From positions 7,337-71,336 of the forward strand of contig JBNKMF010000008.1 in assembly GCA_050292965.1 (NCBI GenBank): DNA of 64,000 nt, given 5' to 3'. Source of the DNA: Gammaproteobacteria bacterium. Lineage in GTDB: Bacteria; Pseudomonadota; Gammaproteobacteria; GCA-001735895. Below, piece by piece: positions 1 to 64,000 of the stretch (within the stretch, counting starts at the first letter, position 1; every line of letters begins with the position of its first letter). Below the pieces are notes generated by a model. The model made no database searches. It saw only the letters and a program-made list of their open reading frames with translations, and was not told where the DNA came from. Made by a program: the position numbers and the translations under genes.

Positions 1-352
1 CCACGCATGGCTACTCCCTTTGTTAAGAGTTTTTCTGTAATGGGTCGTGTCTAATTCGACTTATCAGCGCAGTAGAGGGTAGCCAATACAATCTACTGCG
101 CCAGTTCTAAATAAAGCTGAGAAGCTTTTCAGTTGCCGCAACAAATCTAATCAGATAAATTGATCAGAGTACTTTAATCTATTTGTCCGACGTAATTGCG
201 TCTGGATTTCCAGATCAGTCTACCTACTGGTCCAGTTCTGCTTGTACTTATACCCTTATTGTAAAAAGTTTTGTACCGGATATCTTTTTGTTATTCATAG
301 TCAGAAAGTAATTAGTCGTTGTCCCAAAGTTGAAGTAGATCTTCACTTTTTA

Positions 353-625
353 TTAGCTACCCAGCTTTTCTTTGCGCTGCTGAGTAAATTCCCACCATTT
401 CTTCGCCGGACCACCTTGCATATAATTAACTGCTGAAATAAATACATCTATTACGCAGGGATCATGCCTTTTTTGTGTAATATGACAAAGCGTTTCATAC
501 ATTTGATAAGGATCCTTGCCTACTAAATCCAGCGGTTGTTTCAAGCCTATAACGATAAAGTCCTTTTCAATCGCCTTACCGACATTAGGTATATCCTGGA
601 AACTCTTGATTTCATTCCTTATCAT
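353..625 (-). CDS. small helix-hairpin-helix domain protein (Cdd1 / 'pathogenicity locus'-type HhH family)
   Basis: 90-aa ORF. The N-terminal 'FQDIPNVGKAIEKDFIVIGL' resembles an HhH motif. Family recognised by eye only. Confidence 0.5.
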   Translation of the reverse strand: MIRNEIKSFQDIPNVGKAIEKDFIVIGLKQPLDLVGKDPYQMYETLCHITQKRHDPCVIDVFISAVNYMQGGPAKKWWEFTQQRKEKLGS

Positions 626-800
626 TTTATTAACTAGTGTTCGACCAGAACCTGTTTATTTAACGCTTTATTATACATGTTAACCAAATAGTAAATCTCC
701 ACTGAACTGTCCAAATTTTGTCTTTTCACAACACTCTGCGGTTTTGTTATAAGCCTTCTACCAATTTCTGAAAAACTGTTTGATGATTTACCAACTATTT

Positions 801-989
801 TTACTCATCATCTCTGCTTACCAATAGTGAAATCAAGCCTTCAACATCAACAGAAACATTAAAATTTATAGGTTGGCAACAGACCCAGCAGTCTTCTATA
901 TAGCTTTGATTATCAACTGAGTCATCAATAAAGACGGTTATATTTTCACCACAGTAAGGGCAGGTAATTTCTCTTTCTGGTAGTGCCAT
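801..989 (-). CDS. CPXCG-motif cysteine-rich (zinc-ribbon-like) small protein
   Basis: 62-aa ORF with 'CPYCG' near the N-terminus and a second Cys pair 'CWVCC', typical of the CPXCG family. Confidence 0.6.
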   Translation of the reverse strand: MALPEREITCPYCGENITVFIDDSVDNQSYIEDCWVCCQPINFNVSVDVEGLISLLVSRDDE

Positions 990-1023
990 TATTTATAAAT
1001 CCATCTGCAGAGCTTGAGCAGCT

Positions 1024-1365
1024 TCATTTCCACTCTACAATCTCACCATTTTCCACAACCATTCCAGACTCCAGAATATGCGTCATTACATGAACAGTAT
1101 TGATGTCGACATTAAAGTATCTGGTAAGCGCATACGCTAAACCTGTTTGTAATAAATTAATATCCTGTTTTGACCAAATTGATGGCAAGTATAAAATAGC
1201 CATGATGTTATAGGCACTGCCACGCTGCTCTAAACACTGGCTGATATTGATCGTCATATGTTCAGATGAAATGCCTGATTCGGCTGTCCACAATTCAATT
1301 AAACTTTCGGTACTACTAACTTTTTGATAACAAGCTTTTTGAACTAAACAATTGGCTATAGGCAT
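1024..1365 (-). CDS. hypothetical protein, possibly tautomerase-superfamily (MIF/4-OT-like, N-terminal Met-Pro)
   Basis: The ORF track starts at a TTG (1398). An internal ATG at 1365 gives 'MPIANC...' with a GGGAA about 7 nt upstream. The Met-Pro N-terminus and roughly 113-aa size suggest a tautomerase fold. Weak call. Confidence 0.3.
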   Translation of the reverse strand: MPIANCLVQKACYQKVSSTESLIELWTAESGISSEHMTINISQCLEQRGSAYNIMAILYLPSIWSKQDINLLQTGLAYALTRYFNVDINTVHVMTHILESGMVVENGEIVEWK

Positions 1366-1667
1366 TTTGTATTCCCATGCAAATGGTATGTTTTTCAATA
1401 TTGCGACAGCGCCTTTTACCTTACTCTCGTATTAATACTCAGACAATGCCAACTTGACATTTAATATTGCAAAACTAAGTACAAATGTGTGCTGAGTATA
1501 TTTCGCTATTTTTGCCTCCTCAGAAAAATATATGGGTAGAATTTTTCATTTCGAAGTGCAAGTTATTGAAATAGATAGACATTCAGATAGTAGTAGTTGA
1601 TTATTTCAATGCTCACTTTTGAATAATCAAAACCAATTTATGAGTTGGCAACTCACAGAACAAATAA

Positions 1668-1905
1668 TTTCACACACTAAATGCTTTCCTTGCTCCTTAG
1701 CTTCTTCCTTTAAAGTGTGCGAGTTACTTTTTTCTACAGCAAAAAAAGTAACCAAAAAATGCCGCCCCTCAAACCTTTCACCGACAAAATGGCATCCAGA
1801 GCGCGGTCGGCTCAGAAGCGGGTCCAACCGCGCTGAGCCTCAAATGACATCCCTGTCATTTGACCCCGCTCTGAATACCATTTTGCCGCAGACTTGAAAG
1901 GGGAT
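1668..1905. repeat. truncated copy of the structured intergenic repeat seen in full at 14670-15069
   Basis: 'tttcacacac..ctttccttgctccttagcttcttcc..gtgcgag..tttttt' parallels the left arm at 14672-14736. The core 'catttgaccccgctctgaataccattttgcc' matches 14878-14909 at about 28/32 by eye. The right arm is missing. Confidence 0.6.
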
Positions 1906-2857
1906 GTATATCTGCTAACGATCCTGAGACACGGGATATTGAGAAAGCAATTTACCCACTAATTTTTCTAAAGACCCCTATTTTTTAGTCAGTTAACTAT
2001 TAAGTGACTGGCACTATTTTCGAGTACCTCATTAACAATGTAAACAACCAATGTTATCAGCATAAAGATTCCATCTGGTACCAGCATATTGATCACCAGG
2101 GTTTTTGCATTTGAGGGCATAAATTGTGCTAGAAATACGACGAATCGTCTGTTAGCTTTGGTTTTATGGTATTGATTACAATACACTTTCAGACTTACCG
2201 ATTAGGTAATTCTTCATCACTAGATATGTATTAACTACGACTAAGAGAAGTTGATATTTATCAAATAAAGAAAGTCAGGTTTGTGCTTTCAAACGGTAAA
2301 CGAATAATTTTTGTTGACTCTGGAAGCAAAGATTTCCGAGTAAGGGACAATGACGGTCATCTTTTGATTTTCGCAAGTGCTTTGGTAAACCAACCTCCGA
2401 CATCTCCCGCGAAGCCGTACACGTAGAAGCGTCCCTTCTAGACGAAATGGGAGAGCTCAAAGTAAGCGCTACGGTCGTCGATGCAACAGAGAATAAAGTC
2501 TTTCACGCCCAGATCAACATGTGGTTCAGCTTCAGAAAGTAGCAGAGTGAAATAACAAATTCACTTTTAAGGCCTGCCTGGCATGACAAGTTGTAAATGG
2601 TAAAATATTTGTGCAAATAATTGCTGGAGTTTTTTTGAAATTAATGCCGATAAAAAGATAAATCATGCGATATTGGATGTAAATTTTTTATATTTAGATC
2701 ACTATGAGTAAGCCTTTTTATACTTCCTCGCCAGCCGGATTGATTGTTTCCAGCGATGAAAACCCCTAACTTTCAGAATAGCTCAAAAGCTGTAACAGGG
2801 AAAACCTGCTGTTGGCCGATTGCTTATGCAGCTACTTTCGCTTAATTTACTCGTTGC

Positions 2858-2899
2858 TGAATCCGTAGCTTCATGTCGGTCCCTGAAACTACGGATTCA
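2858..2899. repeat. REP-like hairpin (11-bp perfect inverted repeat tgaatccgtag / ctacggattca), just 3' of the protease gene
   Basis: Arms at 2858-2868 and 2889-2899. The 18-mer cctgaaactacggattca (2882-2899) recurs exactly at 30058-30075. Related to the TIRs of the element at 31271-31560. Confidence 0.7.
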
Positions 2900-2908
2900 C
2901 ATTTCTTA

Positions 2909-5900
2909 TTAATTACAAGTTAATCTCTTTTTTAAAGGTACTAGACCCAATACCATCACCAACAGCAAGTACATCGAACCACCACTTCCACTTCTTTCAC
3001 CACCTGATGCACTCCACCGAGATGAACCCATTGGGAACGGATCCTCATTGTCAATAATTCCATCCCCATCAGAATCTCTTGCAAGTGGGTTTGTACCTAA
3101 AGCCACCTCCTGGGCATTATTTAAACCATCGTTATCGCTATCAACCTTTGGAGCGATGAAGTAAAAATTGTCAATTGAAACTCTATCAACACCAGAGCTC
3201 GCTGCTGCGTTTTTACTATATACCAGGCTAACAGTATGTTCTCCTTTAGTTAATTCAAGACTGACTTCCTGGCTCACTTCACCTGAAATTTCGGTCTGCG
3301 TTTCACCATCAAGCATGATGATCAACCGATCTTTATCTTGTTCAGAGTTGACGTTAGCTGTAAAGCTTAATATTCCTTCCTCGAACACGTTCACATAGTT
3401 GATTTTAGCAATCTTATTATTAGAAATAGGCTCAGCCATCAATTGCATTTCACCCGCTTTATTCGCCTCAATAACCCAGGTTTCTTTTGTATCACTCATC
3501 CAGTTGTTGCTAAGTACACGACTAAAGTCCTCAGTAAAATAACCTACCGCTGGATGACTTAATGCATCATTAAGGTCGGTCCCATATTTTGCTTCAGTGC
3601 TATTATCAATTCCATCCCTGTCTAAATCGAGCGCACCGTCAGTTTCGTCAACCGGATTAAGACCCAGATTAATTTCGACGCCGTCTGTAATAATGTCACC
3701 ATCAGTATCGGCATTGTCTGGTTCAGTAAGACCACTTTTCACTTCTTCCCAGTCGGAGATAGTATCACCGTCACTATCCGCTAGAGTTGGGTTTGTATGA
3801 TAAGTAAATTCTTCAAGATTAGAGAGTCCATCTTCATCAGTGTCAAGTGTTGCGTCAGTAGGATCATTTATATCAAGACCATAGGCTTTTTCCCAGGCAT
3901 CATGCAAACCATCACTATCAGAATCAATAAATAGAACGGAGTAATTCACATTATCAACCCAGACTGCATCGTCACCTGAACTTATTGAACCATCCTTTAT
4001 ATAATAGAAAACAATATTGTGATGACCAGCTTTCAAAGGAATAGTAACAGGGCGCCAGTCATTTTCACCAGATAGGGAATATACTAAGTGAGAATCTACG
4101 TATACACTAAAATAATCGCAACATGATTCAGTTGATGTTTTTAGATTAAATGTCAGATCACCTTCTTCAGAGACTATGTCCCAGGAAATAGCTGCCTTTT
4201 CATTGTCACCTATATCTTTCGAGCCTAAGCTATAGTAGCCTTCATAAGCCTGAACATTAGTAAGTGAAAAATTAACATTTGCGTCCGAGGGCTTTTCTGA
4301 GCCAGGCAGTGTTTCGCCATCTTCAAAATCGAATTTGGCTCTACTAATTGTTGAAATCTTGAAGCTATCTGCATTGTTTGGATCAGTCTGATCTTTGAAT
4401 TCTACTAAATTAGAATACCCATCTTCGTCCGCATCAAGGGCCGCATCTGAATCATCACGGGGATTGAAGGTATTTGCGATTTCCCAACCGTCAGACATAC
4501 CATCGCCGTCCGAGTCATCGCTGTTTACTCCAGTCCCTAATACATTGTATTCATCACCATCACCCAGCCCATCATCATCGGAATCTCGATCCTTGGGATC
4601 AAAACCATTACTGATTTCTACTAGATTTGACAGGCCATCTGAGTCAAAATCCTGTCTCATATCATCAGGATTATTCAGGTCAAAGCCGAGTAGAAGTTCT
4701 GATATATCTGATACGCCGTCAGCGTCTTGATCAATTGCGTTTCCGTCGGGCTCCACGCCAACTATAGAGAAAGCTTGATAAACATCAAGCCAGGGGTAAC
4801 CCAAATCAAAAGCGGCCATTATTACGCCATTAGCACCATCTTTAAATGATGAATCAGGTATCCAGTAGGCTTGATTCGCCAATACAAACACATCGAACGC
4901 CTTATGTGGATTCCACCCTTCTTTATTGGATAGCAAATAATACGCTCGATTAAACACGCCACTACTTAAGTGGACATCCATGTTTTCATTATAATCCGAA
5001 GCGTGGCCAATTGACTCGCCATCCAGGGTTGGATCCTCAAAATAGCGAAGAGCCTCACCACTCTTAACTATATCAGCACCCACTAACCAATCTACAGCAC
5101 CTTTCCAGAAATATTCACCAGCTTCACCTGCGATGTCAGAAAATGCCTCATTGATGCCGCCAGATTGACCATTGTAAATTAAATTGGAGTTAAACTCTGT
5201 GAAACCGTGACTCACTTCATGGACTATTACATTAACATCCACCAGGGGATAGAAAATACTATAACCATCACCAAATACCATGCTACTGCCATTCCAGTAC
5301 GCATTTTCTATATCCATTCCATAGTGAACTTTAAGTGACAATGGGAAGGGTAATGGCGTTGTTTCATACCACTGTCCATACATGTCAAAAGTTAAGTTTC
5401 CGAAAAAATAGGCGTCATTAATTGGCGAATAAGCACCGTTGATTGCTTTGTATGTATTTTCCGGACAAGTAAATGAATACGCCGAATTATTATCGTACCA
5501 GTTATAACTATGGTTTAAATCGACAACTTTAACATTTGTGTTTTCAAAAATGCACTTACCATCGCCACCAACCGTCACATCCAAAGCCGGAAATTCAGTG
5601 CCATAGTAATAACGGCCAGTCTTTGCGTTACCACCTGGTCCTGTCGCCTTAAAGTGCATTAACACGTCCCAGTTTTTATAGACTCGACCATTATTAGCAT
5701 CAATGATAAACATATGCCTGACAATTCCACCAGCCTTTTTATTCGCCATTATTTCAATATGGTAAGCTAAATGAGCTTCGCCAACTTCTTCATCCTGATA
5801 AATGATTAAATCGGCTTTTTCTTTTATGTATTTTGTCAATTCGCCAAGTTTCATGGCAGCAATATTTCGGGCAATGGAAAGGATTGCAGCCACATCATTT

Positions 5901-6271
5901 TTCGGATTTATATTACTTCCAAGATCTGATTCAATTTTTGAAAGTGCTTGACCACTGATACGAAGATCTAACGAAGCTGTGGAGGAATGCGTAATAACAT
6001 GCTGGCCCCAGACAGGAATATCTTTAAACATTTGTTGATAACGAATGTGATTGTTTCCTTTCACATCCTTTATTACAGACTTTTGTGAGAATTTGTAATC
6101 CCTGCCAAATTTAAGATATTGCGCTAACCCCATACCTCTTTGTGATAAACCTGTAAACTGAGTTGCAATCTTAGTTGGTCTGGATGAAAATTTTATATTT
6201 TCTGCTGCTTGCAATTCTACACTGACAGTTAAGGCCGATCCAATTGCAAGCCATGTGACTATCTTTTTCAT
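2909..6271 (-). CDS. secreted M4 (thermolysin/vibriolysin-family) zinc metalloprotease with long TSP3-repeat C-terminal extension and GlyGly-CTERM-like tail
   Basis: 'HEVSH' (nt 5207-5221) plus downstream 'GGINEAFSDIAGE' form the M4 zinc site. The start is taken at ATG 6271 (MKKIVTWLAIGSALTVSVELQAAEN signal peptide, AAGGGA upstream) rather than the ORF-track start at 6307. Propeptide-like region 'NHIRYQQMFKDIPVWGQHV'. Confidence 0.9.
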   Translation of the reverse strand: MKKIVTWLAIGSALTVSVELQAAENIKFSSRPTKIATQFTGLSQRGMGLAQYLKFGRDYKFSQKSVIKDVKGNNHIRYQQMFKDIPVWGQHVITHSSTASLDLRISGQALSKIESDLGSNINPKNDVAAILSIARNIAAMKLGELTKYIKEKADLIIYQDEEVGEAHLAYHIEIMANKKAGGIVRHMFIIDANNGRVYKNWDVLMHFKATGPGGNAKTGRYYYGTEFPALDVTVGGDGKCIFENTNVKVVDLNHSYNWYDNNSAYSFTCPENTYKAINGAYSPINDAYFFGNLTFDMYGQWYETTPLPFPLSLKVHYGMDIENAYWNGSSMVFGDGYSIFYPLVDVNVIVHEVSHGFTEFNSNLIYNGQSGGINEAFSDIAGEAGEYFWKGAVDWLVGADIVKSGEALRYFEDPTLDGESIGHASDYNENMDVHLSSGVFNRAYYLLSNKEGWNPHKAFDVFVLANQAYWIPDSSFKDGANGVIMAAFDLGYPWLDVYQAFSIVGVEPDGNAIDQDADGVSDISELLLGFDLNNPDDMRQDFDSDGLSNLVEISNGFDPKDRDSDDDGLGDGDEYNVLGTGVNSDDSDGDGMSDGWEIANTFNPRDDSDAALDADEDGYSNLVEFKDQTDPNNADSFKISTISRAKFDFEDGETLPGSEKPSDANVNFSLTNVQAYEGYYSLGSKDIGDNEKAAISWDIVSEEGDLTFNLKTSTESCCDYFSVYVDSHLVYSLSGENDWRPVTIPLKAGHHNIVFYYIKDGSISSGDDAVWVDNVNYSVLFIDSDSDGLHDAWEKAYGLDINDPTDATLDTDEDGLSNLEEFTYHTNPTLADSDGDTISDWEEVKSGLTEPDNADTDGDIITDGVEINLGLNPVDETDGALDLDRDGIDNSTEAKYGTDLNDALSHPAVGYFTEDFSRVLSNNWMSDTKETWVIEANKAGEMQLMAEPISNNKIAKINYVNVFEEGILSFTANVNSEQDKDRLIIMLDGETQTEISGEVSQEVSLELTKGEHTVSLVYSKNAAASSGVDRVSIDNFYFIAPKVDSDNDGLNNAQEVALGTNPLARDSDGDGIIDNEDPFPMGSSRWSASGGERSGSGGSMYLLLVMVLGLVPLKKRLTCN

Positions 6272-7296
6272 AATATTTCCCTTAAAAACATCAAAATATA
6301 TTGCCAATACAGGGATAAACCCTTGTCATCTCGGCACCTGAAATATCTATCGCATGGTTGCTTTAGAAATTGAAATTATTTATTTCTTATGAATTAAATT
6401 TAAATTTCACAACAAGAAACGCCTTCATAATGACCAGTAATTTTTCATTGCTATAAAATAAAAGCGGTGCTGTAAACATGAACCAGCAACTCATTTATAC
6501 CCGAGATTTTTCTTCTTTTTCATGTGATGCTCCCTTCGTACAATCTCTCAAATATGCTACAGGCGAATTTATCGACGAGGTATCAACTTACAATGTAAGA
6601 TAGAAAAAGACGGTTTCTAAATGAAATCATTCTGCGAAATATAATATTCACAGTTCAAATTTAGTTGATATGCAACGGTCTTACAATTAGCTAAACAGCG
6701 TAGAAAAGAAAACTATATAAGCTATTTAGCGTACGACACTCATAGTCATCTCTACCATAAATGAAAAACTATACAGACTCTTTGGGTGTATTTTTTGTGG
6801 ATGAATATGAGAAGTGAGTTAGATACGGAAAGAAAATTATTAAAAGACTATCAGGATAATAATCTACAACAAATTTATATTTTTCCCCTCTACTATAAAT
6901 ATTTTCAGAAAGCACAATCTAGACGAGATCAATTTTTTAACTCTGCTGAACTGGACACCATAAAGAAAAAAGTTTTATGGGCATAACCCAGTATTCAACT
7001 CTGGCAATTTCAAAGGAATAATATTGCTGTGATTTATTCTTATCTTTTGATAAGTAATTTTTAGAGAAACTTCGGGATAATTAAATTCTTCGCCTAAGAT
7101 CTATCAGGCTCAAAAGAAAGTACTTATTATGATCCCTATGTCCTGGCAGTATGCGTGATAGACAACCTGCTTTCAAAGATTGTTATCCTGAATACTGGAA
7201 ATACATGGATATATTAGGACCAATATAACCCCTCAATAAATGCGCTAATTCTGGGCGCAATTTGCTGGGGATTTATTACCAAATAAATACCATTTG

Positions 7297-8438
7297 TTAT
7301 ACTTCAACCTTAACGGCTGCCGCAGCCTTTAACGCTTTCTGTTTTGCATTTTCAATATCCGTACCTCGAGCCAGTGCAACACCCATACGACGTTTTCCTT
7401 TTACTTCAGGTTTGCCAAACAGGCGTATCTGGATCTTCCAGTGCGCTCTCGAGATTACTAAAACGCACAGTATTAGAATCACCCTGCACCAGTATAACCG
7501 CTGATACCGAAGGACCGTGTTGCATAATGTTTGGGATAGGCAGACCTAAAATTGCACGCGTATGCAGTGCAAACTGTGAAAAATCCTGAGAGATCATGGT
7601 TACCATGCCGGTATCATGCGGGCGTGGCGATACTTCACTAAAATACACCTCATCCCCTTTGATAAAAAGCTCGACGACAAAAATACCCCGACCACCCAAT
7701 GCACCCGTCACCTTTTCAGCGATCTCTTTGGCACGCGTGAGCGCGACATCACTCATGGCCTGTGGCTGCCACGATTCCTGAAAATCGCCATCTTCCTGTC
7801 TATGACCTATCTGCAAACAAAAGCTAGTACCGTTGATATGACGAATGGTTAACAGGGTAATTTCATTATCAAAATCGACAAAGCCTTCAACAATGACTCG
7901 TCCTGCTACGGTACGACCACCTTCCTGTGCATACACCCAACTCGTCTCGATATCAGCCTCAGTTTTAATGGTGCTCTGACCTTTACCGGAAGAGCTCATG
8001 TTCGGTTTCACCACGCAGGGTATACCAATCTCCTTAACTGCCTGAATAAAATCCTGTTTGTTATCCACAAACTGATAACTGGAAGTAGAAATCCTCAGCT
8101 CTTCAGTAGCCAGACGACGAATTCATTCGCGATTCATGGTCAGGCGCGCGGCATTCGCGGTTGGTATCACCTTAAAGCCTTAGGACTCCAGCGCCACTAG
8201 TGTCTCAGTTGAAATATCTTCTATTTCCGGCACGATATAGTCAGGCTTCTCCAGCTCAATCACGCTCCGCAGTCTCAGCCCCATCAAGCATGGAAAAACT
8301 GTATGAGCGATCAGCTACCTGCATAGCAGGTGCATTTTCATAGCGATCACAGGCAATCACTTCACAGCCATAACGCTGTAACTCAATAATCACCTCCTTA
8401 TCAATGAGTTGAAGCCCTGAGTGCCTCTGATATAACAA
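7297..8438 (-). pseudogene. purT: purT (formate-dependent GAR transformylase) pseudogene with at least 2 in-frame stops and at least 2 frameshifts
   Basis: Three ORF fragments in different frames are collinear with PurT: N-terminal '[28 protein letters not shown]', middle '[15 protein letters not shown]...[15 protein letters not shown]...[14 protein letters not shown]', and C-terminal '[22 protein letters not shown]'. In-frame TAA at 8180-8182 and TGA at 8123-8125. Frame changes near 8265-8285 and near 7450. Confidence 0.85.
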
Positions 8439-8547
8439 ACATCTATCACCATCTTCTTATCTCTGCTTGTTAGTAAAATTTATTCTTCATACCCTCACCT
8501 ACGTGTTAATGTATCGGACTCTTTTTTCACCGCAACATTATCCTTAT

Positions 8548-9717
8548 ATGACCAGTCAGCTCGAAAGAATTAAGGTACTAAGCGCTGGCATCCTCAGCCT
8601 GATTCTTACCCTCGGAATTGCGCGCTTTTCCTATACCCCCTTGCTACCACTCATGCAGCAGCAGGCTGGCCTGGGCATATCCGATGGAGGCTGGTTAGCC
8701 GCATTTAATTACATGGGTTATTTATGTGGCGCACTTGTCACTTCATTAATCAGTAATTTGATTTTAAAAGACCGTTTATTTCGAGCCGGCTTGATCGTTG
8801 CTGTGCTTACAACTGTAGGCATGGGCCTCACCAATGAATTGTGGATCTGGGGTTTGTTACGATTTTTTGCCGGTCTTAGTAGTGCAGCCGGATTATTACT
8901 GGGTTCTGGGCTAATCCTTAACTGGTTGATTCGTCATGAGCATAGAAGTGAACTGGGGATTCACTTTGCGGGTGTTGGTCTGGGCATTGCTTTTTGTGCC
9001 ATAGTCGTTGAATTAATGATGCAGTCTCTCGACTGGCGTAATCTCTGGCTCCTATTTAGTATTCTGGGCAGTCTTATGCTAATACCTGCATGGCTCTGGT
9101 TACCTGCACCGGATACAACCTCTGTGACACGTAACGGTGGCAGTATGCACGATAATCCACCCGGCAGCACATTCCTAAAAATATTTATCATGGCATACTT
9201 TTGTGCCGGCGTTGGCTATGTAGTCAGTGCCACCTTTATTGTTGCTATTGTGGACCAGCTCCCCGGACAGCAGGGCAAGGGTACATTTACCTTCATGTTA
9301 TTAGGTCTGGCTGCAGCACCTGCCTGCATTATCTGGGATTTAATCGCACGTAAATTGGGCGATATCAATGCATTGATGGCTACCTTTATAATTCAGATCA
9401 TCGCAATTATACTGCCTGCAATCACTAGTAATCCCTGGTTGATATATCTCAGTGCCATTTTGTTTGGCGCTACCTTTATCGGCCTGGTGAGTCTGGTGTT
9501 AACCATGGCCGGACGCTATTACCCCACGCGTCCAGCTAAGATGATGGGTAAGATGACAATATCCTACGGAATCGCTCAGATTGCCGCACCCGCGATTACC
9601 GGTCTGCTGGCTGAATATGGCGATGGTAGCTATAGCCAGGGCCTTTATCTGGCAGCATTTATGATGATGATTGGTACTCTGCTGATGCTTCGTTTGAAAC
9701 TGCTAGCCGATAAATAA
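8548..9717 (+). CDS. MFS transporter, YbfB/YjiJ family
   Basis: Multi-TM ORF. 'GIARFSYTPLLPLMQQQAGLGISDGGWLAAFNYMGYLCGAL' is typical of the family. The start is placed at internal ATG 8548 because the ORF-track start at 8467 runs into the purT remnant. Confidence 0.75.
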   Translation: MTSQLERIKVLSAGILSLILTLGIARFSYTPLLPLMQQQAGLGISDGGWLAAFNYMGYLCGALVTSLISNLILKDRLFRAGLIVAVLTTVGMGLTNELWIWGLLRFFAGLSSAAGLLLGSGLILNWLIRHEHRSELGIHFAGVGLGIAFCAIVVELMMQSLDWRNLWLLFSILGSLMLIPAWLWLPAPDTTSVTRNGGSMHDNPPGSTFLKIFIMAYFCAGVGYVVSATFIVAIVDQLPGQQGKGTFTFMLLGLAAAPACIIWDLIARKLGDINALMATFIIQIIAIILPAITSNPWLIYLSAILFGATFIGLVSLVLTMAGRYYPTRPAKMMGKMTISYGIAQIAAPAITGLLAEYGDGSYSQGLYLAAFMMMIGTLLMLRLKLLADK

Positions 9718-9721
9718 GCGG

Positions 9722-10630
9722 TCAAATCTCAGGTATATGCCTGATTCGTTCACGGTGAAGGATATACAGCCCGCTAGCAACCAGTATCGCTGCTCCAGCC
9801 CAGGTAGTGGGCAGTGGGATATCATCAAACAGTAACCAGCCCAGCAGTGTTGCAGCAATCAACTCAGAGTATTGGAAGGGGGCCAGAATAGAAGCGTCAG
9901 CATGTCGAAATGCTGAAGTAACCACCAGATGCCCAATCGCGGCCAGAAGGCCAACCAGACCCAGGCGCCACCATTGCCACACCTCGGGCCAGGCCAGATG
10001 AAAAATTTCGAATTCAAAAGGCTGCATCCCGAAAACAAACAACAGAGTTAAAGTAGTGCCGAATATCCCGGAATAGAATTGCATGGTCAAAGGCTTGATG
10101 CCACCACCTTCACCGCTACGCGCGAGTTTGCGTGTATACATCAGGTAGAATGAGAAACCCAGTGCAGTGAGTAGCGGCAGGAAGGTGCGCCAGCCAAATA
10201 GCTCATGCCCCGGCTGGATGATAATGACTGCACCCGAAAAACCCACCGCCACTGCAAGCAATCGATGCCAGCCAACGACTTCGTTCAAAATCCACGGCGC
10301 TAACAGGGTGACCAGCAATGGCATGACAAAAAAGATCGCCAGCGCATCAGCAATAGGCATCACCTGTATGGCAGTAAAGAAACACAGAGTGGCAAAGAAC
10401 AGGCTGAAGGATCGCTTTATATGTAAGATCAATTCATTGCCTTTGGGGATATATAAGGTTTTCCAAACCAGCGGCAACAGGAACAGGCTTTGAAATGCGA
10501 AACGCGCTAACACGATCAAACTGGAAGCAATGCTTTCACCCATCGACTTGGCAGCCGCATCCATCATTGGAAGAATGATACAGCCAAGAAGCATTAACTG
10601 AATACCACGTGTTTGATTCTGATACTGCAT
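9722..10630 (-). CDS. DMT-superfamily (EamA-like) transporter
   Basis: 302 aa with about 10 hydrophobic segments and a two-fold EamA-like organisation. Confidence 0.75.
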   Translation of the reverse strand: MQYQNQTRGIQLMLLGCIILPMMDAAAKSMGESIASSLIVLARFAFQSLFLLPLVWKTLYIPKGNELILHIKRSFSLFFATLCFFTAIQVMPIADALAIFFVMPLLVTLLAPWILNEVVGWHRLLAVAVGFSGAVIIIQPGHELFGWRTFLPLLTALGFSFYLMYTRKLARSGEGGGIKPLTMQFYSGIFGTTLTLLFVFGMQPFEFEIFHLAWPEVWQWWRLGLVGLLAAIGHLVVTSAFRHADASILAPFQYSELIAATLLGWLLFDDIPLPTTWAGAAILVASGLYILHRERIRHIPEI

Positions 10631-10747
10631 GCCAATATGTTTTCGGTATAATCAAAACCGGAATGTAATTCAGCACAGCAACACAAACAAGCATTATTAT
10701 TAATTTTCTATTCGCCGCTGCTCTGGCCCCAAAATACAGGAAATATC

Positions 10748-11590
10748 ATGCAACGACCCGATGATACCGACAGTCGCAGATCGCCCCAGCCCATTATGTG
10801 TTACAGGGTAGAGAAGTTACCCGCGCCTGATATGGACCTCTATCAACAGGCGCGTAGCCAGTTGAGTAAAATCGATGAAATCATCGTTCCGCCTCGTGAT
10901 GCCAAAGCCTTTGCGATTCCGGCTGGACATTTTTTTCGCATTAATAGTGTACAAGGGCCTCAGGTAGGTGACCTTAACCTGTGGAATCGACATGATTTAA
11001 ACGAACGCTTTTTCAGCGGCAAAACCCGCCAGCTACATGCCAGTCATATTACACGTGGTCATCGGCTGTGGAGCAACCTGCCGCATCTGCGACCACTAGC
11101 CACCATTACTCACGACAGCCTTGAATGGTATGGCTGGGATGAGGATGGTGCTGGCGTGCACGATGTCATCGGCACCCGTTGCGATCCCTATACCAATCGG
11201 ATGTTGAATGCTGTAGATTACCATCACTGCTGTCATTCCAACCTGACACGAGCGCTGGCTGAATTCACAAAAATGTCACTGGCTGTAGCAGAGACTCATG
11301 TACACGATGTGCTGAATGTATTCATGTGTACTGGTTTCACGCAGGATACGCATCAGTATTTCATGAAAGCCAGTCCCGTAAGACCTGGCGACTACATCGA
11401 GTTTTTTGCAGAAATTGACCTGCTTGCTGCATTGTCGGCCTGTCCGGGTGGCGACTGTGGCAGTAGTCATAGTGATGACAACACGGCCTGTTATCCTCTG
11501 CAGGTTGAGATCTTTAAATCCAGCCACCCAGGGCTGGACAACTGGCAATCACCGACGGCCAGTGCCTATCAGGGTAATCACGGTATTTGA
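10748..11590 (+). CDS. DUF1989 (urea-carboxylase-associated family) protein
   Basis: 'VPPRDAKAFAIPAGHFFRINSVQGPQVGDLNLWN...FFSGKTRQLH..H...G..LWS' matches my recollection of DUF1989. Confidence 0.6.
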   Translation: MQRPDDTDSRRSPQPIMCYRVEKLPAPDMDLYQQARSQLSKIDEIIVPPRDAKAFAIPAGHFFRINSVQGPQVGDLNLWNRHDLNERFFSGKTRQLHASHITRGHRLWSNLPHLRPLATITHDSLEWYGWDEDGAGVHDVIGTRCDPYTNRMLNAVDYHHCCHSNLTRALAEFTKMSLAVAETHVHDVLNVFMCTGFTQDTHQYFMKASPVRPGDYIEFFAEIDLLAALSACPGGDCGSSHSDDNTACYPLQVEIFKSSHPGLDNWQSPTASAYQGNHGI

Positions 11591-11699
11591 TGAGCTCTCT
11601 ACCAGTCTCTGCTATCTGACCAAATACCTGTGGCTCTAGTCACAACAGTGATCTACAGTTAACATCTCAGCATTGATATCTTGAATTGAGGTTTAAGCC

Positions 11700-12698
11700 A
11701 TGATGATACAAACACCGTATTTATTATTCCTCGGCGATGCGGCCGACCCGCTTGCTGCCAAGGTTGCTCAGGGTATCTGTGACTGGCGACCAGAAAATGC
11801 TTTAGGCCAGTATCGCATGCCAGGCTGTAATGCTGATCTGGGCCTGCAGGATATGACTATCACAGAAGCGGTAGCTGCGGGTGCCAAAACTCTGGTTATC
11901 GGCGTGGCTAATCGCGGCGGGGTAATTTCCAAAGCCTGGATTGAAATTCTGCAGGATGCACTGGCTCAGGGGATGGATATTGCAGCCGGATTACATAATA
12001 AACTGATCGATGTCCCCGAGCTTAAAGCAGACGCCAGGCGACTGGACCGTCAGTTATTCGATGTACGCCATCCCACACAAAACTTTGACGTTGCTGCGGG
12101 GGTTAAACGACCCGGTAAACGTCTGCTGCCGGTAGGTACCGACTGTTCCTGTGGCAAGATGTACACAGCCCTCGCGATTGAAAAAGAAATGCACCAGCGC
12201 GGTATGAAAGCTGATTTTCGTGCTACCGGTCAAACCGGAATACTGATTACCGGCAGAGGTGTATCAGTCGATGCGGTAGTAGCTGATTTTATCTCCGGCG
12301 CCGTAGAGTGGCTAAGCCCGGCAAACGACCCGGATCACTGGGATGTAGTAGAAGGACAGGGTTCGCTATTCCATGCCTCTTTTGCTGGCGTGACTATAGG
12401 TCTAATCCACGGTGCTCAGCCCGATGCACTGGTGCTATGTCATGAACCGACGCGTACTCACATGCGCGGGCTACCCACCTTCCCGCTACCCAGTCTTGAA
12501 GATGCGATGGATGCTGCACTGCGGGCTGCAAGGCTCACCAACCCGGATGCAAAATTTGTCGGTATTGCGGTGAATACCTCAAAGATGTCCGAACAGGAAG
12601 CCGAAGACTATATAAAGGCTACCGAACAGATACATGGCCTGGTGACGGTAGACCCAGTACGTCAGGGCGTGGCTCGTATCGTTGATCAGCTTAGTTAA
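11700..12698 (+). CDS. dgcN: DUF1611-family protein, DgcN-like (D-glutamate N-acetyltransferase candidate)
   Basis: The N-terminus 'TPYLLFLGDAADPLAAKVAQGICDWRPE' is characteristic of DUF1611. A dipeptide-epimerase-like gene follows immediately, as in dgcN-dgcA pairs. Confidence 0.6.
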   Translation: MMIQTPYLLFLGDAADPLAAKVAQGICDWRPENALGQYRMPGCNADLGLQDMTITEAVAAGAKTLVIGVANRGGVISKAWIEILQDALAQGMDIAAGLHNKLIDVPELKADARRLDRQLFDVRHPTQNFDVAAGVKRPGKRLLPVGTDCSCGKMYTALAIEKEMHQRGMKADFRATGQTGILITGRGVSVDAVVADFISGAVEWLSPANDPDHWDVVEGQGSLFHASFAGVTIGLIHGAQPDALVLCHEPTRTHMRGLPTFPLPSLEDAMDAALRAARLTNPDAKFVGIAVNTSKMSEQEAEDYIKATEQIHGLVTVDPVRQGVARIVDQLS

Positions 12699-12707
12699 CC
12701 ATCATCC

Positions 12708-13688
12708 ATGATTGAACTTAAAGTTTCTGCCGAATCCTGGCCGATACGAGGCAAGTTTACCATTTCGCGTGGAGCCAAAACCGAGGCCAGGGTGGTCGTG
12801 GTCGAGCTTCGCGATGGAGCTTACCGTGGCTTTGGCGAATGTGTTCCTTATGCACGTTATGGTGAAAGCTGCGAATCGGTTATCGCACAAATAGAAGCGC
12901 TTGCTGATGATATCCGTCAGGGAATGGATCAACAGCAACTGCAATCCCGGCTAACCCCTGGCGCAGCACGTAATGCGGTGGATTGTGCGTTGTGGGATTT
13001 ACAGGCCCGGCGTAGTGGTCAACGAGTAGCAGATATTCTCCAGCGAGGAGAATTAAAGCCCTTAACCACTGCATATACCTTATCACTGGATAGCCCTGAA
13101 AATATGCATCAGGCCGCGCTGGATAATGCCTTTCGCCCCTTGCTAAAACTTAAACTGGCGGGTGAGGGAGATATCGAAAGGGTTCAGGCAGTACACACTG
13201 CAGCACCCAATGCCCAACTCATCGTTGATGCCAATGAAGGCTGGGATGCCGAAAGTTATCAACGCATGGTGCCGCAACTACAGGAACTGGGCGTCAGCAT
13301 GATCGAACAGCCACTGCCTGCTGGAAACGACGAATTGCTGCGCTCAGTAGAAAGACCTATAACAATCTGTGCCGATGAATCCTGCCATGCCAGCGATTCG
13401 CTAGCGGACATAGTCGGGAAATACGATATGATCAATATCAAGCTAGACAAAACCGGTGGTCTTACCGAGGCTCTTAAGCTGCGAAAAGCCGCTGAAGAAC
13501 AGGGTTTACAGATCATGGTGGGATGCATGCTGGCGACTTCCATGGCCATGGCTCCTGCCATGCTGGTGGCACAGGATGTCGCCATTGTAGATCTGGATGG
13601 GCCATTGTTACTGGAACGTGACCGACAACCCGGCCTGAAATTCAGTGACAACCTGATCTACCCGCCGGAAGCTGAATTATGGGGTTAA
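12708..13688 (+). CDS. dgcA: enolase-superfamily dipeptide-epimerase-like protein, DgcA-like (N-acetyl-D-glutamate racemase candidate)
   Basis: MLE-subgroup signatures: 'LKLKLAG' (KxK), 'DANEGW', 'IEQPL', 'ADESC', 'INIKLDKTGG'. Starts 10 nt after the DUF1611 gene. Confidence 0.6.
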   Translation: MIELKVSAESWPIRGKFTISRGAKTEARVVVVELRDGAYRGFGECVPYARYGESCESVIAQIEALADDIRQGMDQQQLQSRLTPGAARNAVDCALWDLQARRSGQRVADILQRGELKPLTTAYTLSLDSPENMHQAALDNAFRPLLKLKLAGEGDIERVQAVHTAAPNAQLIVDANEGWDAESYQRMVPQLQELGVSMIEQPLPAGNDELLRSVERPITICADESCHASDSLADIVGKYDMINIKLDKTGGLTEALKLRKAAEEQGLQIMVGCMLATSMAMAPAMLVAQDVAIVDLDGPLLLERDRQPGLKFSDNLIYPPEAELWG

Positions 13689-13713
13689 CTTTGAATATTA
13701 TGGAGATCAAACA

Positions 13714-14568
13714 ATGAATCGTATTGTTTACGTAAATGGCGAATACCTGCCTGAAGACGAGGCTAAGATCTCGGTATTCGACCGGGGTTTTCTATTTGCC
13801 GATGGGGTTTATGAGGTAACCTCGGTGCTTAAGGGGCAGTTAATCGAGAACACAGGGCATCTGGCGCGCCTGCATCGCTCGCTGAAAGAACTGGATATGG
13901 CTGCACCCGCCAGCGATGGTGATATTGAACATATCCAGAACAAGCTGATCGAAAAAAACCATATCGATCAGGGACTCGTTTACCTACAGGTGACACGCGG
14001 TGCCGCTGATCGTGACTTTGCCTATCCTAAAGGCGTTCCTTCATCACTGGTGATGTTTACCCAGAAAAAAAATATTACTGAAAACCCTCTGGCTGAAAGC
14101 GGCATGTCTGTTATTTCGGTACCTGATATTCGCTGGCAACGTCGTGATATCAAAACTGTTGGCTTACTAGCACCCTGTATGGCAAAGATGGAAGCCAAGC
14201 ATGCAGGAGCAGACGATGCCTGGCTGGTGGAAGATGGATACGTCACAGAAGGGAGTTCTAACAATGCCTATATTATCGATGCCAATGGCACATTGGTGAC
14301 ACGACATCTGGGACATGAGATTCTGGCAGGGATTACTCGTAAAGCAGTGCTGGAACTTGCAGCAGAGCAGGATATAAAGATTGAGGAGCGCTTGTTTAGT
14401 ATGGAGGAGGCTTATGCGGCACGGGAAGCGTTTATTACCTCGGCGACTACGTTTGTGATGCCGGTGACGAGTATTGATGGGAAAGCGGTTGGGGATGGGA
14501 AGCCTGGGAAGCTGACACTTCGGTTGAGGGAGATTTATATTAGGACTATGCTGGAGTCGATTGCGTAG
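13714..14568 (+). CDS. dat: D-amino-acid (D-alanine) aminotransferase, PLP fold type IV
   Basis: 'VYVNGEYLPEDEAKISVFDRGFLFADGVYEV' and 'EGSSNNAYII', 284 aa. Confidence 0.8.
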   Translation: MNRIVYVNGEYLPEDEAKISVFDRGFLFADGVYEVTSVLKGQLIENTGHLARLHRSLKELDMAAPASDGDIEHIQNKLIEKNHIDQGLVYLQVTRGAADRDFAYPKGVPSSLVMFTQKKNITENPLAESGMSVISVPDIRWQRRDIKTVGLLAPCMAKMEAKHAGADDAWLVEDGYVTEGSSNNAYIIDANGTLVTRHLGHEILAGITRKAVLELAAEQDIKIEERLFSMEEAYAAREAFITSATTFVMPVTSIDGKAVGDGKPGKLTLRLREIYIRTMLESIA

Positions 14569-14669
14569 TTGGAGGGTATACTGTCATTGTGTACCAAGGG
14601 CATAAACTTCGCGCGGCTGGAGTGCTACAGGGATGTAATCTCAACGGTGATAGTTAATTTCTGAATTAT

Positions 14670-15069
14670 GGTTTCACACGCCCTGGCTTTCCTTACTTCG
14701 TAGCATCTTCCTAACCGGCGTGCGAGCCCCTTTTTTGTTTGGCCAAAAAAGAGGCGCAAAAAAGGCCACCCCACCTACCCCTTGATTATTCCGGGACTCC
14801 TTCCCTCCACCCTTCGGGCCGCACTGAGTGCGTTCAAAAATGTTCCAGACATTTTTGTCGTCAAAATGGCATCCATGCCATTTGACCCCACTCTGAATAA
14901 CATTTTGCCCATCGCCCTTATTGAGTGTCGGAAATTGAGTCATTTTGCAGGGTCAGCGCACACGGACGTGCGCTGAGGACCGTAGAGCAGGAGCGATTCC
15001 CAGTGAAAAGGGGCTCGCACGCTTACTCGATTACTACTACGAAGCAAGGAAAGCCGAAGCGTGTCAAAC
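14670..15069. repeat. roughly 400-bp structured intergenic element with roughly 65-bp imperfect inverted arms (MITE-like)
   Basis: Left arm 14670-14734 against right arm 15007-15069. 'gcgtgcgagcccctttt' matches the reverse complement of 'aaaaggggctcgcacgc' perfectly (17 bp). 'gtttcacacgccctggctttccttacttcgtag' matches the reverse complement of 'ctacgaagcaaggaaagccgaagcgtgtcaaac' with a few mismatches. A truncated copy lies at 1668-1905. Confidence 0.75.
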
Positions 15070-15227
15070 AATAATCCGGTAAGTTGCTAACAAGCAAGAT
15101 TGCCACGCTTACGCTCGCAATGACACACTCTCTCAAAACGTAAACTACCCTCTCAGCAAGTAAAAAATAAACAGCATCATCTGCAAAAAAAGGTTAAATT
15201 ATCCATCCCCAAAAGAGGAAAACCACT

Positions 15228-16202
15228 ATGACAAAAGCCATACGAATTCATAAAACCGGCGGTACCGAAGTACTCAAATGGGAAGATATCGAAGTGGGCC
15301 AACCCGCTGCAGGCCAGGTAAAACTCAAACAAACCGCCTGTGGGCTCAATTATATAGACGTTTATGGTAGATCCGGCCTCTACCCGGTAGGCGAATTACC
15401 CGCCATTCTGGGCATGGAAGCAACAGGTATCATCACTGAACTCGGTGATGGCGTAAATTCATTTAAAATTGGCGATAGAGTCGCCTACCCCATGAGCCTT
15501 GGGGCATACGCCGAAGAACGCCTGATTGATGCTGAGAAACTGTGCAAGGTTCCCGAAAATATCGATGACCAAACTGCCGCTGCCATGATGCTAAAAGGAC
15601 TGACTGCCCATTACCTGTTATTTAGAACCTATCCCGTCAAACCAGGCGATAGCATCCTGGTGTACGCAGCCGCTGGCGGTGTGGGATTAATCCTTTGCCA
15701 ATGGGCAAAACTATTAGGTGCCATAGTTATTGGATGCGTTGGCTCTGCAGAAAAGGCTAAGCTTGCACGTGCCAATGGTTGCGATCATATCATCATGTAT
15801 CGTGATGAAGATATCCCTACACGGGTTGCCGAAATTACTAATGGGGAAGGGGTTGCTGTAGCTTATGACTCGATAGGTCAGGCAACTTTCGAGGCTTCGC
15901 TGGATTCTTTGCGTCCATTTGGTGTATTGGCTACCTATGGTAACGCTAGCGGCCCGGTGGAAGCATTTAATCCTGGCATTCTGGCTCCCAGGGGTTCACT
16001 GTATGTCACACGCCCTACTCTGGCTACACATATTGCTAGCAAGGAATTATTTTTAGAAGGTGCCAATCGTTTGATGAGTGTGGTGGCCAGTGGTGACGTG
16101 AAGATTCATGTCAATCAAACTTTTGCCTTGTCTGATTGTGCCGCAGCTCATCGTGCGCTGGAAGGTCGGCAAACCAGCGGCTGTACGGTTTTGACGGTAT
16201 AA
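15228..16202 (+). CDS. qor: NADPH:quinone oxidoreductase (zeta-crystallin/MDR family)
   Basis: 324 aa with 'AAGGVG' nucleotide-binding motif and MDR-family layout. Confidence 0.8.
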   Translation: MTKAIRIHKTGGTEVLKWEDIEVGQPAAGQVKLKQTACGLNYIDVYGRSGLYPVGELPAILGMEATGIITELGDGVNSFKIGDRVAYPMSLGAYAEERLIDAEKLCKVPENIDDQTAAAMMLKGLTAHYLLFRTYPVKPGDSILVYAAAGGVGLILCQWAKLLGAIVIGCVGSAEKAKLARANGCDHIIMYRDEDIPTRVAEITNGEGVAVAYDSIGQATFEASLDSLRPFGVLATYGNASGPVEAFNPGILAPRGSLYVTRPTLATHIASKELFLEGANRLMSVVASGDVKIHVNQTFALSDCAAAHRALEGRQTSGCTVLTV

Positions 16203-16271
16203 GCATACCTGAATACTGCTGATGCCCAGCTAATTTACCGCATTTAAAAATGCACTCACCACAGATTAGGG

Positions 16272-16385
16272 CAGGATGCCCGTAATTAGAGCAACGCAGG
16301 ACGCCTGAAGTGATTTAGGTGTTAGGGCAAAGCAGGAAGCCAGAGCCGAGCGGTAGCCGAGAGCACGGAGGACACAGAGAGGAGA
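16272..16385. repeat. purine/GC-rich intergenic repeat fragment (same family as 50859-50985)
   Basis: Begins 'caggatgcccg' and carries 'aagcaggaagccagagccgag' about 58 nt later. 50859 begins 'caggatgtacg' and carries 'aagcagaaagcccgagccgag' about 62 nt later. Confidence 0.5.
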
Positions 16386-16512
16386 ATTTATACAGATTAT
16401 TACCCTTTTGATACTTTGGAAATCTTCTGAAACTAAAGATGGACTTTTGTACTCTGTGATTAAAAGGTTCTAATTATTAAAACAGCCGAAACTTAACAAC
16501 AATCAAGAAAGC

Positions 16513-16854
16513 TTAAGCCCGCACGAGATACAGGCTGTCGTTACGAATTTCTACCTCAAGCTGATACAGAGAATCACCTGCACAGGGACCAAATACACAA
16601 AGCCCGCTTTGTATGTCAAATCGGGCATCATGTACTGCGCACTGGATCAGCGCTGAATCTGCATCCAGAAATTGATGCTCGACCCAGTCAAGTGGTGCAC
16701 CGGTATGTGGACACTGATTGCGGTACGCAAAAAACTGCCCATCTTTATGTACTACAAACCCTTCAATTGTCTTATCGCCAACCTTGATGCTAAAGCCTCG
16801 ACTCGCAGGATCATTTATATCGCTTATCTGGCAGATATATAACTCTTCATTCAT
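16513..16854 (-). CDS. Rieske [2Fe-2S] domain protein
   Basis: 'CPHTGAPLD' and 'CAVHDARF' give the CxH...CxxH Rieske ligands. Confidence 0.85.
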   Translation of the reverse strand: MNEELYICQISDINDPASRGFSIKVGDKTIEGFVVHKDGQFFAYRNQCPHTGAPLDWVEHQFLDADSALIQCAVHDARFDIQSGLCVFGPCAGDSLYQLEVEIRNDSLYLVRA

Positions 16855-17734
16855 CGATAAGTTCCGGATTGAAATTCATGCCTTGATACTGGACCTTACT
16901 GGCTGCGAGCTTATTAGCAAAGGTCAGCGCCTGGTAAAACGTCTGTTGCTGACTTAATCGACTAATTAATCCCGCAATAAAGCAATCACCTGCGCCTATG
17001 CTATCAACTACTTTATCAACGGCTATGGCTTTTATTTCTATAATTTCACTCTGTTCATTTCGTGCGATCAGGCCATTACTTCCCTGCGTAAACACCATTT
17101 TTATGTGGGGGTTTATCTGTGAAAATTCATCCATGCAAGTCTCTGCACTCATTTGCCGCTGCCTTAGATAGTCGTTGGAAACAATCACCACATTGACATA
17201 CGGCAACAGGCCTTCGATGTGTTCGCGTGGTTTTTCTATTTCCAGTGAAATAGTAGCCTCACAGCGATCTTGAAATTCAGGCAGGTATTCAAGCAACACC
17301 GGGGTATTTCTACCCTCAAAATGTATCCATTGAAAGGCATCTGTCTGTATCAGCTTTAGCTGCTCTAGTGAAAGTTCGGGTAAATCACGATAGTGACAAA
17401 TGGTTCTGCTACCATTTTGGGTGTTGAGCCAGATACTGGATAAAGGTGTGATACTGTCTTTTATCGCTGGGCATTGTGCAATCTGGATACCCTTAGCTTC
17501 TAACTGATGGCGTAACCAGTTCGCCTCAGCATCATCGGCCAACTGTGTCATCAACTCAACTTGATGGCACAGTTGGGCCAGGATACTAGCCGTATTGCAG
17601 GCATTACCGCCTGCTTGCTGCCAACGTTCCTGAGCACGAAATTCAGCATCCTCATGTGGAAATTGATCAATTTTCCAGATCTGGTCCAGAATGCAATTGC
17701 CTACTATGAGGACTTTGGGCAGATTAGATTGCAA
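16847..17734 (-). CDS. PfkB-family sugar kinase (ketohexokinase/ribokinase-like)
   Basis: 'GGNACNTA' and C-terminal 'GAGDCFIAGL' motifs. Its stop overlaps the Rieske start (ATGAATGA). Confidence 0.75.
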   Translation of the reverse strand: MQSNLPKVLIVGNCILDQIWKIDQFPHEDAEFRAQERWQQAGGNACNTASILAQLCHQVELMTQLADDAEANWLRHQLEAKGIQIAQCPAIKDSITPLSSIWLNTQNGSRTICHYRDLPELSLEQLKLIQTDAFQWIHFEGRNTPVLLEYLPEFQDRCEATISLEIEKPREHIEGLLPYVNVVIVSNDYLRQRQMSAETCMDEFSQINPHIKMVFTQGSNGLIARNEQSEIIEIKAIAVDKVVDSIGAGDCFIAGLISRLSQQQTFYQALTFANKLAASKVQYQGMNFNPELIDE

Positions 17735-17828
17735 AATTGCTCCGCTTTAACTGGAAACCTGTATTATAGGATCTACAATCAACATATCTATTCGCTTTCC
17801 CTCAATCATACATTTAACAGGTAACCCA

Positions 17829-19361
17829 GTGTCAGACGATAAGGACTGGAAATCTAAATATTTTACCAGCCTCAAAGAACTTGAAGAAATGGAAAAATCC
17901 TGGGGCAAGCTCGAGGATATGTTGCGTAAAACCATTTCCAGAGTAACCATCACCGCTAAGGGTATCAATCCTCATCTTGATCGAATCCTGAATGATATCC
18001 AGAACCATACTCGAAACAAAAAAGACCTGGCTCTACAGGACGATCTGGAAAATCTTGCACAGACGCTGCTACGTATAGATGAACAGCCGTCTGGCAAAGC
18101 TCCAGAAATTGACACAGATATCAGCCATAATGTCGATGAAACCACTTATACGCTTGCGCTAATCGATCAATTGCAGGTATCTCAGGAACAGCATGCTCAA
18201 CTTGACCAACTGCGTAGTAAGCTCCCTGGTCTTTCACCCGAAAGCTGCCTGGCCGAACTGGCTGTATTGATCAACAAACTTTTGCAAATTGATGCATCTG
18301 ATGATGGAGATAAGAGCAAGAGCTTTGAAGTTTTGATCACTATGATCGAAAAAGTCACCTTCACTTTCGGAAATTCAGCAGAACTGGATGCAATAACCAA
18401 TAAGCTGGAAAATGCCACTGAGGATGACAACTGGCGTGATTATCTGGATCAGATTATCAAACAAATCCGTGTCATTATGCATGGTATAAGCAGTGAGAAG
18501 GTTGAGTTAGAGGGTCTGATTGTTGACGTGACACGTCAACTTAGCGAAATTTCCAGTGCGCTAAACGATGACCGTCAGGACACTCTGGAAGGACGTAAGG
18601 AAACCCAGAAATTACAGGAAGTTATGGATGAAAGCGTGCAAAACATTCAGCAAACGGTGCAATCAGAATCAGATATCAATCAACTTAAATCCAATATCAG
18701 CAATAACCTGCTAGCCATTAAAACCAGCCTGACAGAATTTGTTGTACATGATTCAGAGCGTTTTAAAAAAGCTGAATCACGTAACCAGAAGTTACAGCAA
18801 CAAATTCAATTTATGGAGCAGGAGTCAAATCAGCTGAAAAAGAAACTTAGCGAAAATCGCAAAAAACTGATGTTCGACACCCTGACTGGGGTACGTAATC
18901 GCCTTTCATATGATGAAATTCTGGAGCAGGAGCTTTCTCGCTATGCACGCTACAAGGAAACCTTTAGCTACGCGCTGATGGATATCGACCACTTTAAACA
19001 CATAAACGATGAATATGGTCATAATGCAGGTGATAAAGCTTTGCAGATAGTCGCGCAGGTAATGGCGAAGAATATCCGTAAAACCGACTTTCTATTTCGT
19101 ATCGGTGGTGAAGAATTTGTACTCATTCTGCCCAAAACACCCTTGAAAGGAGCTGCGCCACTGGTCGAAAAAATTCGTAAATCAGTTGGGCAAACCAATT
19201 TTCACTTCAAGCAGCAAAAGGTCAATATCAGCCTGTCTGTCGGCCTGAGTTCAATGCGTGCAAATGATAGCGCAGAATCAATTTACGAACGCGCTGATAA
19301 TGCACTCTATCAGGCCAAGAATTCGGGGCGTGATAGACTGGTTGTGACTACGTCTGAGTGA
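17829..19361 (+). CDS. diguanylate cyclase (GGDEF) with long N-terminal coiled-coil region
   Basis: C-terminal 'DIDHFKHINDEYGHNAGDKAL...RIGGEEF'. GTG start. The N-terminal ~340 aa are helical, rich in charged residues, with no TM segment. Confidence 0.85.
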   Translation: MSDDKDWKSKYFTSLKELEEMEKSWGKLEDMLRKTISRVTITAKGINPHLDRILNDIQNHTRNKKDLALQDDLENLAQTLLRIDEQPSGKAPEIDTDISHNVDETTYTLALIDQLQVSQEQHAQLDQLRSKLPGLSPESCLAELAVLINKLLQIDASDDGDKSKSFEVLITMIEKVTFTFGNSAELDAITNKLENATEDDNWRDYLDQIIKQIRVIMHGISSEKVELEGLIVDVTRQLSEISSALNDDRQDTLEGRKETQKLQEVMDESVQNIQQTVQSESDINQLKSNISNNLLAIKTSLTEFVVHDSERFKKAESRNQKLQQQIQFMEQESNQLKKKLSENRKKLMFDTLTGVRNRLSYDEILEQELSRYARYKETFSYALMDIDHFKHINDEYGHNAGDKALQIVAQVMAKNIRKTDFLFRIGGEEFVLILPKTPLKGAAPLVEKIRKSVGQTNFHFKQQKVNISLSVGLSSMRANDSAESIYERADNALYQAKNSGRDRLVVTTSE

Positions 19362-19593
19362 TTTCCTGCGGAGTTTTAGCCACTATTGTTAAAGCATGTA
19401 ATTCACCTGAGACAATATCGTCATTAACACAGGCATAAACCAGTTTATGTCGTTTAATCGTAGTCAGACCGGCAAATTGCTTGCTAACTACCTGAGCGGT
19501 GAATTTACCTTCATCGCCAGTGACAGAAACTTCTGCATCAGGCATACCCTGTACAATTTTTTGCTGAATGTGTTGTGGTGTCATAGAATTCAA
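19348..19593 (-). CDS. ibaG: BolA/IbaG family protein
   Basis: 81 aa: 'VSVTGDEGKFTAQVVSKQFAGLTTIKRHKLVY...GELHALTIVAKTPQE'. Confidence 0.75.
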   Translation of the reverse strand: MNSMTPQHIQQKIVQGMPDAEVSVTGDEGKFTAQVVSKQFAGLTTIKRHKLVYACVNDDIVSGELHALTIVAKTPQEITQT

Positions 19594-19639
19594 TATTTGT
19601 TAAAGCTTTAATATAGTACCAACTGATCCGGAAATAACC

Positions 19640-20044
19640 ATGCTAAAAATATTACTCGCCGTTGTGCTACTGATGTTCCACTTACCATTATTAGCTGCTG
19701 ATGAAACAGAAAAGGATAAATTGACACCCGGATACGTCTCTATGGGCGAAGCAATGGTACTTAACCTGGACACAGACAGCACTCGCTTGAGCTATGTTCA
19801 ATTAAAGGCCGATGTTCTCGTGAAAGATGAAAATAGCATAGAACTGGTGAAATTACATATGCCCGCACTACGGCATCAGATTATTCTGATGCTCAGTGAA
19901 CAGGATGCTGCCAGGATGAAATCACCTGTCGAGCGTGAAAAACTACGTAAAAAGATTTCCGATAAAGTTCGAAGTGTATTTAAAGAGCTTGCTGGAAAAG
20001 ATGTCATCGAAGAGATTCTATTTTCCAATTTTCTGATTCAATGA
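19640..20044 (+). CDS. FliL-like (flagellar basal body-associated) family protein, orphan
   Basis: Signal/TM segment plus 'YVSMGEAMVLNL....YVQLKADVLVKD......HMPALRHQIILMLS'. Confidence 0.6.
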   Translation: MLKILLAVVLLMFHLPLLAADETEKDKLTPGYVSMGEAMVLNLDTDSTRLSYVQLKADVLVKDENSIELVKLHMPALRHQIILMLSEQDAARMKSPVEREKLRKKISDKVRSVFKELAGKDVIEEILFSNFLIQ

Positions 20045-20095
20045 TCCTGTGCTTATTGAAACATTAACACTACTCCATAACATTATGACTAGCGC

Positions 20096-21154
20096 GTGAA
20101 TATGCTGAAGAACCCCTGTCTTTTAACCAACATACTCGTTTCAGCTCTAATTTTTTCCCTCTCTATTCCCCTGTCAGCAAACCAGCAATCAAGTTTTGAA
20201 AAAGAATTTGAACTGGGTTTCAACGACGCCCCCTTAGAACGTGAAATTCAACACCCTGAGTGGTTCAAGGACTCTTTTCTCGATCTTCGTGAAGACCTGC
20301 GACAGGCAAAAGCTGATGGCAAACAGGGTATCGCTTTATATTTTGGCCAGGAGCATTGCGCCTATTGCAAAGCACTTATGGAAATTAATCTGACCAAACC
20401 TGCTATCGCTGAATATCTTAGAGATCACTATGACATTATTACGCTAGATATCTGGGGAAGTCGCATGGTCACCCTTTTTGACGGCAGTGAACTCAGCGAA
20501 CGAGATCTGGCGATTCGTGAAAACACCAATTTTACTCCCTCAATTATCTTTTATAACGGAGTCGGTGATATCGCTTTTCGGATGCGTGGTTATTACCCAC
20601 CTTATCGCTTTCAGGCCATGCTCACATACATTGTTGAAGGTTTTTATAAATTTGAAAGCTTTCGTGATTATCTGGAACGTGCAGATCCACCGCCAAAATT
20701 CTCACCGGAAGACCTGAATGAACATGAGCAGCTACTGAAAGGCCCAGTTATTCTGGATAGACGTGCCACAGCGGGTTCTAAACCTCTGGCGGTTATTTTT
20801 GAACAAAAGGAGTGCCATGCCTGCGATCAGTTACATTCAGAACCACTTAACAATGAAATCACCCTGCAATGGTTAGCCGGATTTGAATTAAGACAACTGG
20901 ATGCCTGGTCTGATACTCCTGTCATGACCCCCTCTGGCGAAAAATTTACTGCACGTGAGTGGGCTAAAAAACTAGATATACATTATATGCCAACCATGGT
21001 CTTTTTTAATGAACAGGGTGATGAAATTTTACGTATCGATTCAGTGGTTAAACTCTATCGTATGCGCAGTATTCTTAGTTATGTTCTTACCAAAGGTTAT
21101 CTAAAATACGACAGTTTTCAGCAATGGCGTCGTTATAGCAATATACAGCGTTAA
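20096..21154 (+). CDS. periplasmic protein with two thioredoxin-fold domains
   Basis: Signal peptide and two CxxC motifs ('CAYC', 'CHAC'), each in a thioredoxin-like context. Confidence 0.65.
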   Translation: MNMLKNPCLLTNILVSALIFSLSIPLSANQQSSFEKEFELGFNDAPLEREIQHPEWFKDSFLDLREDLRQAKADGKQGIALYFGQEHCAYCKALMEINLTKPAIAEYLRDHYDIITLDIWGSRMVTLFDGSELSERDLAIRENTNFTPSIIFYNGVGDIAFRMRGYYPPYRFQAMLTYIVEGFYKFESFRDYLERADPPPKFSPEDLNEHEQLLKGPVILDRRATAGSKPLAVIFEQKECHACDQLHSEPLNNEITLQWLAGFELRQLDAWSDTPVMTPSGEKFTAREWAKKLDIHYMPTMVFFNEQGDEILRIDSVVKLYRMRSILSYVLTKGYLKYDSFQQWRRYSNIQR

Positions 21155-21156
21155 CA

Positions 21157-22050
21157 TTAATCCCTGACCAAATGACTTCTTCTTTTAATCGATCCCAGTG
21201 TGAATACGATCAGCCCGACCCAGATAAAACAGAAACCGATAAATTGATCATGACTGAAAGGTTCTTTTAATATAAACAGGGCGATAAAGAATTGCATCGT
21301 CGGGTTTATATACATCATGAACCCTATAATCGATAGCGTGAGTTTTTTAGTGGCTGAAGCAAACAGTAGTAAAGGTATTGATGTGACTGCCCCACAGGCT
21401 AACAATAACAGGGTATAGCTATCTGGCGCCTGAAAAAAATGGTCTGCGTTGTGCTGAATAAGATAAAACCAGTACGAGAGTGCCAGAGGAAACATTAAAC
21501 CAGTTTCAACCGTCAAGCCGGTTAAGGTATCTATCTCCAGTCGTTTTCTCACCAGACCATACAGGCCAAAACTGGTGGCCAGGGTTAACGAGACCCAGGG
21601 TAGATAACCGAGCCTGACCACCAGCCAGATAATCCCTAAAAAGGCAAAAACGATAGCGAGTTGCTGTTTTCGATTTAATCTTTCCTGAAGAAATACCCTG
21701 GCTAGAAAAACACTCACCAGCGGTGTCAAAAAATAACCCAGGCTGGATTCAACCACACGACCCTGGCCTACCGCCCAGATATAAATCAGCCAGTTTAAAC
21801 TGACCAGCAAGGCTGAAAATACCAGCCCTCGTATTAAAGCTGGTTTACGTACAGCCTCTAATAGACGTCGATGCCAGCCCCTCACCATCAGAATTACCAG
21901 CACAAATACAAACGACCAGATGACGCGATGTAACAAAACCTCGGTTGAGGGGATATCACGTAACAAATGGAAAAACAGGGGAAATATCCCCCACATGCTG
22001 TAAGCCAGAAAGCCATACAGCAAACCCTCAGTGGTTTGCGAAATTTTCAA
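21157..22050 (-). CDS. rarD: RarD (EamA-family) transporter
   Basis: Collinear by eye with E. coli RarD ('GLLYGFLAYSMWGIFPLFF', 'HRVIWSF', 'LGYF..PLV', 'YGLVRK'). Confidence 0.85.
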   Translation of the reverse strand: MKISQTTEGLLYGFLAYSMWGIFPLFFHLLRDIPSTEVLLHRVIWSFVFVLVILMVRGWHRRLLEAVRKPALIRGLVFSALLVSLNWLIYIWAVGQGRVVESSLGYFLTPLVSVFLARVFLQERLNRKQQLAIVFAFLGIIWLVVRLGYLPWVSLTLATSFGLYGLVRKRLEIDTLTGLTVETGLMFPLALSYWFYLIQHNADHFFQAPDSYTLLLLACGAVTSIPLLLFASATKKLTLSIIGFMMYINPTMQFFIALFILKEPFSHDQFIGFCFIWVGLIVFTLGSIKRRSHLVRD

Positions 22051-22065
22051 CTGCTTTTATCTCTT

Positions 22066-22431
22066 TTATTTGGCGTCAGACTTCAGGATAAAGTCTTCCA
22101 GTACTTTATCGATACCAAAAATATGGCTGAGCAACCACTCGCGCAGGAATTCAGCCAGCGCTGCACAGAATTTCACATCATAGCTGTGACATTCCTTTAT
22201 CATTAAATCCAGCTCATTTCTAAATTTATCGTGCGCACGTTTATGAGCATCATAATCTGGAAACTCGAGTTTGATCATATACTCTTCTTCCAGAGAAAAA
22301 TGATTTTCGGCAAATTCATTCAAGCGTCTAAATACCAATTTATCACCATGCCCAGTCTCTAACTGATCTATGAGTTCAAATAGAACTTGATGTTGTTTAT
22401 CTTGCCAGATTAAATCACTTGTTTTTTTCAT
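22066..22431 (-). CDS. hemerythrin-like metal-binding protein (bacteriohemerythrin)
   Basis: 'WQDKQHQVLFELIDQL', 'HFSLEEEYM', 'YDAHKRAHDKF', 'WLLSHIFGIDK'. Confidence 0.8.
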   Translation of the reverse strand: MKKTSDLIWQDKQHQVLFELIDQLETGHGDKLVFRRLNEFAENHFSLEEEYMIKLEFPDYDAHKRAHDKFRNELDLMIKECHSYDVKFCAALAEFLREWLLSHIFGIDKVLEDFILKSDAK

Positions 22432-22541
22432 TGAATACTCCCCATGATTCTTGCTTTATATCAGGCATTTCCTGCATGGCAAAATTTTTTTACTCAGAAT
22501 AGATATACTGTCTGCTGACAACCTTTTATTACTGGATATAA

Positions 22542-23165
22542 ATGCATAAGCTACACAACTTTCTACTGCTGGGCAGCGGTGCCCATTTTACCTGCCAGGT
22601 TCTCAAACAGCTGTTAGCCTGCAACTGCCCCCCTGTAGCCTATATACAATACGGTTATAAAATTCCCGATACCCCCACCCATTTTAAAAACATACCAATT
22701 GAAAGCTCTCGCTCATTGACAGCTATAGATGCCTTGATCAATCAATACGATATTGCCTGTTATTATCAAAACTCACTACAGCTCGCCGACTGGGTGCAGC
22801 AACAGAATATAGACTTTTTACTGGTTGCCTGCTGGCCTGAGCTTATCTCTACTGAGGTTATTAACAGTGTCAATTGTGCTTCTGTTAATCTTCATCCCTC
22901 ATTGTTGCCTGCATTTCGCGGCTTTGATCCGATAAGCGACCAGCTTAACTCTGGAAATTCTACATTTGGAGTGAGCTTACACCTGCTGAATGAATCATTT
23001 GATTGCGGTGACATCGTGTTGCAGGAAGTTGTAAAACCTGATGCTACAGCAACAGGATTAGAAATTGAAGCTCGTTGTGCAAAAAAAGGGGCACAGCTAT
23101 TTATCCATGCGCTGCAGACTTATTCACAGCCTGGGTGGAATTTAATTAAACAACCCGTCGATTAA
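22542..23165 (+). CDS. stand-alone formyltransferase-domain protein (Fmt/PurN N-terminal-domain-like)
   Basis: 'SVNLHPSLLPAFRGFDPI' (Asn/His of the catalytic triad) and 'FDCGDIVLQ' (Asp). Only 207 aa, with no Fmt C-terminal domain. Confidence 0.7.
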   Translation: MHKLHNFLLLGSGAHFTCQVLKQLLACNCPPVAYIQYGYKIPDTPTHFKNIPIESSRSLTAIDALINQYDIACYYQNSLQLADWVQQQNIDFLLVACWPELISTEVINSVNCASVNLHPSLLPAFRGFDPISDQLNSGNSTFGVSLHLLNESFDCGDIVLQEVVKPDATATGLEIEARCAKKGAQLFIHALQTYSQPGWNLIKQPVD

Positions 23166-23170
23166 AAAAG

Positions 23171-23194
23171 AAAAGCCGCTGTATGCGGCTTTTC
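23171..23194. terminator. bidirectional intrinsic terminator between the convergent formyltransferase gene and glcB
   Basis: aaaagccgc-tgtat-gcggctttt, a 9-bp stem flanked by A and T runs. Confidence 0.75.
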
Positions 23195-23215
23195 CTGTAC
23201 TTCAAGTGAAAAACA

Positions 23216-25390
23216 TCAGTCCTGTTTTGCTTTTAATCGGTACTTTTGTAACAGGTCTTCGGTATATCCATTTGCCGATTCTACGCCCTGCAACACCAGT
23301 TGCAATGCTGCTTCAAATGCAACACCGTCAAACTTAGGCGCCATATTCCTGTAACCCGGCGTTGTACTATTTTGCTTATCCACCACCTTGGCCATTCGCT
23401 TAAAAGTATCAACGACCTGTTCTTCAGTACATATACCGTGTAATAACCAGTTTGCCATATGCTGGCTGGAAATACGTAGCGTAGCGCGATCTTCCATCAG
23501 GCCAACATCATGGATATCGGGAACCTTGGAACAACCTACGCCCTGATCTATCCATTTCACCACATAGCCCAATATGCCCTGGGCATTATTATCAAGCTCC
23601 TGCTGGATTTCACTGGCAGATAATTTACGTTTGTTAGGTAACAGGGGAACAGTCAATATATGGTCTACATTGGCACGATTTCTCAGCTTTATCTTTTGCT
23701 GTTCCTGCTTAACATTGACACTATGGTAATGCAAAGCATGTATTACAGCTGCGGTAGGTGAGGGAACCCATGCGCAATTTGCACCTGCTTCCGGGTGTGC
23801 CTGTTTACTGTCATACATGGCTTTGATTTGGTCTGGCACCGCCCACATACCTTTACCTATCTGGGCAACGCCATCCAGCCCACACAATATCCCAGTGTCT
23901 ACATTCCAGTCTTCATAGGCTGCCATCCAGCGTTCACCCTTGATTTCTCCTTTTGGTAGCATGGCACCCATCTTCATGCTGGTATGAATTTCATCACCGG
24001 TACGATCAAGGAATCCGGTATTAATAAAAATAACTCTTTCCTTAGCTTCTCTGATACATTCTTTCAGGTTTACGGTGGTTCTTCTTTCTTCATCCATAAT
24101 ACCGATTTTTACGGTATTTTTCGGCAGACTGTAAGCCTTTTCAATAGCATCAAATAAGCGACAGGTAAAGGCTACCTCTTCTGGTCCGTGCATCTTCGGC
24201 TTTACGATATAGATGCTTTTTGTACGGCTATTATTGTATGCATGACGCTTACAGATATCGTACAGCGATATCAACACCGTAATTAATCCGTCGACCAGTC
24301 CTTCCGGCATCATTTGATCTTTAGCATCTAGCACCAGATCAGTCTTCATATGCATCCCTGTATTTCGCACCAGCATCAAACTGCGGCCAGGCAGGCTGAA
24401 TGGTTCACCCTTCTTATTTCTATATTCGCGATTTGCGTTTAACACTCTGGTAAATGACTTGCCTTCTTTACGCATTTCGAAACACAGTTCGCCATGCATT
24501 AACAGTCTCCAGTTACGATAGACCAGCATTTTGTCTTCTGTATCTACCGCTGCTACTGAATCTTCACAATCTTCAATGGTGGTAACCGCAGCTTCCAGAA
24601 TAATATCGGTTAACCCTGCTGGATGATGCTGGCCTATAATGCTTTTCTTGTTGATTCTAAGTTCAAAATAAAGATCATTATGAATAAATAAAAGTACCAG
24701 ATCACCGCTATGCGAATAACCTTTAAACTGATCTGCATCCTGCAACTTGACTCTTACACCATTGTCCAGTTTAAAGAAGGGGCGCTCTATGCCCATGATC
24801 AGTTCAAGGCCGTATTCTTTAACCTCTGCATGAGAAACACCACCTTGCAGCGGTAGTACCTTATCCAGCCATTGGGTACAGAAATCAAATACCGCCTGAC
24901 CACGCGCTTTATTGTATTGCTTACCAATGGCAGTTTCGCCTTCGTTAGCAATCATGTCGGTACCATACAGTGCATCGTATAGACTACCCCATCTTGCATT
25001 CGCTGCATTAATTGCAAAGCGTGCATTATTAATGGGAACCACCAGTTGAGGTGCGGCAACGCTTGAGATTTCACGATCAATATTTTCAATATTGACCTTA
25101 AAGTCTTCTTTTTCTGGAACGATATAGCCAATTTCACTGAGAAATTGCTTATATTTATCCAGGTTATCTGCATCATATTTATTCTTTTTATGCCATCCAT
25201 CTATCTGCTGCTGGATTTCATCTCTTTTGTTTAATAACACAGTATTCTCTTCACTGAAACTGGTCATTATTGATTCGAAATTTTCCCAGTAACTTTGAGA
25301 GTCCATTTCCAGCTCAGGTAAAACCTCTGTATTGACGAAATCAACTAGCGACTGTGCAACCTTAATTTTTTTTATATGTATATATGACAT
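23216..25390 (-). CDS. glcB: malate synthase G
   Basis: 724 aa, collinear with GlcB by eye throughout. Confidence 0.95.
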   Translation of the reverse strand: MSYIHIKKIKVAQSLVDFVNTEVLPELEMDSQSYWENFESIMTSFSEENTVLLNKRDEIQQQIDGWHKKNKYDADNLDKYKQFLSEIGYIVPEKEDFKVNIENIDREISSVAAPQLVVPINNARFAINAANARWGSLYDALYGTDMIANEGETAIGKQYNKARGQAVFDFCTQWLDKVLPLQGGVSHAEVKEYGLELIMGIERPFFKLDNGVRVKLQDADQFKGYSHSGDLVLLFIHNDLYFELRINKKSIIGQHHPAGLTDIILEAAVTTIEDCEDSVAAVDTEDKMLVYRNWRLLMHGELCFEMRKEGKSFTRVLNANREYRNKKGEPFSLPGRSLMLVRNTGMHMKTDLVLDAKDQMMPEGLVDGLITVLISLYDICKRHAYNNSRTKSIYIVKPKMHGPEEVAFTCRLFDAIEKAYSLPKNTVKIGIMDEERRTTVNLKECIREAKERVIFINTGFLDRTGDEIHTSMKMGAMLPKGEIKGERWMAAYEDWNVDTGILCGLDGVAQIGKGMWAVPDQIKAMYDSKQAHPEAGANCAWVPSPTAAVIHALHYHSVNVKQEQQKIKLRNRANVDHILTVPLLPNKRKLSASEIQQELDNNAQGILGYVVKWIDQGVGCSKVPDIHDVGLMEDRATLRISSQHMANWLLHGICTEEQVVDTFKRMAKVVDKQNSTTPGYRNMAPKFDGVAFEAALQLVLQGVESANGYTEDLLQKYRLKAKQD

Positions 25391-25407
25391 TACATGCTAC
25401 CTACGAA

Positions 25408-26457
25408 TTACTTTTTTGCGGGTTTACCCGACATGGAATTTAAGAACTGCTCTGCCTGTTCACGCCATTGGTCCTGAAAAACCTTTCCTTTTGTCTGTAG
25501 CTCACCATCCAGGTTCTTGAGCATTTCATCTGACATAGAAGCCAATTGCTTCAAATTATTAACACCCTGTTGGTGCAGCTTTTCATTAAATTTCTGCCCG
25601 ATACCATTAAGTACCGTGAAGTCATCTGCTGCTGCTTTCAATGCTTCCTGATTTACAGTTTTTTCACTCAATTCCGTGATTTGTTTCTGTAATGATTCTA
25701 GCTGCATTTGCATGACGTGATAGGTTTTTTCAGTTACCAGGCCCAGGCTCTGTGCGAGTGTTTCACGATACTGCTCTTTATCATCGGCCAATTTTGCCTG
25801 TACCATTTCCAGTTTTTTCTGTAGCTCCTGATAAACCTCACTGGTCTTAGACTCTTCAAAAACCGACTGAGTAATCTCAACCCACCACTGCGGCACATTA
25901 CTTATATCCTGTTTATCTTTTTCATTCACCTTTTTCTGTAACTTTTCCAGACTATCGATGGCCAGCTGGGCCATTAAATGATTGATCTCCATCGATACCT
26001 GCTGGTAATCCTTTATTGAATTCATCAAGTCTTCTGCCTTGCTGCGCTCATCGTCACTGAACAGGCTTTGCATCATGCCGATAAAAGGCGATTGCAAACT
26101 ACTCATGTCGGGAACATCTGGCATCTTGAAATGATTCTGCATGCCAGGCATCAGTAAGGAGGCAAAAGGATTCTGTAACTGCGATTTTAATTGATCATTC
26201 ATCTGCTGGTAGAGAGCGCTCATCGAACTCATGTCGGCTTGCGTCCAGCTATTCATCGGGTTTTGCATCTGAGCGAAAGGATTGGCTGATGCATTACCCG
26301 GCATCCAGGCTTTAAACATCTGTTCCATAGGATTTGCTGCTGGCTGTGGCTGCATCATTTGTTGCAAATTTTTCATATACTGCTGTTGCAGGTTGTACAA
26401 CTGAGCCAGGTAATCCTGACCTTCATTATTATTTTCTGGCATTTTTACATCCCCCAT
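25408..26457 (-). CDS. hypothetical Met/Gln-rich coiled-coil protein with C-terminal HhH motif; possible PHA-granule-associated (PhaE- or PhaM/PhaF-like) protein
   Basis: 349-aa ORF. ATG at 26442 (MPENN..., preceded by GGGGGA) is an alternative start. The N-terminal third is low-complexity and M/Q/P/N-rich; aa ~140-275 are heptad-like. 'FTVLNGIGQKFNEKLHQQGVNNLKQLA' is HhH-like. The tail is 'SGKPAKK'. Confidence 0.6.
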   Translation of the reverse strand: MGDVKMPENNNEGQDYLAQLYNLQQQYMKNLQQMMQPQPAANPMEQMFKAWMPGNASANPFAQMQNPMNSWTQADMSSMSALYQQMNDQLKSQLQNPFASLLMPGMQNHFKMPDVPDMSSLQSPFIGMMQSLFSDDERSKAEDLMNSIKDYQQVSMEINHLMAQLAIDSLEKLQKKVNEKDKQDISNVPQWWVEITQSVFEESKTSEVYQELQKKLEMVQAKLADDKEQYRETLAQSLGLVTEKTYHVMQMQLESLQKQITELSEKTVNQEALKAAADDFTVLNGIGQKFNEKLHQQGVNNLKQLASMSDEMLKNLDGELQTKGKVFQDQWREQAEQFLNSMSGKPAKK

Positions 26458-26489
26458 TTATATGATTGAACAGACCCTATCACTCTAAA

Positions 26490-26504
26490 TGTTGCACCGC
26501 AACA
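26490..26504. promoter_or_regulatory. TGC-rich palindrome tgttgc-acc-gcaaca, candidate PhaR operator in the divergent promoter region
   Basis: Perfect 6-bp half-sites, 33 bp upstream of the 349-aa ORF start. The neighbouring 'gcaacaattaat' fits the 12-bp PhaR repeat consensus as I recall it from Ralstonia eutropha. Confidence 0.3.
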
Positions 26505-26797
26505 ATTAATCGTGCTTAAATACATCAGATAATTTCAATACAAATTATGCAGCCAGGAGCCTGTCAAGTTTAGGTGATCGTAGAGAGGGCATAGAATTTT
26601 GAGTCAAATGTTTCGATCATTTGAGGCGAATATTGAGCCTATTTAATGAAAATGATCGGATTGTTGGCCAAAATGCCTTTTCCGCATTAGATTCATCCTG
26701 AATCCAACAGGCTCCTGGCCTGTTAATACCGAGTATAAACATTGTCTTAAGGGACAGTGAGTTATCCTGAAAATAAAGAACTAGAGGTTTTATATCC

Positions 26798-27985
26798 ATG
26801 TCTGAATCTATTGTCATCACCCATGCCACAAGAACCGCCATTGGCGCCTTTGGAGGGGCTCTGGCCAATGTTTCTGCTGTTCAACTTGGCACAACAGTCG
26901 TTAAATCATTGCTTGAGCAGTCCGGTGTTTCAGCAGATCAGGTTGATGAAGTCATTTTAGGCCAGGTTCTGACAGCAGGTGCGGGGCAAAATCCCGCGCG
27001 TCAAACCGCTTTAGCCGCCGGGCTACCGGATACTTCCTCAGCCATGACCATCAACAAGGTATGTGGTAGTGGTTTAAAAGCCATTCACCTGGCCTTTCAA
27101 TCCGTAAGCTGTGGCGATGCCGATATCGTCATTGCGGGTGGCCAGGAAAATATGAGCATGTCGGCTCATGTGCTGCCCAAATCACGTAATGGCAAGATGA
27201 TGGGTAACTGGGAGCTGGAAGACAGTATGATCGTCGATGGCCTGTGGTGTGCCATGAATGATATTCACATGGGCATTACCGCTGAAAATATTGCAGAACA
27301 ATTCTCTCTGACGCGTGATGACCAGGATGCTTTCGCTGCCGCTTCACAACAAAAGACTGAAGCTGCTCAAAGTGCGGGTAATTTTGATAATGAAATCACG
27401 CCTGTTTCTATCCCTCAGCGCAAGGGCGATCCCTTAATCTTCAACAAAGACGAATTCCCACGAGCGGGTACCACCGCCGAAAAACTCGCTGGCTTACGCC
27501 CTGCGTTCAAGAAAGACGGTACAGTTACTGCAGGTAACGCATCGGGTATTAACGATGGCGCAGCGGCTGTTATGGTGATGAAGGAATCCAGGGCTAAGGA
27601 GCTTGGCCTGAAACCTATTGCACGTATTGTTGCTTTCTCCAGCGCTGGCGTTGATCCAAAGATTATGGGTACTGGACCGATTCCTTCTACCCAGAAATGC
27701 CTGCAAAAGGCGGGCTGGGATATTTCTGATCTTGACCTTATAGAATCTAACGAAGCTTTTGCTGCTCAGGCGCTTTCGGTTAATAAGAGCCTGGGCTGGG
27801 ACACTAATAAGGTTAATGTCAGCGGTGGTGCTATTTCATTAGGCCATCCTATTGGTGCTTCCGGTGCTCGTGTACTGGTAACTCTGTTGCACGGCATGCA
27901 ACGTAATTCTGCTCGTAAAGGGCTTGCTACTCTGTGTATCGGCGGTGGACAGGGTGTAGCCATGGCCGTTGAATTAGTCGATTAA
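26798..27985 (+). CDS. phaA: acetyl-CoA C-acetyltransferase (beta-ketothiolase)
   Basis: Thiolase II signatures ('VCGSGLKA', '[11 protein letters not shown]', 'GGGQGVAM'). Confidence 0.95.
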
Positions 27986-28053
27986 TCAACTCTATTAGAG
28001 ATGCAGCACATCTTGAGCTAAGATGCGCTGCCTATAAACCGAGGAAACAATCC

Positions 28054-28527
28054 GTGTCAGCATCTAGTGACAATGAACGTCTCATAAAGAAATATCCGAA
28101 CCGTCGCCTATATGATACTCAGGATAGTCGTTATATCACCCTTGACGACACCAAGCAGATGGTCATTGACAACACGCCGTTTAAGGTTGTAGACCAGAAA
28201 ACTGGAGAAGATCTGACCCGTAGCATTTTGTTGCAAATCATCATGGAACAGGAAAACAATAACGAACCACTATTCAATAGCGATATTCTGTCCGAATTTA
28301 TCCGCAACAATAGTCAGACTAATCGAGATTATTTCTCCAGCTTTCTACAGGCCAGTATGCAGTTGTTTGCTGAACAACAGGGGACTCTGGTGAACCAGAT
28401 GGATAAGGTTTTCAAGAATTCTCCGATGGATTTCTGGATGAAAATGACCAGCCAAAACCTTGAGCAGTTAACAGAATTACAGAGCAAATTTTTCAATACA
28501 GGCTCTTCTAAAGATTCTAAAAAATAA
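28054..28527 (+). CDS. phaR: polyhydroxyalkanoate synthesis repressor PhaR
   Basis: 'IKKYPNRRLYDTQDSRYITLDD' is the hallmark PhaR N-terminus. GTG start. Confidence 0.9.
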   Translation: MSASSDNERLIKKYPNRRLYDTQDSRYITLDDTKQMVIDNTPFKVVDQKTGEDLTRSILLQIIMEQENNNEPLFNSDILSEFIRNNSQTNRDYFSSFLQASMQLFAEQQGTLVNQMDKVFKNSPMDFWMKMTSQNLEQLTELQSKFFNTGSSKDSKK

Positions 28528-28618
28528 ATTTTTCTTCCCGCATATCAAATAAGTCATTGAATTTATTACATATAATATAAATATATTTTTATATTAAAAA
28601 ATAAACCTCATTCCCCGC

Positions 28619-28676
28619 TTGACAATTTTCTGATCAGACATATTATTTGTGCAGTGCAACATTGTGCAGTGCACAA
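28619..28676 (+). promoter_or_regulatory. sigma70-type phasin promoter (TTGACA-16 nt-TATTAT) overlapped by two perfect 12-bp direct repeats ttgtgcagtgca (candidate PhaR operator)
   Basis: -35 at 28619-28624 and -10 at 28641-28646. Repeats at 28647-28658 and 28662-28673, flanked by inverted tatttgtgca / tgcacaaata. Confidence 0.6.
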
Positions 28677-28723
28677 ATAATGCAAATTTAATTGACCTCT
28701 TAACTTAAGCTCGGAGAAATGCC

Positions 28724-29122
28724 ATGACTAACCCTACAGTTGAATTATTTTACGAATACAACACGAAAGCCATGGAAGCTATGCGTGCTTTCGGTGACCT
28801 GAACGTTGCTACCGCCCAGTCTTTCATCAACAAGCAAGTTGAACTGACTAATACAATCGTTGAAGCCTCGCTAGTTACCAGTAAAGAACTTGCTTCTGCT
28901 AAAACTCCTGTTGATGTAATGCAGACTTCTAGCGCTTTGATGCAAACTGTATCTGACAGCGTAACAGGTTTTGTTAAAGAGTCAGCTGCTGACGCAGTTA
29001 AAACTCGTGACGAACTGAAAGTTGCTATCGATGACGCAGTTAAACTGAATAGCGAATTTGCGACAAAAGCTTTCGATAGCGGTGTAGAAGTTGTTAAGAA
29101 AACTGCTAAAAAAGCTGCTTAA
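28724..29122 (+). CDS. phaP: phasin family protein
   Basis: 132-aa Ala-rich amphipathic helical protein with 'FGDLNVATAQSFINKQVEL', located between phaR and phaB. Confidence 0.85.
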   Translation: MTNPTVELFYEYNTKAMEAMRAFGDLNVATAQSFINKQVELTNTIVEASLVTSKELASAKTPVDVMQTSSALMQTVSDSVTGFVKESAADAVKTRDELKVAIDDAVKLNSEFATKAFDSGVEVVKKTAKKAA

Positions 29123-29302
29123 TTACTGACTGTTTTATCAGATCTAACGATCTGCCAGAGTATTTATTGCTGTGCTGTCAGATTTAACATGACTTTGTCC
29201 CATGTTGAAAACACCAACAAGAATGTTTTCTGCGCTGAAATTTAAACATCAAAATTCAACGCAACTCTGAAGCAAATAAGATTAAGGTTTAATGAGGTTT
29301 AT

Positions 29303-30049
29303 ATGTCAAAGAAAGTTGCATTAGTCACTGGCGGTACCGGCGGAATCGGAACAGCAATCTGCGAAGCCCTGGCATCAAGCGGTCACAGTGTTGTAGCCAA
29401 CTATTTCCCTGCAGATAAAGAAGCAGCTGAAAGCTGGTTAGCCGAGATGCAAAACAGAAATGCAGATGTACATATTGCCCCTGCAGATGTTACCAGCTAT
29501 GAAGAATGCGGAGAAATGGTTCAGTATATTGAAGCTAGTGTTGGACCTATCGATGTACTGGTGAACTGTGCCGGCATCACTCGCGACAAAACCTTAAAGC
29601 GTATGACTCCTGATCAATGGACAGATGTCATCAACACCAATCTGAACAGTGCTTTCAACGTAACCCAGCATGTAGTAACCGGTATGACCGAGCGTGGCTT
29701 TGGTCGCATCATCAATATTTCATCGGTGAATGGCCAGAAAGGTCAATTTGGTCAGGCAAACTACTCAGCTGCGAAAGCTGGCTTACACGGTTTCACCATG
29801 TCAGTAGCTCAGGAAACAGCATCTAAAGGCGTCACGGTAAATACCGTCTCTCCTGGATACATTGAAACATCTATGACCAGCGCCATGCCCGACGAAGTAC
29901 TTCAATCTATCGTCAGTGCTGTTCCCGTAGGACGTATGGGCAAACCAGAAGAAATCGCAAATACCGTTGCCTGGCTGGCTGATGCTCAAAACGCCTACAC
30001 TACCGGTGCCAATATCCCGGTTAATGGCGGCATGTTTATGTCTGCCTAA
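29303..30049 (+). CDS. phaB: acetoacetyl-CoA reductase (SDR)
   Basis: 'VTGGTGGIGTAI', 'NISSVNG', 'YSAAKAG', 248 aa. Confidence 0.9.
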   Translation: MSKKVALVTGGTGGIGTAICEALASSGHSVVANYFPADKEAAESWLAEMQNRNADVHIAPADVTSYEECGEMVQYIEASVGPIDVLVNCAGITRDKTLKRMTPDQWTDVINTNLNSAFNVTQHVVTGMTERGFGRIINISSVNGQKGQFGQANYSAAKAGLHGFTMSVAQETASKGVTVNTVSPGYIETSMTSAMPDEVLQSIVSAVPVGRMGKPEEIANTVAWLADAQNAYTTGANIPVNGGMFMSA

Positions 30050-30055
30050 GGCATA

Positions 30056-30079
30056 AACCTGAAACTACGGATTCAGGTT
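30056..30079. repeat. REP-like hairpin aacctgaa-actacgga-ttcaggtt carrying the shared 18-mer
   Basis: Contains cctgaaactacggattca (30058-30075), identical to 2882-2899. Confidence 0.65.
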
Positions 30080-30122
30080 AAAGGCTAAAGAATCTCGACA
30101 TTTGACCTCCTCAATGTCCGTT

Positions 30123-30148
30123 GCGCCTCAATATTGAGGCGCCTTTTT
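30123..30148 (+). terminator. intrinsic terminator after phaB
   Basis: gcgcctc-aatatt-gaggcgc followed by cttttt. Confidence 0.8.
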
Positions 30149-30327
30149 ACAACAGATGGCCTCGTCATATTACGAGGTCATCGACAAGATCTAAGGGTTG
30201 CACGGGTTTAAAAACCAAATATTGTGACATTTAATACTAAGTATTTGATCACAAGCTGATATGCTATTAATCAGCGTCAAAATAACAATAATAAAAATTA
30301 AGTAATCACTCATGAGAGGTTTTAAAG

Positions 30328-31269
30328 ATGAGCATATCGCCACCTTGTTATAAACAGAATCGTCTGAAGCAGCTCCGCGCTTTTTGTAAAGCCGTCGAAA
30401 CCAAGAGCATCTCAAAAGCAGGTGAAGAGTTATTCCTCTCACAGCCGACTGTATCACTACAGATACGCGCACTGGAGCGAGAGCTCTGTGTTCAGGTATT
30501 TGAACGTCGTGGACCCGTTATTAATCTGACTCCCGATGGACAAATACTCTACGAACTCTCCAAACCCTTAATCAGTGGTATCGATAATCTTTCGCAAAAT
30601 TTTAATAGCTTAGCCGGACGTATGGAATCGGGTGAGCTGCACATTACTGCAGGGCAGACCGCCTGTATGTACCTGCTACCCAAATACATCAGCAAATTCA
30701 GAGAAGAATACCCCAGTATTCACGTCAAATTATCCAACAATACCGGCAAGGAAGGTCGCGCACTACTCAAGTCCGATAGCGTCGATTTCGCCGTAGGTAC
30801 CATGGCTGATAACAGTGACGATATGGTTTTTGAACCATTACACGACTTTGAGCCGGTTTTGATCACACCGGTTGATCACCCGCTGGCTAGTAAAAATGAT
30901 ATCACGCTAGAAGATATCTCTCCTTACGGCTTGATCTTGCCACCACGCGAATTATCTACCTGGCGTAAGGTAGACAAAATATTTAACGAAAATAATGCTT
31001 CTTACAAGGTATCGATGGAAGTCGGTGGCTGGGAAGTGATAAAAACCTATGTCGAAGAAGGCATGGGTATTTCTATTGTTAGCTGCCTGTCATTAACCGG
31101 CAAGGAAAACCTGAAAGCCTTCTCGCTTGCCAAATACTTTCCAAAACAAGTGTATGGTGCAGTCATTCGCAAGGGAAAATTCCTCACCCCACAGGCACGT
31201 GGATTTCTTCAAATACTCTCTACTGACTTATTTGATGATTCCTGCAATAAGAAGATCGTTAACGCATAA
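30328..31269 (+). CDS. LysR-family transcriptional regulator
   Basis: N-terminal wHTH 'LRAFCKAVETKSISKAGEELFLSQPTVSLQIRALEREL' plus a substrate-binding domain. Confidence 0.9.
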   Translation: MSISPPCYKQNRLKQLRAFCKAVETKSISKAGEELFLSQPTVSLQIRALERELCVQVFERRGPVINLTPDGQILYELSKPLISGIDNLSQNFNSLAGRMESGELHITAGQTACMYLLPKYISKFREEYPSIHVKLSNNTGKEGRALLKSDSVDFAVGTMADNSDDMVFEPLHDFEPVLITPVDHPLASKNDITLEDISPYGLILPPRELSTWRKVDKIFNENNASYKVSMEVGGWEVIKTYVEEGMGISIVSCLSLTGKENLKAFSLAKYFPKQVYGAVIRKGKFLTPQARGFLQILSTDLFDDSCNKKIVNA

Positions 31270-31270
31270 T

Positions 31271-31560
31271 CCTGGAATCCGCAGTTGGACGAGTTGTAGA
31301 GCGTTTGAGGTCGCATAGATCAAGGCGTGACGACGCGGACATACGTCGTAGCAGACGTGCAATTCAGCTCTTAGCGGGATTCACCTGTCTGGTTTTCAGC
31401 ATGGATGCTGTTATTTCGCAAATGCATGGACGACTATATGGACGTAGGAGGTACAACCGAGGCATAGGATCCATAGGAGCGTAAAAAGATAAATCGATGG
31501 TAATAGTCTACGAAACAGTAGCTTACCCTCTAACGCGAGCAGTCAACTGCGGACTCCAGG
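31271..31560. mobile_element. 290-bp MITE candidate: 17-bp terminal inverted repeats (16/17) and 5-bp ATAAT direct flanks
   Basis: Left cctggaatccgcagttg (31271-31287); right caactgcggactccagg (31544-31560). ATAAT at 31266-31270 and 31561-31565. No ORF inside. Confidence 0.6.
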
Positions 31561-31779
31561 ATAATAACACCTTAACCCCTGAATAACTCAATAGACTGCA
31601 TTGATGTAGACGAGTTATTCACTAAACATGAATTCATTAAACTGGGCGGTTCGATAATTCCGATCTGCCCAGATTACCAAAATTGTGTTTAAACCGGCAT
31701 TTCGCTATATTGCATCGCCATTTAAATAAACTATATGCGCTAACAATAGCGCTAGCTAACATATAACAAGAGGTTCTCC

Positions 31780-34383
31780 ATGCTCGAAGCCTATCGTAAA
31801 CACGTCGAAGAACGCGCCCAACAAGGTATTCCACCTTTACCATTGAATGCTGAACAGGTCGCTGACCTGGTTGACTTATTAAAAAACCCACCGGCTGGTG
31901 AAGAAGAAACACTGGTCGACTTACTCACTAATCGCGTTCCCCCTGGCGTAGACGAAGCGGCTTATGTAAAGGCAGGTTTCCTGTCTGCTGTAGCCAAGGG
32001 TGAAGCCCAATCTCCACTGATCAGCTCATCACAGGCTGTTGAATTACTCGGTACCATGATGGGTGGTTACAATATCGTTTCCATGATCGAATTACTCGAC
32101 GATGCTGAGCTGGGTGAACTGGCGGCTGAACAACTTAAGTACACCTTATTAATGTTCGATGCATTCCACGATGTCGCTGATAAAGCAAAAGCGGGTAATG
32201 CAAATGCGCAGGCAGTTTTACAATCCTGGGCCGATGCCGAATGGTTTACTCGCAAAGATAAGGTTGCCGAAGAAATCAAACTTCGCGTATTTAAGGTAAC
32301 CGGTGAAACCAATACCGATGACCTGTCTCCAGCGCAGGATGCCTGGTCTCGTCCTGACATCCCATTACATGCACTGGCCATGCTGAAAAATGCGCGCGAT
32401 GGCATTGAACCCGATGATGCGGGCAAGCTCGGGCCTGTCAAATTGATCCAGTCTATGGAGCAACAGGGTATCCCACTGGCTTACGTCGGTGATGTAGTAG
32501 GTACTGGTTCTTCACGTAAATCAGCCACCAACTCGGTGCTGTGGTACATGGGCCATGATATCCCTTACGTACCCAACAAGCGCCAGGGCGGTGTGGTTCT
32601 GGGCAGCAAGATCGCTCCTATCTTCTTTAACACGGTTGAAGATTCCGGTGCTCTCCCTATCGAATGCCCGGTAGATAATATGAATATGGGCGACGTGATT
32701 ACCCTAAAGCCTTATGAGGGCAAGGTGTATAACGAAGCAGGTGAAGTGATCTCAGAATTTGAACTGAAAACCGATGTTATTCTGGATGAGGTTCAGGCGG
32801 GTGGTCGTATCCCACTGATCATTGGACGATCATTAACCGAAAAAGCACGTGAAGCACTGGGTCTAGGAGCCAGCGACATTTTCCGCCGCCCGGTTGATCC
32901 AGCCGATAGCGGCAAGGGTTACACGCTGGCGCAGAAAATGGTGGGTAAAGCCTGTGGTGTGGAAGGCGTGCGTGCTGGTACCTACTGCGAACCTCGTATG
33001 AGCACGGTCGGTTCTCAGGATACCACTGGCCCAATGACCCGTGATGAGCTGAAAGAACTTGCCTGTCTAGGGTTCTCTGCGGACCTGGTAATGCAGTCTT
33101 TCTGTCATACAGCCGCTTACCCCAAGCCGGTTGATATCAATACCCAGCACTCATTACCTGATTTTATCAAGACCCGTGGCGGTGTTTCATTACGCCCTGG
33201 TGATGGTGTTATCCACTCCTGGCTTAACCGCATGCTACTACCTGACCAGGTTGGTACCGGCGGCGATTCGCACACCCGTTTCCCATTAGGAATTTCCTTC
33301 CCGGCCGGTTCTGGTCTGGTTGCATTCGGTGCCGCACTGGGCGTTATTCCGCTTGATATGCCGGAATCGGTACATGTTAAATTCACTGGTGAAATGCAAC
33401 CCGGTATCACCCTGCGTGATCTGGTCAATGCGATTCCTTACGAAGCGCTCAAGCGTGGATTACTAACCGTAGAAAAGAAAGGCAAGAAAAATGTCTATAA
33501 CGGTCGTATTCTGGAGATATCCGGACTACCTGATCTGACTGTTGAGCAGGCTTTTGAATTATCTGATGCATCAGCAGAGCGTAGTGCCGGTGGTTGTACC
33601 ATTGAGCTCTCTGAAGAGTCTGTAGCTGAATACCTGCGCTCTAATATCGTAATGCTACGCTGGATGATCGACAATGGATATGACGATGCCCGTACACTGG
33701 AACGTCGTGCCCGTGCGATGGAAGCCTGGCTGGAAAACCCCAGCCTGATGCGTGCAGATGACAATGCCGAGTACGCCGAAGTGATTGAAATTAACATGAG
33801 CGAAATCACCGAACCTCTACTGGCCTGCCCGAATGATCCAGATGATGTTAAGCCATTATCAGAGATCTCTGGTGCCAAAATCGATGAAGTCTTTATCGGT
33901 TCCTGTATGACCAATATCGGCCATTTCCGCGCGGCAGCTAAACTGCTGGAAGCTTCCGGTGGCGTTATCCCAACTCGTCTGTGGATTGCACCTCCTACCA
34001 AGATGGATGAGCAGCAATTGATGGACGAGGGTATATACAATATCTTTGCCACATCCGGTGCACGTACTGAAATGCCCGGCTGTTCATTATGCATGGGCAA
34101 TCAGGCTCGAATTGCAGCAAATTCAACTGCGGTTTCTACCTCAACACGTAATTTCCCGAATCGACTGGGACAGGGCGCAGACGTTTACCTGGCCTCTGCT
34201 GAACTGGCCGCGATTACTGCCATACTCGGAAAATTACCCACAGTTGAAGAATACATGCAATATGCTGGCAAGCTAGACAGCATGTCTGCTGAGATCTACA
34301 GGTATCTGAACTTCGATAAGATGCCTAATTTTATTGAATCAGCAGATCGTGGTAAAAGTGTTGGTGTTGAGATGAATTTCTAA
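31780..34383 (+). CDS. acnB: aconitate hydratase B (bifunctional aconitase 2 / 2-methylisocitrate dehydratase)
   Basis: 867 aa. The N-terminus '[22 protein letters not shown]' and overall collinearity with AcnB. Confidence 0.95.
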
Positions 34384-34400
34384 ATCATCAACAACCATTT

Positions 34401-34432
34401 AAAAAAAGCCGGAATTTTTCCGGCTTTTTTTT
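34401..34432 (+). terminator. intrinsic terminator after acnB (A-run / stem / T-run, potentially bidirectional)
   Basis: aaaaaaagccgg-aattttt-ccggctttttttt. Confidence 0.85.
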
Positions 34433-34471
34433 GTCTTGATAAAGAGGCTTTTTTTAACAATAGGGATCTGG

Positions 34472-35125
34472 ATGCAACAATCACTCAGAAAAATCATACG
34501 CGAAAATCGTTCTTTTATCATATTCATGCTATTGATGTTTGTATTTCGCAGCGTAGTTGCTGACTGGAATAGTGTACCCACCGGGTCCATGAAGCCAACT
34601 ATAGTGGAAGGTGATCGCATTCTAGTAAACAAAATGGCCTATGATCTACGCGTCCCTTTCACCCACATCTCACTTCTGCAGCTTGCTGATCCTCAACAAG
34701 GCGATATCATCATCTTCGATTCAAAGGCCTCCGATAAGCGACTGGTAAAACGCGTGATTGGCGTACCTGGCGATACCATCAGTATGCTGAATAACCGCCT
34801 GAGCATTAATGGCAAACCACTGCCTTACCACATCAAGCGCAGCAACCCGGAAATGATCAATATCGTTGAAAACCTGAATGGCCTTAATCATGACATTCAG
34901 GTTCATTTAAAGGCTAATCCTCGATACAGCAGCTTCGGACCCGTTAGCGTACCTGAAAACTTTTATCTGGTATTAGGAGATAACCGCGACCACAGCGCTG
35001 ATTCTCGCGTCATCGGCCTGGTACCCAGGGCCGAAATTGTCGGGCGTTCGCGCGAAGTGATTATGTCTTTAAACTACGACAATTATTATCTCCCTCGAAC
35101 AGAAAGGTTCTTTAAAAATCTTTGA
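34472..35125 (+). CDS. lepB: signal peptidase I
   Basis: 'GSMKPTI', 'KRVIGVPGD', 'GDNRDHSADSR'. ATG at 34472 is preferred over the TTG at 34436, which lies in the terminator T-run. Confidence 0.9.
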   Translation: MQQSLRKIIRENRSFIIFMLLMFVFRSVVADWNSVPTGSMKPTIVEGDRILVNKMAYDLRVPFTHISLLQLADPQQGDIIIFDSKASDKRLVKRVIGVPGDTISMLNNRLSINGKPLPYHIKRSNPEMINIVENLNGLNHDIQVHLKANPRYSSFGPVSVPENFYLVLGDNRDHSADSRVIGLVPRAEIVGRSREVIMSLNYDNYYLPRTERFFKNL

Positions 35126-35171
35126 TCGGCTACTATCCGGTGACTTACTCAATTAACGTCACTCATCAAAT

Positions 35172-36179
35172 ATGATCTCCCGTGAAAAGCTGCAACAGGC
35201 TGTTGAAAACAATTTAATCCAGGCTCAACAGCTGGAGCCACTGTATGAATTTTTAACACAGGATAAGCAGGAAATTTCTTCTGCAGTTGAAACCAGAGAA
35301 GAGCCTTTAAAGTTTATTCGGAGTTTCGGCGATATCTTTATTACGCTAGGAATTGTTCTACTGGTGCTCGCCAGCCATCAAATCAATATCAGCGGTTATT
35401 ATTATCTGATACCCGCTGCCGGGTTTATTGTTCTGGCTGAGTGGCTGGTACGAGTAAGAAAGTTAGCGCTACCAGGCATTGCGATTCTTATAGCCATCCT
35501 TTATTTCGTCAATAAAGCCATAGCATTTAATCACAGCGAGGCAACCACCTTCGGCCTTGGCGTATTAAGCGCAACCAGCCTTCTATTCTATCTTCGCTAC
35601 CGCATGCCTTTTAGTCTATTACCGCTGGTGGCCGGGTTACTGGCGATCATTATGCTTCAACTTGGCATGGATCTTCTTGAAAAACCCTGGGTATTTATCC
35701 TGCTCGGCCTGATAGTATTTACTATCGCCATGGGTTTTGATATTCAGGATACTGCCAGAAAGTCACACTTAAGTGACAGTGCTTTCTGGCTGCATTTACT
35801 GGCAGCGCCACTACTTGTGCACGGCTCCATGGTGACCCTGCTAATCAATGACCCAAGCTGGTTACAGTCGATTAATAAAGAAATCATTATGATAATATTC
35901 TTCGCAGCATTCTTTCTTATCGCATTACTTCTGGATCGAAGAGCGCTACTGATCTCAACCCAGATCTATGTCATCTATGCGTTGACTCAGTTGCTGCAAA
36001 ACCATATTAATAATACTCAAAATGTATTGATGTACATCCTGATGGGGCTGGGACTATTCGTCATCTTTTTTGGCACCTACTGGTATAAAACACGCTGTTT
36101 GATTTTTGGTTTCCTGCGACATTATTCCATTAGTCGCTACATACCTGATTTAACTGCCGATAATTTGAAGGCAGGTTAG
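35172..36179 (+). CDS. hypothetical polytopic membrane protein
   Basis: 335 aa: a soluble ~45-aa head followed by about 8 hydrophobic segments. No family recognised with confidence. Confidence 0.55.
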   Translation: MISREKLQQAVENNLIQAQQLEPLYEFLTQDKQEISSAVETREEPLKFIRSFGDIFITLGIVLLVLASHQINISGYYYLIPAAGFIVLAEWLVRVRKLALPGIAILIAILYFVNKAIAFNHSEATTFGLGVLSATSLLFYLRYRMPFSLLPLVAGLLAIIMLQLGMDLLEKPWVFILLGLIVFTIAMGFDIQDTARKSHLSDSAFWLHLLAAPLLVHGSMVTLLINDPSWLQSINKEIIMIIFFAAFFLIALLLDRRALLISTQIYVIYALTQLLQNHINNTQNVLMYILMGLGLFVIFFGTYWYKTRCLIFGFLRHYSISRYIPDLTADNLKAG

Positions 36180-36368
36180 TCTCTCGTTCTCCAGTATAAT
36201 TACGATATCCTTAAAATGTTAAATCGACTGTAATGGTCGACGAAAACCAGGGTTATCCTATAATAGCGGTGTGCTGAGGAATCCGGGATAATAGCATTTA
36301 TCACTAATATAGAGCAGTAATTGACGAAATCTGCTATACTCCGCACCCATTCTTTACAGTACCTCCTG

Positions 36369-38282
36369 ATGACCGAACTTAGCACCCCCTCCTTTGCGGA
36401 TTTAAACCTCCCTGCAACCGTTTTAAAAGCAATTTCACGACAGGGTTATGAAACCCCATCACCCATCCAGGCTGAGTGTATACCCCTGCTGTTAGAGGGT
36501 CGAGATATCATCGGTCAGGCACAGACTGGAACCGGTAAAACAGCAGCGTTTGCATTGCCTTTGCTTAGCCAGGTAGATGTGTCGTTGATGAATCCCCAGA
36601 TACTGGTACTGGCGCCTACGCGAGAACTGGCTATCCAGGTTGCAGAAGCTTTTCAGGCATATGCATCCGACATCAAGGAGTTTCATGTATTACCAATCTA
36701 TGGCGGTCAATCTTACGACATACAGTTACGCCAGCTAAAACGTGGTGTTCATGTAGTGGTAGGTACTCCAGGTCGAGTGATGGATCATATCAACCGAAAA
36801 ACCCTCAAGCTGGATAGCCTGCAGGCGATGGTGCTGGATGAAGCAGATGAAATGCTGCGCATGGGCTTTATCGATGACGTGGAATGGATTCTGGCCAAAA
36901 CCCCTGAAGTGAAACAGGTGGCATTATTTTCTGCGACCATGCCGGCAGTGATTCAGAAAGTAGCGAATAAATATCTGAAAAATCCTGCGCTTGTTAAAAT
37001 CAAGGATAAAACCCAGACAGCTAAAACCATTACCCAGCATTATGTTGAGGTAAATAATCGTGCCAAACTCGATGCCCTGACCAGAATTCTGGAAAGCACA
37101 GACTTTGAAGCAGTACTTATCTTTGTGCGTACCAAAAACTCAACGGTAGAGCTGGCTGAGAAATTGGAAGCACGTGGATTCGCCAGTGAAGCATTAAACG
37201 GTGATATTGCGCAAAAAATGCGTGAAAGAACAGTTGATAGATTAAAGAAAGCAAAAATCGATATCGTCATAGCTACCGATGTAGCTGCTCGTGGTCTGGA
37301 TGTTGACCGCATTAGCCATGTCATCAACTATGATATTCCATACGACGCCGAATCATATGTTCATCGAATCGGTAGAACAGGACGCGCAGGTCGTAGCGGT
37401 GAAGCGATACTATTTGTAACTAACAAAGAACGTCGTCTGTTAGGCAGTATCGAAAAGATGACGCAGCAGAAAATTAAGCCATTGAAACTCCCTAGTACAG
37501 AGGATGTTAATCTTCAGCGTATTCAAAAATTTAAGAATCGTATTCAGGAAACCATCGATGCTTCGGATCTGTCAGTATGCCACGAACTGGTGAGCTCTTT
37601 TGCACAGGATAACGACATTGATCCGTTAGTTATCGGAGCAGCTCTGGTGAAAATGGTACAGGGTGATGAGCCGCTACTGTTAAGTGATCGACCAGAGCGT
37701 AGTCGACGCGAGGAAAGATCCAGCGGGGAAGGGCGTGGACGCGAAAGAAACAGCAGTCGTGAAAGTCGTTTCGCAGGAAAACGTGAGTCTGGCGATGATG
37801 AAAGGCGCCCGCCAAAAGAAATCGTAGCATATGCCCGTCCTCTGAAAGATTTTCCGGAAATTGAAATGCGACGTTATCGACTGGATGTCGGTTATCAAAA
37901 TGATGCAAAGCCAGGCAATATCGTCGGTGCCATTGCCAACGAAGCAGAAATGGACAGCTGCTATATTGGCAATATCGATATCTATGAAGAGTTTACTCTG
38001 ATTGATTTACCCGATGGCATGCCGGGCGAAGTATTCAAAATCCTGAAAAAAGCACGTGTCGCAGGTCGCCCCTTAAATATCCAGGCATATAAAGAGGGTG
38101 GTAAAAAAGCTAGTGCACGGAAACCTGATGGTGGACATGAGACTCCTCGCAGATCCAGTAAGCCCGCCAGTCGTAAACCTTCTGATCGTGCGCCAGGTGC
38201 TGCAAAGGCCAAGCCCAAACATGGCAAGCGTAAAGGCAAAAGACCTGCCGTTGCACTGAGAAAAAAACAGGCTCAGGAATAA
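36369..38282 (+). CDS. deaD: DEAD-box ATP-dependent RNA helicase DeaD/CsdA
   Basis: 'AQTGTGKT', 'VLDEADEML', 'SAT', 'HRIGRTGRAG', and a basic C-terminal tail. Start taken at ATG 36369 (MTELSTPSFADL). Confidence 0.9.
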   Translation: MTELSTPSFADLNLPATVLKAISRQGYETPSPIQAECIPLLLEGRDIIGQAQTGTGKTAAFALPLLSQVDVSLMNPQILVLAPTRELAIQVAEAFQAYASDIKEFHVLPIYGGQSYDIQLRQLKRGVHVVVGTPGRVMDHINRKTLKLDSLQAMVLDEADEMLRMGFIDDVEWILAKTPEVKQVALFSATMPAVIQKVANKYLKNPALVKIKDKTQTAKTITQHYVEVNNRAKLDALTRILESTDFEAVLIFVRTKNSTVELAEKLEARGFASEALNGDIAQKMRERTVDRLKKAKIDIVIATDVAARGLDVDRISHVINYDIPYDAESYVHRIGRTGRAGRSGEAILFVTNKERRLLGSIEKMTQQKIKPLKLPSTEDVNLQRIQKFKNRIQETIDASDLSVCHELVSSFAQDNDIDPLVIGAALVKMVQGDEPLLLSDRPERSRREERSSGEGRGRERNSSRESRFAGKRESGDDERRPPKEIVAYARPLKDFPEIEMRRYRLDVGYQNDAKPGNIVGAIANEAEMDSCYIGNIDIYEEFTLIDLPDGMPGEVFKILKKARVAGRPLNIQAYKEGGKKASARKPDGGHETPRRSSKPASRKPSDRAPGAAKAKPKHGKRKGKRPAVALRKKQAQE

Positions 38283-38372
38283 ACAACGGCAGTTCAGAGT
38301 AATTGCTCACTGCCTTGCTGAAAGAAAAAATGATCTCCAGCAATGGTGTAATCCAGTTAGTTTTAACAGGCC

Positions 38373-39080
38373 CTAGTTTCCCAGCGAAGTAAATTGCCGC
38401 TTGATCAGTGTCAGAAATAAAGCGGCAGAGATACCACTAGATCCCATAATCATCAGCATTACCATAATCTGATAGCGTGCGGCAATCAATGGTGAAACTC
38501 CTGACAGGATTTGCCCCGTCATCATTCCCGGTAAGGATACCAACCCCACCGCCAGCAAAGAATTTAATACTGGAATTAATGCAGCCTGATAGGCCGCATC
38601 GCGACAATGACAATAATCAGCTACATGTTTCTGTTCGCTATAAAAACGTTCTGCAGCTATGCTTATAGTATTCATTGAATTAGAGAATATCATCCCAGCT
38701 ATCGGGATAATAACCTTGGGGTCGTACCAGGGGTCGAGGTGTAAAACCCCCTGCGTGGTAATAAATAACGAGAAAACTCCACCAATCGAGATAGACACAA
38801 GACTATATATAAAAAGCTGACTGGTAGATTGATCGAGCGAACTAAGAGCAATCCAGCTGGCGGCAAATAGCATTAAGCTGAGCACAAGGATGACCAGATA
38901 AGAACTATTGCTGCTGAAAATAAAATTTAACGCGTAACCGATTAGCATGAGCTGCAATAACATACGTGCTACTGAATAGACGGCTTTTTTTAATGATAAA
39001 GACCATTTAAAGATAATGGTCAGGGTGATCAGGACAGGAACAAACCCAAGTAGCAGGTCACTAAGAGAAATTATATACAC
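38373..39080 (-). CDS. fetB: FetB/YbbM-family (UPF0014) ABC-type permease, without adjacent ATPase
   Basis: Collinear with E. coli FetB by eye ('IPIAGMIFSNSMN', 'ALIP', 'VGLVSLPGMMTGQILSGVSP', 'YQIMVM'). Confidence 0.75.
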   Translation of the reverse strand: MYIISLSDLLLGFVPVLITLTIIFKWSLSLKKAVYSVARMLLQLMLIGYALNFIFSSNSSYLVILVLSLMLFAASWIALSSLDQSTSQLFIYSLVSISIGGVFSLFITTQGVLHLDPWYDPKVIIPIAGMIFSNSMNTISIAAERFYSEQKHVADYCHCRDAAYQAALIPVLNSLLAVGLVSLPGMMTGQILSGVSPLIAARYQIMVMLMIMGSSGISAALFLTLIKRQFTSLGN

Positions 39081-39154
39081 GAAAGGTTATCCAGCTAAAT
39101 GCACTTTTATAATTCGTAGAATATTCAGCATTGTAAAGCACAACTCCCAGTTAG

Positions 39155-39514
39155 CTACAGCAAATTCTTCCCATCGAAAACATCGAAATCCATTGAAAAG
39201 GTGTCAATGCCATCAATACACCCCAGGTTGACTCGATAATGACCAGGAGCTCGGGCAGTTTCATGAAAGGGATAAATTCCGCAGATCTTACAGAAAAAAT
39301 GTTTTGCAGTCTTGTCACCGAATTGATACAAACCTAAAGAACCCTCCTGTGCATCAATATTAAGATGTTCTATAGGTATGACTTCAGTTGACATCAAAGC
39401 ACCCTTGCGTGCACAGATAGAGCAGTTGCAGCGGATGCCTTTTTCTATTTTTTCTCCAGTATAGGAAAACTTAACAGCACCACAGTGGCAGCTACCCTGA
39501 TATGTTTCTGACAT
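39155..39514 (-). CDS. GFA-family (CENP-V/glutathione-dependent formaldehyde-activating-like) protein
   Basis: 'GSCHCGAVKF', 'CNCSICARKG', 'FCKICG' Cys pattern. Confidence 0.8.
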   Translation of the reverse strand: MSETYQGSCHCGAVKFSYTGEKIEKGIRCNCSICARKGALMSTEVIPIEHLNIDAQEGSLGLYQFGDKTAKHFFCKICGIYPFHETARAPGHYRVNLGCIDGIDTFSMDFDVFDGKNLL

Positions 39515-39735
39515 AACTTTATCCTCTATTAAGCATAGTTCTTAGTCCGCTGTAATATTTGCTCAGTGCTTCCTTGTGTAATTACAGATTGATCAACGAA
39601 GACCATCTTAGCACTGGGAGCAATGATAAAGGTAAAACACATTATCACCATAAATTCTTTCCCATCTCATTCTATATTTTAGTCCGTAAATAAATTAAAT
39701 CATTACGTCATTAAGATGGCTGTGTTGCTTTTCGT

Positions 39736-40134
39736 TCAATTTTTTTCGAACTTCTCTTTGTTGATAATAAAACGTTCGTGGCGGCCACGGGATATAAGAT
39801 CTACACCATCATGCGCTTCAACGTCAAATACCAGCTTACGTCCATCAACCTCAACCAGTTCGACTGAGGCAGACACCTCAAATCCTGGAGGTGTTGCTGC
39901 CTCGTGAGTGACATCGATATGGGTGCCCACAGACTGCTCGTTTGGCCAATCAAGGTAAGGGTTGATGCACATAATGCAGGTCCACTCAAGAAATCCAACC
40001 AGAAACCCAGTGGCGAAAACCTCAGGCATTTGAATGAATTCATCAGATTCAGGATAAAGCGAGGGTACTGTTTTGGAAACAGGGATCACAAATGAGTGGG
40101 TATATTTGAGGCCGGGCCTGAGAGACAGTTGCAT
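39736..40134 (-). CDS. hotdog-fold thioesterase (FlK/YbgC-like)
   Basis: 'FATGFLVGFLEWTC...GTHIDVTHEAATPPG..V...VELVEVDGRKLVFDVEAHDG'. Start moved to ATG 40134 (MQLSLRPGLKY). Confidence 0.65.
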   Translation of the reverse strand: MQLSLRPGLKYTHSFVIPVSKTVPSLYPESDEFIQMPEVFATGFLVGFLEWTCIMCINPYLDWPNEQSVGTHIDVTHEAATPPGFEVSASVELVEVDGRKLVFDVEAHDGVDLISRGRHERFIINKEKFEKN

Positions 40135-40182
40135 GACTATGATTTTTCCAGATAGTGACCTTGGATGAATCATAGCAAATCT

Positions 40183-40203
40183 AAAGCCCGAACGTCGGGC
40201 TTT
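40183..40203 (-). terminator. hairpin aaagcccga-acg-tcgggcttt downstream of the 40240-40611 gene
   Basis: 9-bp GC-containing stem. The T-tract on the minus strand is short. Confidence 0.45.
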
Positions 40204-40239
40204 AGTAGAGGTATTAAAAAGGTGGTTTAAGCCGTGTTA

Positions 40240-40611
40240 TTAAGCAGCTTTCCGAGTAGTGGTTGAAAACTCGACAAGGTCTTCCTGGATTGGGCAAAAC
40301 TCTAATTCAACATGTTGAATGGTTGGCTGAGAAAGTTTTTCGTCACAGGCACCAGTGGTAGAACAGTTTTCACATTTGGACATGTGTTGCTTGATATTAT
40401 GTACCGATGACTTGTGCAGATAGGCATTGCTATCCAGTCCAAGAGCACTCAGCACTTTCGACATACGCAACTGTTGTAAACTTTGTGCTAGATTTTTGCG
40501 AAATTCGCGGCCCTGTCGCATATTCTTTCTGAAAAGCAAAACGAAGAAGACGTTGAGCATGGTCATAGCCGAAGCTAAAATGGCTAATAAGATATAGCTG
40601 ATGATTTCCAT
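40240..40611 (-). CDS. small single-TM protein with Cys-rich C-terminal domain (DUF6455-like?)
   Basis: ATG 40611 has GGGGGA 6 nt upstream. One TM helix, then 'MSKVLSALGLDSNAYL....CENCSTTGACDEKL....FCP'. Confidence 0.5.
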   Translation of the reverse strand: MEIISYILLAILASAMTMLNVFFVLLFRKNMRQGREFRKNLAQSLQQLRMSKVLSALGLDSNAYLHKSSVHNIKQHMSKCENCSTTGACDEKLSQPTIQHVELEFCPIQEDLVEFSTTTRKAA

Positions 40612-41195
40612 TAGTTTCCCCCAGATAAAATGACCGGCGAGTGTAAGCTTAAACCAGTTATTTTTATGTGACATAGATCATATGTCGCTGCGTAATATGG
40701 ATCTAATTTCGAGCGATTAACGGTTTTTTCATATATTCTATCCCTGAACAGCCCCTGCTGATGAATTAATATTTATTTTGATGATTGCCTGTATCAGGGT
40801 TTAGCGGTACGTAATGGCGAAATACTGTCCAAAACCGGACAAAGGTCTACTGTTTTAGTTAGTCTATCCAGAGACAGAGGCTTATATCAGACTGATTCTT
40901 TCATTTTGATCTTTTCCGTTTTGATAGATAACATGGGTTAAAGCAGTGAGCATAAATTGATAATTGGCATCGATATAAGCTAAAAAACTGCAAGTTCTAC
41001 AGATTCGGGCTTTTCTTTGAGATAGGTAAAAAATTGACTGATGCATAAGTTTTTACAGTTTGTTGTAACAATTGCGGAACATTGCCTTAAATAATTCATT
41101 CAGCTACAAATTGATAGATTTTCTTTAACTATAACTGGATAAAGTTTAAGTCCCAATAATGTAAAAACTCAAGGCATTAACTTGCGGTTAAAATA

Positions 41196-44100
41196 ATGAT
41201 AAAAAAATTTTCAATCTTCTTAATATTGCTGATTTGTTATTCGAATGCTTCAGCAGATTATAAACTGCCTTCTGCGCTGACCAATGATCCGTTTAATTGT
41301 TCAGGTAGTGGATCTCCATATACCTGCAGTAGCAGTATTTCAATACCAGAGGAATCAAAATTTAAACTTAACTCAGACATAACGTTGAATATAACGGGTG
41401 ATTTTACCCTGGGAAAAGATTTTGAAGGAGTGACTACCAACGGATATCAATTAACCTTGGTTGTCGACGGCAATGTAACAATAAATAAAGAATCCACATT
41501 TAGTGGCAATATCTTTGCTACGGGTGATATAACTATAAAAAAAGAAGCCGACTTCGTTGGTAATATTTCTGCAAAAAAAAATATCCATATTGAGAAAGAA
41601 AGTAATTTTAACGGTGATATTAGCGCTGGTGGAAGTTTGGTTATCAGCAAATCAACGACGGTAGATGGCAATTGCTCACCCTCAAATTCTAGATGCACGG
41701 GTACATTCATTCCAGCTGATTGTGACATTTTTGCAGATAACTTTAACTCCACCAGTTATAGCAATCAGGATGGAACTGCAGACTGGTCGTCAGACTGGTC
41801 TGAAACTAACGATGATGATTCTCCTAACAATGGTGAAATAAGAATTAGAAAAAATATTTTGCGAATAGAAAACAGAGATCGAGCTATTACTCGTAATGCA
41901 AATTTATCGGAATACTCTACTGCTACCCTTACTTTTAATTATCATGAAAGTAAATTTGATGACAATAGCGATTCCATTAATATTGAGGTGCAGGGCGGCG
42001 GAAATGGTTGGACTAGCCTGCAAAAGTTTGCGGGGTCAAATGTAGGTAGTGGCAGAGCCAGCTTACCTATTTCAAGTTCTTTCCTCGACAGTAATTTTCA
42101 AATACGGTTTATTACCTCAAATACGCTAGGAGAGAAAAACCGGTTTTATGTCGACAATCTAAGAATTGAAGCCTGTTCAGAGCTCTTACCATTGGCAGAA
42201 TGGCACTTTGACGAATCGAGCTGGAGCGGAGTCACTGGAGAAGTTGTAGATACGCAGGGCACTTTAGATGGAACAGCCGTCAATGGAGCCACAACAGGAG
42301 GGAGTAAGAGAGCTATAGCCGGTACCCCTGGAACCTGTCGCTATGGTATGTTTGATGGTGAAGATGATTATGTTGACTTGAACGGCATGCCTGAGTTAAC
42401 AGGTAGTTTCACAATATCTGCATGGATATACGCCAATGAAACAGGCAATGATCAACGTATTTTCGTAGATGATCAGAATAATTCAAATGGATTTGGATTA
42501 AGTCTCGGGGATGGTGGAAATGGTCAATTAAGATTCTTTTCAAGAAGTGTAAATCCAGTGATAGTGGATACTCAGAATGCCGTAATTTCAGCAAAAACAT
42601 GGTATCACGTGGCAGCGGTGCATGACATATCGGCGAAAACACGGCAAATTTATGTAAATGGTACGGCAGCGACATTATCAGGCGGTGTTACAGCTCCGAC
42701 CTATACAGGAGAATGGGATGTTGATACAGACGCTGCCAGTATTGGTGGAGAAAATAATAATGCCGGGGAAGCCAGCGCTAACTTTAGATTTAACGGCAAT
42801 ATCGATGAAGTCAGGGTTTACGATGGAGCGCTATCTGCCGGCCAGATCAATACTGTTATGAATGAAACTCATCCCTGCCCTCTTATGATACATCATTTTA
42901 ATATCAATGTTGGTGCTGGCGCAGCTAATACCTGTACACCGTTTGAATTTACCATAACTGCTGAAGATAGCAGTAATAATCCAGTCACTGATTACTACGG
43001 TACAATTTTCATCAAAACAAGTACCGAAAATGGTGATGCCGCCAACGGTAATTTTAGTACAATAACAGCCACCAATAATATTAATCCAAATCCAGATAAT
43101 GACGATAATGGTAGCGCCAGTTATGCCTTCGACCAGGCGGATAATGGTTCCATCAGTTTAGCGCTGACCAATAACCATTCGCAAACACTCATCATATCCG
43201 TGGTAGATTCATTATTGCCACATACTTTGTCGTCCACGACGAAAGTGTTTTTTAGCAACTCTGGTTTTGTCATTAGCGATGCGGACACCACCCTGGCAGG
43301 AGCGAATAATATCCCAGTTGCTGGACGAGAGCATAATTTCCTCGTACAAAAGAAACGTCGGAGCAAAAAAGGAAGAGGTTGTATTATTGATACCAACTAC
43401 GATGGCGATAAGAATCTGCAAATGTGGCGCAGCAAAAATAAGACCGATCCCAGTAGTAATTCACCAACACTGGGTGGTTACTCGTTACCGGATGCCAAAC
43501 CGGAAACTGCAAATGGAAAAAAGATAAATTTTGTTAGGGGTGAGGCTAGATTAGATTTAAAGACGACTGATATTGGTCGGTATAGGATTGAGCTTGCCGA
43601 TATTTCCAATAGATTTCCCATCTCGGGAACCTCGGCTGAACAGACGATCCGACCATTCGGTCTGGCGATAGATAATGTTGAGGGCACTCATGCAAATGAT
43701 AAAAGCAATACCCCTGATGGAAAAATCTTTGCAACTGCAGGGGCCAATTTTAGTGCAACAGTGAAGGCGGTCCTTTGGGATAGTGCGGATGATTCAAACA
43801 GTGATGGCATAATCGATGCTGGGCACAGCTTTAATGATAATAATAAAGTCCCCAGCTTCGCCTGGGATACCTTACTGGATGGTGTGACTGGTGGTTATAC
43901 CCCCGCTGGTAGTAGCGCTGATTTTTTGCGTGGAGTTAATCAGGTAGCGAACTTGACAAAGGCTGAGTTTAGCGACCATTCGGGAACGTTTACAGTTACT
44001 AATTTGCGATATGCAGAAGTTGGTAGTTTTACACTACGTGGTGATGTAACTGGATTTCTGGGTGCTGCCGGTGCCAATTTCTATAGCGATGAAATCGTGG

Positions 44101-45056
44101 TAGGTCGCTTCATACCCGCTAGTTTTGAACTCACCACAGTTTCTAATGGTACCCTGGAGAATGCTTGCGGAAGTTTTAATTATATTGGTCAAGAGTTTGG
44201 CTATTATAAGAAGCCATCCTTCGTGGTAACGGCTATGAATGCGCTACCTGAACCAACTGCTACGGGTAATTACACTGGAAGCTGGAGTAAATTGACGACG
44301 GATTCATTTTCGTTTGATTCGGTAACTCAAGATTCCAGCAATAAAGGTGCTGATGGTAAAAAACTGGACATCGTATACACCAAGAAGGCCCTCAGTATTG
44401 ATGACAATGAGGATGGTAGTTTTAACGTGTCATTCGGCGCGGATAGCTTTTGCTATGGATTGGGTACCCCCTGTGTCAAACAGTCTAACGCCCAGGTAGC
44501 AGAGTTTACTGCGGATATCGATATTAAATTGACCAAGATTCACGATGACGATGTCATTACAGAAAATATCGAAGGCATACAAGTTTTTTCTCCGGCACAG
44601 CTATTGCCAGAAACGGAGTTACCAGGAACGATGCGTTTTGGCCGCCTGGCTATGGAAAATGTATTTGGCTCAGAGTTGATTGGCTTAACTATGCCTATGA
44701 GAACTCAATACTTTGATGGCAGCAACTATCTCCTTAATGCCGCTGATAACTGTACCACGCTAAATACTAATGAACTCGAGGTGACTCCGTCACTGAGTGG
44801 GGGTACTTCGACCGTTACAGTAATTTCAACTAATGCAACAGCGGGTGTTCTAGATATAAGTCTGACAGCCCCAGGGGCGGGTAAGACTGGATATATTGAT
44901 GTGACTCCGGATTTAAAAAAAAATGATTTCGGTGTACCCTGGCTGCAATATGACTGGAATAGCACAATTCCAGGGCTGGAAAATCCAACCGGTCGTGCTA
45001 CTTTTGGTATCTATAACGGCAATCCGCCGCAGATATACATCCGCCAGATCCATTAA
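41196..45056 (+). CDS. giant secreted MshQ-like / LamG-domain protein, paralog 1 (1286 aa)
   Basis: Signal peptide. 'DYKLP..C.GSGSPYTC' head, 3 x ~19-aa beta-helix-like repeats, LamG core 'FTISAWIYANETGNDQRIFVDDQNNSNGFG...WYHVAAVH...NGNIDEVRVY', and C-terminus 'ATFGIYNGNPPQIYIRQIH'. Confidence 0.7.
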   Translation: MIKKFSIFLILLICYSNASADYKLPSALTNDPFNCSGSGSPYTCSSSISIPEESKFKLNSDITLNITGDFTLGKDFEGVTTNGYQLTLVVDGNVTINKESTFSGNIFATGDITIKKEADFVGNISAKKNIHIEKESNFNGDISAGGSLVISKSTTVDGNCSPSNSRCTGTFIPADCDIFADNFNSTSYSNQDGTADWSSDWSETNDDDSPNNGEIRIRKNILRIENRDRAITRNANLSEYSTATLTFNYHESKFDDNSDSINIEVQGGGNGWTSLQKFAGSNVGSGRASLPISSSFLDSNFQIRFITSNTLGEKNRFYVDNLRIEACSELLPLAEWHFDESSWSGVTGEVVDTQGTLDGTAVNGATTGGSKRAIAGTPGTCRYGMFDGEDDYVDLNGMPELTGSFTISAWIYANETGNDQRIFVDDQNNSNGFGLSLGDGGNGQLRFFSRSVNPVIVDTQNAVISAKTWYHVAAVHDISAKTRQIYVNGTAATLSGGVTAPTYTGEWDVDTDAASIGGENNNAGEASANFRFNGNIDEVRVYDGALSAGQINTVMNETHPCPLMIHHFNINVGAGAANTCTPFEFTITAEDSSNNPVTDYYGTIFIKTSTENGDAANGNFSTITATNNINPNPDNDDNGSASYAFDQADNGSISLALTNNHSQTLIISVVDSLLPHTLSSTTKVFFSNSGFVISDADTTLAGANNIPVAGREHNFLVQKKRRSKKGRGCIIDTNYDGDKNLQMWRSKNKTDPSSNSPTLGGYSLPDAKPETANGKKINFVRGEARLDLKTTDIGRYRIELADISNRFPISGTSAEQTIRPFGLAIDNVEGTHANDKSNTPDGKIFATAGANFSATVKAVLWDSADDSNSDGIIDAGHSFNDNNKVPSFAWDTLLDGVTGGYTPAGSSADFLRGVNQVANLTKAEFSDHSGTFTVTNLRYAEVGSFTLRGDVTGFLGAAGANFYSDEIVVGRFIPASFELTTVSNGTLENACGSFNYIGQEFGYYKKPSFVVTAMNALPEPTATGNYTGSWSKLTTDSFSFDSVTQDSSNKGADGKKLDIVYTKKALSIDDNEDGSFNVSFGADSFCYGLGTPCVKQSNAQVAEFTADIDIKLTKIHDDDVITENIEGIQVFSPAQLLPETELPGTMRFGRLAMENVFGSELIGLTMPMRTQYFDGSNYLLNAADNCTTLNTNELEVTPSLSGGTSTVTVISTNATAGVLDISLTAPGAGKTGYIDVTPDLKKNDFGVPWLQYDWNSTIPGLENPTGRATFGIYNGNPPQIYIRQIH

Positions 45057-45067
45057 TCAACCCTGTC

Positions 45068-45403
45068 TTAACCTATCATTTTCTTAAACTAGTCCAGGTG
45101 AATCATAAGGGCGAGCAACAAAGCCCAGGAGGCTATAGAAAGCCTCTGCCCCCTTTGCTGCAAACAGAAGCACTCGACGGATATCTTAGCGCTCACATTT
45201 CTTCACCATTATACGGATAATCTGGCAGCCCCTACGGTAACACCATCACATCATAGATAGTTGCATAAGCTACGCCATCAGATACGGCGCGACCAAAGCC
45301 AATGAGCTTGTGCGGAATCCAGGTTTAAGCGTTAATTCCAGCCTGCTCTGTGAATACAGAGCTTAAAATTCGGATTTTGATGGGATTTTGTCTTTATATC
45401 CTG
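45068..45403 (-). pseudogene. decayed duplicate of the GNAT acetyltransferase gene at 50234-50641
   Basis: Alignable by eye over its whole length with 50234-50641 (roughly four in five positions). There are two deletions, one removing the QGQGIG acetyl-CoA motif region. The start codon is lost (ttccat becomes tcctga). No ORF of 60 aa or more in any frame. Confidence 0.8.
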
Positions 45404-45605
45404 ATTTAAGAGTCCCCCATGTATTAAGGCCGAGGCAGTGAAAGCTAATTTCTATAATGTGCTAGATGCTGTCTTTGAGCTGAATGTTTTCAGTCTATTG
45501 TGTGATTTTATAGACTAAGGCACCTATTTAAGCAGTATTCTCAACTATAATCGAGTTGCGTTTTATAAATAAATTTCCTGCGATACAATAATACCGAGAG
45601 TTCGC

Positions 45606-48600
45606 ATGTATAAAATTATAGCGTTAACTTTCTTGATTCTCAGTTTTTCACCTCGGGTAAATGCAGCAAGCTATACCCTGCCGGGAGATTTTGGCACCGG
45701 TATATTTAATGGCTGTTCCTTAACGGGGTCAGACTATCATTGTGATAGCAATATCTCTATTCCGCAGAACTCAGATATAACTCTTACCAGCGATGTCGCT
45801 CTTTATGTCCACGCAAACTTTTCAATCCAGAGCGGATTTGTAGGGGTTAATACGAATGGGAATGCTCTGAATATTACTGTTGATGGAAATGTATCTATCA
45901 ATAAACAATCGACTTTTACCGGCAATCTAGAGGCTACCGGTAATGTAAATATCGGTGGTCTAGCCACTTTTACCGGATATATCGTTTCATCTAGCGTTAT
46001 TAATATCGGCCAGGATAGTGTTTTTACAGGGGATATCACGACTACTGGTAGCCTGAATATCGGCAATGCAACGATAGTAAATGGTATTTGTACACCCACC
46101 CACCCTCAATGTACCGGTGTCGTAGTAACCCCCACAGGTTGCGACACATTAGCGGATAATTTCAATTCATTCAGCTATAGCCGGCAGGATGGAACAGTCT
46201 TCTGGACATCAGACTGGGTAGAGAGCAACGATAATGGATCTCCAAACAATGGTGATATTCGTATCACCGGAAATCGGTTACTCATAGAAAATAGTGGTCG
46301 AGCAATTACTAGAGGTGCAGATTTATCGACTTATTCATCAGCTACTCTAACTTTTACTTACGAGGAAAGCGGTTTTGATACCAGCAGTGATTTTATTGAT
46401 ATTGAGATTCAGGGGGGTGGGAGTGGGTGGACCAGCCTGCAAAATTTTGCTGGATCAAGTGTTGGTACTGGCAGCGCCAATTTATCCATTGCAAGCTCAT
46501 TCCTGGCCAGTGACTTTCAAATACGTTTGATTACATCAAATAGCTTGGGTAATAGTGATCGTTTCTATATTGATGATCTGCAGATAGAGGCCTGTCCGGG
46601 GACGTCGCAACCCGCAATCGATTTCCATTTTGATGAAGCAAGCTGGACAGGTGTCAGTAATGAGGTCATCGACAGTAGTGTAAATTCCAAGCATGCTTCG
46701 ATTAGCCCTGCCAGTGGGTTAAATACCATAGCTAACGGAGCTATATGTCGTGCAGGACAGTTTGATGGTATTAATGATTACATTGTTTCAAACGATATCT
46801 TTTCAGTATTGAAAACTACAGCTTCCATGAGCTTCTGGATCAAAACCATACAAACTGGAAATGATACAAACTGGCTAGCCCCAGGTGTTGCTGGAATCGA
46901 ACAGTCCGGAGGTCGTGATGATATTTTTTGGGGTTGGCTGGATGCTTCTGGCCATATAGGCATTTCTAAATGGGATACACCCTCTGCCAAGTCTAGCGTG
47001 GCAATCAATGATGGCGTGTTTCATCATATTGTTCTTACACGTGAGTCGGCTAGTGGCGCTTACAAGATTTATATAGATGGAGTTTTGAATAAATCAGGAA
47101 CAACTGGGGCAGGTGATGTGGGTACCTCCTTCAGTAGTATCGGGCGCATTGAGGACACAGCTGGCACCCCGGAATATCTAGCGGCCGATCTTGATGAGAT
47201 TATGGTGTTTAACCGTGTTTTAACTGATGCACAGGTATCCGAAATTTATACCAATCAGGCGGCGGGTAATAACTATGATGGCTCATCAAGAGCCTGTCTG
47301 GATACACCATTGGCTGAATGGCGCTTTGACGAGTCAAGCTGGAGCGGGACATCTGGAGAAGTAATAGACACACAGGGTAATATAAACGCTACTGCGGTTA
47401 ATGGTGCTAACACTGGGGGAAGCAATCCGGCTATAGCTGGCAATCCTGGAACCTGTCGCTATGGTGTGTTTGATGGCTCAAATGATTATATCGACTTAAA
47501 CGGAATGCCCGAATTAACAGGCAGTTTCACTATATCCGCCTGGATTTATGCCAATGAAACCGGTAATGATCAACGTATTTTTGTGGATGATCAGAATAAT
47601 TCAAATGGATTTGGTTTTAGTCTCGGAGATGGTGGAAATGGTCACCTTAGATTCTTTTCAAGAGGCATAAGTCCAGACATAGTTGATACCCAGAATGCCG
47701 TAATTTCGACAGGTCAATGGTATCACGTGGCAGCAGTGCATAATGCATTGGCAAAAACCCGTCAAATTTTTGTTAATGGTGCTGCAGTGGCATTAACAGG
47801 TGGGGTTACAACAGCGACCTATACAGGAACCTGGGGTTTTGATAGTGGTGCGGCCAGTATTGGCGGTGAAAATAATAGTGCAGGCAGCGAAGCTGTAGCC
47901 AACTGGAGATTTAATGGCAATATCGATGAAGTCAGGGTTTACCAGTCAGCGTTAACTGCCAGTCAAATCACGCTCTTAATGAATCAAACGAGACCCTGTG
48001 CCGCTACAGCCGTTGACCATTATGTAATAGCCCACAGCAATCTGGGTGTAACTTGTGAGGCAGAATTGATAACTGTCACAGCGCATGATGCCAGTCATGG
48101 AGTGATAAACCCAGCCTCGTTTACTACCATTACATTGACTACCTCTTTGGCTAATGATGGTTGGACATTAGCCAGTGGTAGTGGAACATTTACTTCACCC
48201 AATCAGTATAGCTTTAGCGGGAGTGAATCTTCGATACAGTTCTGGCTGAGTAAAAAAAGTGTTACCACGGCTCCGCACATGAATATCGATGTCTCTGATG
48301 GTACGGCCAGTGATCTTGACAATGGTGGTGCTGAGGATCCAGGAAATATTGAATTTAAGGATACAGGTTTACGCTTTTATGCAGATTCTGTAAATAATTC
48401 AATAGCCACACAGATAGCTGGTAAAGCATCGAACATCAATCCTAACTCACAATCGTTAACCTTAATGGCTGTAGAAACCAATAGTGAAACGGGTGCCTGC
48501 GAAACAGTTGTTAAAGGAACTACCGATATACTACTCTCGGTTGGATGTATAAACCCGTCTAGCTGTTCACGCCCCTTGTATCTTGGTAGCACTTCCGCAT

Positions 48601-50225
48601 CCACAGCGATAACTGGCAACAGCCCGACTTACCAGAAGGTCACCCTGGATTTTGGTACCACCGGCGAAGCTGCGTTTGTAATGAATTATCCTGATAGCGG
48701 CAAAATACAGCTACATGCGCAATACACCTTGCCATCCTCTAGCCTGCCCAGTACAGGAATTACCTTGAATGGAAGTAGTAATCAGTTTGTATCTCGGCCT
48801 TTTGGGTTTCATATCGATGCAGTTAGCAATCCGGCAGGATCGACATTTGACGATACGATTTATACCACTGCAGGGTCGCTGTTTACAGTGAATGTAGCGG
48901 GGTCGTTATGGAACAGTGCGGATGACGGCAACAATGATGGCATCCCCGACAACCATGATGACGATAATCCGGCCAATAATGCAAACCTCGGTGATAACAA
49001 TGTCAGTCTCGGCGGGATCAGTTATAAAGGTACACCCAACTTCGGTCAGGAAGGTGAGCAGGTGGTTTTGCAGGGGATATTGATTGACCCCTTTGTCAGC
49101 AGTTATGCCGATGCCGATTTCCCGGTGCAGACTCTGACGGGTTTTACTAATGGGGCGGATAGTACCGCCAGCGCAGCATTCAATGATGTCGGTATCATTG
49201 AACTTAGAGCCCTGATTAGCGATGGAGATTATCTGGGAACAGGAACTAGCGAGACAGCTAGTATGGTCTCCAAATCCGGTTATGTCGGCCGATTTACCCC
49301 GGCAGCTTTTAGTGTCAATGTAACCAATAACGGGGTACTGGATAATACCTGCTCGAGCGCTGTCGCTTTTACCTATATCGGTCAGGACTTTGGCTATCTG
49401 GTAAACCCGGTTTTGCGGGTAAATGCATTAAATACGCTCTCTGCTATCACCGAAAATTATCGGGGTAACTATGTAAAACTGAACGCAAACAGCTTGACCA
49501 TCGATGTTTCTCAGGACAGCAGCACAACGGGGACTGATGCAAATCCATTGTTGGTGGCCTATACCCCTCAGCCAATAGCTTTTGTTGCCAACAATAATGG
49601 GACCGTCGATTTTACACTTGGAGATGATCAGTTCCGCTATGGTGATAGTGTTACCAGTAACGCTTATATCAAACTGGCTAACAGTGAAGTGCCCCCATTT
49701 GTGGCTAATATAGATCCTCTCATTAGTCAGATCACCGATGGAGAGGTAACAACTACTGTGTCACAGAGTATCAATCTGGTGGGCAATACTCAGCGTTTTG
49801 GCAGAATCAGAATGTCGAATGCCTATGGGTCGGAACTGACGAGCCTGCAGATGCCGATGATAGTGGAATTTTTTAACAATACCGGTTATCAACTGAATAC
49901 TGATGATAACTGCACATTATTCAATAATGCTGATTTATTCACCATAGCCGATAACCTGGTCACGCCGAATGCATCCATTATATCGGTAACTAACCCTGTC
50001 GCGGTTGCAGGTGTACTGGGTGTAACATTAACGTCACCGGGAGCAGATAACGTTGGTACGATTGACTTGAGTGCATTGTTAAGCGGTGGGGTAATTGATA
50101 ATAGATGGCTCAGGTACGACTGGGATGCAGATGGAAATTTTGATAATGATCCATCAGCAAGTGCGACTTTTGGTATTTATAACGGCGATGCGCGGCATAT
50201 ATACATCCGTCAGATATATTATTAA
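45606..50225 (+). CDS. giant secreted MshQ-like / LamG-domain protein, paralog 2 (1539 aa, two LamG modules)
   Basis: Collinear with paralog 1 plus an extra LamG-like module (aa ~336-565). C-terminus 'ATFGIYNGDARHIYIRQIYY'. Confidence 0.7.
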   Translation: MYKIIALTFLILSFSPRVNAASYTLPGDFGTGIFNGCSLTGSDYHCDSNISIPQNSDITLTSDVALYVHANFSIQSGFVGVNTNGNALNITVDGNVSINKQSTFTGNLEATGNVNIGGLATFTGYIVSSSVINIGQDSVFTGDITTTGSLNIGNATIVNGICTPTHPQCTGVVVTPTGCDTLADNFNSFSYSRQDGTVFWTSDWVESNDNGSPNNGDIRITGNRLLIENSGRAITRGADLSTYSSATLTFTYEESGFDTSSDFIDIEIQGGGSGWTSLQNFAGSSVGTGSANLSIASSFLASDFQIRLITSNSLGNSDRFYIDDLQIEACPGTSQPAIDFHFDEASWTGVSNEVIDSSVNSKHASISPASGLNTIANGAICRAGQFDGINDYIVSNDIFSVLKTTASMSFWIKTIQTGNDTNWLAPGVAGIEQSGGRDDIFWGWLDASGHIGISKWDTPSAKSSVAINDGVFHHIVLTRESASGAYKIYIDGVLNKSGTTGAGDVGTSFSSIGRIEDTAGTPEYLAADLDEIMVFNRVLTDAQVSEIYTNQAAGNNYDGSSRACLDTPLAEWRFDESSWSGTSGEVIDTQGNINATAVNGANTGGSNPAIAGNPGTCRYGVFDGSNDYIDLNGMPELTGSFTISAWIYANETGNDQRIFVDDQNNSNGFGFSLGDGGNGHLRFFSRGISPDIVDTQNAVISTGQWYHVAAVHNALAKTRQIFVNGAAVALTGGVTTATYTGTWGFDSGAASIGGENNSAGSEAVANWRFNGNIDEVRVYQSALTASQITLLMNQTRPCAATAVDHYVIAHSNLGVTCEAELITVTAHDASHGVINPASFTTITLTTSLANDGWTLASGSGTFTSPNQYSFSGSESSIQFWLSKKSVTTAPHMNIDVSDGTASDLDNGGAEDPGNIEFKDTGLRFYADSVNNSIATQIAGKASNINPNSQSLTLMAVETNSETGACETVVKGTTDILLSVGCINPSSCSRPLYLGSTSASTAITGNSPTYQKVTLDFGTTGEAAFVMNYPDSGKIQLHAQYTLPSSSLPSTGITLNGSSNQFVSRPFGFHIDAVSNPAGSTFDDTIYTTAGSLFTVNVAGSLWNSADDGNNDGIPDNHDDDNPANNANLGDNNVSLGGISYKGTPNFGQEGEQVVLQGILIDPFVSSYADADFPVQTLTGFTNGADSTASAAFNDVGIIELRALISDGDYLGTGTSETASMVSKSGYVGRFTPAAFSVNVTNNGVLDNTCSSAVAFTYIGQDFGYLVNPVLRVNALNTLSAITENYRGNYVKLNANSLTIDVSQDSSTTGTDANPLLVAYTPQPIAFVANNNGTVDFTLGDDQFRYGDSVTSNAYIKLANSEVPPFVANIDPLISQITDGEVTTTVSQSINLVGNTQRFGRIRMSNAYGSELTSLQMPMIVEFFNNTGYQLNTDDNCTLFNNADLFTIADNLVTPNASIISVTNPVAVAGVLGVTLTSPGADNVGTIDLSALLSGGVIDNRWLRYDWDADGNFDNDPSASATFGIYNGDARHIYIRQIYY

Positions 50226-50233
50226 ATCCTGCC

Positions 50234-50641
50234 TTAACTTACTTTCTCGTAAACCATTCCTGGTGAGTCATAAGGACGAGCAACAAAGCCCAGATGGTTA
50301 TAGAAAGCTTCTGAACCCTTAGCTGCAAACAAATGCACCCGACGGATATCGTAGCGCTCACATTTGTTCACCAGTATACGAATAATCTGGCTGCCGATGC
50401 CCTGCCCCTGCCAGTTGGGTAGCACCATCACATCATAAATAGTGGCATAAGCAACGCCATCTGAAACGGCACGACCGAAACCAATGAGTTTATTATTTTC
50501 ATAAACAGAGACTACAGCGAAACTATTGTGAATGGCTTTTTCAAGTTCATCGGGACTCAGGTTTAAACGCTCAACCCAGCCAGACTCGGTGTACAGCGGA
50601 TAAAATTCGGTTTTAGATGGGATTTTGTCTTTATATTCCAT
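50234..50641 (-). CDS. GNAT-family N-acetyltransferase
   Basis: 135 aa with 'VLPNWQGQGIGSQIIRILV' (Q/RxxGxG/A acetyl-CoA motif). Confidence 0.85.
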   Translation of the reverse strand: MEYKDKIPSKTEFYPLYTESGWVERLNLSPDELEKAIHNSFAVVSVYENNKLIGFGRAVSDGVAYATIYDVMVLPNWQGQGIGSQIIRILVNKCERYDIRRVHLFAAKGSEAFYNHLGFVARPYDSPGMVYEKVS

Positions 50642-50824
50642 AACACTGGACCTTTTTCATTATTGCGCATTTTAAATATAACCTGTAATGCGTTCAGCTT
50701 GCATTAATTTTATTAATATAAGCTTGTTGCGTCGGTGTGATTCACGAGCTGAAAAACACCTACAGTTGGCCCATAAAGCCAGTCGGTAGCATTTTTTAAA
50801 TGGTTCCGACGGGTTATCCTTTTA

Positions 50825-50853
50825 GACCTGCAATGTATTGCAGGTCTTTTTTT
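50825..50853 (+). terminator. strong plus-strand intrinsic terminator with no plus-strand CDS upstream (orphan; candidate sRNA 3' end)
   Basis: gacctgcaa-tgta-ttgcaggtc followed by ttttttt. The minus-strand reading has no U-tract. Confidence 0.65.
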
Positions 50854-50858
50854 ATGTA

Positions 50859-50985
50859 CAGGATGTACGGGATGTCGCAAGCGCACGAGTCCATGGAGGG
50901 AGGAGGGAGGTGGTAGAGCGAAGCAGAAAGCCCGAGCCGAGGACGCGCAGGAGCGACTCGCACCAAAGGCACAAATTAGATTAGA
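50859..50985. repeat. purine/GC-rich intergenic repeat fragment (family of 16272-16385; shares modules with 14670-15069 and 31271-31560)
   Basis: 'caggatgtacgggatgtcgc', 'aagcagaaagcccgagccgag', 'gcaggagcgactcgcacc'. Confidence 0.5.
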
Positions 50986-51014
50986 TGAAGTAATGCAACG
51001 AGAGGAGCCCTGGA

Positions 51015-51611
51015 CTACTCACCCAACAGGTAACGCAGATGCCTTTTTACGGTAGGCCACTCACTTTCTATAATTGAATAAATCACGGTGTCCCGGTATT
51101 CGCCATCAGGTGACTTCTGGTGATTACGTAAAACGCCATCCTGTTTTGCTCCCAGACGTTCAATTGCTTTTCGGGATCGGCGATTCATCCAGTGGGTGCG
51201 AAATTCAACCGCGATAGAAGACAGTTGTTCAAACGCATGCGTGAGCAACAGTAGTTTGCATTCGGTATTGATTGGGCTGCGTTGATAAGTCTGTGCATAC
51301 CAGGTATGTCCAATTTCCAGTCGATGATTGTTTTCATCGACATTCATAAAGCGAGTGCTGCCAACGACCTTATTGGTTTTATGCTCATGAATGACATAGG
51401 GCATTTCACCAAATTTATCTCTGCGCATCAGAGCATATTCCACAAACTGTTCGGTTTGTTCGGGTGAAGGTACTGATGTGTACCACAATTTCCACAGCTG
51501 TCCATCACGTGTAGCCGCTTTTAAACCCTCAACGTGACGCGGTTGCATAGGTTCCAGAGTAGCGTGCTTGCCGAGTAAAACGACAGGGTCTATCCATCTT
51601 TTCATTTTCAT
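51015..51611 (-). CDS. GNAT-family N-acetyltransferase (RimJ/RimL-like)
   Basis: 198 aa: 'LEPMQPRHVEGL', 'LEIGHTWYAQTYQRSPINTECKLLLL', 'NRRSRKAIERLGA..DGVLRNH'. Confidence 0.8.
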   Translation of the reverse strand: MKMKRWIDPVVLLGKHATLEPMQPRHVEGLKAATRDGQLWKLWYTSVPSPEQTEQFVEYALMRRDKFGEMPYVIHEHKTNKVVGSTRFMNVDENNHRLEIGHTWYAQTYQRSPINTECKLLLLTHAFEQLSSIAVEFRTHWMNRRSRKAIERLGAKQDGVLRNHQKSPDGEYRDTVIYSIIESEWPTVKRHLRYLLGE

Positions 51612-51621
51612 ATCACCTTGC

Positions 51622-52494
51622 CTAAAGTGTTAGTGCTAGTACCAAAGGTATCACAATTATCGAGCCCAGATTACCCAGCATAACAATTGACGCAACCTGT
51701 CTTGGTTGCTGATTGAAGCGCTCAGCTACCATATAATTTAATACTGCCGGGGGTAAGGCGCTGAATACAATAAGCATGGTATATTGAATCTGCGTGAGGT
51801 TTAGAAAATAGCCTATGGGTAAAGCAAAGACTAATCCACTTAACGGACTGACAATTGCCCCGACTAGACCAATTTTCCAGTCTTTCCAGTCAATATGAAT
51901 TAAACGTACACCCAGCGCAAATAGCATCAGTGGGATAGATATCTGTCCCAGCATTTTAATTGGGGTAGAGAGTAAGGGCGGCAGGTTCCAGTGCATAAAT
52001 GAAAAAGTCAGGCCTGCAATAGTAATAAATATCATCGGAATTTTTAGCATCGCTAATAACGAAGCTGATCGATTAAGGATTTTCATGCCTACACTGAAGT
52101 GAAGAAAGTTTTCAATCAGAAATAACACCACGGCAGCCGGAAGGGCTTCTTTACCGAAAGCAAATAACATCAAGGGCAGCCCCATATTGCCAGAGTTGTT
52201 AAACATCATCGGCGGCACAAAGGTTTTGAATTCATAATCGAAAAACCGTGCAACCGGCCAGGCTACAAACCCGGCACCCAGGATAACAACTACCCCCGCT
52301 ATGGCGAGTGACTGATATTCTGGGAGATTAAAATTATTAGCGGTGAGTACATCGAATATCAATGCAGGGACAAAGATGTCGATGTTTAGTTTGTTGGCTG
52401 CTGCCATATCCGGGGAGTGTTTACGACCATATAGGTAACCCACCAAAACGATGGCAAAGATCGGAAATACAATACTAATTAATTGCCAAACCAT
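51622..52494 (-). CDS. AEC-family (auxin efflux carrier-like) transporter
   Basis: 290 aa with about 10 TM segments and an N-terminus typical of the AEC family. Confidence 0.7.
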   Translation of the reverse strand: MVWQLISIVFPIFAIVLVGYLYGRKHSPDMAAANKLNIDIFVPALIFDVLTANNFNLPEYQSLAIAGVVVILGAGFVAWPVARFFDYEFKTFVPPMMFNNSGNMGLPLMLFAFGKEALPAAVVLFLIENFLHFSVGMKILNRSASLLAMLKIPMIFITIAGLTFSFMHWNLPPLLSTPIKMLGQISIPLMLFALGVRLIHIDWKDWKIGLVGAIVSPLSGLVFALPIGYFLNLTQIQYTMLIVFSALPPAVLNYMVAERFNQQPRQVASIVMLGNLGSIIVIPLVLALTL

Positions 52495-52530
52495 GAAGCT
52501 GATCCAAATCGATAATTAACCAGGAGAATA

Positions 52531-52854
52531 CTATTTCAATGTCCTGATGTAATCAGAAATCAATTTAGCTTTTGACTTTGAGATATCCTTGAATGATGGC
52601 ATTTTTCTACTCAGAGCTTCATCGCCGTTTATTTTATGGCGTATTTGCCAGGATCTTAAAGTGGTATGAATGAGGGAAGGGTATCCTTTTTCGGCATTTC
52701 CATGCCCATTCGGTTGATGACAGACAGAGCAATGGTATTCATAGAGTTGCTTGCCCGTGGTTAACCGGGGCTGATTGAGCTCGTCGGCACCAGTGGCTAG
52801 CGAGACTAACAGTGTACCGATACTAAATAAAACAGGATATTTTACTGTTTTCAT
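52531..52854 (-). CDS. small periplasmic c-type cytochrome
   Basis: Signal peptide, 'CSVCH' haem-binding motif, and distal 'KMPSF' Met ligand. Confidence 0.8.
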   Translation of the reverse strand: MKTVKYPVLFSIGTLLVSLATGADELNQPRLTTGKQLYEYHCSVCHQPNGHGNAEKGYPSLIHTTLRSWQIRHKINGDEALSRKMPSFKDISKSKAKLISDYIRTLK

Positions 52855-52890
52855 CTGATATTTATAGCCCAGCAGTATAGCTTGAACAAG

Positions 52891-53229
52891 TTAGGCCTGG
52901 CTTTCATCAAAAATAAGGTTAACCGGTTGTTGCATTCTGTCATTCATTTGATAGGCCCTGAGGCCAAACACACCTTCAGTATCCTGGAATATTTCTATAC
53001 TAAGCTGACCGTCTTCAAATGACTGTGCTTCGATAAAACGAATTGCATCAGCATGCTGGTTATAAAAAATGACAGTAGAGACAGGTTCGCGCATTTTTCT
53101 TTCCATCTCCTCTTCGTTTTCGCAGATATAAATTGAACCAGAGGGTTCTATCAATCCCAGCAGGCAACTATGCGGCTGTTGAAGCGCTTTACTCATGATC
53201 CGGGTAGAAGTGATGCGGGAAATATTCAT
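52891..53229 (-). CDS. hypothetical protein
   Basis: 112-aa ORF (alternative ATG at 53196) between hslO and the cytochrome gene on the same strand. No family recognised. Confidence 0.4.
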   Translation of the reverse strand: MNISRITSTRIMSKALQQPHSCLLGLIEPSGSIYICENEEEMERKMREPVSTVIFYNQHADAIRFIEAQSFEDGQLSIEIFQDTEGVFGLRAYQMNDRMQQPVNLIFDESQA

Positions 53230-53243
53230 TTTAAATAATACGA

Positions 53244-54119
53244 TTAATGTATCGTCTGGTTGAAATCGAGATCAGCGGAAGGATTAAACAATTGTTCAAT
53301 ATCAATGGAATCGAAATAATAGTCTGCATTACAAAACTCACAATTAATATGAATGCTCCCCTGTTCTTTAAGAATTGCCAGAGCTTCCTGATGTCCAAGC
53401 GCCTTAATGACTTCGGCCGTGCGCTGTATTGAGCAGTTACAGTCAAACTCTATGGTCTCGGGGTCAAATAGCTGAACGGATTCCTCATGAAATAGACGGA
53501 AAAGTATTTCCTCGGAAGGCAGGTTCAACAGCTCCTCCTCACTCAGGGTTGAAGCCAGCTGGATGACACGTTGCCATGCATCTTCATCAATAATTTCGCC
53601 GGGCATTTTTTGCAATAACAACCCAGCGCAGGTCTCAGAGTTACTGGAAAACCAGAGCCGTGTAGGTAATTGCTCCGAGTGTTCAAAATAGGCATCCAGT
53701 GCTTTTTCAATACTATTCCCTATTAATGGAACGACGCCCTGATACGGCTTTCCTTTTCCATTATCGATGGTGATTACCATTTTATCAGCCTGAAAGATCT
53801 CGGCCAGAGGCGCTGATTCATCTTTTACCGTACTATTCTGTCGAACCAGCCCGCGTATGGTTTTTTCGCTGGTTGCCTGAGCGACCAGCAGATGTATCGC
53901 GCCCTGGCCCCTGATCTGCAAGGTGATATGTCCCTGTAGTTTGAGTGTGCTTGCCAGTAAGGTGACTGCACTTAATGCCTGTCCCAGAAGTTTTTGAGCA
54001 AAGTCATCTGCATCAAGATTTTTACGACATTGCTGCCAGCTGTTATCCAGTCTGACCAGTTGTCCACGGATAGGACTGTTATTAATGATAAAGCGCAGAA
54101 TTTGATCAATTTGTTTCAT
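53244..54119 (-). CDS. hslO: Hsp33 redox-regulated chaperone
   Basis: 291 aa with C-terminal zinc centre 'CNCS...CEFC'. Confidence 0.9.
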   Translation of the reverse strand: MKQIDQILRFIINNSPIRGQLVRLDNSWQQCRKNLDADDFAQKLLGQALSAVTLLASTLKLQGHITLQIRGQGAIHLLVAQATSEKTIRGLVRQNSTVKDESAPLAEIFQADKMVITIDNGKGKPYQGVVPLIGNSIEKALDAYFEHSEQLPTRLWFSSNSETCAGLLLQKMPGEIIDEDAWQRVIQLASTLSEEELLNLPSEEILFRLFHEESVQLFDPETIEFDCNCSIQRTAEVIKALGHQEALAILKEQGSIHINCEFCNADYYFDSIDIEQLFNPSADLDFNQTIH

Positions 54120-54131
54120 GTCGATATGAAT

Positions 54132-55568
54132 TCAGACTTTTAATTTATCGCGCAACATCTGGTTAACCTGTCCAGGGTTGGCCTTTCCTTTGGACTGTTT
54201 CATCACCTGACCTACCAGAAATCCCAATACCTTTTCCTTACCCGCTTTAAATTGCTCGACCTGATCCTGATTGCTAGCAATCACTTCATCTATTATCGAT
54301 TCAATAGCACCGCTATCGGTAATCTGTTTCAGGCCTTTGCTTTCGATAATGGCATCGGCATCGCCTTCGCCATTCCACATCGCTTCAAAAACCTCTTTGG
54401 CGATCTTGCCAGAAATGGTGTTATCGGCAATACGCCTGACCAATCCAGCCAGTTGCACGGGTGAAACTGGTGAGCTGGCATAATCCATCTCAGACTTATT
54501 CAGTGCACCGGATAGATCCCCCAGAATCCAGTTTGCGAGTGGTGCCGACTGGTCGGGGATTTCATTTAAAGCGGCTTCAAAATAACCGGCGATTTCGCGG
54601 CTGCTACTCAATAGTTCGGCATGGTAATCTGATAGCTTGAGTTCATTGATATATCGCTGGCGTTTCTGCTCAGGTAATTCTGGCAGGGTGGCTCGAACGT
54701 TATCTAAATCCTGTTGAGTGATACGCACCGGCAATAAATCCGGGTCAGGAAAATAACGATAATCGTTGGCTTCTTCCTTACTGCGCATAGAACGTGTTTC
54801 ATCCTTAACAGCATCGTACAGACGTGTTTCCTGCACGACTGTGCCACCGTCTTCGATCAGTTCAACCTGACGTTGGACCTCAAGATTAATGGCTTTTTCC
54901 AGAAAGCGGAAAGAGTTGATGTTTTTCAATTCAGCGCGTGTACCCAGTTCCTGCTGTCCCATCGGGCGAACAGAAACATTAGCATCACATCGGAAAGAGC
55001 CTTCCTGCATATTGCCATCACAGATTTCCAGAAATTGGACCAGCGAATGGATCTTGCGCGCATAGGCAACGGCTTCTTTGGCACTGCGCATATCAGGCTC
55101 TGACACAATTTCGAGCAATGGCGTACCAGCCCTGTTTAAATCGATACCACTCTGGCCGGGGAACTGGTCATGAATAGACTTACCCGCATCTTCTTCCAGA
55201 TGAGCACGCGTGATACCGACAATCTTGCTAACTCCTTCTTCAGGACTGATAGTGATTTCGCCTTTACCTACAATGGGTAGCTCAAACTGGCTAATCTGGT
55301 AGCCTTTGGGCAGATCAGGGTAAAAGTAATTCTTACGCGCAAAGATTGACTCTTCGCCAATATGTGCATTAATCGCTAGACCAAACTTGATCGCCATACG
55401 CACGGCTTCAGCGTTTAGTACAGGCAATACGCCCGGCAGACCAAGGTCTACGGCACAGGCCTGGGTGTTAGGTGAAGCGCCGAATGCGGTTGATGCACTA
55501 GAGAATATCTTGCTCCGGGTGGCGAGTTGAGCGTGAATCTCAAGGCCTATAACTGTTTCCCACTGCAT
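54132..55568 (-). CDS. gatB: Asp-tRNA(Asn)/Glu-tRNA(Gln) amidotransferase subunit B
   Basis: '[13 protein letters not shown]', 478 aa. The start overlaps the gatA stop (TAATG). Confidence 0.95.
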
Positions 55569-57013
55569 TATTTCACCTCCGCTTTTTGCTGGTGCCAGTC
55601 GGTTGCCTGCTGGAACTGGTGCGCGGCATTGAGCAGGCGACTTTCATCAAAATAGTTACCAATTAACTGAAGACCCACCGGTTTATTGTCAACAAAGCCG
55701 GCTGGAATCGACATCGCCGGTAAACCTGCCAAATTAACCGAAATGGTGTAGATATCCTGCAGATACATACTGACCGGGTCATCGGTTTTATCGCCAATCT
55801 TGAAAGCAACATCGGGTGTGGTAGGCCCTGCGATCAGGTCAACCTTACTAAAAGCCTCAGCAAAGTCCTGACTGATCAGGCGGCGTAGCTTCTGTGCCTT
55901 GAGATAGAAGGCATCGTAATAACCAGCCGACAGGGTGTAGGCACCGATCAGGATGCGACGTTTTACTTCTTCGCCGAAGCCTTCTGCACGAGAACGTATA
56001 TACAGGTCTTCCAGGTCTTTAGGGTCGTCGCAACGATGCCCGAAACGAACCCCATCCATGCGCGACAGGTTGGATGAACATTCTGCCATCGCCACCACAT
56101 AATAAGCGGGAATTGCTATCTTGCTGTTAGGCAGACTGACTTCAACGATTTCCGCGCCGAGTTTTTTGTATTCGTTTATGGCTTCATCGATAGATTTAGC
56201 AATATCGTTATTCAGGCCTGCGGCAAAATACTCTTTAGGCATGCCAATCTTAAGACCAGACAGGTCATTATTCAGGTTGGCTGTGTAATCAGGAATCTCG
56301 CGATCCATAGAGGTTGAATCACGTTCGTCAAATCCTGCCATAGTGCCTAATATCAGAGCGCAGTCTTCGGCGGTTTGCGCCATCGGGCCACCCTGGTCCA
56401 GGCTGGAGGCATAGGCAATCATGCCATAGCGCGAGACCCGTCCGTAGGTGGGTTTTAATCCGCTGATACCGCAAAAAGCGGCAGGCTGACGGATAGAACC
56501 GCCGGTATCCGTGCCGGTTGCGGCAGGCGTCATTCCAGCAGCAACAGCGGCGGCAGAGCCACCCGAAGAACCACCGGGAACACATTCGGTATCCCATGGA
56601 TTTTTTACCGGACCGTAATAGCTGGATTCATTGGATGACCCCATGGCGAATTCATCCATATTGGTTTTACCCAGCATCACACTATGCTCAGCATTAAGTT
56701 TCTCGATTACTGTTGCATTGTAGGGTGCAATAAATTTATCCAGCATGTGTGAACCGCAGGAAGTGCGTATACCATCAGTGCACCAGATATCTTTATGTGC
56801 CAGAGGTATGCCAGTTAAAGCGCTGGCTTTACCTTCAGCAATAACCACATCGGCAGCTTTAGCCTGTTGTAATGCCTGATCTTCAGTGATACTGATAAAG
56901 GCATTCAGTTTGGGGTTTAAGGTTTTTATTTTGTCCAGATATTGCTGGGTAATTTCCACACTGGAAAACTCACCCACAGATAATCCCTGTTGAAGTTGTT
57001 TTACTGTAAACAT
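55568..57013 (-). CDS. gatA: Asp-tRNA(Asn)/Glu-tRNA(Gln) amidotransferase subunit A
   Basis: Amidase signature '[14 protein letters not shown]...[11 protein letters not shown]'. Confidence 0.95.
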
Positions 57014-57025
57014 GCTATATTCCTG

Positions 57026-57313
57026 TTATTCGATCACTCGAGGTACGCGATAAAGACCGGCTTCCACGTCGGGTGCTATGGATTGAAACTTTTCACGCTG
57101 ATCAGTTTCCTTAACTTCGTCAGTGCGCAGACGTTGTTGGGCATCCATCGGGTGTGCCATGGGTTGCACATCATCGGTATTTACCTGATTCATCTGGTCT
57201 ACCAGCTGCAGGATATTCGACAGGTCGCGAGCGTAATGCTCTATATCGGCTTCATCAATCTGAAGCCGCGCAAGATGTGCGATATTTTTAACATCCTCGA
57301 TTTTTAAACTCAT
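57026..57313 (-). CDS. gatC: Asp-tRNA(Asn)/Glu-tRNA(Gln) amidotransferase subunit C
   Basis: 'MSLKIEDVKNIAHLARLQIDE' at internal ATG 57313 gives a 95-aa product, as expected for GatC. Confidence 0.9.
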   Translation of the reverse strand: MSLKIEDVKNIAHLARLQIDEADIEHYARDLSNILQLVDQMNQVNTDDVQPMAHPMDAQQRLRTDEVKETDQREKFQSIAPDVEAGLYRVPRVIE

Positions 57314-57566
57314 ATTCGCATTCACTATTTGTAAAATGGGGCTACGGGCTGCAAACACTCAAATATGCGTTAACAGGCCCTAAAATTCTGCCGGTTATTA
57401 AAAAGGCAGCAAACTTAACATATAAAAGCGCCTGGGATAAGCAAAATCCGGCATTTCAGCCTTGCTCTAAGGCTTACCCGTTGCTAGAGTACGCGTCACA
57501 TATCAGGCGTGGGCTGGGGATCTTTTCCCATTAGGTACGCTATACTTAAAAACAGGTAAATATTAG

Positions 57567-58616
<1,050 letters not shown>

Positions 58617-58693
58617 TTCCCAGCGGCGCTGTTTTTTTCAAACATATTAGTCAATCAGCAGCGTCGTGTTTCAGGCTATAGCCTGATTATGCT

Positions 58694-59539
58694 ATGCAGA
58701 ATATTTTCCAACAGGCACGTGGTCATGTAATACCCTCTTTATTTCTGGTTGCGCTTTGCTTCTCTTTGATGGTGGTAGACCATCGCTTTACCTATCTTGA
58801 AGTGGTTCGCTCCAGTATTGCAGTCGTTATTTCCCCTTTACGTTATCTGGTTAGTCTGCCCGCACAGTCGGGCGCCTGGGTCAGTGAATGGTTTACAACT
58901 CATAATAGTCTTGTAGCTGAAAATAATCGCCTTAAAGACGAACAGAGGCTGTTAAATGCTCGCCTGCAAAAAACACAGGTTTTACAACAGGAAAATACCC
59001 GACTACGAAACTTGCTCAGTTCAGCACGTAAGGTTGCGGATGATGTCATCGTGGCTGAATTACTCTCGGTCGATCAAAACCCTTACCGCCAGTTGATCGA
59101 ATTGAATAAGGGCTCACTGGATAGTATTCACGATGGACAGGCTGTGATTGATGAACATGGCATTATGGGCCAGGTGATTCATGTCACCCCAAACTCATCA
59201 ACCGTCATGCTGATTTCAGATCCAGAACATGCTATTCCGGTACAGTTCATTAATACCGGCTTACGTTCCGTGGCATTTGGAACAGGTAGCACACAGGAGC
59301 TGGAGTTACGATTTCTACCGGCCACGGCAGATGTCAAGGTAGGTGATGAGCTGGTTACCTCCGGACTTGGTGGGCGCTTCCCAGCGGATTATCCGGTTGC
59401 CACTGTGAGCGAGATCAGACTGGATAAAACTCATGGGTTTATATCGGCGTTAGCGCGTCCACAGGCTCAACTTGATAGCAGCCGCGAAGTGCTGGTTATT
59501 CAACCACGCCAGGAGAATCAGCAAGATGATCAGCTTTAA
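58694..59539 (+). CDS. mreC: rod shape-determining protein MreC
   Basis: TM segment plus coiled coil 'ENNRLKDEQRLL', then a beta-rich domain. Follows mreB. Confidence 0.9.
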   Translation: MQNIFQQARGHVIPSLFLVALCFSLMVVDHRFTYLEVVRSSIAVVISPLRYLVSLPAQSGAWVSEWFTTHNSLVAENNRLKDEQRLLNARLQKTQVLQQENTRLRNLLSSARKVADDVIVAELLSVDQNPYRQLIELNKGSLDSIHDGQAVIDEHGIMGQVIHVTPNSSTVMLISDPEHAIPVQFINTGLRSVAFGTGSTQELELRFLPATADVKVGDELVTSGLGGRFPADYPVATVSEIRLDKTHGFISALARPQAQLDSSREVLVIQPRQENQQDDQL

Positions 59540-60005
59540 TATACTGGTCATTCCGCTAAGTTTGATATTAGGTCTGGTGTTGCTGATTTTGCCATTACCA
59601 ACAGAGGCTCAGCTGTATCGTCCAGACTGGATTGCATTGGTACTGATCTACTGGAATATGGCTTTACCCAAGCGGGTCGGTCTGTGGACTGCTTTTTTTA
59701 CCGGTCTATTTGTCGATGTGGCTCAGGGTACCCTGCTGGGACAGCATAGTCTGGCACTGGTGATTATCATCTTTATCAATATGAATCTTCTGTTACAGGT
59801 CAGGGTATTATCTCTGGGACGTCAGGCTTTTTATATATTTTCATTATTACTGATCAATCAATTCACTGTGGTATGGATTGAAGGTGTGTTGCATCGTGAG
59901 CCGGAAATTATGGCTTATTTAGGAGCACCTCTGACCGGTATGGCAATCTGGCCATGGGTCTTCATCGTGTTACGCGATATTCGTCGTAAGGCACAAGTCA
60001 CTTAA
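59526..60005 (+). CDS. mreD: rod shape-determining protein MreD
   Basis: 159-aa polytopic protein starting at ATG 59526. Overlaps the mreC 3' end by 14 nt. Confidence 0.85.
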   Translation: MISFNILVIPLSLILGLVLLILPLPTEAQLYRPDWIALVLIYWNMALPKRVGLWTAFFTGLFVDVAQGTLLGQHSLALVIIIFINMNLLLQVRVLSLGRQAFYIFSLLLINQFTVVWIEGVLHREPEIMAYLGAPLTGMAIWPWVFIVLRDIRRKAQVT

Positions 60006-60027
60006 CCTCTCTCGTTCTGAGTATTAC

Positions 60028-61173
60028 ATGTCATATCAATATATCAATAGCGACCAGGCACTAGCCGAATTCTGCAGTAGCATTCAGGATTGTCAGTATT
60101 GCGCGCTAGATACCGAATTCATTCGTGAAAAGACCTATTACCCTCTGCTAGCCCTGATCCAGTTAGCCACAGAAAATGCTCAGGCCTGTATTGATCCGCT
60201 TGAAATCAGGGATTTCTCCCCCTTGGTGAATCTTTTTAACAAATCATCCATGCTAAAAATACTGCATTCACCCAGTCAGGATCTTGAGTTGTTTCACTAT
60301 AACTTTAACGCCTTGCCGAGCCCTATATTTGATACCCAGATAGCTGCAGCGGTGTTGGGTTTCGCCAATCAGATCGGATATGCCGATCTGGTCGCGCGCG
60401 TTTGCGGAGTACAGCTAGAAAAGAAATACACCCGTGCCGACTGGAGTAGACGACCGCTATCAGAAGGCGAGCTGGATTATGCGATGGATGATGTACGTTA
60501 CCTGATTGAAATCCAGCAGAAGCTTACCGAGCAACTGAAACAGAAGGATCGTCTGTCCTGGGTGGAAGCAGATTTTACGCGCATGATTGACCCTCAAAAT
60601 TATCAGGTAGATATGACAGGTCTTTGGAAACGCCTGAAAGGTGTACAAAAGCTGAAAGGTATCGCGTTGAATCACGCTGACCAGCTATGTCGCTGGCGTG
60701 AAAAGCGAGCCATGGAAAAAGATCGTCCCAGGCGCTGGATTATCAAAGACGAGGACATCGTCGATATTGCGCGATTTAAGCCCAAAACAGTGAAAGACCT
60801 GAATCAGATCGGTAATCTGAGTGCTGATTACATCAAAAAAATTGGCTCTGAAATTCTTCAGGTGCTGACCCAATCAGATCAAATGGATGCGGCTGATTAT
60901 CCCAGACATTCAGATTTTGTACGGCTCGATAATGAGCAGCAGGCACAGGCTGATTGTTTAATGGCAATGTGCCGGGTACTTACAGGAGAGAATGAGATTG
61001 CCATTACGTCGGTGGTAAGCAAGAAGGACATTGATGAACTGGTCGTTGGACACAGGAATGGGAAGATTTTGCAGGGATGGCGCAGTCAGATGCTGGGTCA
61101 GCATCTGGTGAGGTTTTTAGAAGGGGAGTTGAGTTTGACGTGTAAAGATGGACGGCTTGAGTTTCAACGATGA
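60028..61173 (+). CDS. rnd: ribonuclease D
   Basis: DEDD exonuclease motifs 'ALDTEF', 'HSPSQDLE', 'YAMDDVRYL', plus HRDC-like regions. Collinear with E. coli Rnd. Confidence 0.9.
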   Translation: MSYQYINSDQALAEFCSSIQDCQYCALDTEFIREKTYYPLLALIQLATENAQACIDPLEIRDFSPLVNLFNKSSMLKILHSPSQDLELFHYNFNALPSPIFDTQIAAAVLGFANQIGYADLVARVCGVQLEKKYTRADWSRRPLSEGELDYAMDDVRYLIEIQQKLTEQLKQKDRLSWVEADFTRMIDPQNYQVDMTGLWKRLKGVQKLKGIALNHADQLCRWREKRAMEKDRPRRWIIKDEDIVDIARFKPKTVKDLNQIGNLSADYIKKIGSEILQVLTQSDQMDAADYPRHSDFVRLDNEQQAQADCLMAMCRVLTGENEIAITSVVSKKDIDELVVGHRNGKILQGWRSQMLGQHLVRFLEGELSLTCKDGRLEFQR

Positions 61174-61232
61174 AATAGCAGATGATACTGTGACTTATGG
61201 CTCACTGCTCATTGAGAGTTATCGCCGGTTAG

Positions 61233-61694
61233 TTACCCGACTCCCTTCATCTTTGCAAAATTAGCGGTGACTGTATCCATTGAATTAACATGAGCCTTAA
61301 ACCAGTCAGGCCACTGCCTGAAAACATAATCCGATAATTGTTGTAAATCTTTATTCTTTTCCCAGGCGTTAATCACTACCCGCATAACATTCAAGGCATT
61401 TTCATGTTCTCCTGAATGCACCAGATACGGTGGAAAATTCATCTCTAGCATAAGCTCATTTTCACGTTGAAAATGAGCTTCGGTATGCTTTAACCATTGA
61501 ATCAGTGACTCAGATATCCCTTTATTATTTAGTTCATCTGACGCAGCTTTTAACTTTTCCATTAATGAAATGACAAGGGCAACTTCTTCCTTATGAGTCT
61601 GGTTCATGAAATCTATAGCAACCATGGGGATGTTTTCTGGGGTTAAGTTGGTTGATGGCATTTTGGGGGTTGGGGTTAGTTGAGAAGGCTGCAT
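61233..61694 (-). CDS. hemerythrin-like metal-binding domain protein
   Basis: 'IDFMNQTHKEE', 'HTEAHFQRENELM', 'FPPYLVHSGEHE'. The exact start is uncertain. Confidence 0.6.
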   Translation of the reverse strand: MQPSQLTPTPKMPSTNLTPENIPMVAIDFMNQTHKEEVALVISLMEKLKAASDELNNKGISESLIQWLKHTEAHFQRENELMLEMNFPPYLVHSGEHENALNVMRVVINAWEKNKDLQQLSDYVFRQWPDWFKAHVNSMDTVTANFAKMKGVG

Positions 61695-61855
61695 GTTAGC
61701 ATTTTGACTTGATAGATATCAGGGCTAACCTTCAAAAATTACAACCTCTGGTTGCGTAAACACTTCATCCTCTGGTAATTCTCCCTCACAGCATTCGCTG
61801 TGAAGGAGAATTACAAACAGCCCCAAACAACTTCTCTCGATGACATGTTAGTTAG

Positions 61856-62107
61856 CTATGCCTTTTTAATAAGGCGTACAACGAATATTAATAAGACCGC
61901 ACCCGCAGTTGCTGTAATAATTTGCCCGATTAATCCACCCGCTGAGATACCAGGTAGACCAAACACAAAACCACCTAATACGGCGCCAATTACACCAACA
62001 AGCATGTTGCCCAGCAGTCCAAATCCACGGCCTTTCATCAATGTTCCAGCCAGCCATCCCGCAATGACACCAATTACTAGAAAAATTATTAACCCTGTTA
62101 CCTTCAT
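61856..62107 (-). CDS. GlsB/YeaQ/YmgE-family small stress membrane protein
   Basis: 83 aa: 'IGVIAGWLAGTLMKGRGFGLLGNMLVGVIGAVLGG'. Confidence 0.85.
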   Translation of the reverse strand: MKVTGLIIFLVIGVIAGWLAGTLMKGRGFGLLGNMLVGVIGAVLGGFVFGLPGISAGGLIGQIITATAGAVLLIFVVRLIKKA

Positions 62108-62377
62108 AATATTACCTCTGCTATTAATAATATTTAGTCTATTGCGCCCAGGCGCTTAAAATGACTGGTTGGTATGAAATTCTATGATCCTGTTCATTCA
62201 TACCATAATTCATGCCAGTCCTATTCTTAACTTAAAACTCATAAATTAATATTTATATCTATTACCGAGTGATGATATTAATCATTAATGGGAAGGGTAC
62301 GCCTACCCCTAATTAGCAGCAATATGGTAGCAAAGTAAATTACTACAGATTGGCTGGTAGAAATATCACTCTGAAGA

Positions 62378-63067
62378 TCATTCTATTTCGCAACTAATGT
62401 TTTTATTAGCAAGTTCTGAGTGTCCTGCTAAATAGTACATGATGCTGCTAGCAGTTAACTTAAATGTAGGCGAAATATCCATTCCGGTACTTTTAAGGCC
62501 TTTAGCCGTCCACTTGTTGCAGGTGTTCATTAAATAATAATCACCTACGCCTTTATAAAACTGGCTGTCTCCATATATCCCATTTTTTAAAGCCACAACG
62601 GCTCCACTATCGTCTTTATAAAAACTGTTGGAAATAAAGGTAATAAGCGATGACAGCTCACTATCGGTTAGGCACAATCTCTCGATCTCACTGTGAGGAA
62701 AATAGTCTTCTGTCTGAATGGGTACTGCTACCGAGTGTATGACAGAATCTGTGGGCCAGAATATTGCCTGTATAGTTAATCCAGATGTTATTTCCTTTGC
62801 CTGGTAAAATCCTTTGTCTCCCCACCCAATCTCTAAAAATGGTATATCTTTAAAACGTACTGCAAGCTCAGGAATAGACTGCTCAATGGCTGGCATGGGT
62901 ATAACAAAACCTGTATGCCATCCATGGCTCACAACGTAAACTGAGTTTTCGCCAATCCCTAGATACTTTTCATGATGGTCGGCCACAAATGGCTGTGCCT
63001 GGCATCCAGACAGGAGCAGTATTATTAATAATAAAAGCAGATTCTTCATGTCTTGAACTGTGTTCAT
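62378..63067 (-). CDS. lipoprotein, TIGR02117-like (DUF2459-like) family
   Basis: Lipobox 'LLLSGC'. 'SHGWHTGFVIP', 'EIGWGDKGFY', 'NTCNKWTAKGL'. Confidence 0.5.
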   Translation of the reverse strand: MNTVQDMKNLLLLLIILLLSGCQAQPFVADHHEKYLGIGENSVYVVSHGWHTGFVIPMPAIEQSIPELAVRFKDIPFLEIGWGDKGFYQAKEITSGLTIQAIFWPTDSVIHSVAVPIQTEDYFPHSEIERLCLTDSELSSLITFISNSFYKDDSGAVVALKNGIYGDSQFYKGVGDYYLMNTCNKWTAKGLKSTGMDISPTFKLTASSIMYYLAGHSELANKNISCEIE

Positions 63068-63363
63068 ATTTCATCAATTGTAAGTATTTTAGTCGACATT
63101 GATATAGATGCCGACACCGATAACCACTGCTAATTGGGTTGACATAACGAGGGCTTACTAACCTTATAAACGGCAATCAAAAGGACACTGTAAGCTAACT
63201 ATTGGCTAATGATAATTATTGTTTTTAATTAATTTACGAATATTTGAAAAGTATGTCGAGTTTCCAGGAAAGGCTGTTATAAATATAGCGAAGCTTGTAA
63301 TATGGGGATAGGAACTTTATTGTCCTATACTTTTTATCCCGTGCTTTATAGAAAGGACTGAGT

Positions 63364-64000
63364 GATGTTATTACGAAGTAAGCTCTTAATTTCGATTGTT
63401 ATGGTGGCCATTGCTACACTTTTTTTTGCGGTGTTAACGGTGGGACTACGTACCAATGGTGAGGTGCGTAATTTGGTGTCGACTTCGGTTACTAACCGTT
63501 TGGTGGCTCTACGTGAGGTGCAAAAAGAACGGGTAGAAAACTATTTCACCAACACCTTTAAGGTGGTGACTTACACCGCAGAAAACCCGGCAACGGCTAC
63601 AGCGATGGATAGCTTCGCTGGTGGCTTTTCACTAACACCACAAGTCGATGACAGTTTTAAGCAGGATTTGTCAAAGTTTTACTCAGGAGCTTTCTACGAT
63701 TTTTATCAAAAGGAAGATGCGGCCTTTAGCGCCGAGCAGGCAACTGATATTGCCAGTAAGCTCGACCTTGGCGCGTTGTTTTACCAAACTCGTTACATCG
63801 CACGTAATAAAAGCCCCATCGGCCAGAAAAGTGAGTTAGTGCTAGCACCAAAAGCAGGTAAGTTCACGGCACGTTATGAGGTCTACCATTCTGAGTTTCA
63901 TCCTATTTTTAAACAGGTTCGAGACAAGTTTGAATTTGTTGATCTGTACTTAATTGATGAACAGGGTCGCATAGTCTACTCGGTTGAAAAGAATATTGAT
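63364..64000 (+). CDS. 5' part of a membrane sensor protein with periplasmic Cache-like domain (MCP, cyclase or kinase; 3' end outside window)
   Basis: I translated an open frame from ATG 63364 to the window edge (not in the ORF track because it has no stop). TM helix 'LLISIVMVAIATLFFAVLTV', then 'DLYLIDEQGRIVYSVEKNID', typical of Cache sensors. Confidence 0.65.

What the first reader, a model, noticed from the sequence alone, without database searches (positions are those of the whole stretch)
41196..50225. Tandem pair of giant secreted MshQ-like LamG proteins with no pilus machinery nearby
Seen in the sequence: two adjacent plus-strand ORFs (1286 and 1539 aa) are collinear paralogs. Each has these parts in order.
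- A Sec-type signal peptide (…YSNASA|DY and …PRVNA|AS).
- A Cys-containing head ('(D/S)Y(K/T)LP…C.(G/L).GS.Y.C.S.ISIP').
- Three ~19-residue beta-helix-like repeats.
- A ~150-aa module ending 'RFY(V/I)D(N/D)L(R/Q)IEAC'.
- One or two LamG/concanavalin-type modules.
- About 700 aa of T/S/N/G-rich sequence with an Asp-rich 'W(D/N)SADD.N.DGI.D' loop.
- A shared C-terminus, 'ATFGIYNG....IYIRQI'.

From memory, not searched: this head, LamG core and 'FG.Y.G....IY.R' tail are what I associate with MshQ and with the DUF6701 family. MshQ is the last gene of MSHA type IV pilus operons in Vibrio and Shewanella, and its function is still uncharacterised.

Inference: no pilin, secretin, platform or ATPase gene lies anywhere in this 64-kb window, and the neighbours are housekeeping genes or small enzymes. 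The pair is therefore either an orphan pilus-associated adhesin set acting in trans, or a pilus-independent secreted lectin-like system. This is the best candidate in the window for an undescribed system.
Basis: partly seen in the sequence, partly recalled or inferred. Interest (0 to 1): 0.8.

Follow-up and report, generated by a model that had tools for sequence, protein, structure and literature searches.

The report
Orphan pair of MshQ-type pilus-tip adhesins
Two neighbouring giant secreted proteins belong to the MshQ family of probable type IV pilus tip adhesins, but they sit in a distinct sub-lineage that no longer lies next to any pilus genes and has an altered docking tail, so it is not yet known what they attach to.

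Summary
ORFs A (41196-45056, 1286 aa) and B (45606-50225, 1539 aa) are collinear paralogues. Each has a Sec-type leader, a Cys-bracketed head, a beta-helix, a jelly-roll module, one or two LamG domains and a strong DUF6701 (MshQ) region (E 2e-88 and 2e-103). No pilus gene lies in the 64-kb window or about 10 kb beyond its right edge.

The family is not undescribed. Deleting V. cholerae mshQ lowers MSHA piliation. A 2026 paper models MshQ as the PilC/PilY1-equivalent tip adhesin, docked by donating its C-terminal beta-strand to the minor pilin MshP.

What is new is the sub-lineage. Of 67 other DUF6701 loci, 49 sit directly behind pilin genes. A and B belong to a clade (80% bootstrap) found in 16 loci, none with pilin genes. 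In this clade the conserved tail Glu is replaced by Gln. The tail is among the most conserved stretches, yet it is modelled as unstructured. A and B are mosaic, divergent alleles joined with a decayed GNAT copy. In 13 canonical loci mreB directly follows mshQ; here it lies 7 kb downstream.

Best reading: interchangeable adhesins acting in trans on a type IV filament encoded elsewhere (about 0.5). Main rival: pilus-independent lectins left after the msh operon was lost (about 0.33).

The parts
41196..45056 (+). Gene A, MshQ-family (DUF6701) secreted protein, 1286 aa
   Evidence: ORF. Pfam DUF6701 2e-88, Laminin_G_3 7e-27, Bactofilin 1e-8.
41196..41255 (+). A: Sec-type signal peptide (aa 1-20, ...SNASA|DY). 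No lipobox.
   Evidence: Read from the sequence. Cleavage site inferred from the AXA rule.
41256..41714 (+). A: Cys-stapled head (C35/C44) plus right-handed beta-helix (aa ~21-173; C160/C167 at its end)
   Evidence: AlphaFold model pLDDT ~90 with short repeated strands. Bactofilin hit 88-160. Cys positions.
41721..42176 (+). A: jelly-roll/CBM-like module (aa 176-327), bracketed by C176/C327, ends RFYVDNLRIEAC
   Evidence: Model pLDDT ~90, all-beta. Fold matches to CBM/lectin domains. 67-70% identical to the B copy.
42345..42872 (+). A: LamG/pentraxin-like domain (aa ~384-559), bracketed by C381/C561
   Evidence: Pfam Laminin_G_3 387-551. Pentraxin, laminin-G and sialidase-lectin fold matches. 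73-87% identical to LamG2 of B.
42891..45017 (+). A: stalk of Ig-like/macroglobulin-like beta-sandwich domains (DUF6701 region), with Asp-rich DDSNSDGIID loop at aa 866 and RFGR..M.N..GSEL motif
   Evidence: Model mean pLDDT 85, pTM 0.71. Fold matches to titin Ig, PrgB Ig-like domains, invasin and SbsB. Pfam DUF6701.
45018..45053 (+). A: extreme C-terminal strand GNPPQIYIRQIH, the candidate docking peptide (C-beta)
   Evidence: pLDDT <50 and no secondary structure in the monomer model. The tail is one of the two most conserved 20-aa windows in the clade (0.66 vs mean 0.42). The last 61 nt are 85% identical between A and B.
45079..45399 (-). Decayed copy (pseudogene) of the GNAT acetyltransferase gene that follows B. 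It is a scar showing that the joined unit was [adhesin gene + GNAT].
   Evidence: 80-89% DNA identity to 50244-50636, with in-frame stops and deletions.
45606..50225 (+). Gene B, MshQ-family (DUF6701) secreted protein, 1539 aa
   Evidence: ORF. Pfam DUF6701 2e-103, Laminin_G_3 x2 2.5e-39.
45606..45665 (+). B: Sec-type signal peptide (aa 1-20, ...PRVNA|AS)
   Evidence: Read from the sequence.
45666..46133 (+). B: Cys-stapled head (C37/C46) plus beta-helix (C162/C169)
   Evidence: Collinear with A at 42-48% identity. Weak Bactofilin hit 89-162.
46140..46595 (+). B: jelly-roll module (aa 179-330; C179/C330)
   Evidence: 67-70% identical to the A module. Cys positions.
46638..47285 (+). B: extra LamG domain (LamG1, aa ~345-560; C381/C564), absent from A
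   Evidence: Insertion relative to A in the alignment. Second Laminin_G_3 stretch and Sialidase/Pentaxin hits 468-552.
47472..47969 (+). B: LamG2 (aa 623-788; C617/C798)
   Evidence: Pfam Laminin_G_3 best stretch. 79% DNA identity to the LamG of A.
48342..50186 (+). B: DUF6701 stalk (aa 913-1527), with Asp-rich loop DDGNNDGIPD at aa 1107
   Evidence: Pfam. Motif.
50187..50222 (+). B: extreme C-terminal strand GDARHIYIRQIYY
   Evidence: Clade-wide conservation.
50234..50641 (-). Intact GNAT acetyltransferase gene; conserved right-hand flank of the locus in related genomes
   Evidence: Pfam. Synteny.
57570..58616 (+). mreB, on the same strand as A and B and 7.3 kb downstream. In canonical msh operons mreB directly follows mshQ.
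   Evidence: Pfam. mreB lies 100-300 bp after mshQ in 13 canonical loci.

Best explanation
A and B are two divergent alleles of an MshQ-family fibrillar adhesin.

**Architecture.** Each is exported by Sec and stabilised by paired cysteines. Each carries a variable, lectin-like binding end (head, beta-helix, jelly-roll, and one LamG in A or two in B). This sits on a conserved rod of Ig-like beta-sandwich domains (DUF6701). The rod ends in a short, free C-terminal strand that is very conserved.

**Proposed mechanism.** This follows the published model for MshQ and PilC/PilY1. In the periplasm, the free strand completes the beta-sheet of a PilK/MshP-class minor pilin belonging to a type IV filament. 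Here that filament must be encoded elsewhere in the genome. The adhesin is then built into the tip-initiation complex and carried out on the pilus tip. Two genes with different heads, different LamG content and different rods would give the cell alternative binding specificities on one pilus, much like the two pilC genes of Neisseria.

**What sets this lineage apart.** It is a distinct sub-clade that lost linkage to pilin genes once. The family's conserved tail glutamate is replaced by glutamine, which suggests a changed acceptor.

**Shown here:** family membership, domain architecture, the orphan state across the clade, tail conservation and its predicted disorder, mosaicism, and the duplication scar.

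**Inferred:** export, docking on a minor pilin, tip location, carbohydrate-type ligands, and the existence of a pilus elsewhere in the genome.
For: - **Family membership.** DUF6701 at E 2e-88 and 2e-103, far above the 27-bit cutoff. Proteins annotated as MshQ appear among the homologues.
- **Published model.** MshQ follows mshD-O-P. Its extreme C-terminus is predicted to add a strand to MshP. Deleting mshQ lowers piliation.
- **Tail motif.** The FG.Y.G....I..R(E/Q).. motif ends within about 5 residues of the stop throughout the family.
- **Tail conservation.** Within the clade, the last 20 residues are one of the two most conserved windows (0.66 vs a mean of 0.42). The last 61 nt of A and B are 85% identical, although their DUF6701 regions are only 23-48% identical. 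This fits a shared partner.
- **Tail structure.** In a confident monomer model (pLDDT 85, pTM 0.71), the last 12 residues are unstructured (pLDDT <50). That is expected for a strand donated in trans.
- **Variable heads.** N-terminal heads vary greatly while the C-terminal region is conserved, as described for PilC/PilY1.
- **Binding-type folds.** The N-terminal part matches lectin, CBM, pentraxin and tailspike folds. The rod matches adhesin Ig-like domains.
- **Derived from operon genes.** The nearest sister of the clade is an operon-embedded gene, L030.
- **Pairs occur inside operons.** Tandem MshQ pairs are found in pilin operons L030, L076 and L084.
- **Precedent.** Neisseria has two redundant pilC genes.
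- **Long-term retention.** Intact ORFs are kept in 16 loci at two stable chromosomal positions, down to about 36% identity.
Against: - No acceptor pilin or pilus machinery was found, either in the 64-kb window plus ~10 kb more or in the flanks of any of the 16 clade loci.
- I could not examine the rest of any of these genomes.
- The tail glutamate is kept in 49 of 52 operon-embedded genes but is replaced by glutamine in this clade. This could mean that docking was lost rather than retargeted.
- The locus lies 7.3 kb upstream of mreB, where canonical msh operons end. That fits in-place loss of the machinery genes.
- Docking of MshQ itself rests on structure modelling, not experiment.
Confidence: 0.5

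Rival explanations
1. Pilus-independent lectins or adhesins left over from a lost msh operon. The lineage deleted the msh machinery and pilin genes at the ancestral msh-mreB locus but kept the adhesin gene. The protein now works as a free secreted or otherwise surface-held carbohydrate-binding protein. The conserved tail would serve a new role, such as docking to a non-pilin acceptor or acting as an export or folding signal.
For: - All 16 clade loci lack pilin genes, against 49 of 67 other loci that have them.
- The clade arose once (80% bootstrap).
- It changed the family's conserved tail Glu to Gln.
- In 13 canonical loci mshQ directly abuts mreB. Here A and B lie upstream of mreB on the same strand, only 7.3 kb away, with no msh remnants.
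- DUF6701 is also found on non-canonical ice-binding proteins that are regarded simply as cell-surface proteins.
Against: - The free, disordered tail remains among the most conserved parts of the protein. A and B share it despite deep divergence elsewhere. This needs a specific partner or signal.
- None of the known non-pilus sorting signals is visible: no C-terminal TM helix, PEP-CTERM, LPXTG or T9SS CTD (read from the sequence).
- No alternative anchor or secretion gene recurs next to the clade genes.
- Group II clade members are not near mreB, so the relic argument covers only part of the clade.
Confidence: 0.33
2. The adhesins dock on a different type IV filament class: a T4aP PilX/PilK tip complex, or the type II secretion pseudopilus. 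The Glu-to-Gln tail change would then mark a switch of acceptor after the MSHA system was lost. This is a special case of the best explanation and is listed separately because the partner differs.
For: - Strand addition is proposed for T4aP, T4bP, T4cP, T4dP and T2SS tip complexes alike.
- The clade-specific tail change, together with possible in-place loss of msh genes, fits retargeting.
Against: - In T2SS the strand is supplied in cis by GspK, which leaves no vacancy.
- No data on which filament systems these genomes encode.
Confidence: 0.1
3. Non-functional relics: decaying genes with no current role.
For: Orphan position. A decayed GNAT copy next to A shows that the locus has undergone rearrangement.
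Against: - Uninterrupted ORFs of 1286 and 1539 aa.
- Intact orthologues in 16 loci, with motif-level conservation and even cysteine counts.
- Confident domain models.
Confidence: 0.03

Closest known systems
MshQ of the Vibrio cholerae MSHA type IVa pilus (VC0414; Pfam DUF6701)
   Same: Same Pfam family at very high significance. Large Sec-exported protein with LamG-type domains. Conserved FG.Y.G....I..R.. C-terminal motif ending at the stop codon. Variable N-terminal region.
   Different: - Not downstream of mshD-O-P and not in any pilin operon.
- Belongs to a separate clade in which Gln replaces the conserved tail Glu.
- Has a distinct Cys-head, beta-helix and jelly-roll N-terminus.
- Two mosaic copies are present.
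PilC/PilY1 tip adhesins of type IVa pili (Neisseria, Pseudomonas, Acinetobacter, Kingella)
   Same: Proposed working principle: a variable adhesin N-terminus, disulfides, a conserved C-terminal module, and an extreme C-terminal strand donated to the PilK-class minor pilin. Neisseria strains carry two redundant pilC genes (PMC13533445). From memory, those genes lie away from the minor-pilin operon.
   Different: No sequence or fold homology. The conserved module here is a rod of Ig-like beta-sandwiches, not a beta-propeller. No phase-variation tract was found.
Non-canonical DUF3494 ice-binding proteins with a C-terminal DUF6701 domain (Colwellia and others; PMC11645318)
   Same: A beta-helical N-terminal binding domain fused to a C-terminal DUF6701 region. 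Considered surface proteins.
   Different: The beta-helix of A and B matches Ice_binding only below threshold (24.2 vs 28.7 bits). The context of those proteins was not examined here.
CofJ of enterotoxigenic E. coli (a secreted protein that docks on the type IVb pilus tip minor pilin CofB; PMC6048534)
   Same: An example of a separately secreted protein that binds a pilus-tip minor pilin.
   Different: Unrelated protein, encoded within its pilus operon, and a different docking mode. Known to me only from the title and abstract.

Membership tests
MshQ / DUF6701 family | Significant match to the Pfam DUF6701 profile over its full length | tested here: met
   A: E 2e-88, profile positions 14-575 of 577. 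B: E 2e-103, positions 13-575 of 577. Cutoff 27 bits. Newer sub-models DUF6701_2nd/3rd/4th are also recorded on both proteins.
MshQ / DUF6701 family | Conserved C-terminal motif (A/S)xFG(I/L/V)(Y/F).G....I..R(E)... ending at the stop codon | tested here: inconclusive
   The motif and its position are present. However, the Glu kept by 49 of 52 operon-embedded genes is Gln in A, in B and in their whole clade.
MshQ / DUF6701 family | Gene lies directly downstream of PilI/J/K-type minor pilin genes (mshD-O-P) in a type IV pilus operon | tested here: not met
   No prepilin-type gene in the window or in any of the 16 clade loci. By contrast, 49 of 67 other DUF6701 loci have 1-7 such genes upstream on the same strand, and 27 also show MshE in view.
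MshQ / DUF6701 family | Sec signal peptide, exported protein | tested here: met
   Typical n-h-c leaders with AXA sites, read from the sequence. Even numbers of paired Cys in the mature proteins. No dedicated predictor was available.
MshQ / DUF6701 family | Needed for normal MSHA piliation; located at the pilus tip | not testable with these tools
   Requires genetics and microscopy. In V. cholerae only the piliation defect has been shown.
PilC/PilY1 family | C-terminal beta-propeller domain | tested here: not met
   No PilY1 Pfam match. The C-terminal model is a chain of beta-sandwich domains.
PilC/PilY1 family | Free extreme C-terminal strand that completes the PilK-class pilin sheet | tested here: inconclusive
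   The tail is conserved and unstructured in the monomer model. No partner was available to model.
TafC (haloarchaeal Tat-fimbria subunit, NCBIfam NF052521) | Score above the curated cutoff (410 bits) over the whole model | tested here: not met
   39.7 and 52.7 bits, covering the LamG region only. The family is archaeal and Tat-dependent.
Bactofilin (cytoskeletal polymer) | Cytoplasmic protein made essentially of the bactofilin beta-helix | tested here: not met
   The Pfam hit (35.5 bits in A, 21.3 in B) covers only about 70 residues of a secreted protein of 1286 or 1539 aa. The shared feature is the beta-helix fold, not family membership.
DUF3494 ice-binding proteins | Ice_binding profile match above the gathering score | tested here: not met
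   A: 24.2 bits against a 28.7-bit cutoff. B: no hit.

The most novel reading that the evidence does not exclude
The Gln-tail clade is an MshQ lineage that outlived its pilus. The msh operon was deleted at the old msh-mreB site, and the adhesin was kept and diversified. Its conserved free C-terminal strand now docks by strand addition onto a new, non-MSHA acceptor, or possibly a non-pilin one. That would make it a pilus-independent surface lectin system found in uncultured marine Gammaproteobacteria and a gutless-worm symbiont.
Probability: 0.25. Interest if true: 0.7.

Novelty: new variant of a known kind. Interest (0 to 1): 0.45.

Why it matters
**A natural test of a new model.** The strand-addition model for type IV filament tip complexes was published only in 2026, and for MshQ it rests on modelling alone. 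This clade is a ready-made test case. It keeps the rod and the free conserved tail, but it has lost linkage to every pilin gene and changed the most conserved tail residue.

**What each outcome would show.**
- Finding its acceptor would show whether tip adhesins can be exchanged in trans between loci or between pilus classes.
- Finding that it has no acceptor would show whether a pilus adhesin can become an independent surface lectin.

**Ecology.** The clade occurs in uncultured marine Gammaproteobacteria and in the Olavius algarvensis Gamma 3 endosymbiont, so its ligands may matter for particle or host attachment.

**Scale and variability.**
- DUF6701 is large (2,918 representatives at E <= 1e-10), and at least 28 of the 150 best have the Gln tail.
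- The mosaic structure (an A-like head on a B-like body in sister genomes) marks the locus as a hot spot for adhesin diversification.

Tried and rejected
- **First genome scan attempt.** The 11-sequence alignment was too divergent to give a search pattern. A 6-sequence alignment worked. That scan's patterns favour relatives of B, so the lack of a second DUF6701 locus in the same genomes says nothing.
- **Rest of the source genome.** I could not inspect it. The left-edge look-up failed because the M4 peptidase product is not on record.
- **TafC fimbrial protein.** Rejected. It is far below the cutoff, matches LamG only, and is an archaeal Tat-fimbria subunit.
- **Bactofilin and Ice_binding hits.** Treated as similarity in beta-helix fold only.
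- **Promoter and terminator scans.** Uninformative. Promoter-like sites were fewer than in shuffles.
- **Upstream regions of A and B.** They do not align meaningfully.
- **Phase variation.** No convincing tract; only two A9 runs inside A.
- **Recent gene conversion between A and B.** Not supported. The best DNA identity is 79% over 686 bp in LamG.
- **Recurrent neighbours.** Found only housekeeping synteny.
- **Literature on the msh-mreB junction and on pili in the Olavius Gamma 3 symbiont.** Nothing usable.
- **Solved structures.** No PDB entry covers DUF6701 by sequence. Fold matches for both halves are generic multi-domain hits with low TM-scores.
- **Technical failures.** The first NJ run timed out. 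The second left out a clade member and overflowed on very divergent pairs. Both were redone. One large alignment failed internally.

Full report
**1.

The two plus-strand ORFs are at 41196-45056 (A, 1286 aa) and 45606-50225 (B, 1539 aa). They are collinear paralogues (BLASTP E = 0).

Pfam gives DUF6701 at E 2e-88 (A, residues 683-1283) and 2e-103 (B, 913-1535), both over almost the whole 577-position profile. It also gives Laminin_G_3 once in A (7e-27) and twice in B (2.5e-39), and a Bactofilin-type beta-helix match near the N-terminus. NCBIfam returns only a sub-threshold TafC hit on the LamG part. TafC is a haloarchaeal Tat-fimbria subunit, so I rejected it.

Both proteins start with classical Sec leaders (…SNASA|DY and …PRVNA|AS) and have no lipobox. 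After the leader, A has 14 cysteines and B has 16. They fall in pairs that bracket each module: 35/44 for the head, 160/167 at the end of the helix, 176/327 for the jelly-roll and 381/561 for LamG in A, with the same pattern in B. This suits exported, disulfide-stabilised proteins.

**2. No pilus genes nearby**

I scanned 50 window ORFs with Pfam. They encode:
- an M4 peptidase and several transporters;
- PHA metabolism genes and aconitase B;
- a signal peptidase and a DEAD helicase;
- small enzymes and two GNATs;
- Hsp33, gatCAB, mreBCD, RNase D and others.

None is a pilin, secretin, platform or ATPase gene.

Three further checks agree:
- A prepilin-motif scan of all ORFs of at least 70 aa found nothing. 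I validated that scan: all 9 motif-called ORFs tested from known operons carry Pfam N_methyl, and the upstream ATPase has T2SSE plus MshEN.
- tblastn with the upstream proteins of six msh-type operons gave one spurious hit.
- A sister assembly shows a further ~10 kb past the right edge with a chemoreceptor, oxaloacetate decarboxylase and acetyl-CoA synthetase, and no pilus genes.

There are also no tRNA, rRNA or Rfam matches.

**3. What the proteins look like**

*N-terminal part of A (residues 20-565).* An AlphaFold model built on a 20-sequence alignment has mean pLDDT 77. In order it shows:
- a short head, then a beta-helix of short repeated strands (pLDDT about 90);
- an all-beta jelly-roll (pLDDT about 90);
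- a disordered linker (A residues ~339-382);
- a LamG domain.

Foldseek against the PDB returns pentraxins, laminin-G domains, CBM22, the lectin domain of pneumococcal sialidases and phage tailspikes. These are generic carbohydrate- or ligand-binding folds.

*C-terminal part of A (residues 556-1286).* The model is confident (mean pLDDT 85, pTM 0.71). It is a chain of beta-sandwich domains. Its best matches are titin Ig domains, the Ig-like domains of the PrgB adhesin, invasin, the SbsB S-layer protein and macroglobulin domains. TM-scores are low, as expected for a long multi-domain rod. There is no beta-propeller, so this is not a PilY1 homologue. No solved structure covers DUF6701 by sequence.

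*The tail.* The last 12 residues (GNPPQIYIRQIH) are unstructured in the model, with pLDDT below 50.

**4. What is known about the family**

- MshQ is the last gene of the V. cholerae MSHA locus. Deleting it significantly lowers surface MSHA pili, while retraction still works (PMC7096442).
- A 2026 PNAS paper shows experimentally that the last ~10 residues of PilC/PilY1 complete the beta-sheet of the PilK-class minor pilin, and that this licenses tip-complex assembly.
- From AlphaFold models and the mshD-O-P-Q synteny, the same paper predicts that MshQ does this with MshP. It calls MshQ a functional homologue of PilC/PilY1 (PMC13533445).
- DUF6701 has also been noted as the C-terminal domain of non-canonical ice-binding proteins in Colwellia (PMC11645318).

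**5. The tail**

All family members I collected end with (A/S)xFG(I/L/V)(Y/F).G....I..R(E/Q)…, within about five residues of the stop. This includes proteins annotated as MshQ.

Within the clade of A and B, two 20-residue windows of the DUF6701 region are the most conserved: the last 20 residues (mean pairwise identity 0.66) and the RFGR..M.N..GSEL motif (0.61-0.67). The overall mean is 0.42. The last 61 nt of A and B are 85% identical, although their DUF6701 regions share only 23-48% of residues.

A tail that is strongly conserved, shared by two otherwise divergent paralogues and not packed into its own fold is what a strand donated in trans should look like.

**6. Genomic context across the family**

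One scan of 185,579 species genomes returned 80 loci. With the contig look-ups I analysed 83 distinct loci.

Loci outside the clade of A and B (67):

| Context | Loci |
|---|---|
| 1-7 prepilin-type genes directly upstream on the same strand | 49 (27 of these also show an MshE-type ATPase in view) |
| No pilin genes upstream, at least 3 kb visible | 8 |
| Too little upstream DNA to judge | 10 |

Of the 8 loci with no upstream pilin genes, one (Psychromonas, L003) faces a cluster of pilin genes on the other strand.

The 16 loci closest to A and B have no pilin genes at all. In 11 of them at least 3 kb of upstream DNA is visible.

The clade occupies two stable chromosomal positions:
- **Group I:** the window, L007, L008, L010, L018 and L027. 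The layout is DEAD helicase, UPF0014, GFA, FlK | gene | GNAT, GNAT, Mem_trans, cytochrome c, Hsp33, gatBAC, mreBCD.
- **Group II:** L006, L009, L012-L016 and L020, next to a rhodanese gene. This group includes the Olavius algarvensis Gamma 3 endosymbiont.

No secretion or anchoring gene recurs beside these genes.

**7. The clade is a single lineage with a changed tail**

A bootstrapped neighbour-joining tree of the last 600 residues recovers the clade in 161 of 200 replicates. It comprises 15 genes from 14 genomes, including both A and B. Its nearest sister is L030_6714, one of a tandem pair behind pilin genes in an Oleiphilaceae MAG. Orphanhood therefore looks derived and arose once.

The tail differs:
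- 49 of 52 operon-embedded genes keep a Glu within the last nine residues (…RE…).
- Every member of this clade has Gln at that position (…IYI(R/Q)QIY…).

The exhaustive representative search finds 2,918 family representatives at E <= 1e-10. Among the best 150, tails are Gln-type in 28 and Glu-type in 104. The variant is therefore a sizeable sub-family rather than a one-off.

**8. A and B are mosaic alleles, not a fresh duplication**

- Identity between A and B is 42-48% in the head and helix, 67-70% in the jelly-roll, 73-87% in LamG and 23-48% in DUF6701.
- In the tree, the rod of A groups with L018 and the rod of B groups with L007-L009.
- The single genes of the closest sister genomes (P0002, P0003) combine an A-like head (62-64% vs 38-44% to B) with a B-like body (85-87%). 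They lack the jelly-roll.
- The A-B spacer contains a decayed copy of the GNAT gene that follows B. Positions 45079-45399 match 50244-50636 at 80-89% DNA identity, with in-frame stops and deletions.

The unit that was joined was therefore [adhesin + GNAT]. The flanks are far more alike than the adhesin bodies. This fits capture of a divergent allele, and module exchange at a variable locus.

**9. Relation to mreB**

In 13 canonical loci (Vibrio, Colwellia, Alteromonas and relatives), mreB begins 100-300 bp after mshQ on the same strand. In the window, A and B lie upstream of mreB on the same strand, separated from it by 7.3 kb of nine minus-strand genes.

Such proximity is unlikely by chance: roughly 1 in 1,000 for a given gene to fall within 8 kb upstream and in that orientation in a genome of a few Mb. 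That figure is my estimate. The proximity suggests that Group I sits at the ancestral msh position and that the machinery genes were removed or moved. This is an inference. Group II members are not near mreB, and no msh remnants survive in the window.

**10. Interpretation**

The best-supported mechanism is that A and B are alternative tip adhesins. They would be exported by Sec, would donate their free C-terminal strand to a PilK/MshP-class minor pilin of a type IV filament encoded elsewhere, and would be carried out on the pilus tip (confidence about 0.5).

Support comes from family membership, the behaviour of the tail, and known precedents:
- tandem MshQ pairs inside pilin operons (L030, L076, L084);
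- two redundant pilC genes in Neisseria.

The main rival (about 0.33) is that the lineage lost its MSHA pilus and kept the adhesin as a pilus-independent lectin. Support for the rival comes from the uniform orphan state, the Glu-to-Gln change and the position near mreB.

A partner switch to another filament class (about 0.1) lies between these two readings. Decay to non-function is very unlikely (about 0.03).

The ligand is unknown. The jelly-roll and LamG folds point to glycans. The Asp-rich DDxNxDGxxD loop, which is conserved family-wide, may bind calcium. That is an inference from the motif alone.

**11. Verdict**

It belongs to a known family with a recently proposed function, so it is not an undescribed system. 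It does define a distinct, uniformly orphan, tail-altered sub-lineage of MshQ-type adhesins with clear signs of module shuffling. I rate it a new variant of a known kind, with interest 0.45.

The decisive step is a whole-genome inventory of type IV filament systems in the carriers, together with multimer modelling of the tails against their minor pilins.

Noticed in passing
window 45079-45399 (-): Decayed copy of the GNAT acetyltransferase gene at 50234-50641, lying between A and B. It is 80-89% identical at the DNA level, with in-frame stops and deletions. It marks how the two genes were joined.
   Followed up: yes
L029, L032, L033, L035, L036, L048, L058, L064, L067, L069, L076, L080, L085 (mreB 100-300 bp after the DUF6701 gene): In canonical msh-type operons of Vibrio, Colwellia and Alteromonas relatives, mreB directly follows mshQ on the same strand. 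This is an old conserved junction. In the window mreB lies 7.3 kb downstream of B on the same strand.
   Followed up: partly
L030 2887-6570 and 6714-10652; L076 1729-6606 and 6836-11806; L084 6817-10020 and 10025-13243: Tandem pairs of MshQ-family genes also occur inside pilin operons, so having two adhesins per pilus locus is not unique to the window.
   Followed up: partly
L003 10001-17562 (Psychromonas metagenome contig): An annotated MshQ faces a mini-cluster of 4-5 prepilin-type genes on the opposite strand. No ATPase or secretin lies within 10 kb. This is a third kind of arrangement: minor pilins plus adhesin, without the machinery.
   Followed up: no
window 40240-40674 (-): A small predicted membrane protein with a Cys-rich C-terminus lies divergently upstream of A. 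It has only a sub-threshold DUF6455 hit (18.9 bits). It is conserved at the same position in all Group I loci. Any link to the adhesin gene is unknown.
   Followed up: partly
window 41573 and 44915: Two A9 homopolymer runs inside the coding sequence of A. They are possible slippage sites, but there is no evidence of phase variation.
   Followed up: no
window 2909-6307 (-): A 1132-aa thermolysin-type (M4) metallopeptidase with an FTP propeptide and a long C-terminal extension carrying bacterial TSP3 repeats. It is another large secreted protein in the window. Its exact product is not on record in the contig index.
   Followed up: no
window 7406-8068 (-): A 220-aa ORF matching only the ATP-grasp and C-terminal parts of PurT. 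It looks 5'-truncated, so it may be a pseudogene or a miscalled start.
   Followed up: no
window 17829-20044 (+): A GGDEF diguanylate cyclase with a DGC-associated coil lies next to a FliL-like gene. c-di-GMP controls MSHA pilus dynamics in V. cholerae, but no link was examined here.
   Followed up: no
window 25408-30049: A polyhydroxyalkanoate cluster: PhaE-like subunit, thiolase, PhaR-type regulator, phasin and acetoacetyl-CoA reductase-like SDR.
   Followed up: no
A aa 866 (window ~43791) and B aa 1107 (window ~48924): An Asp-rich loop, DDxNxDGxxD, is conserved across the whole DUF6701 family. It resembles calcium-binding loops. PilY1 is known as a calcium-dependent regulator, so this may be a functional parallel.
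   Followed up: no
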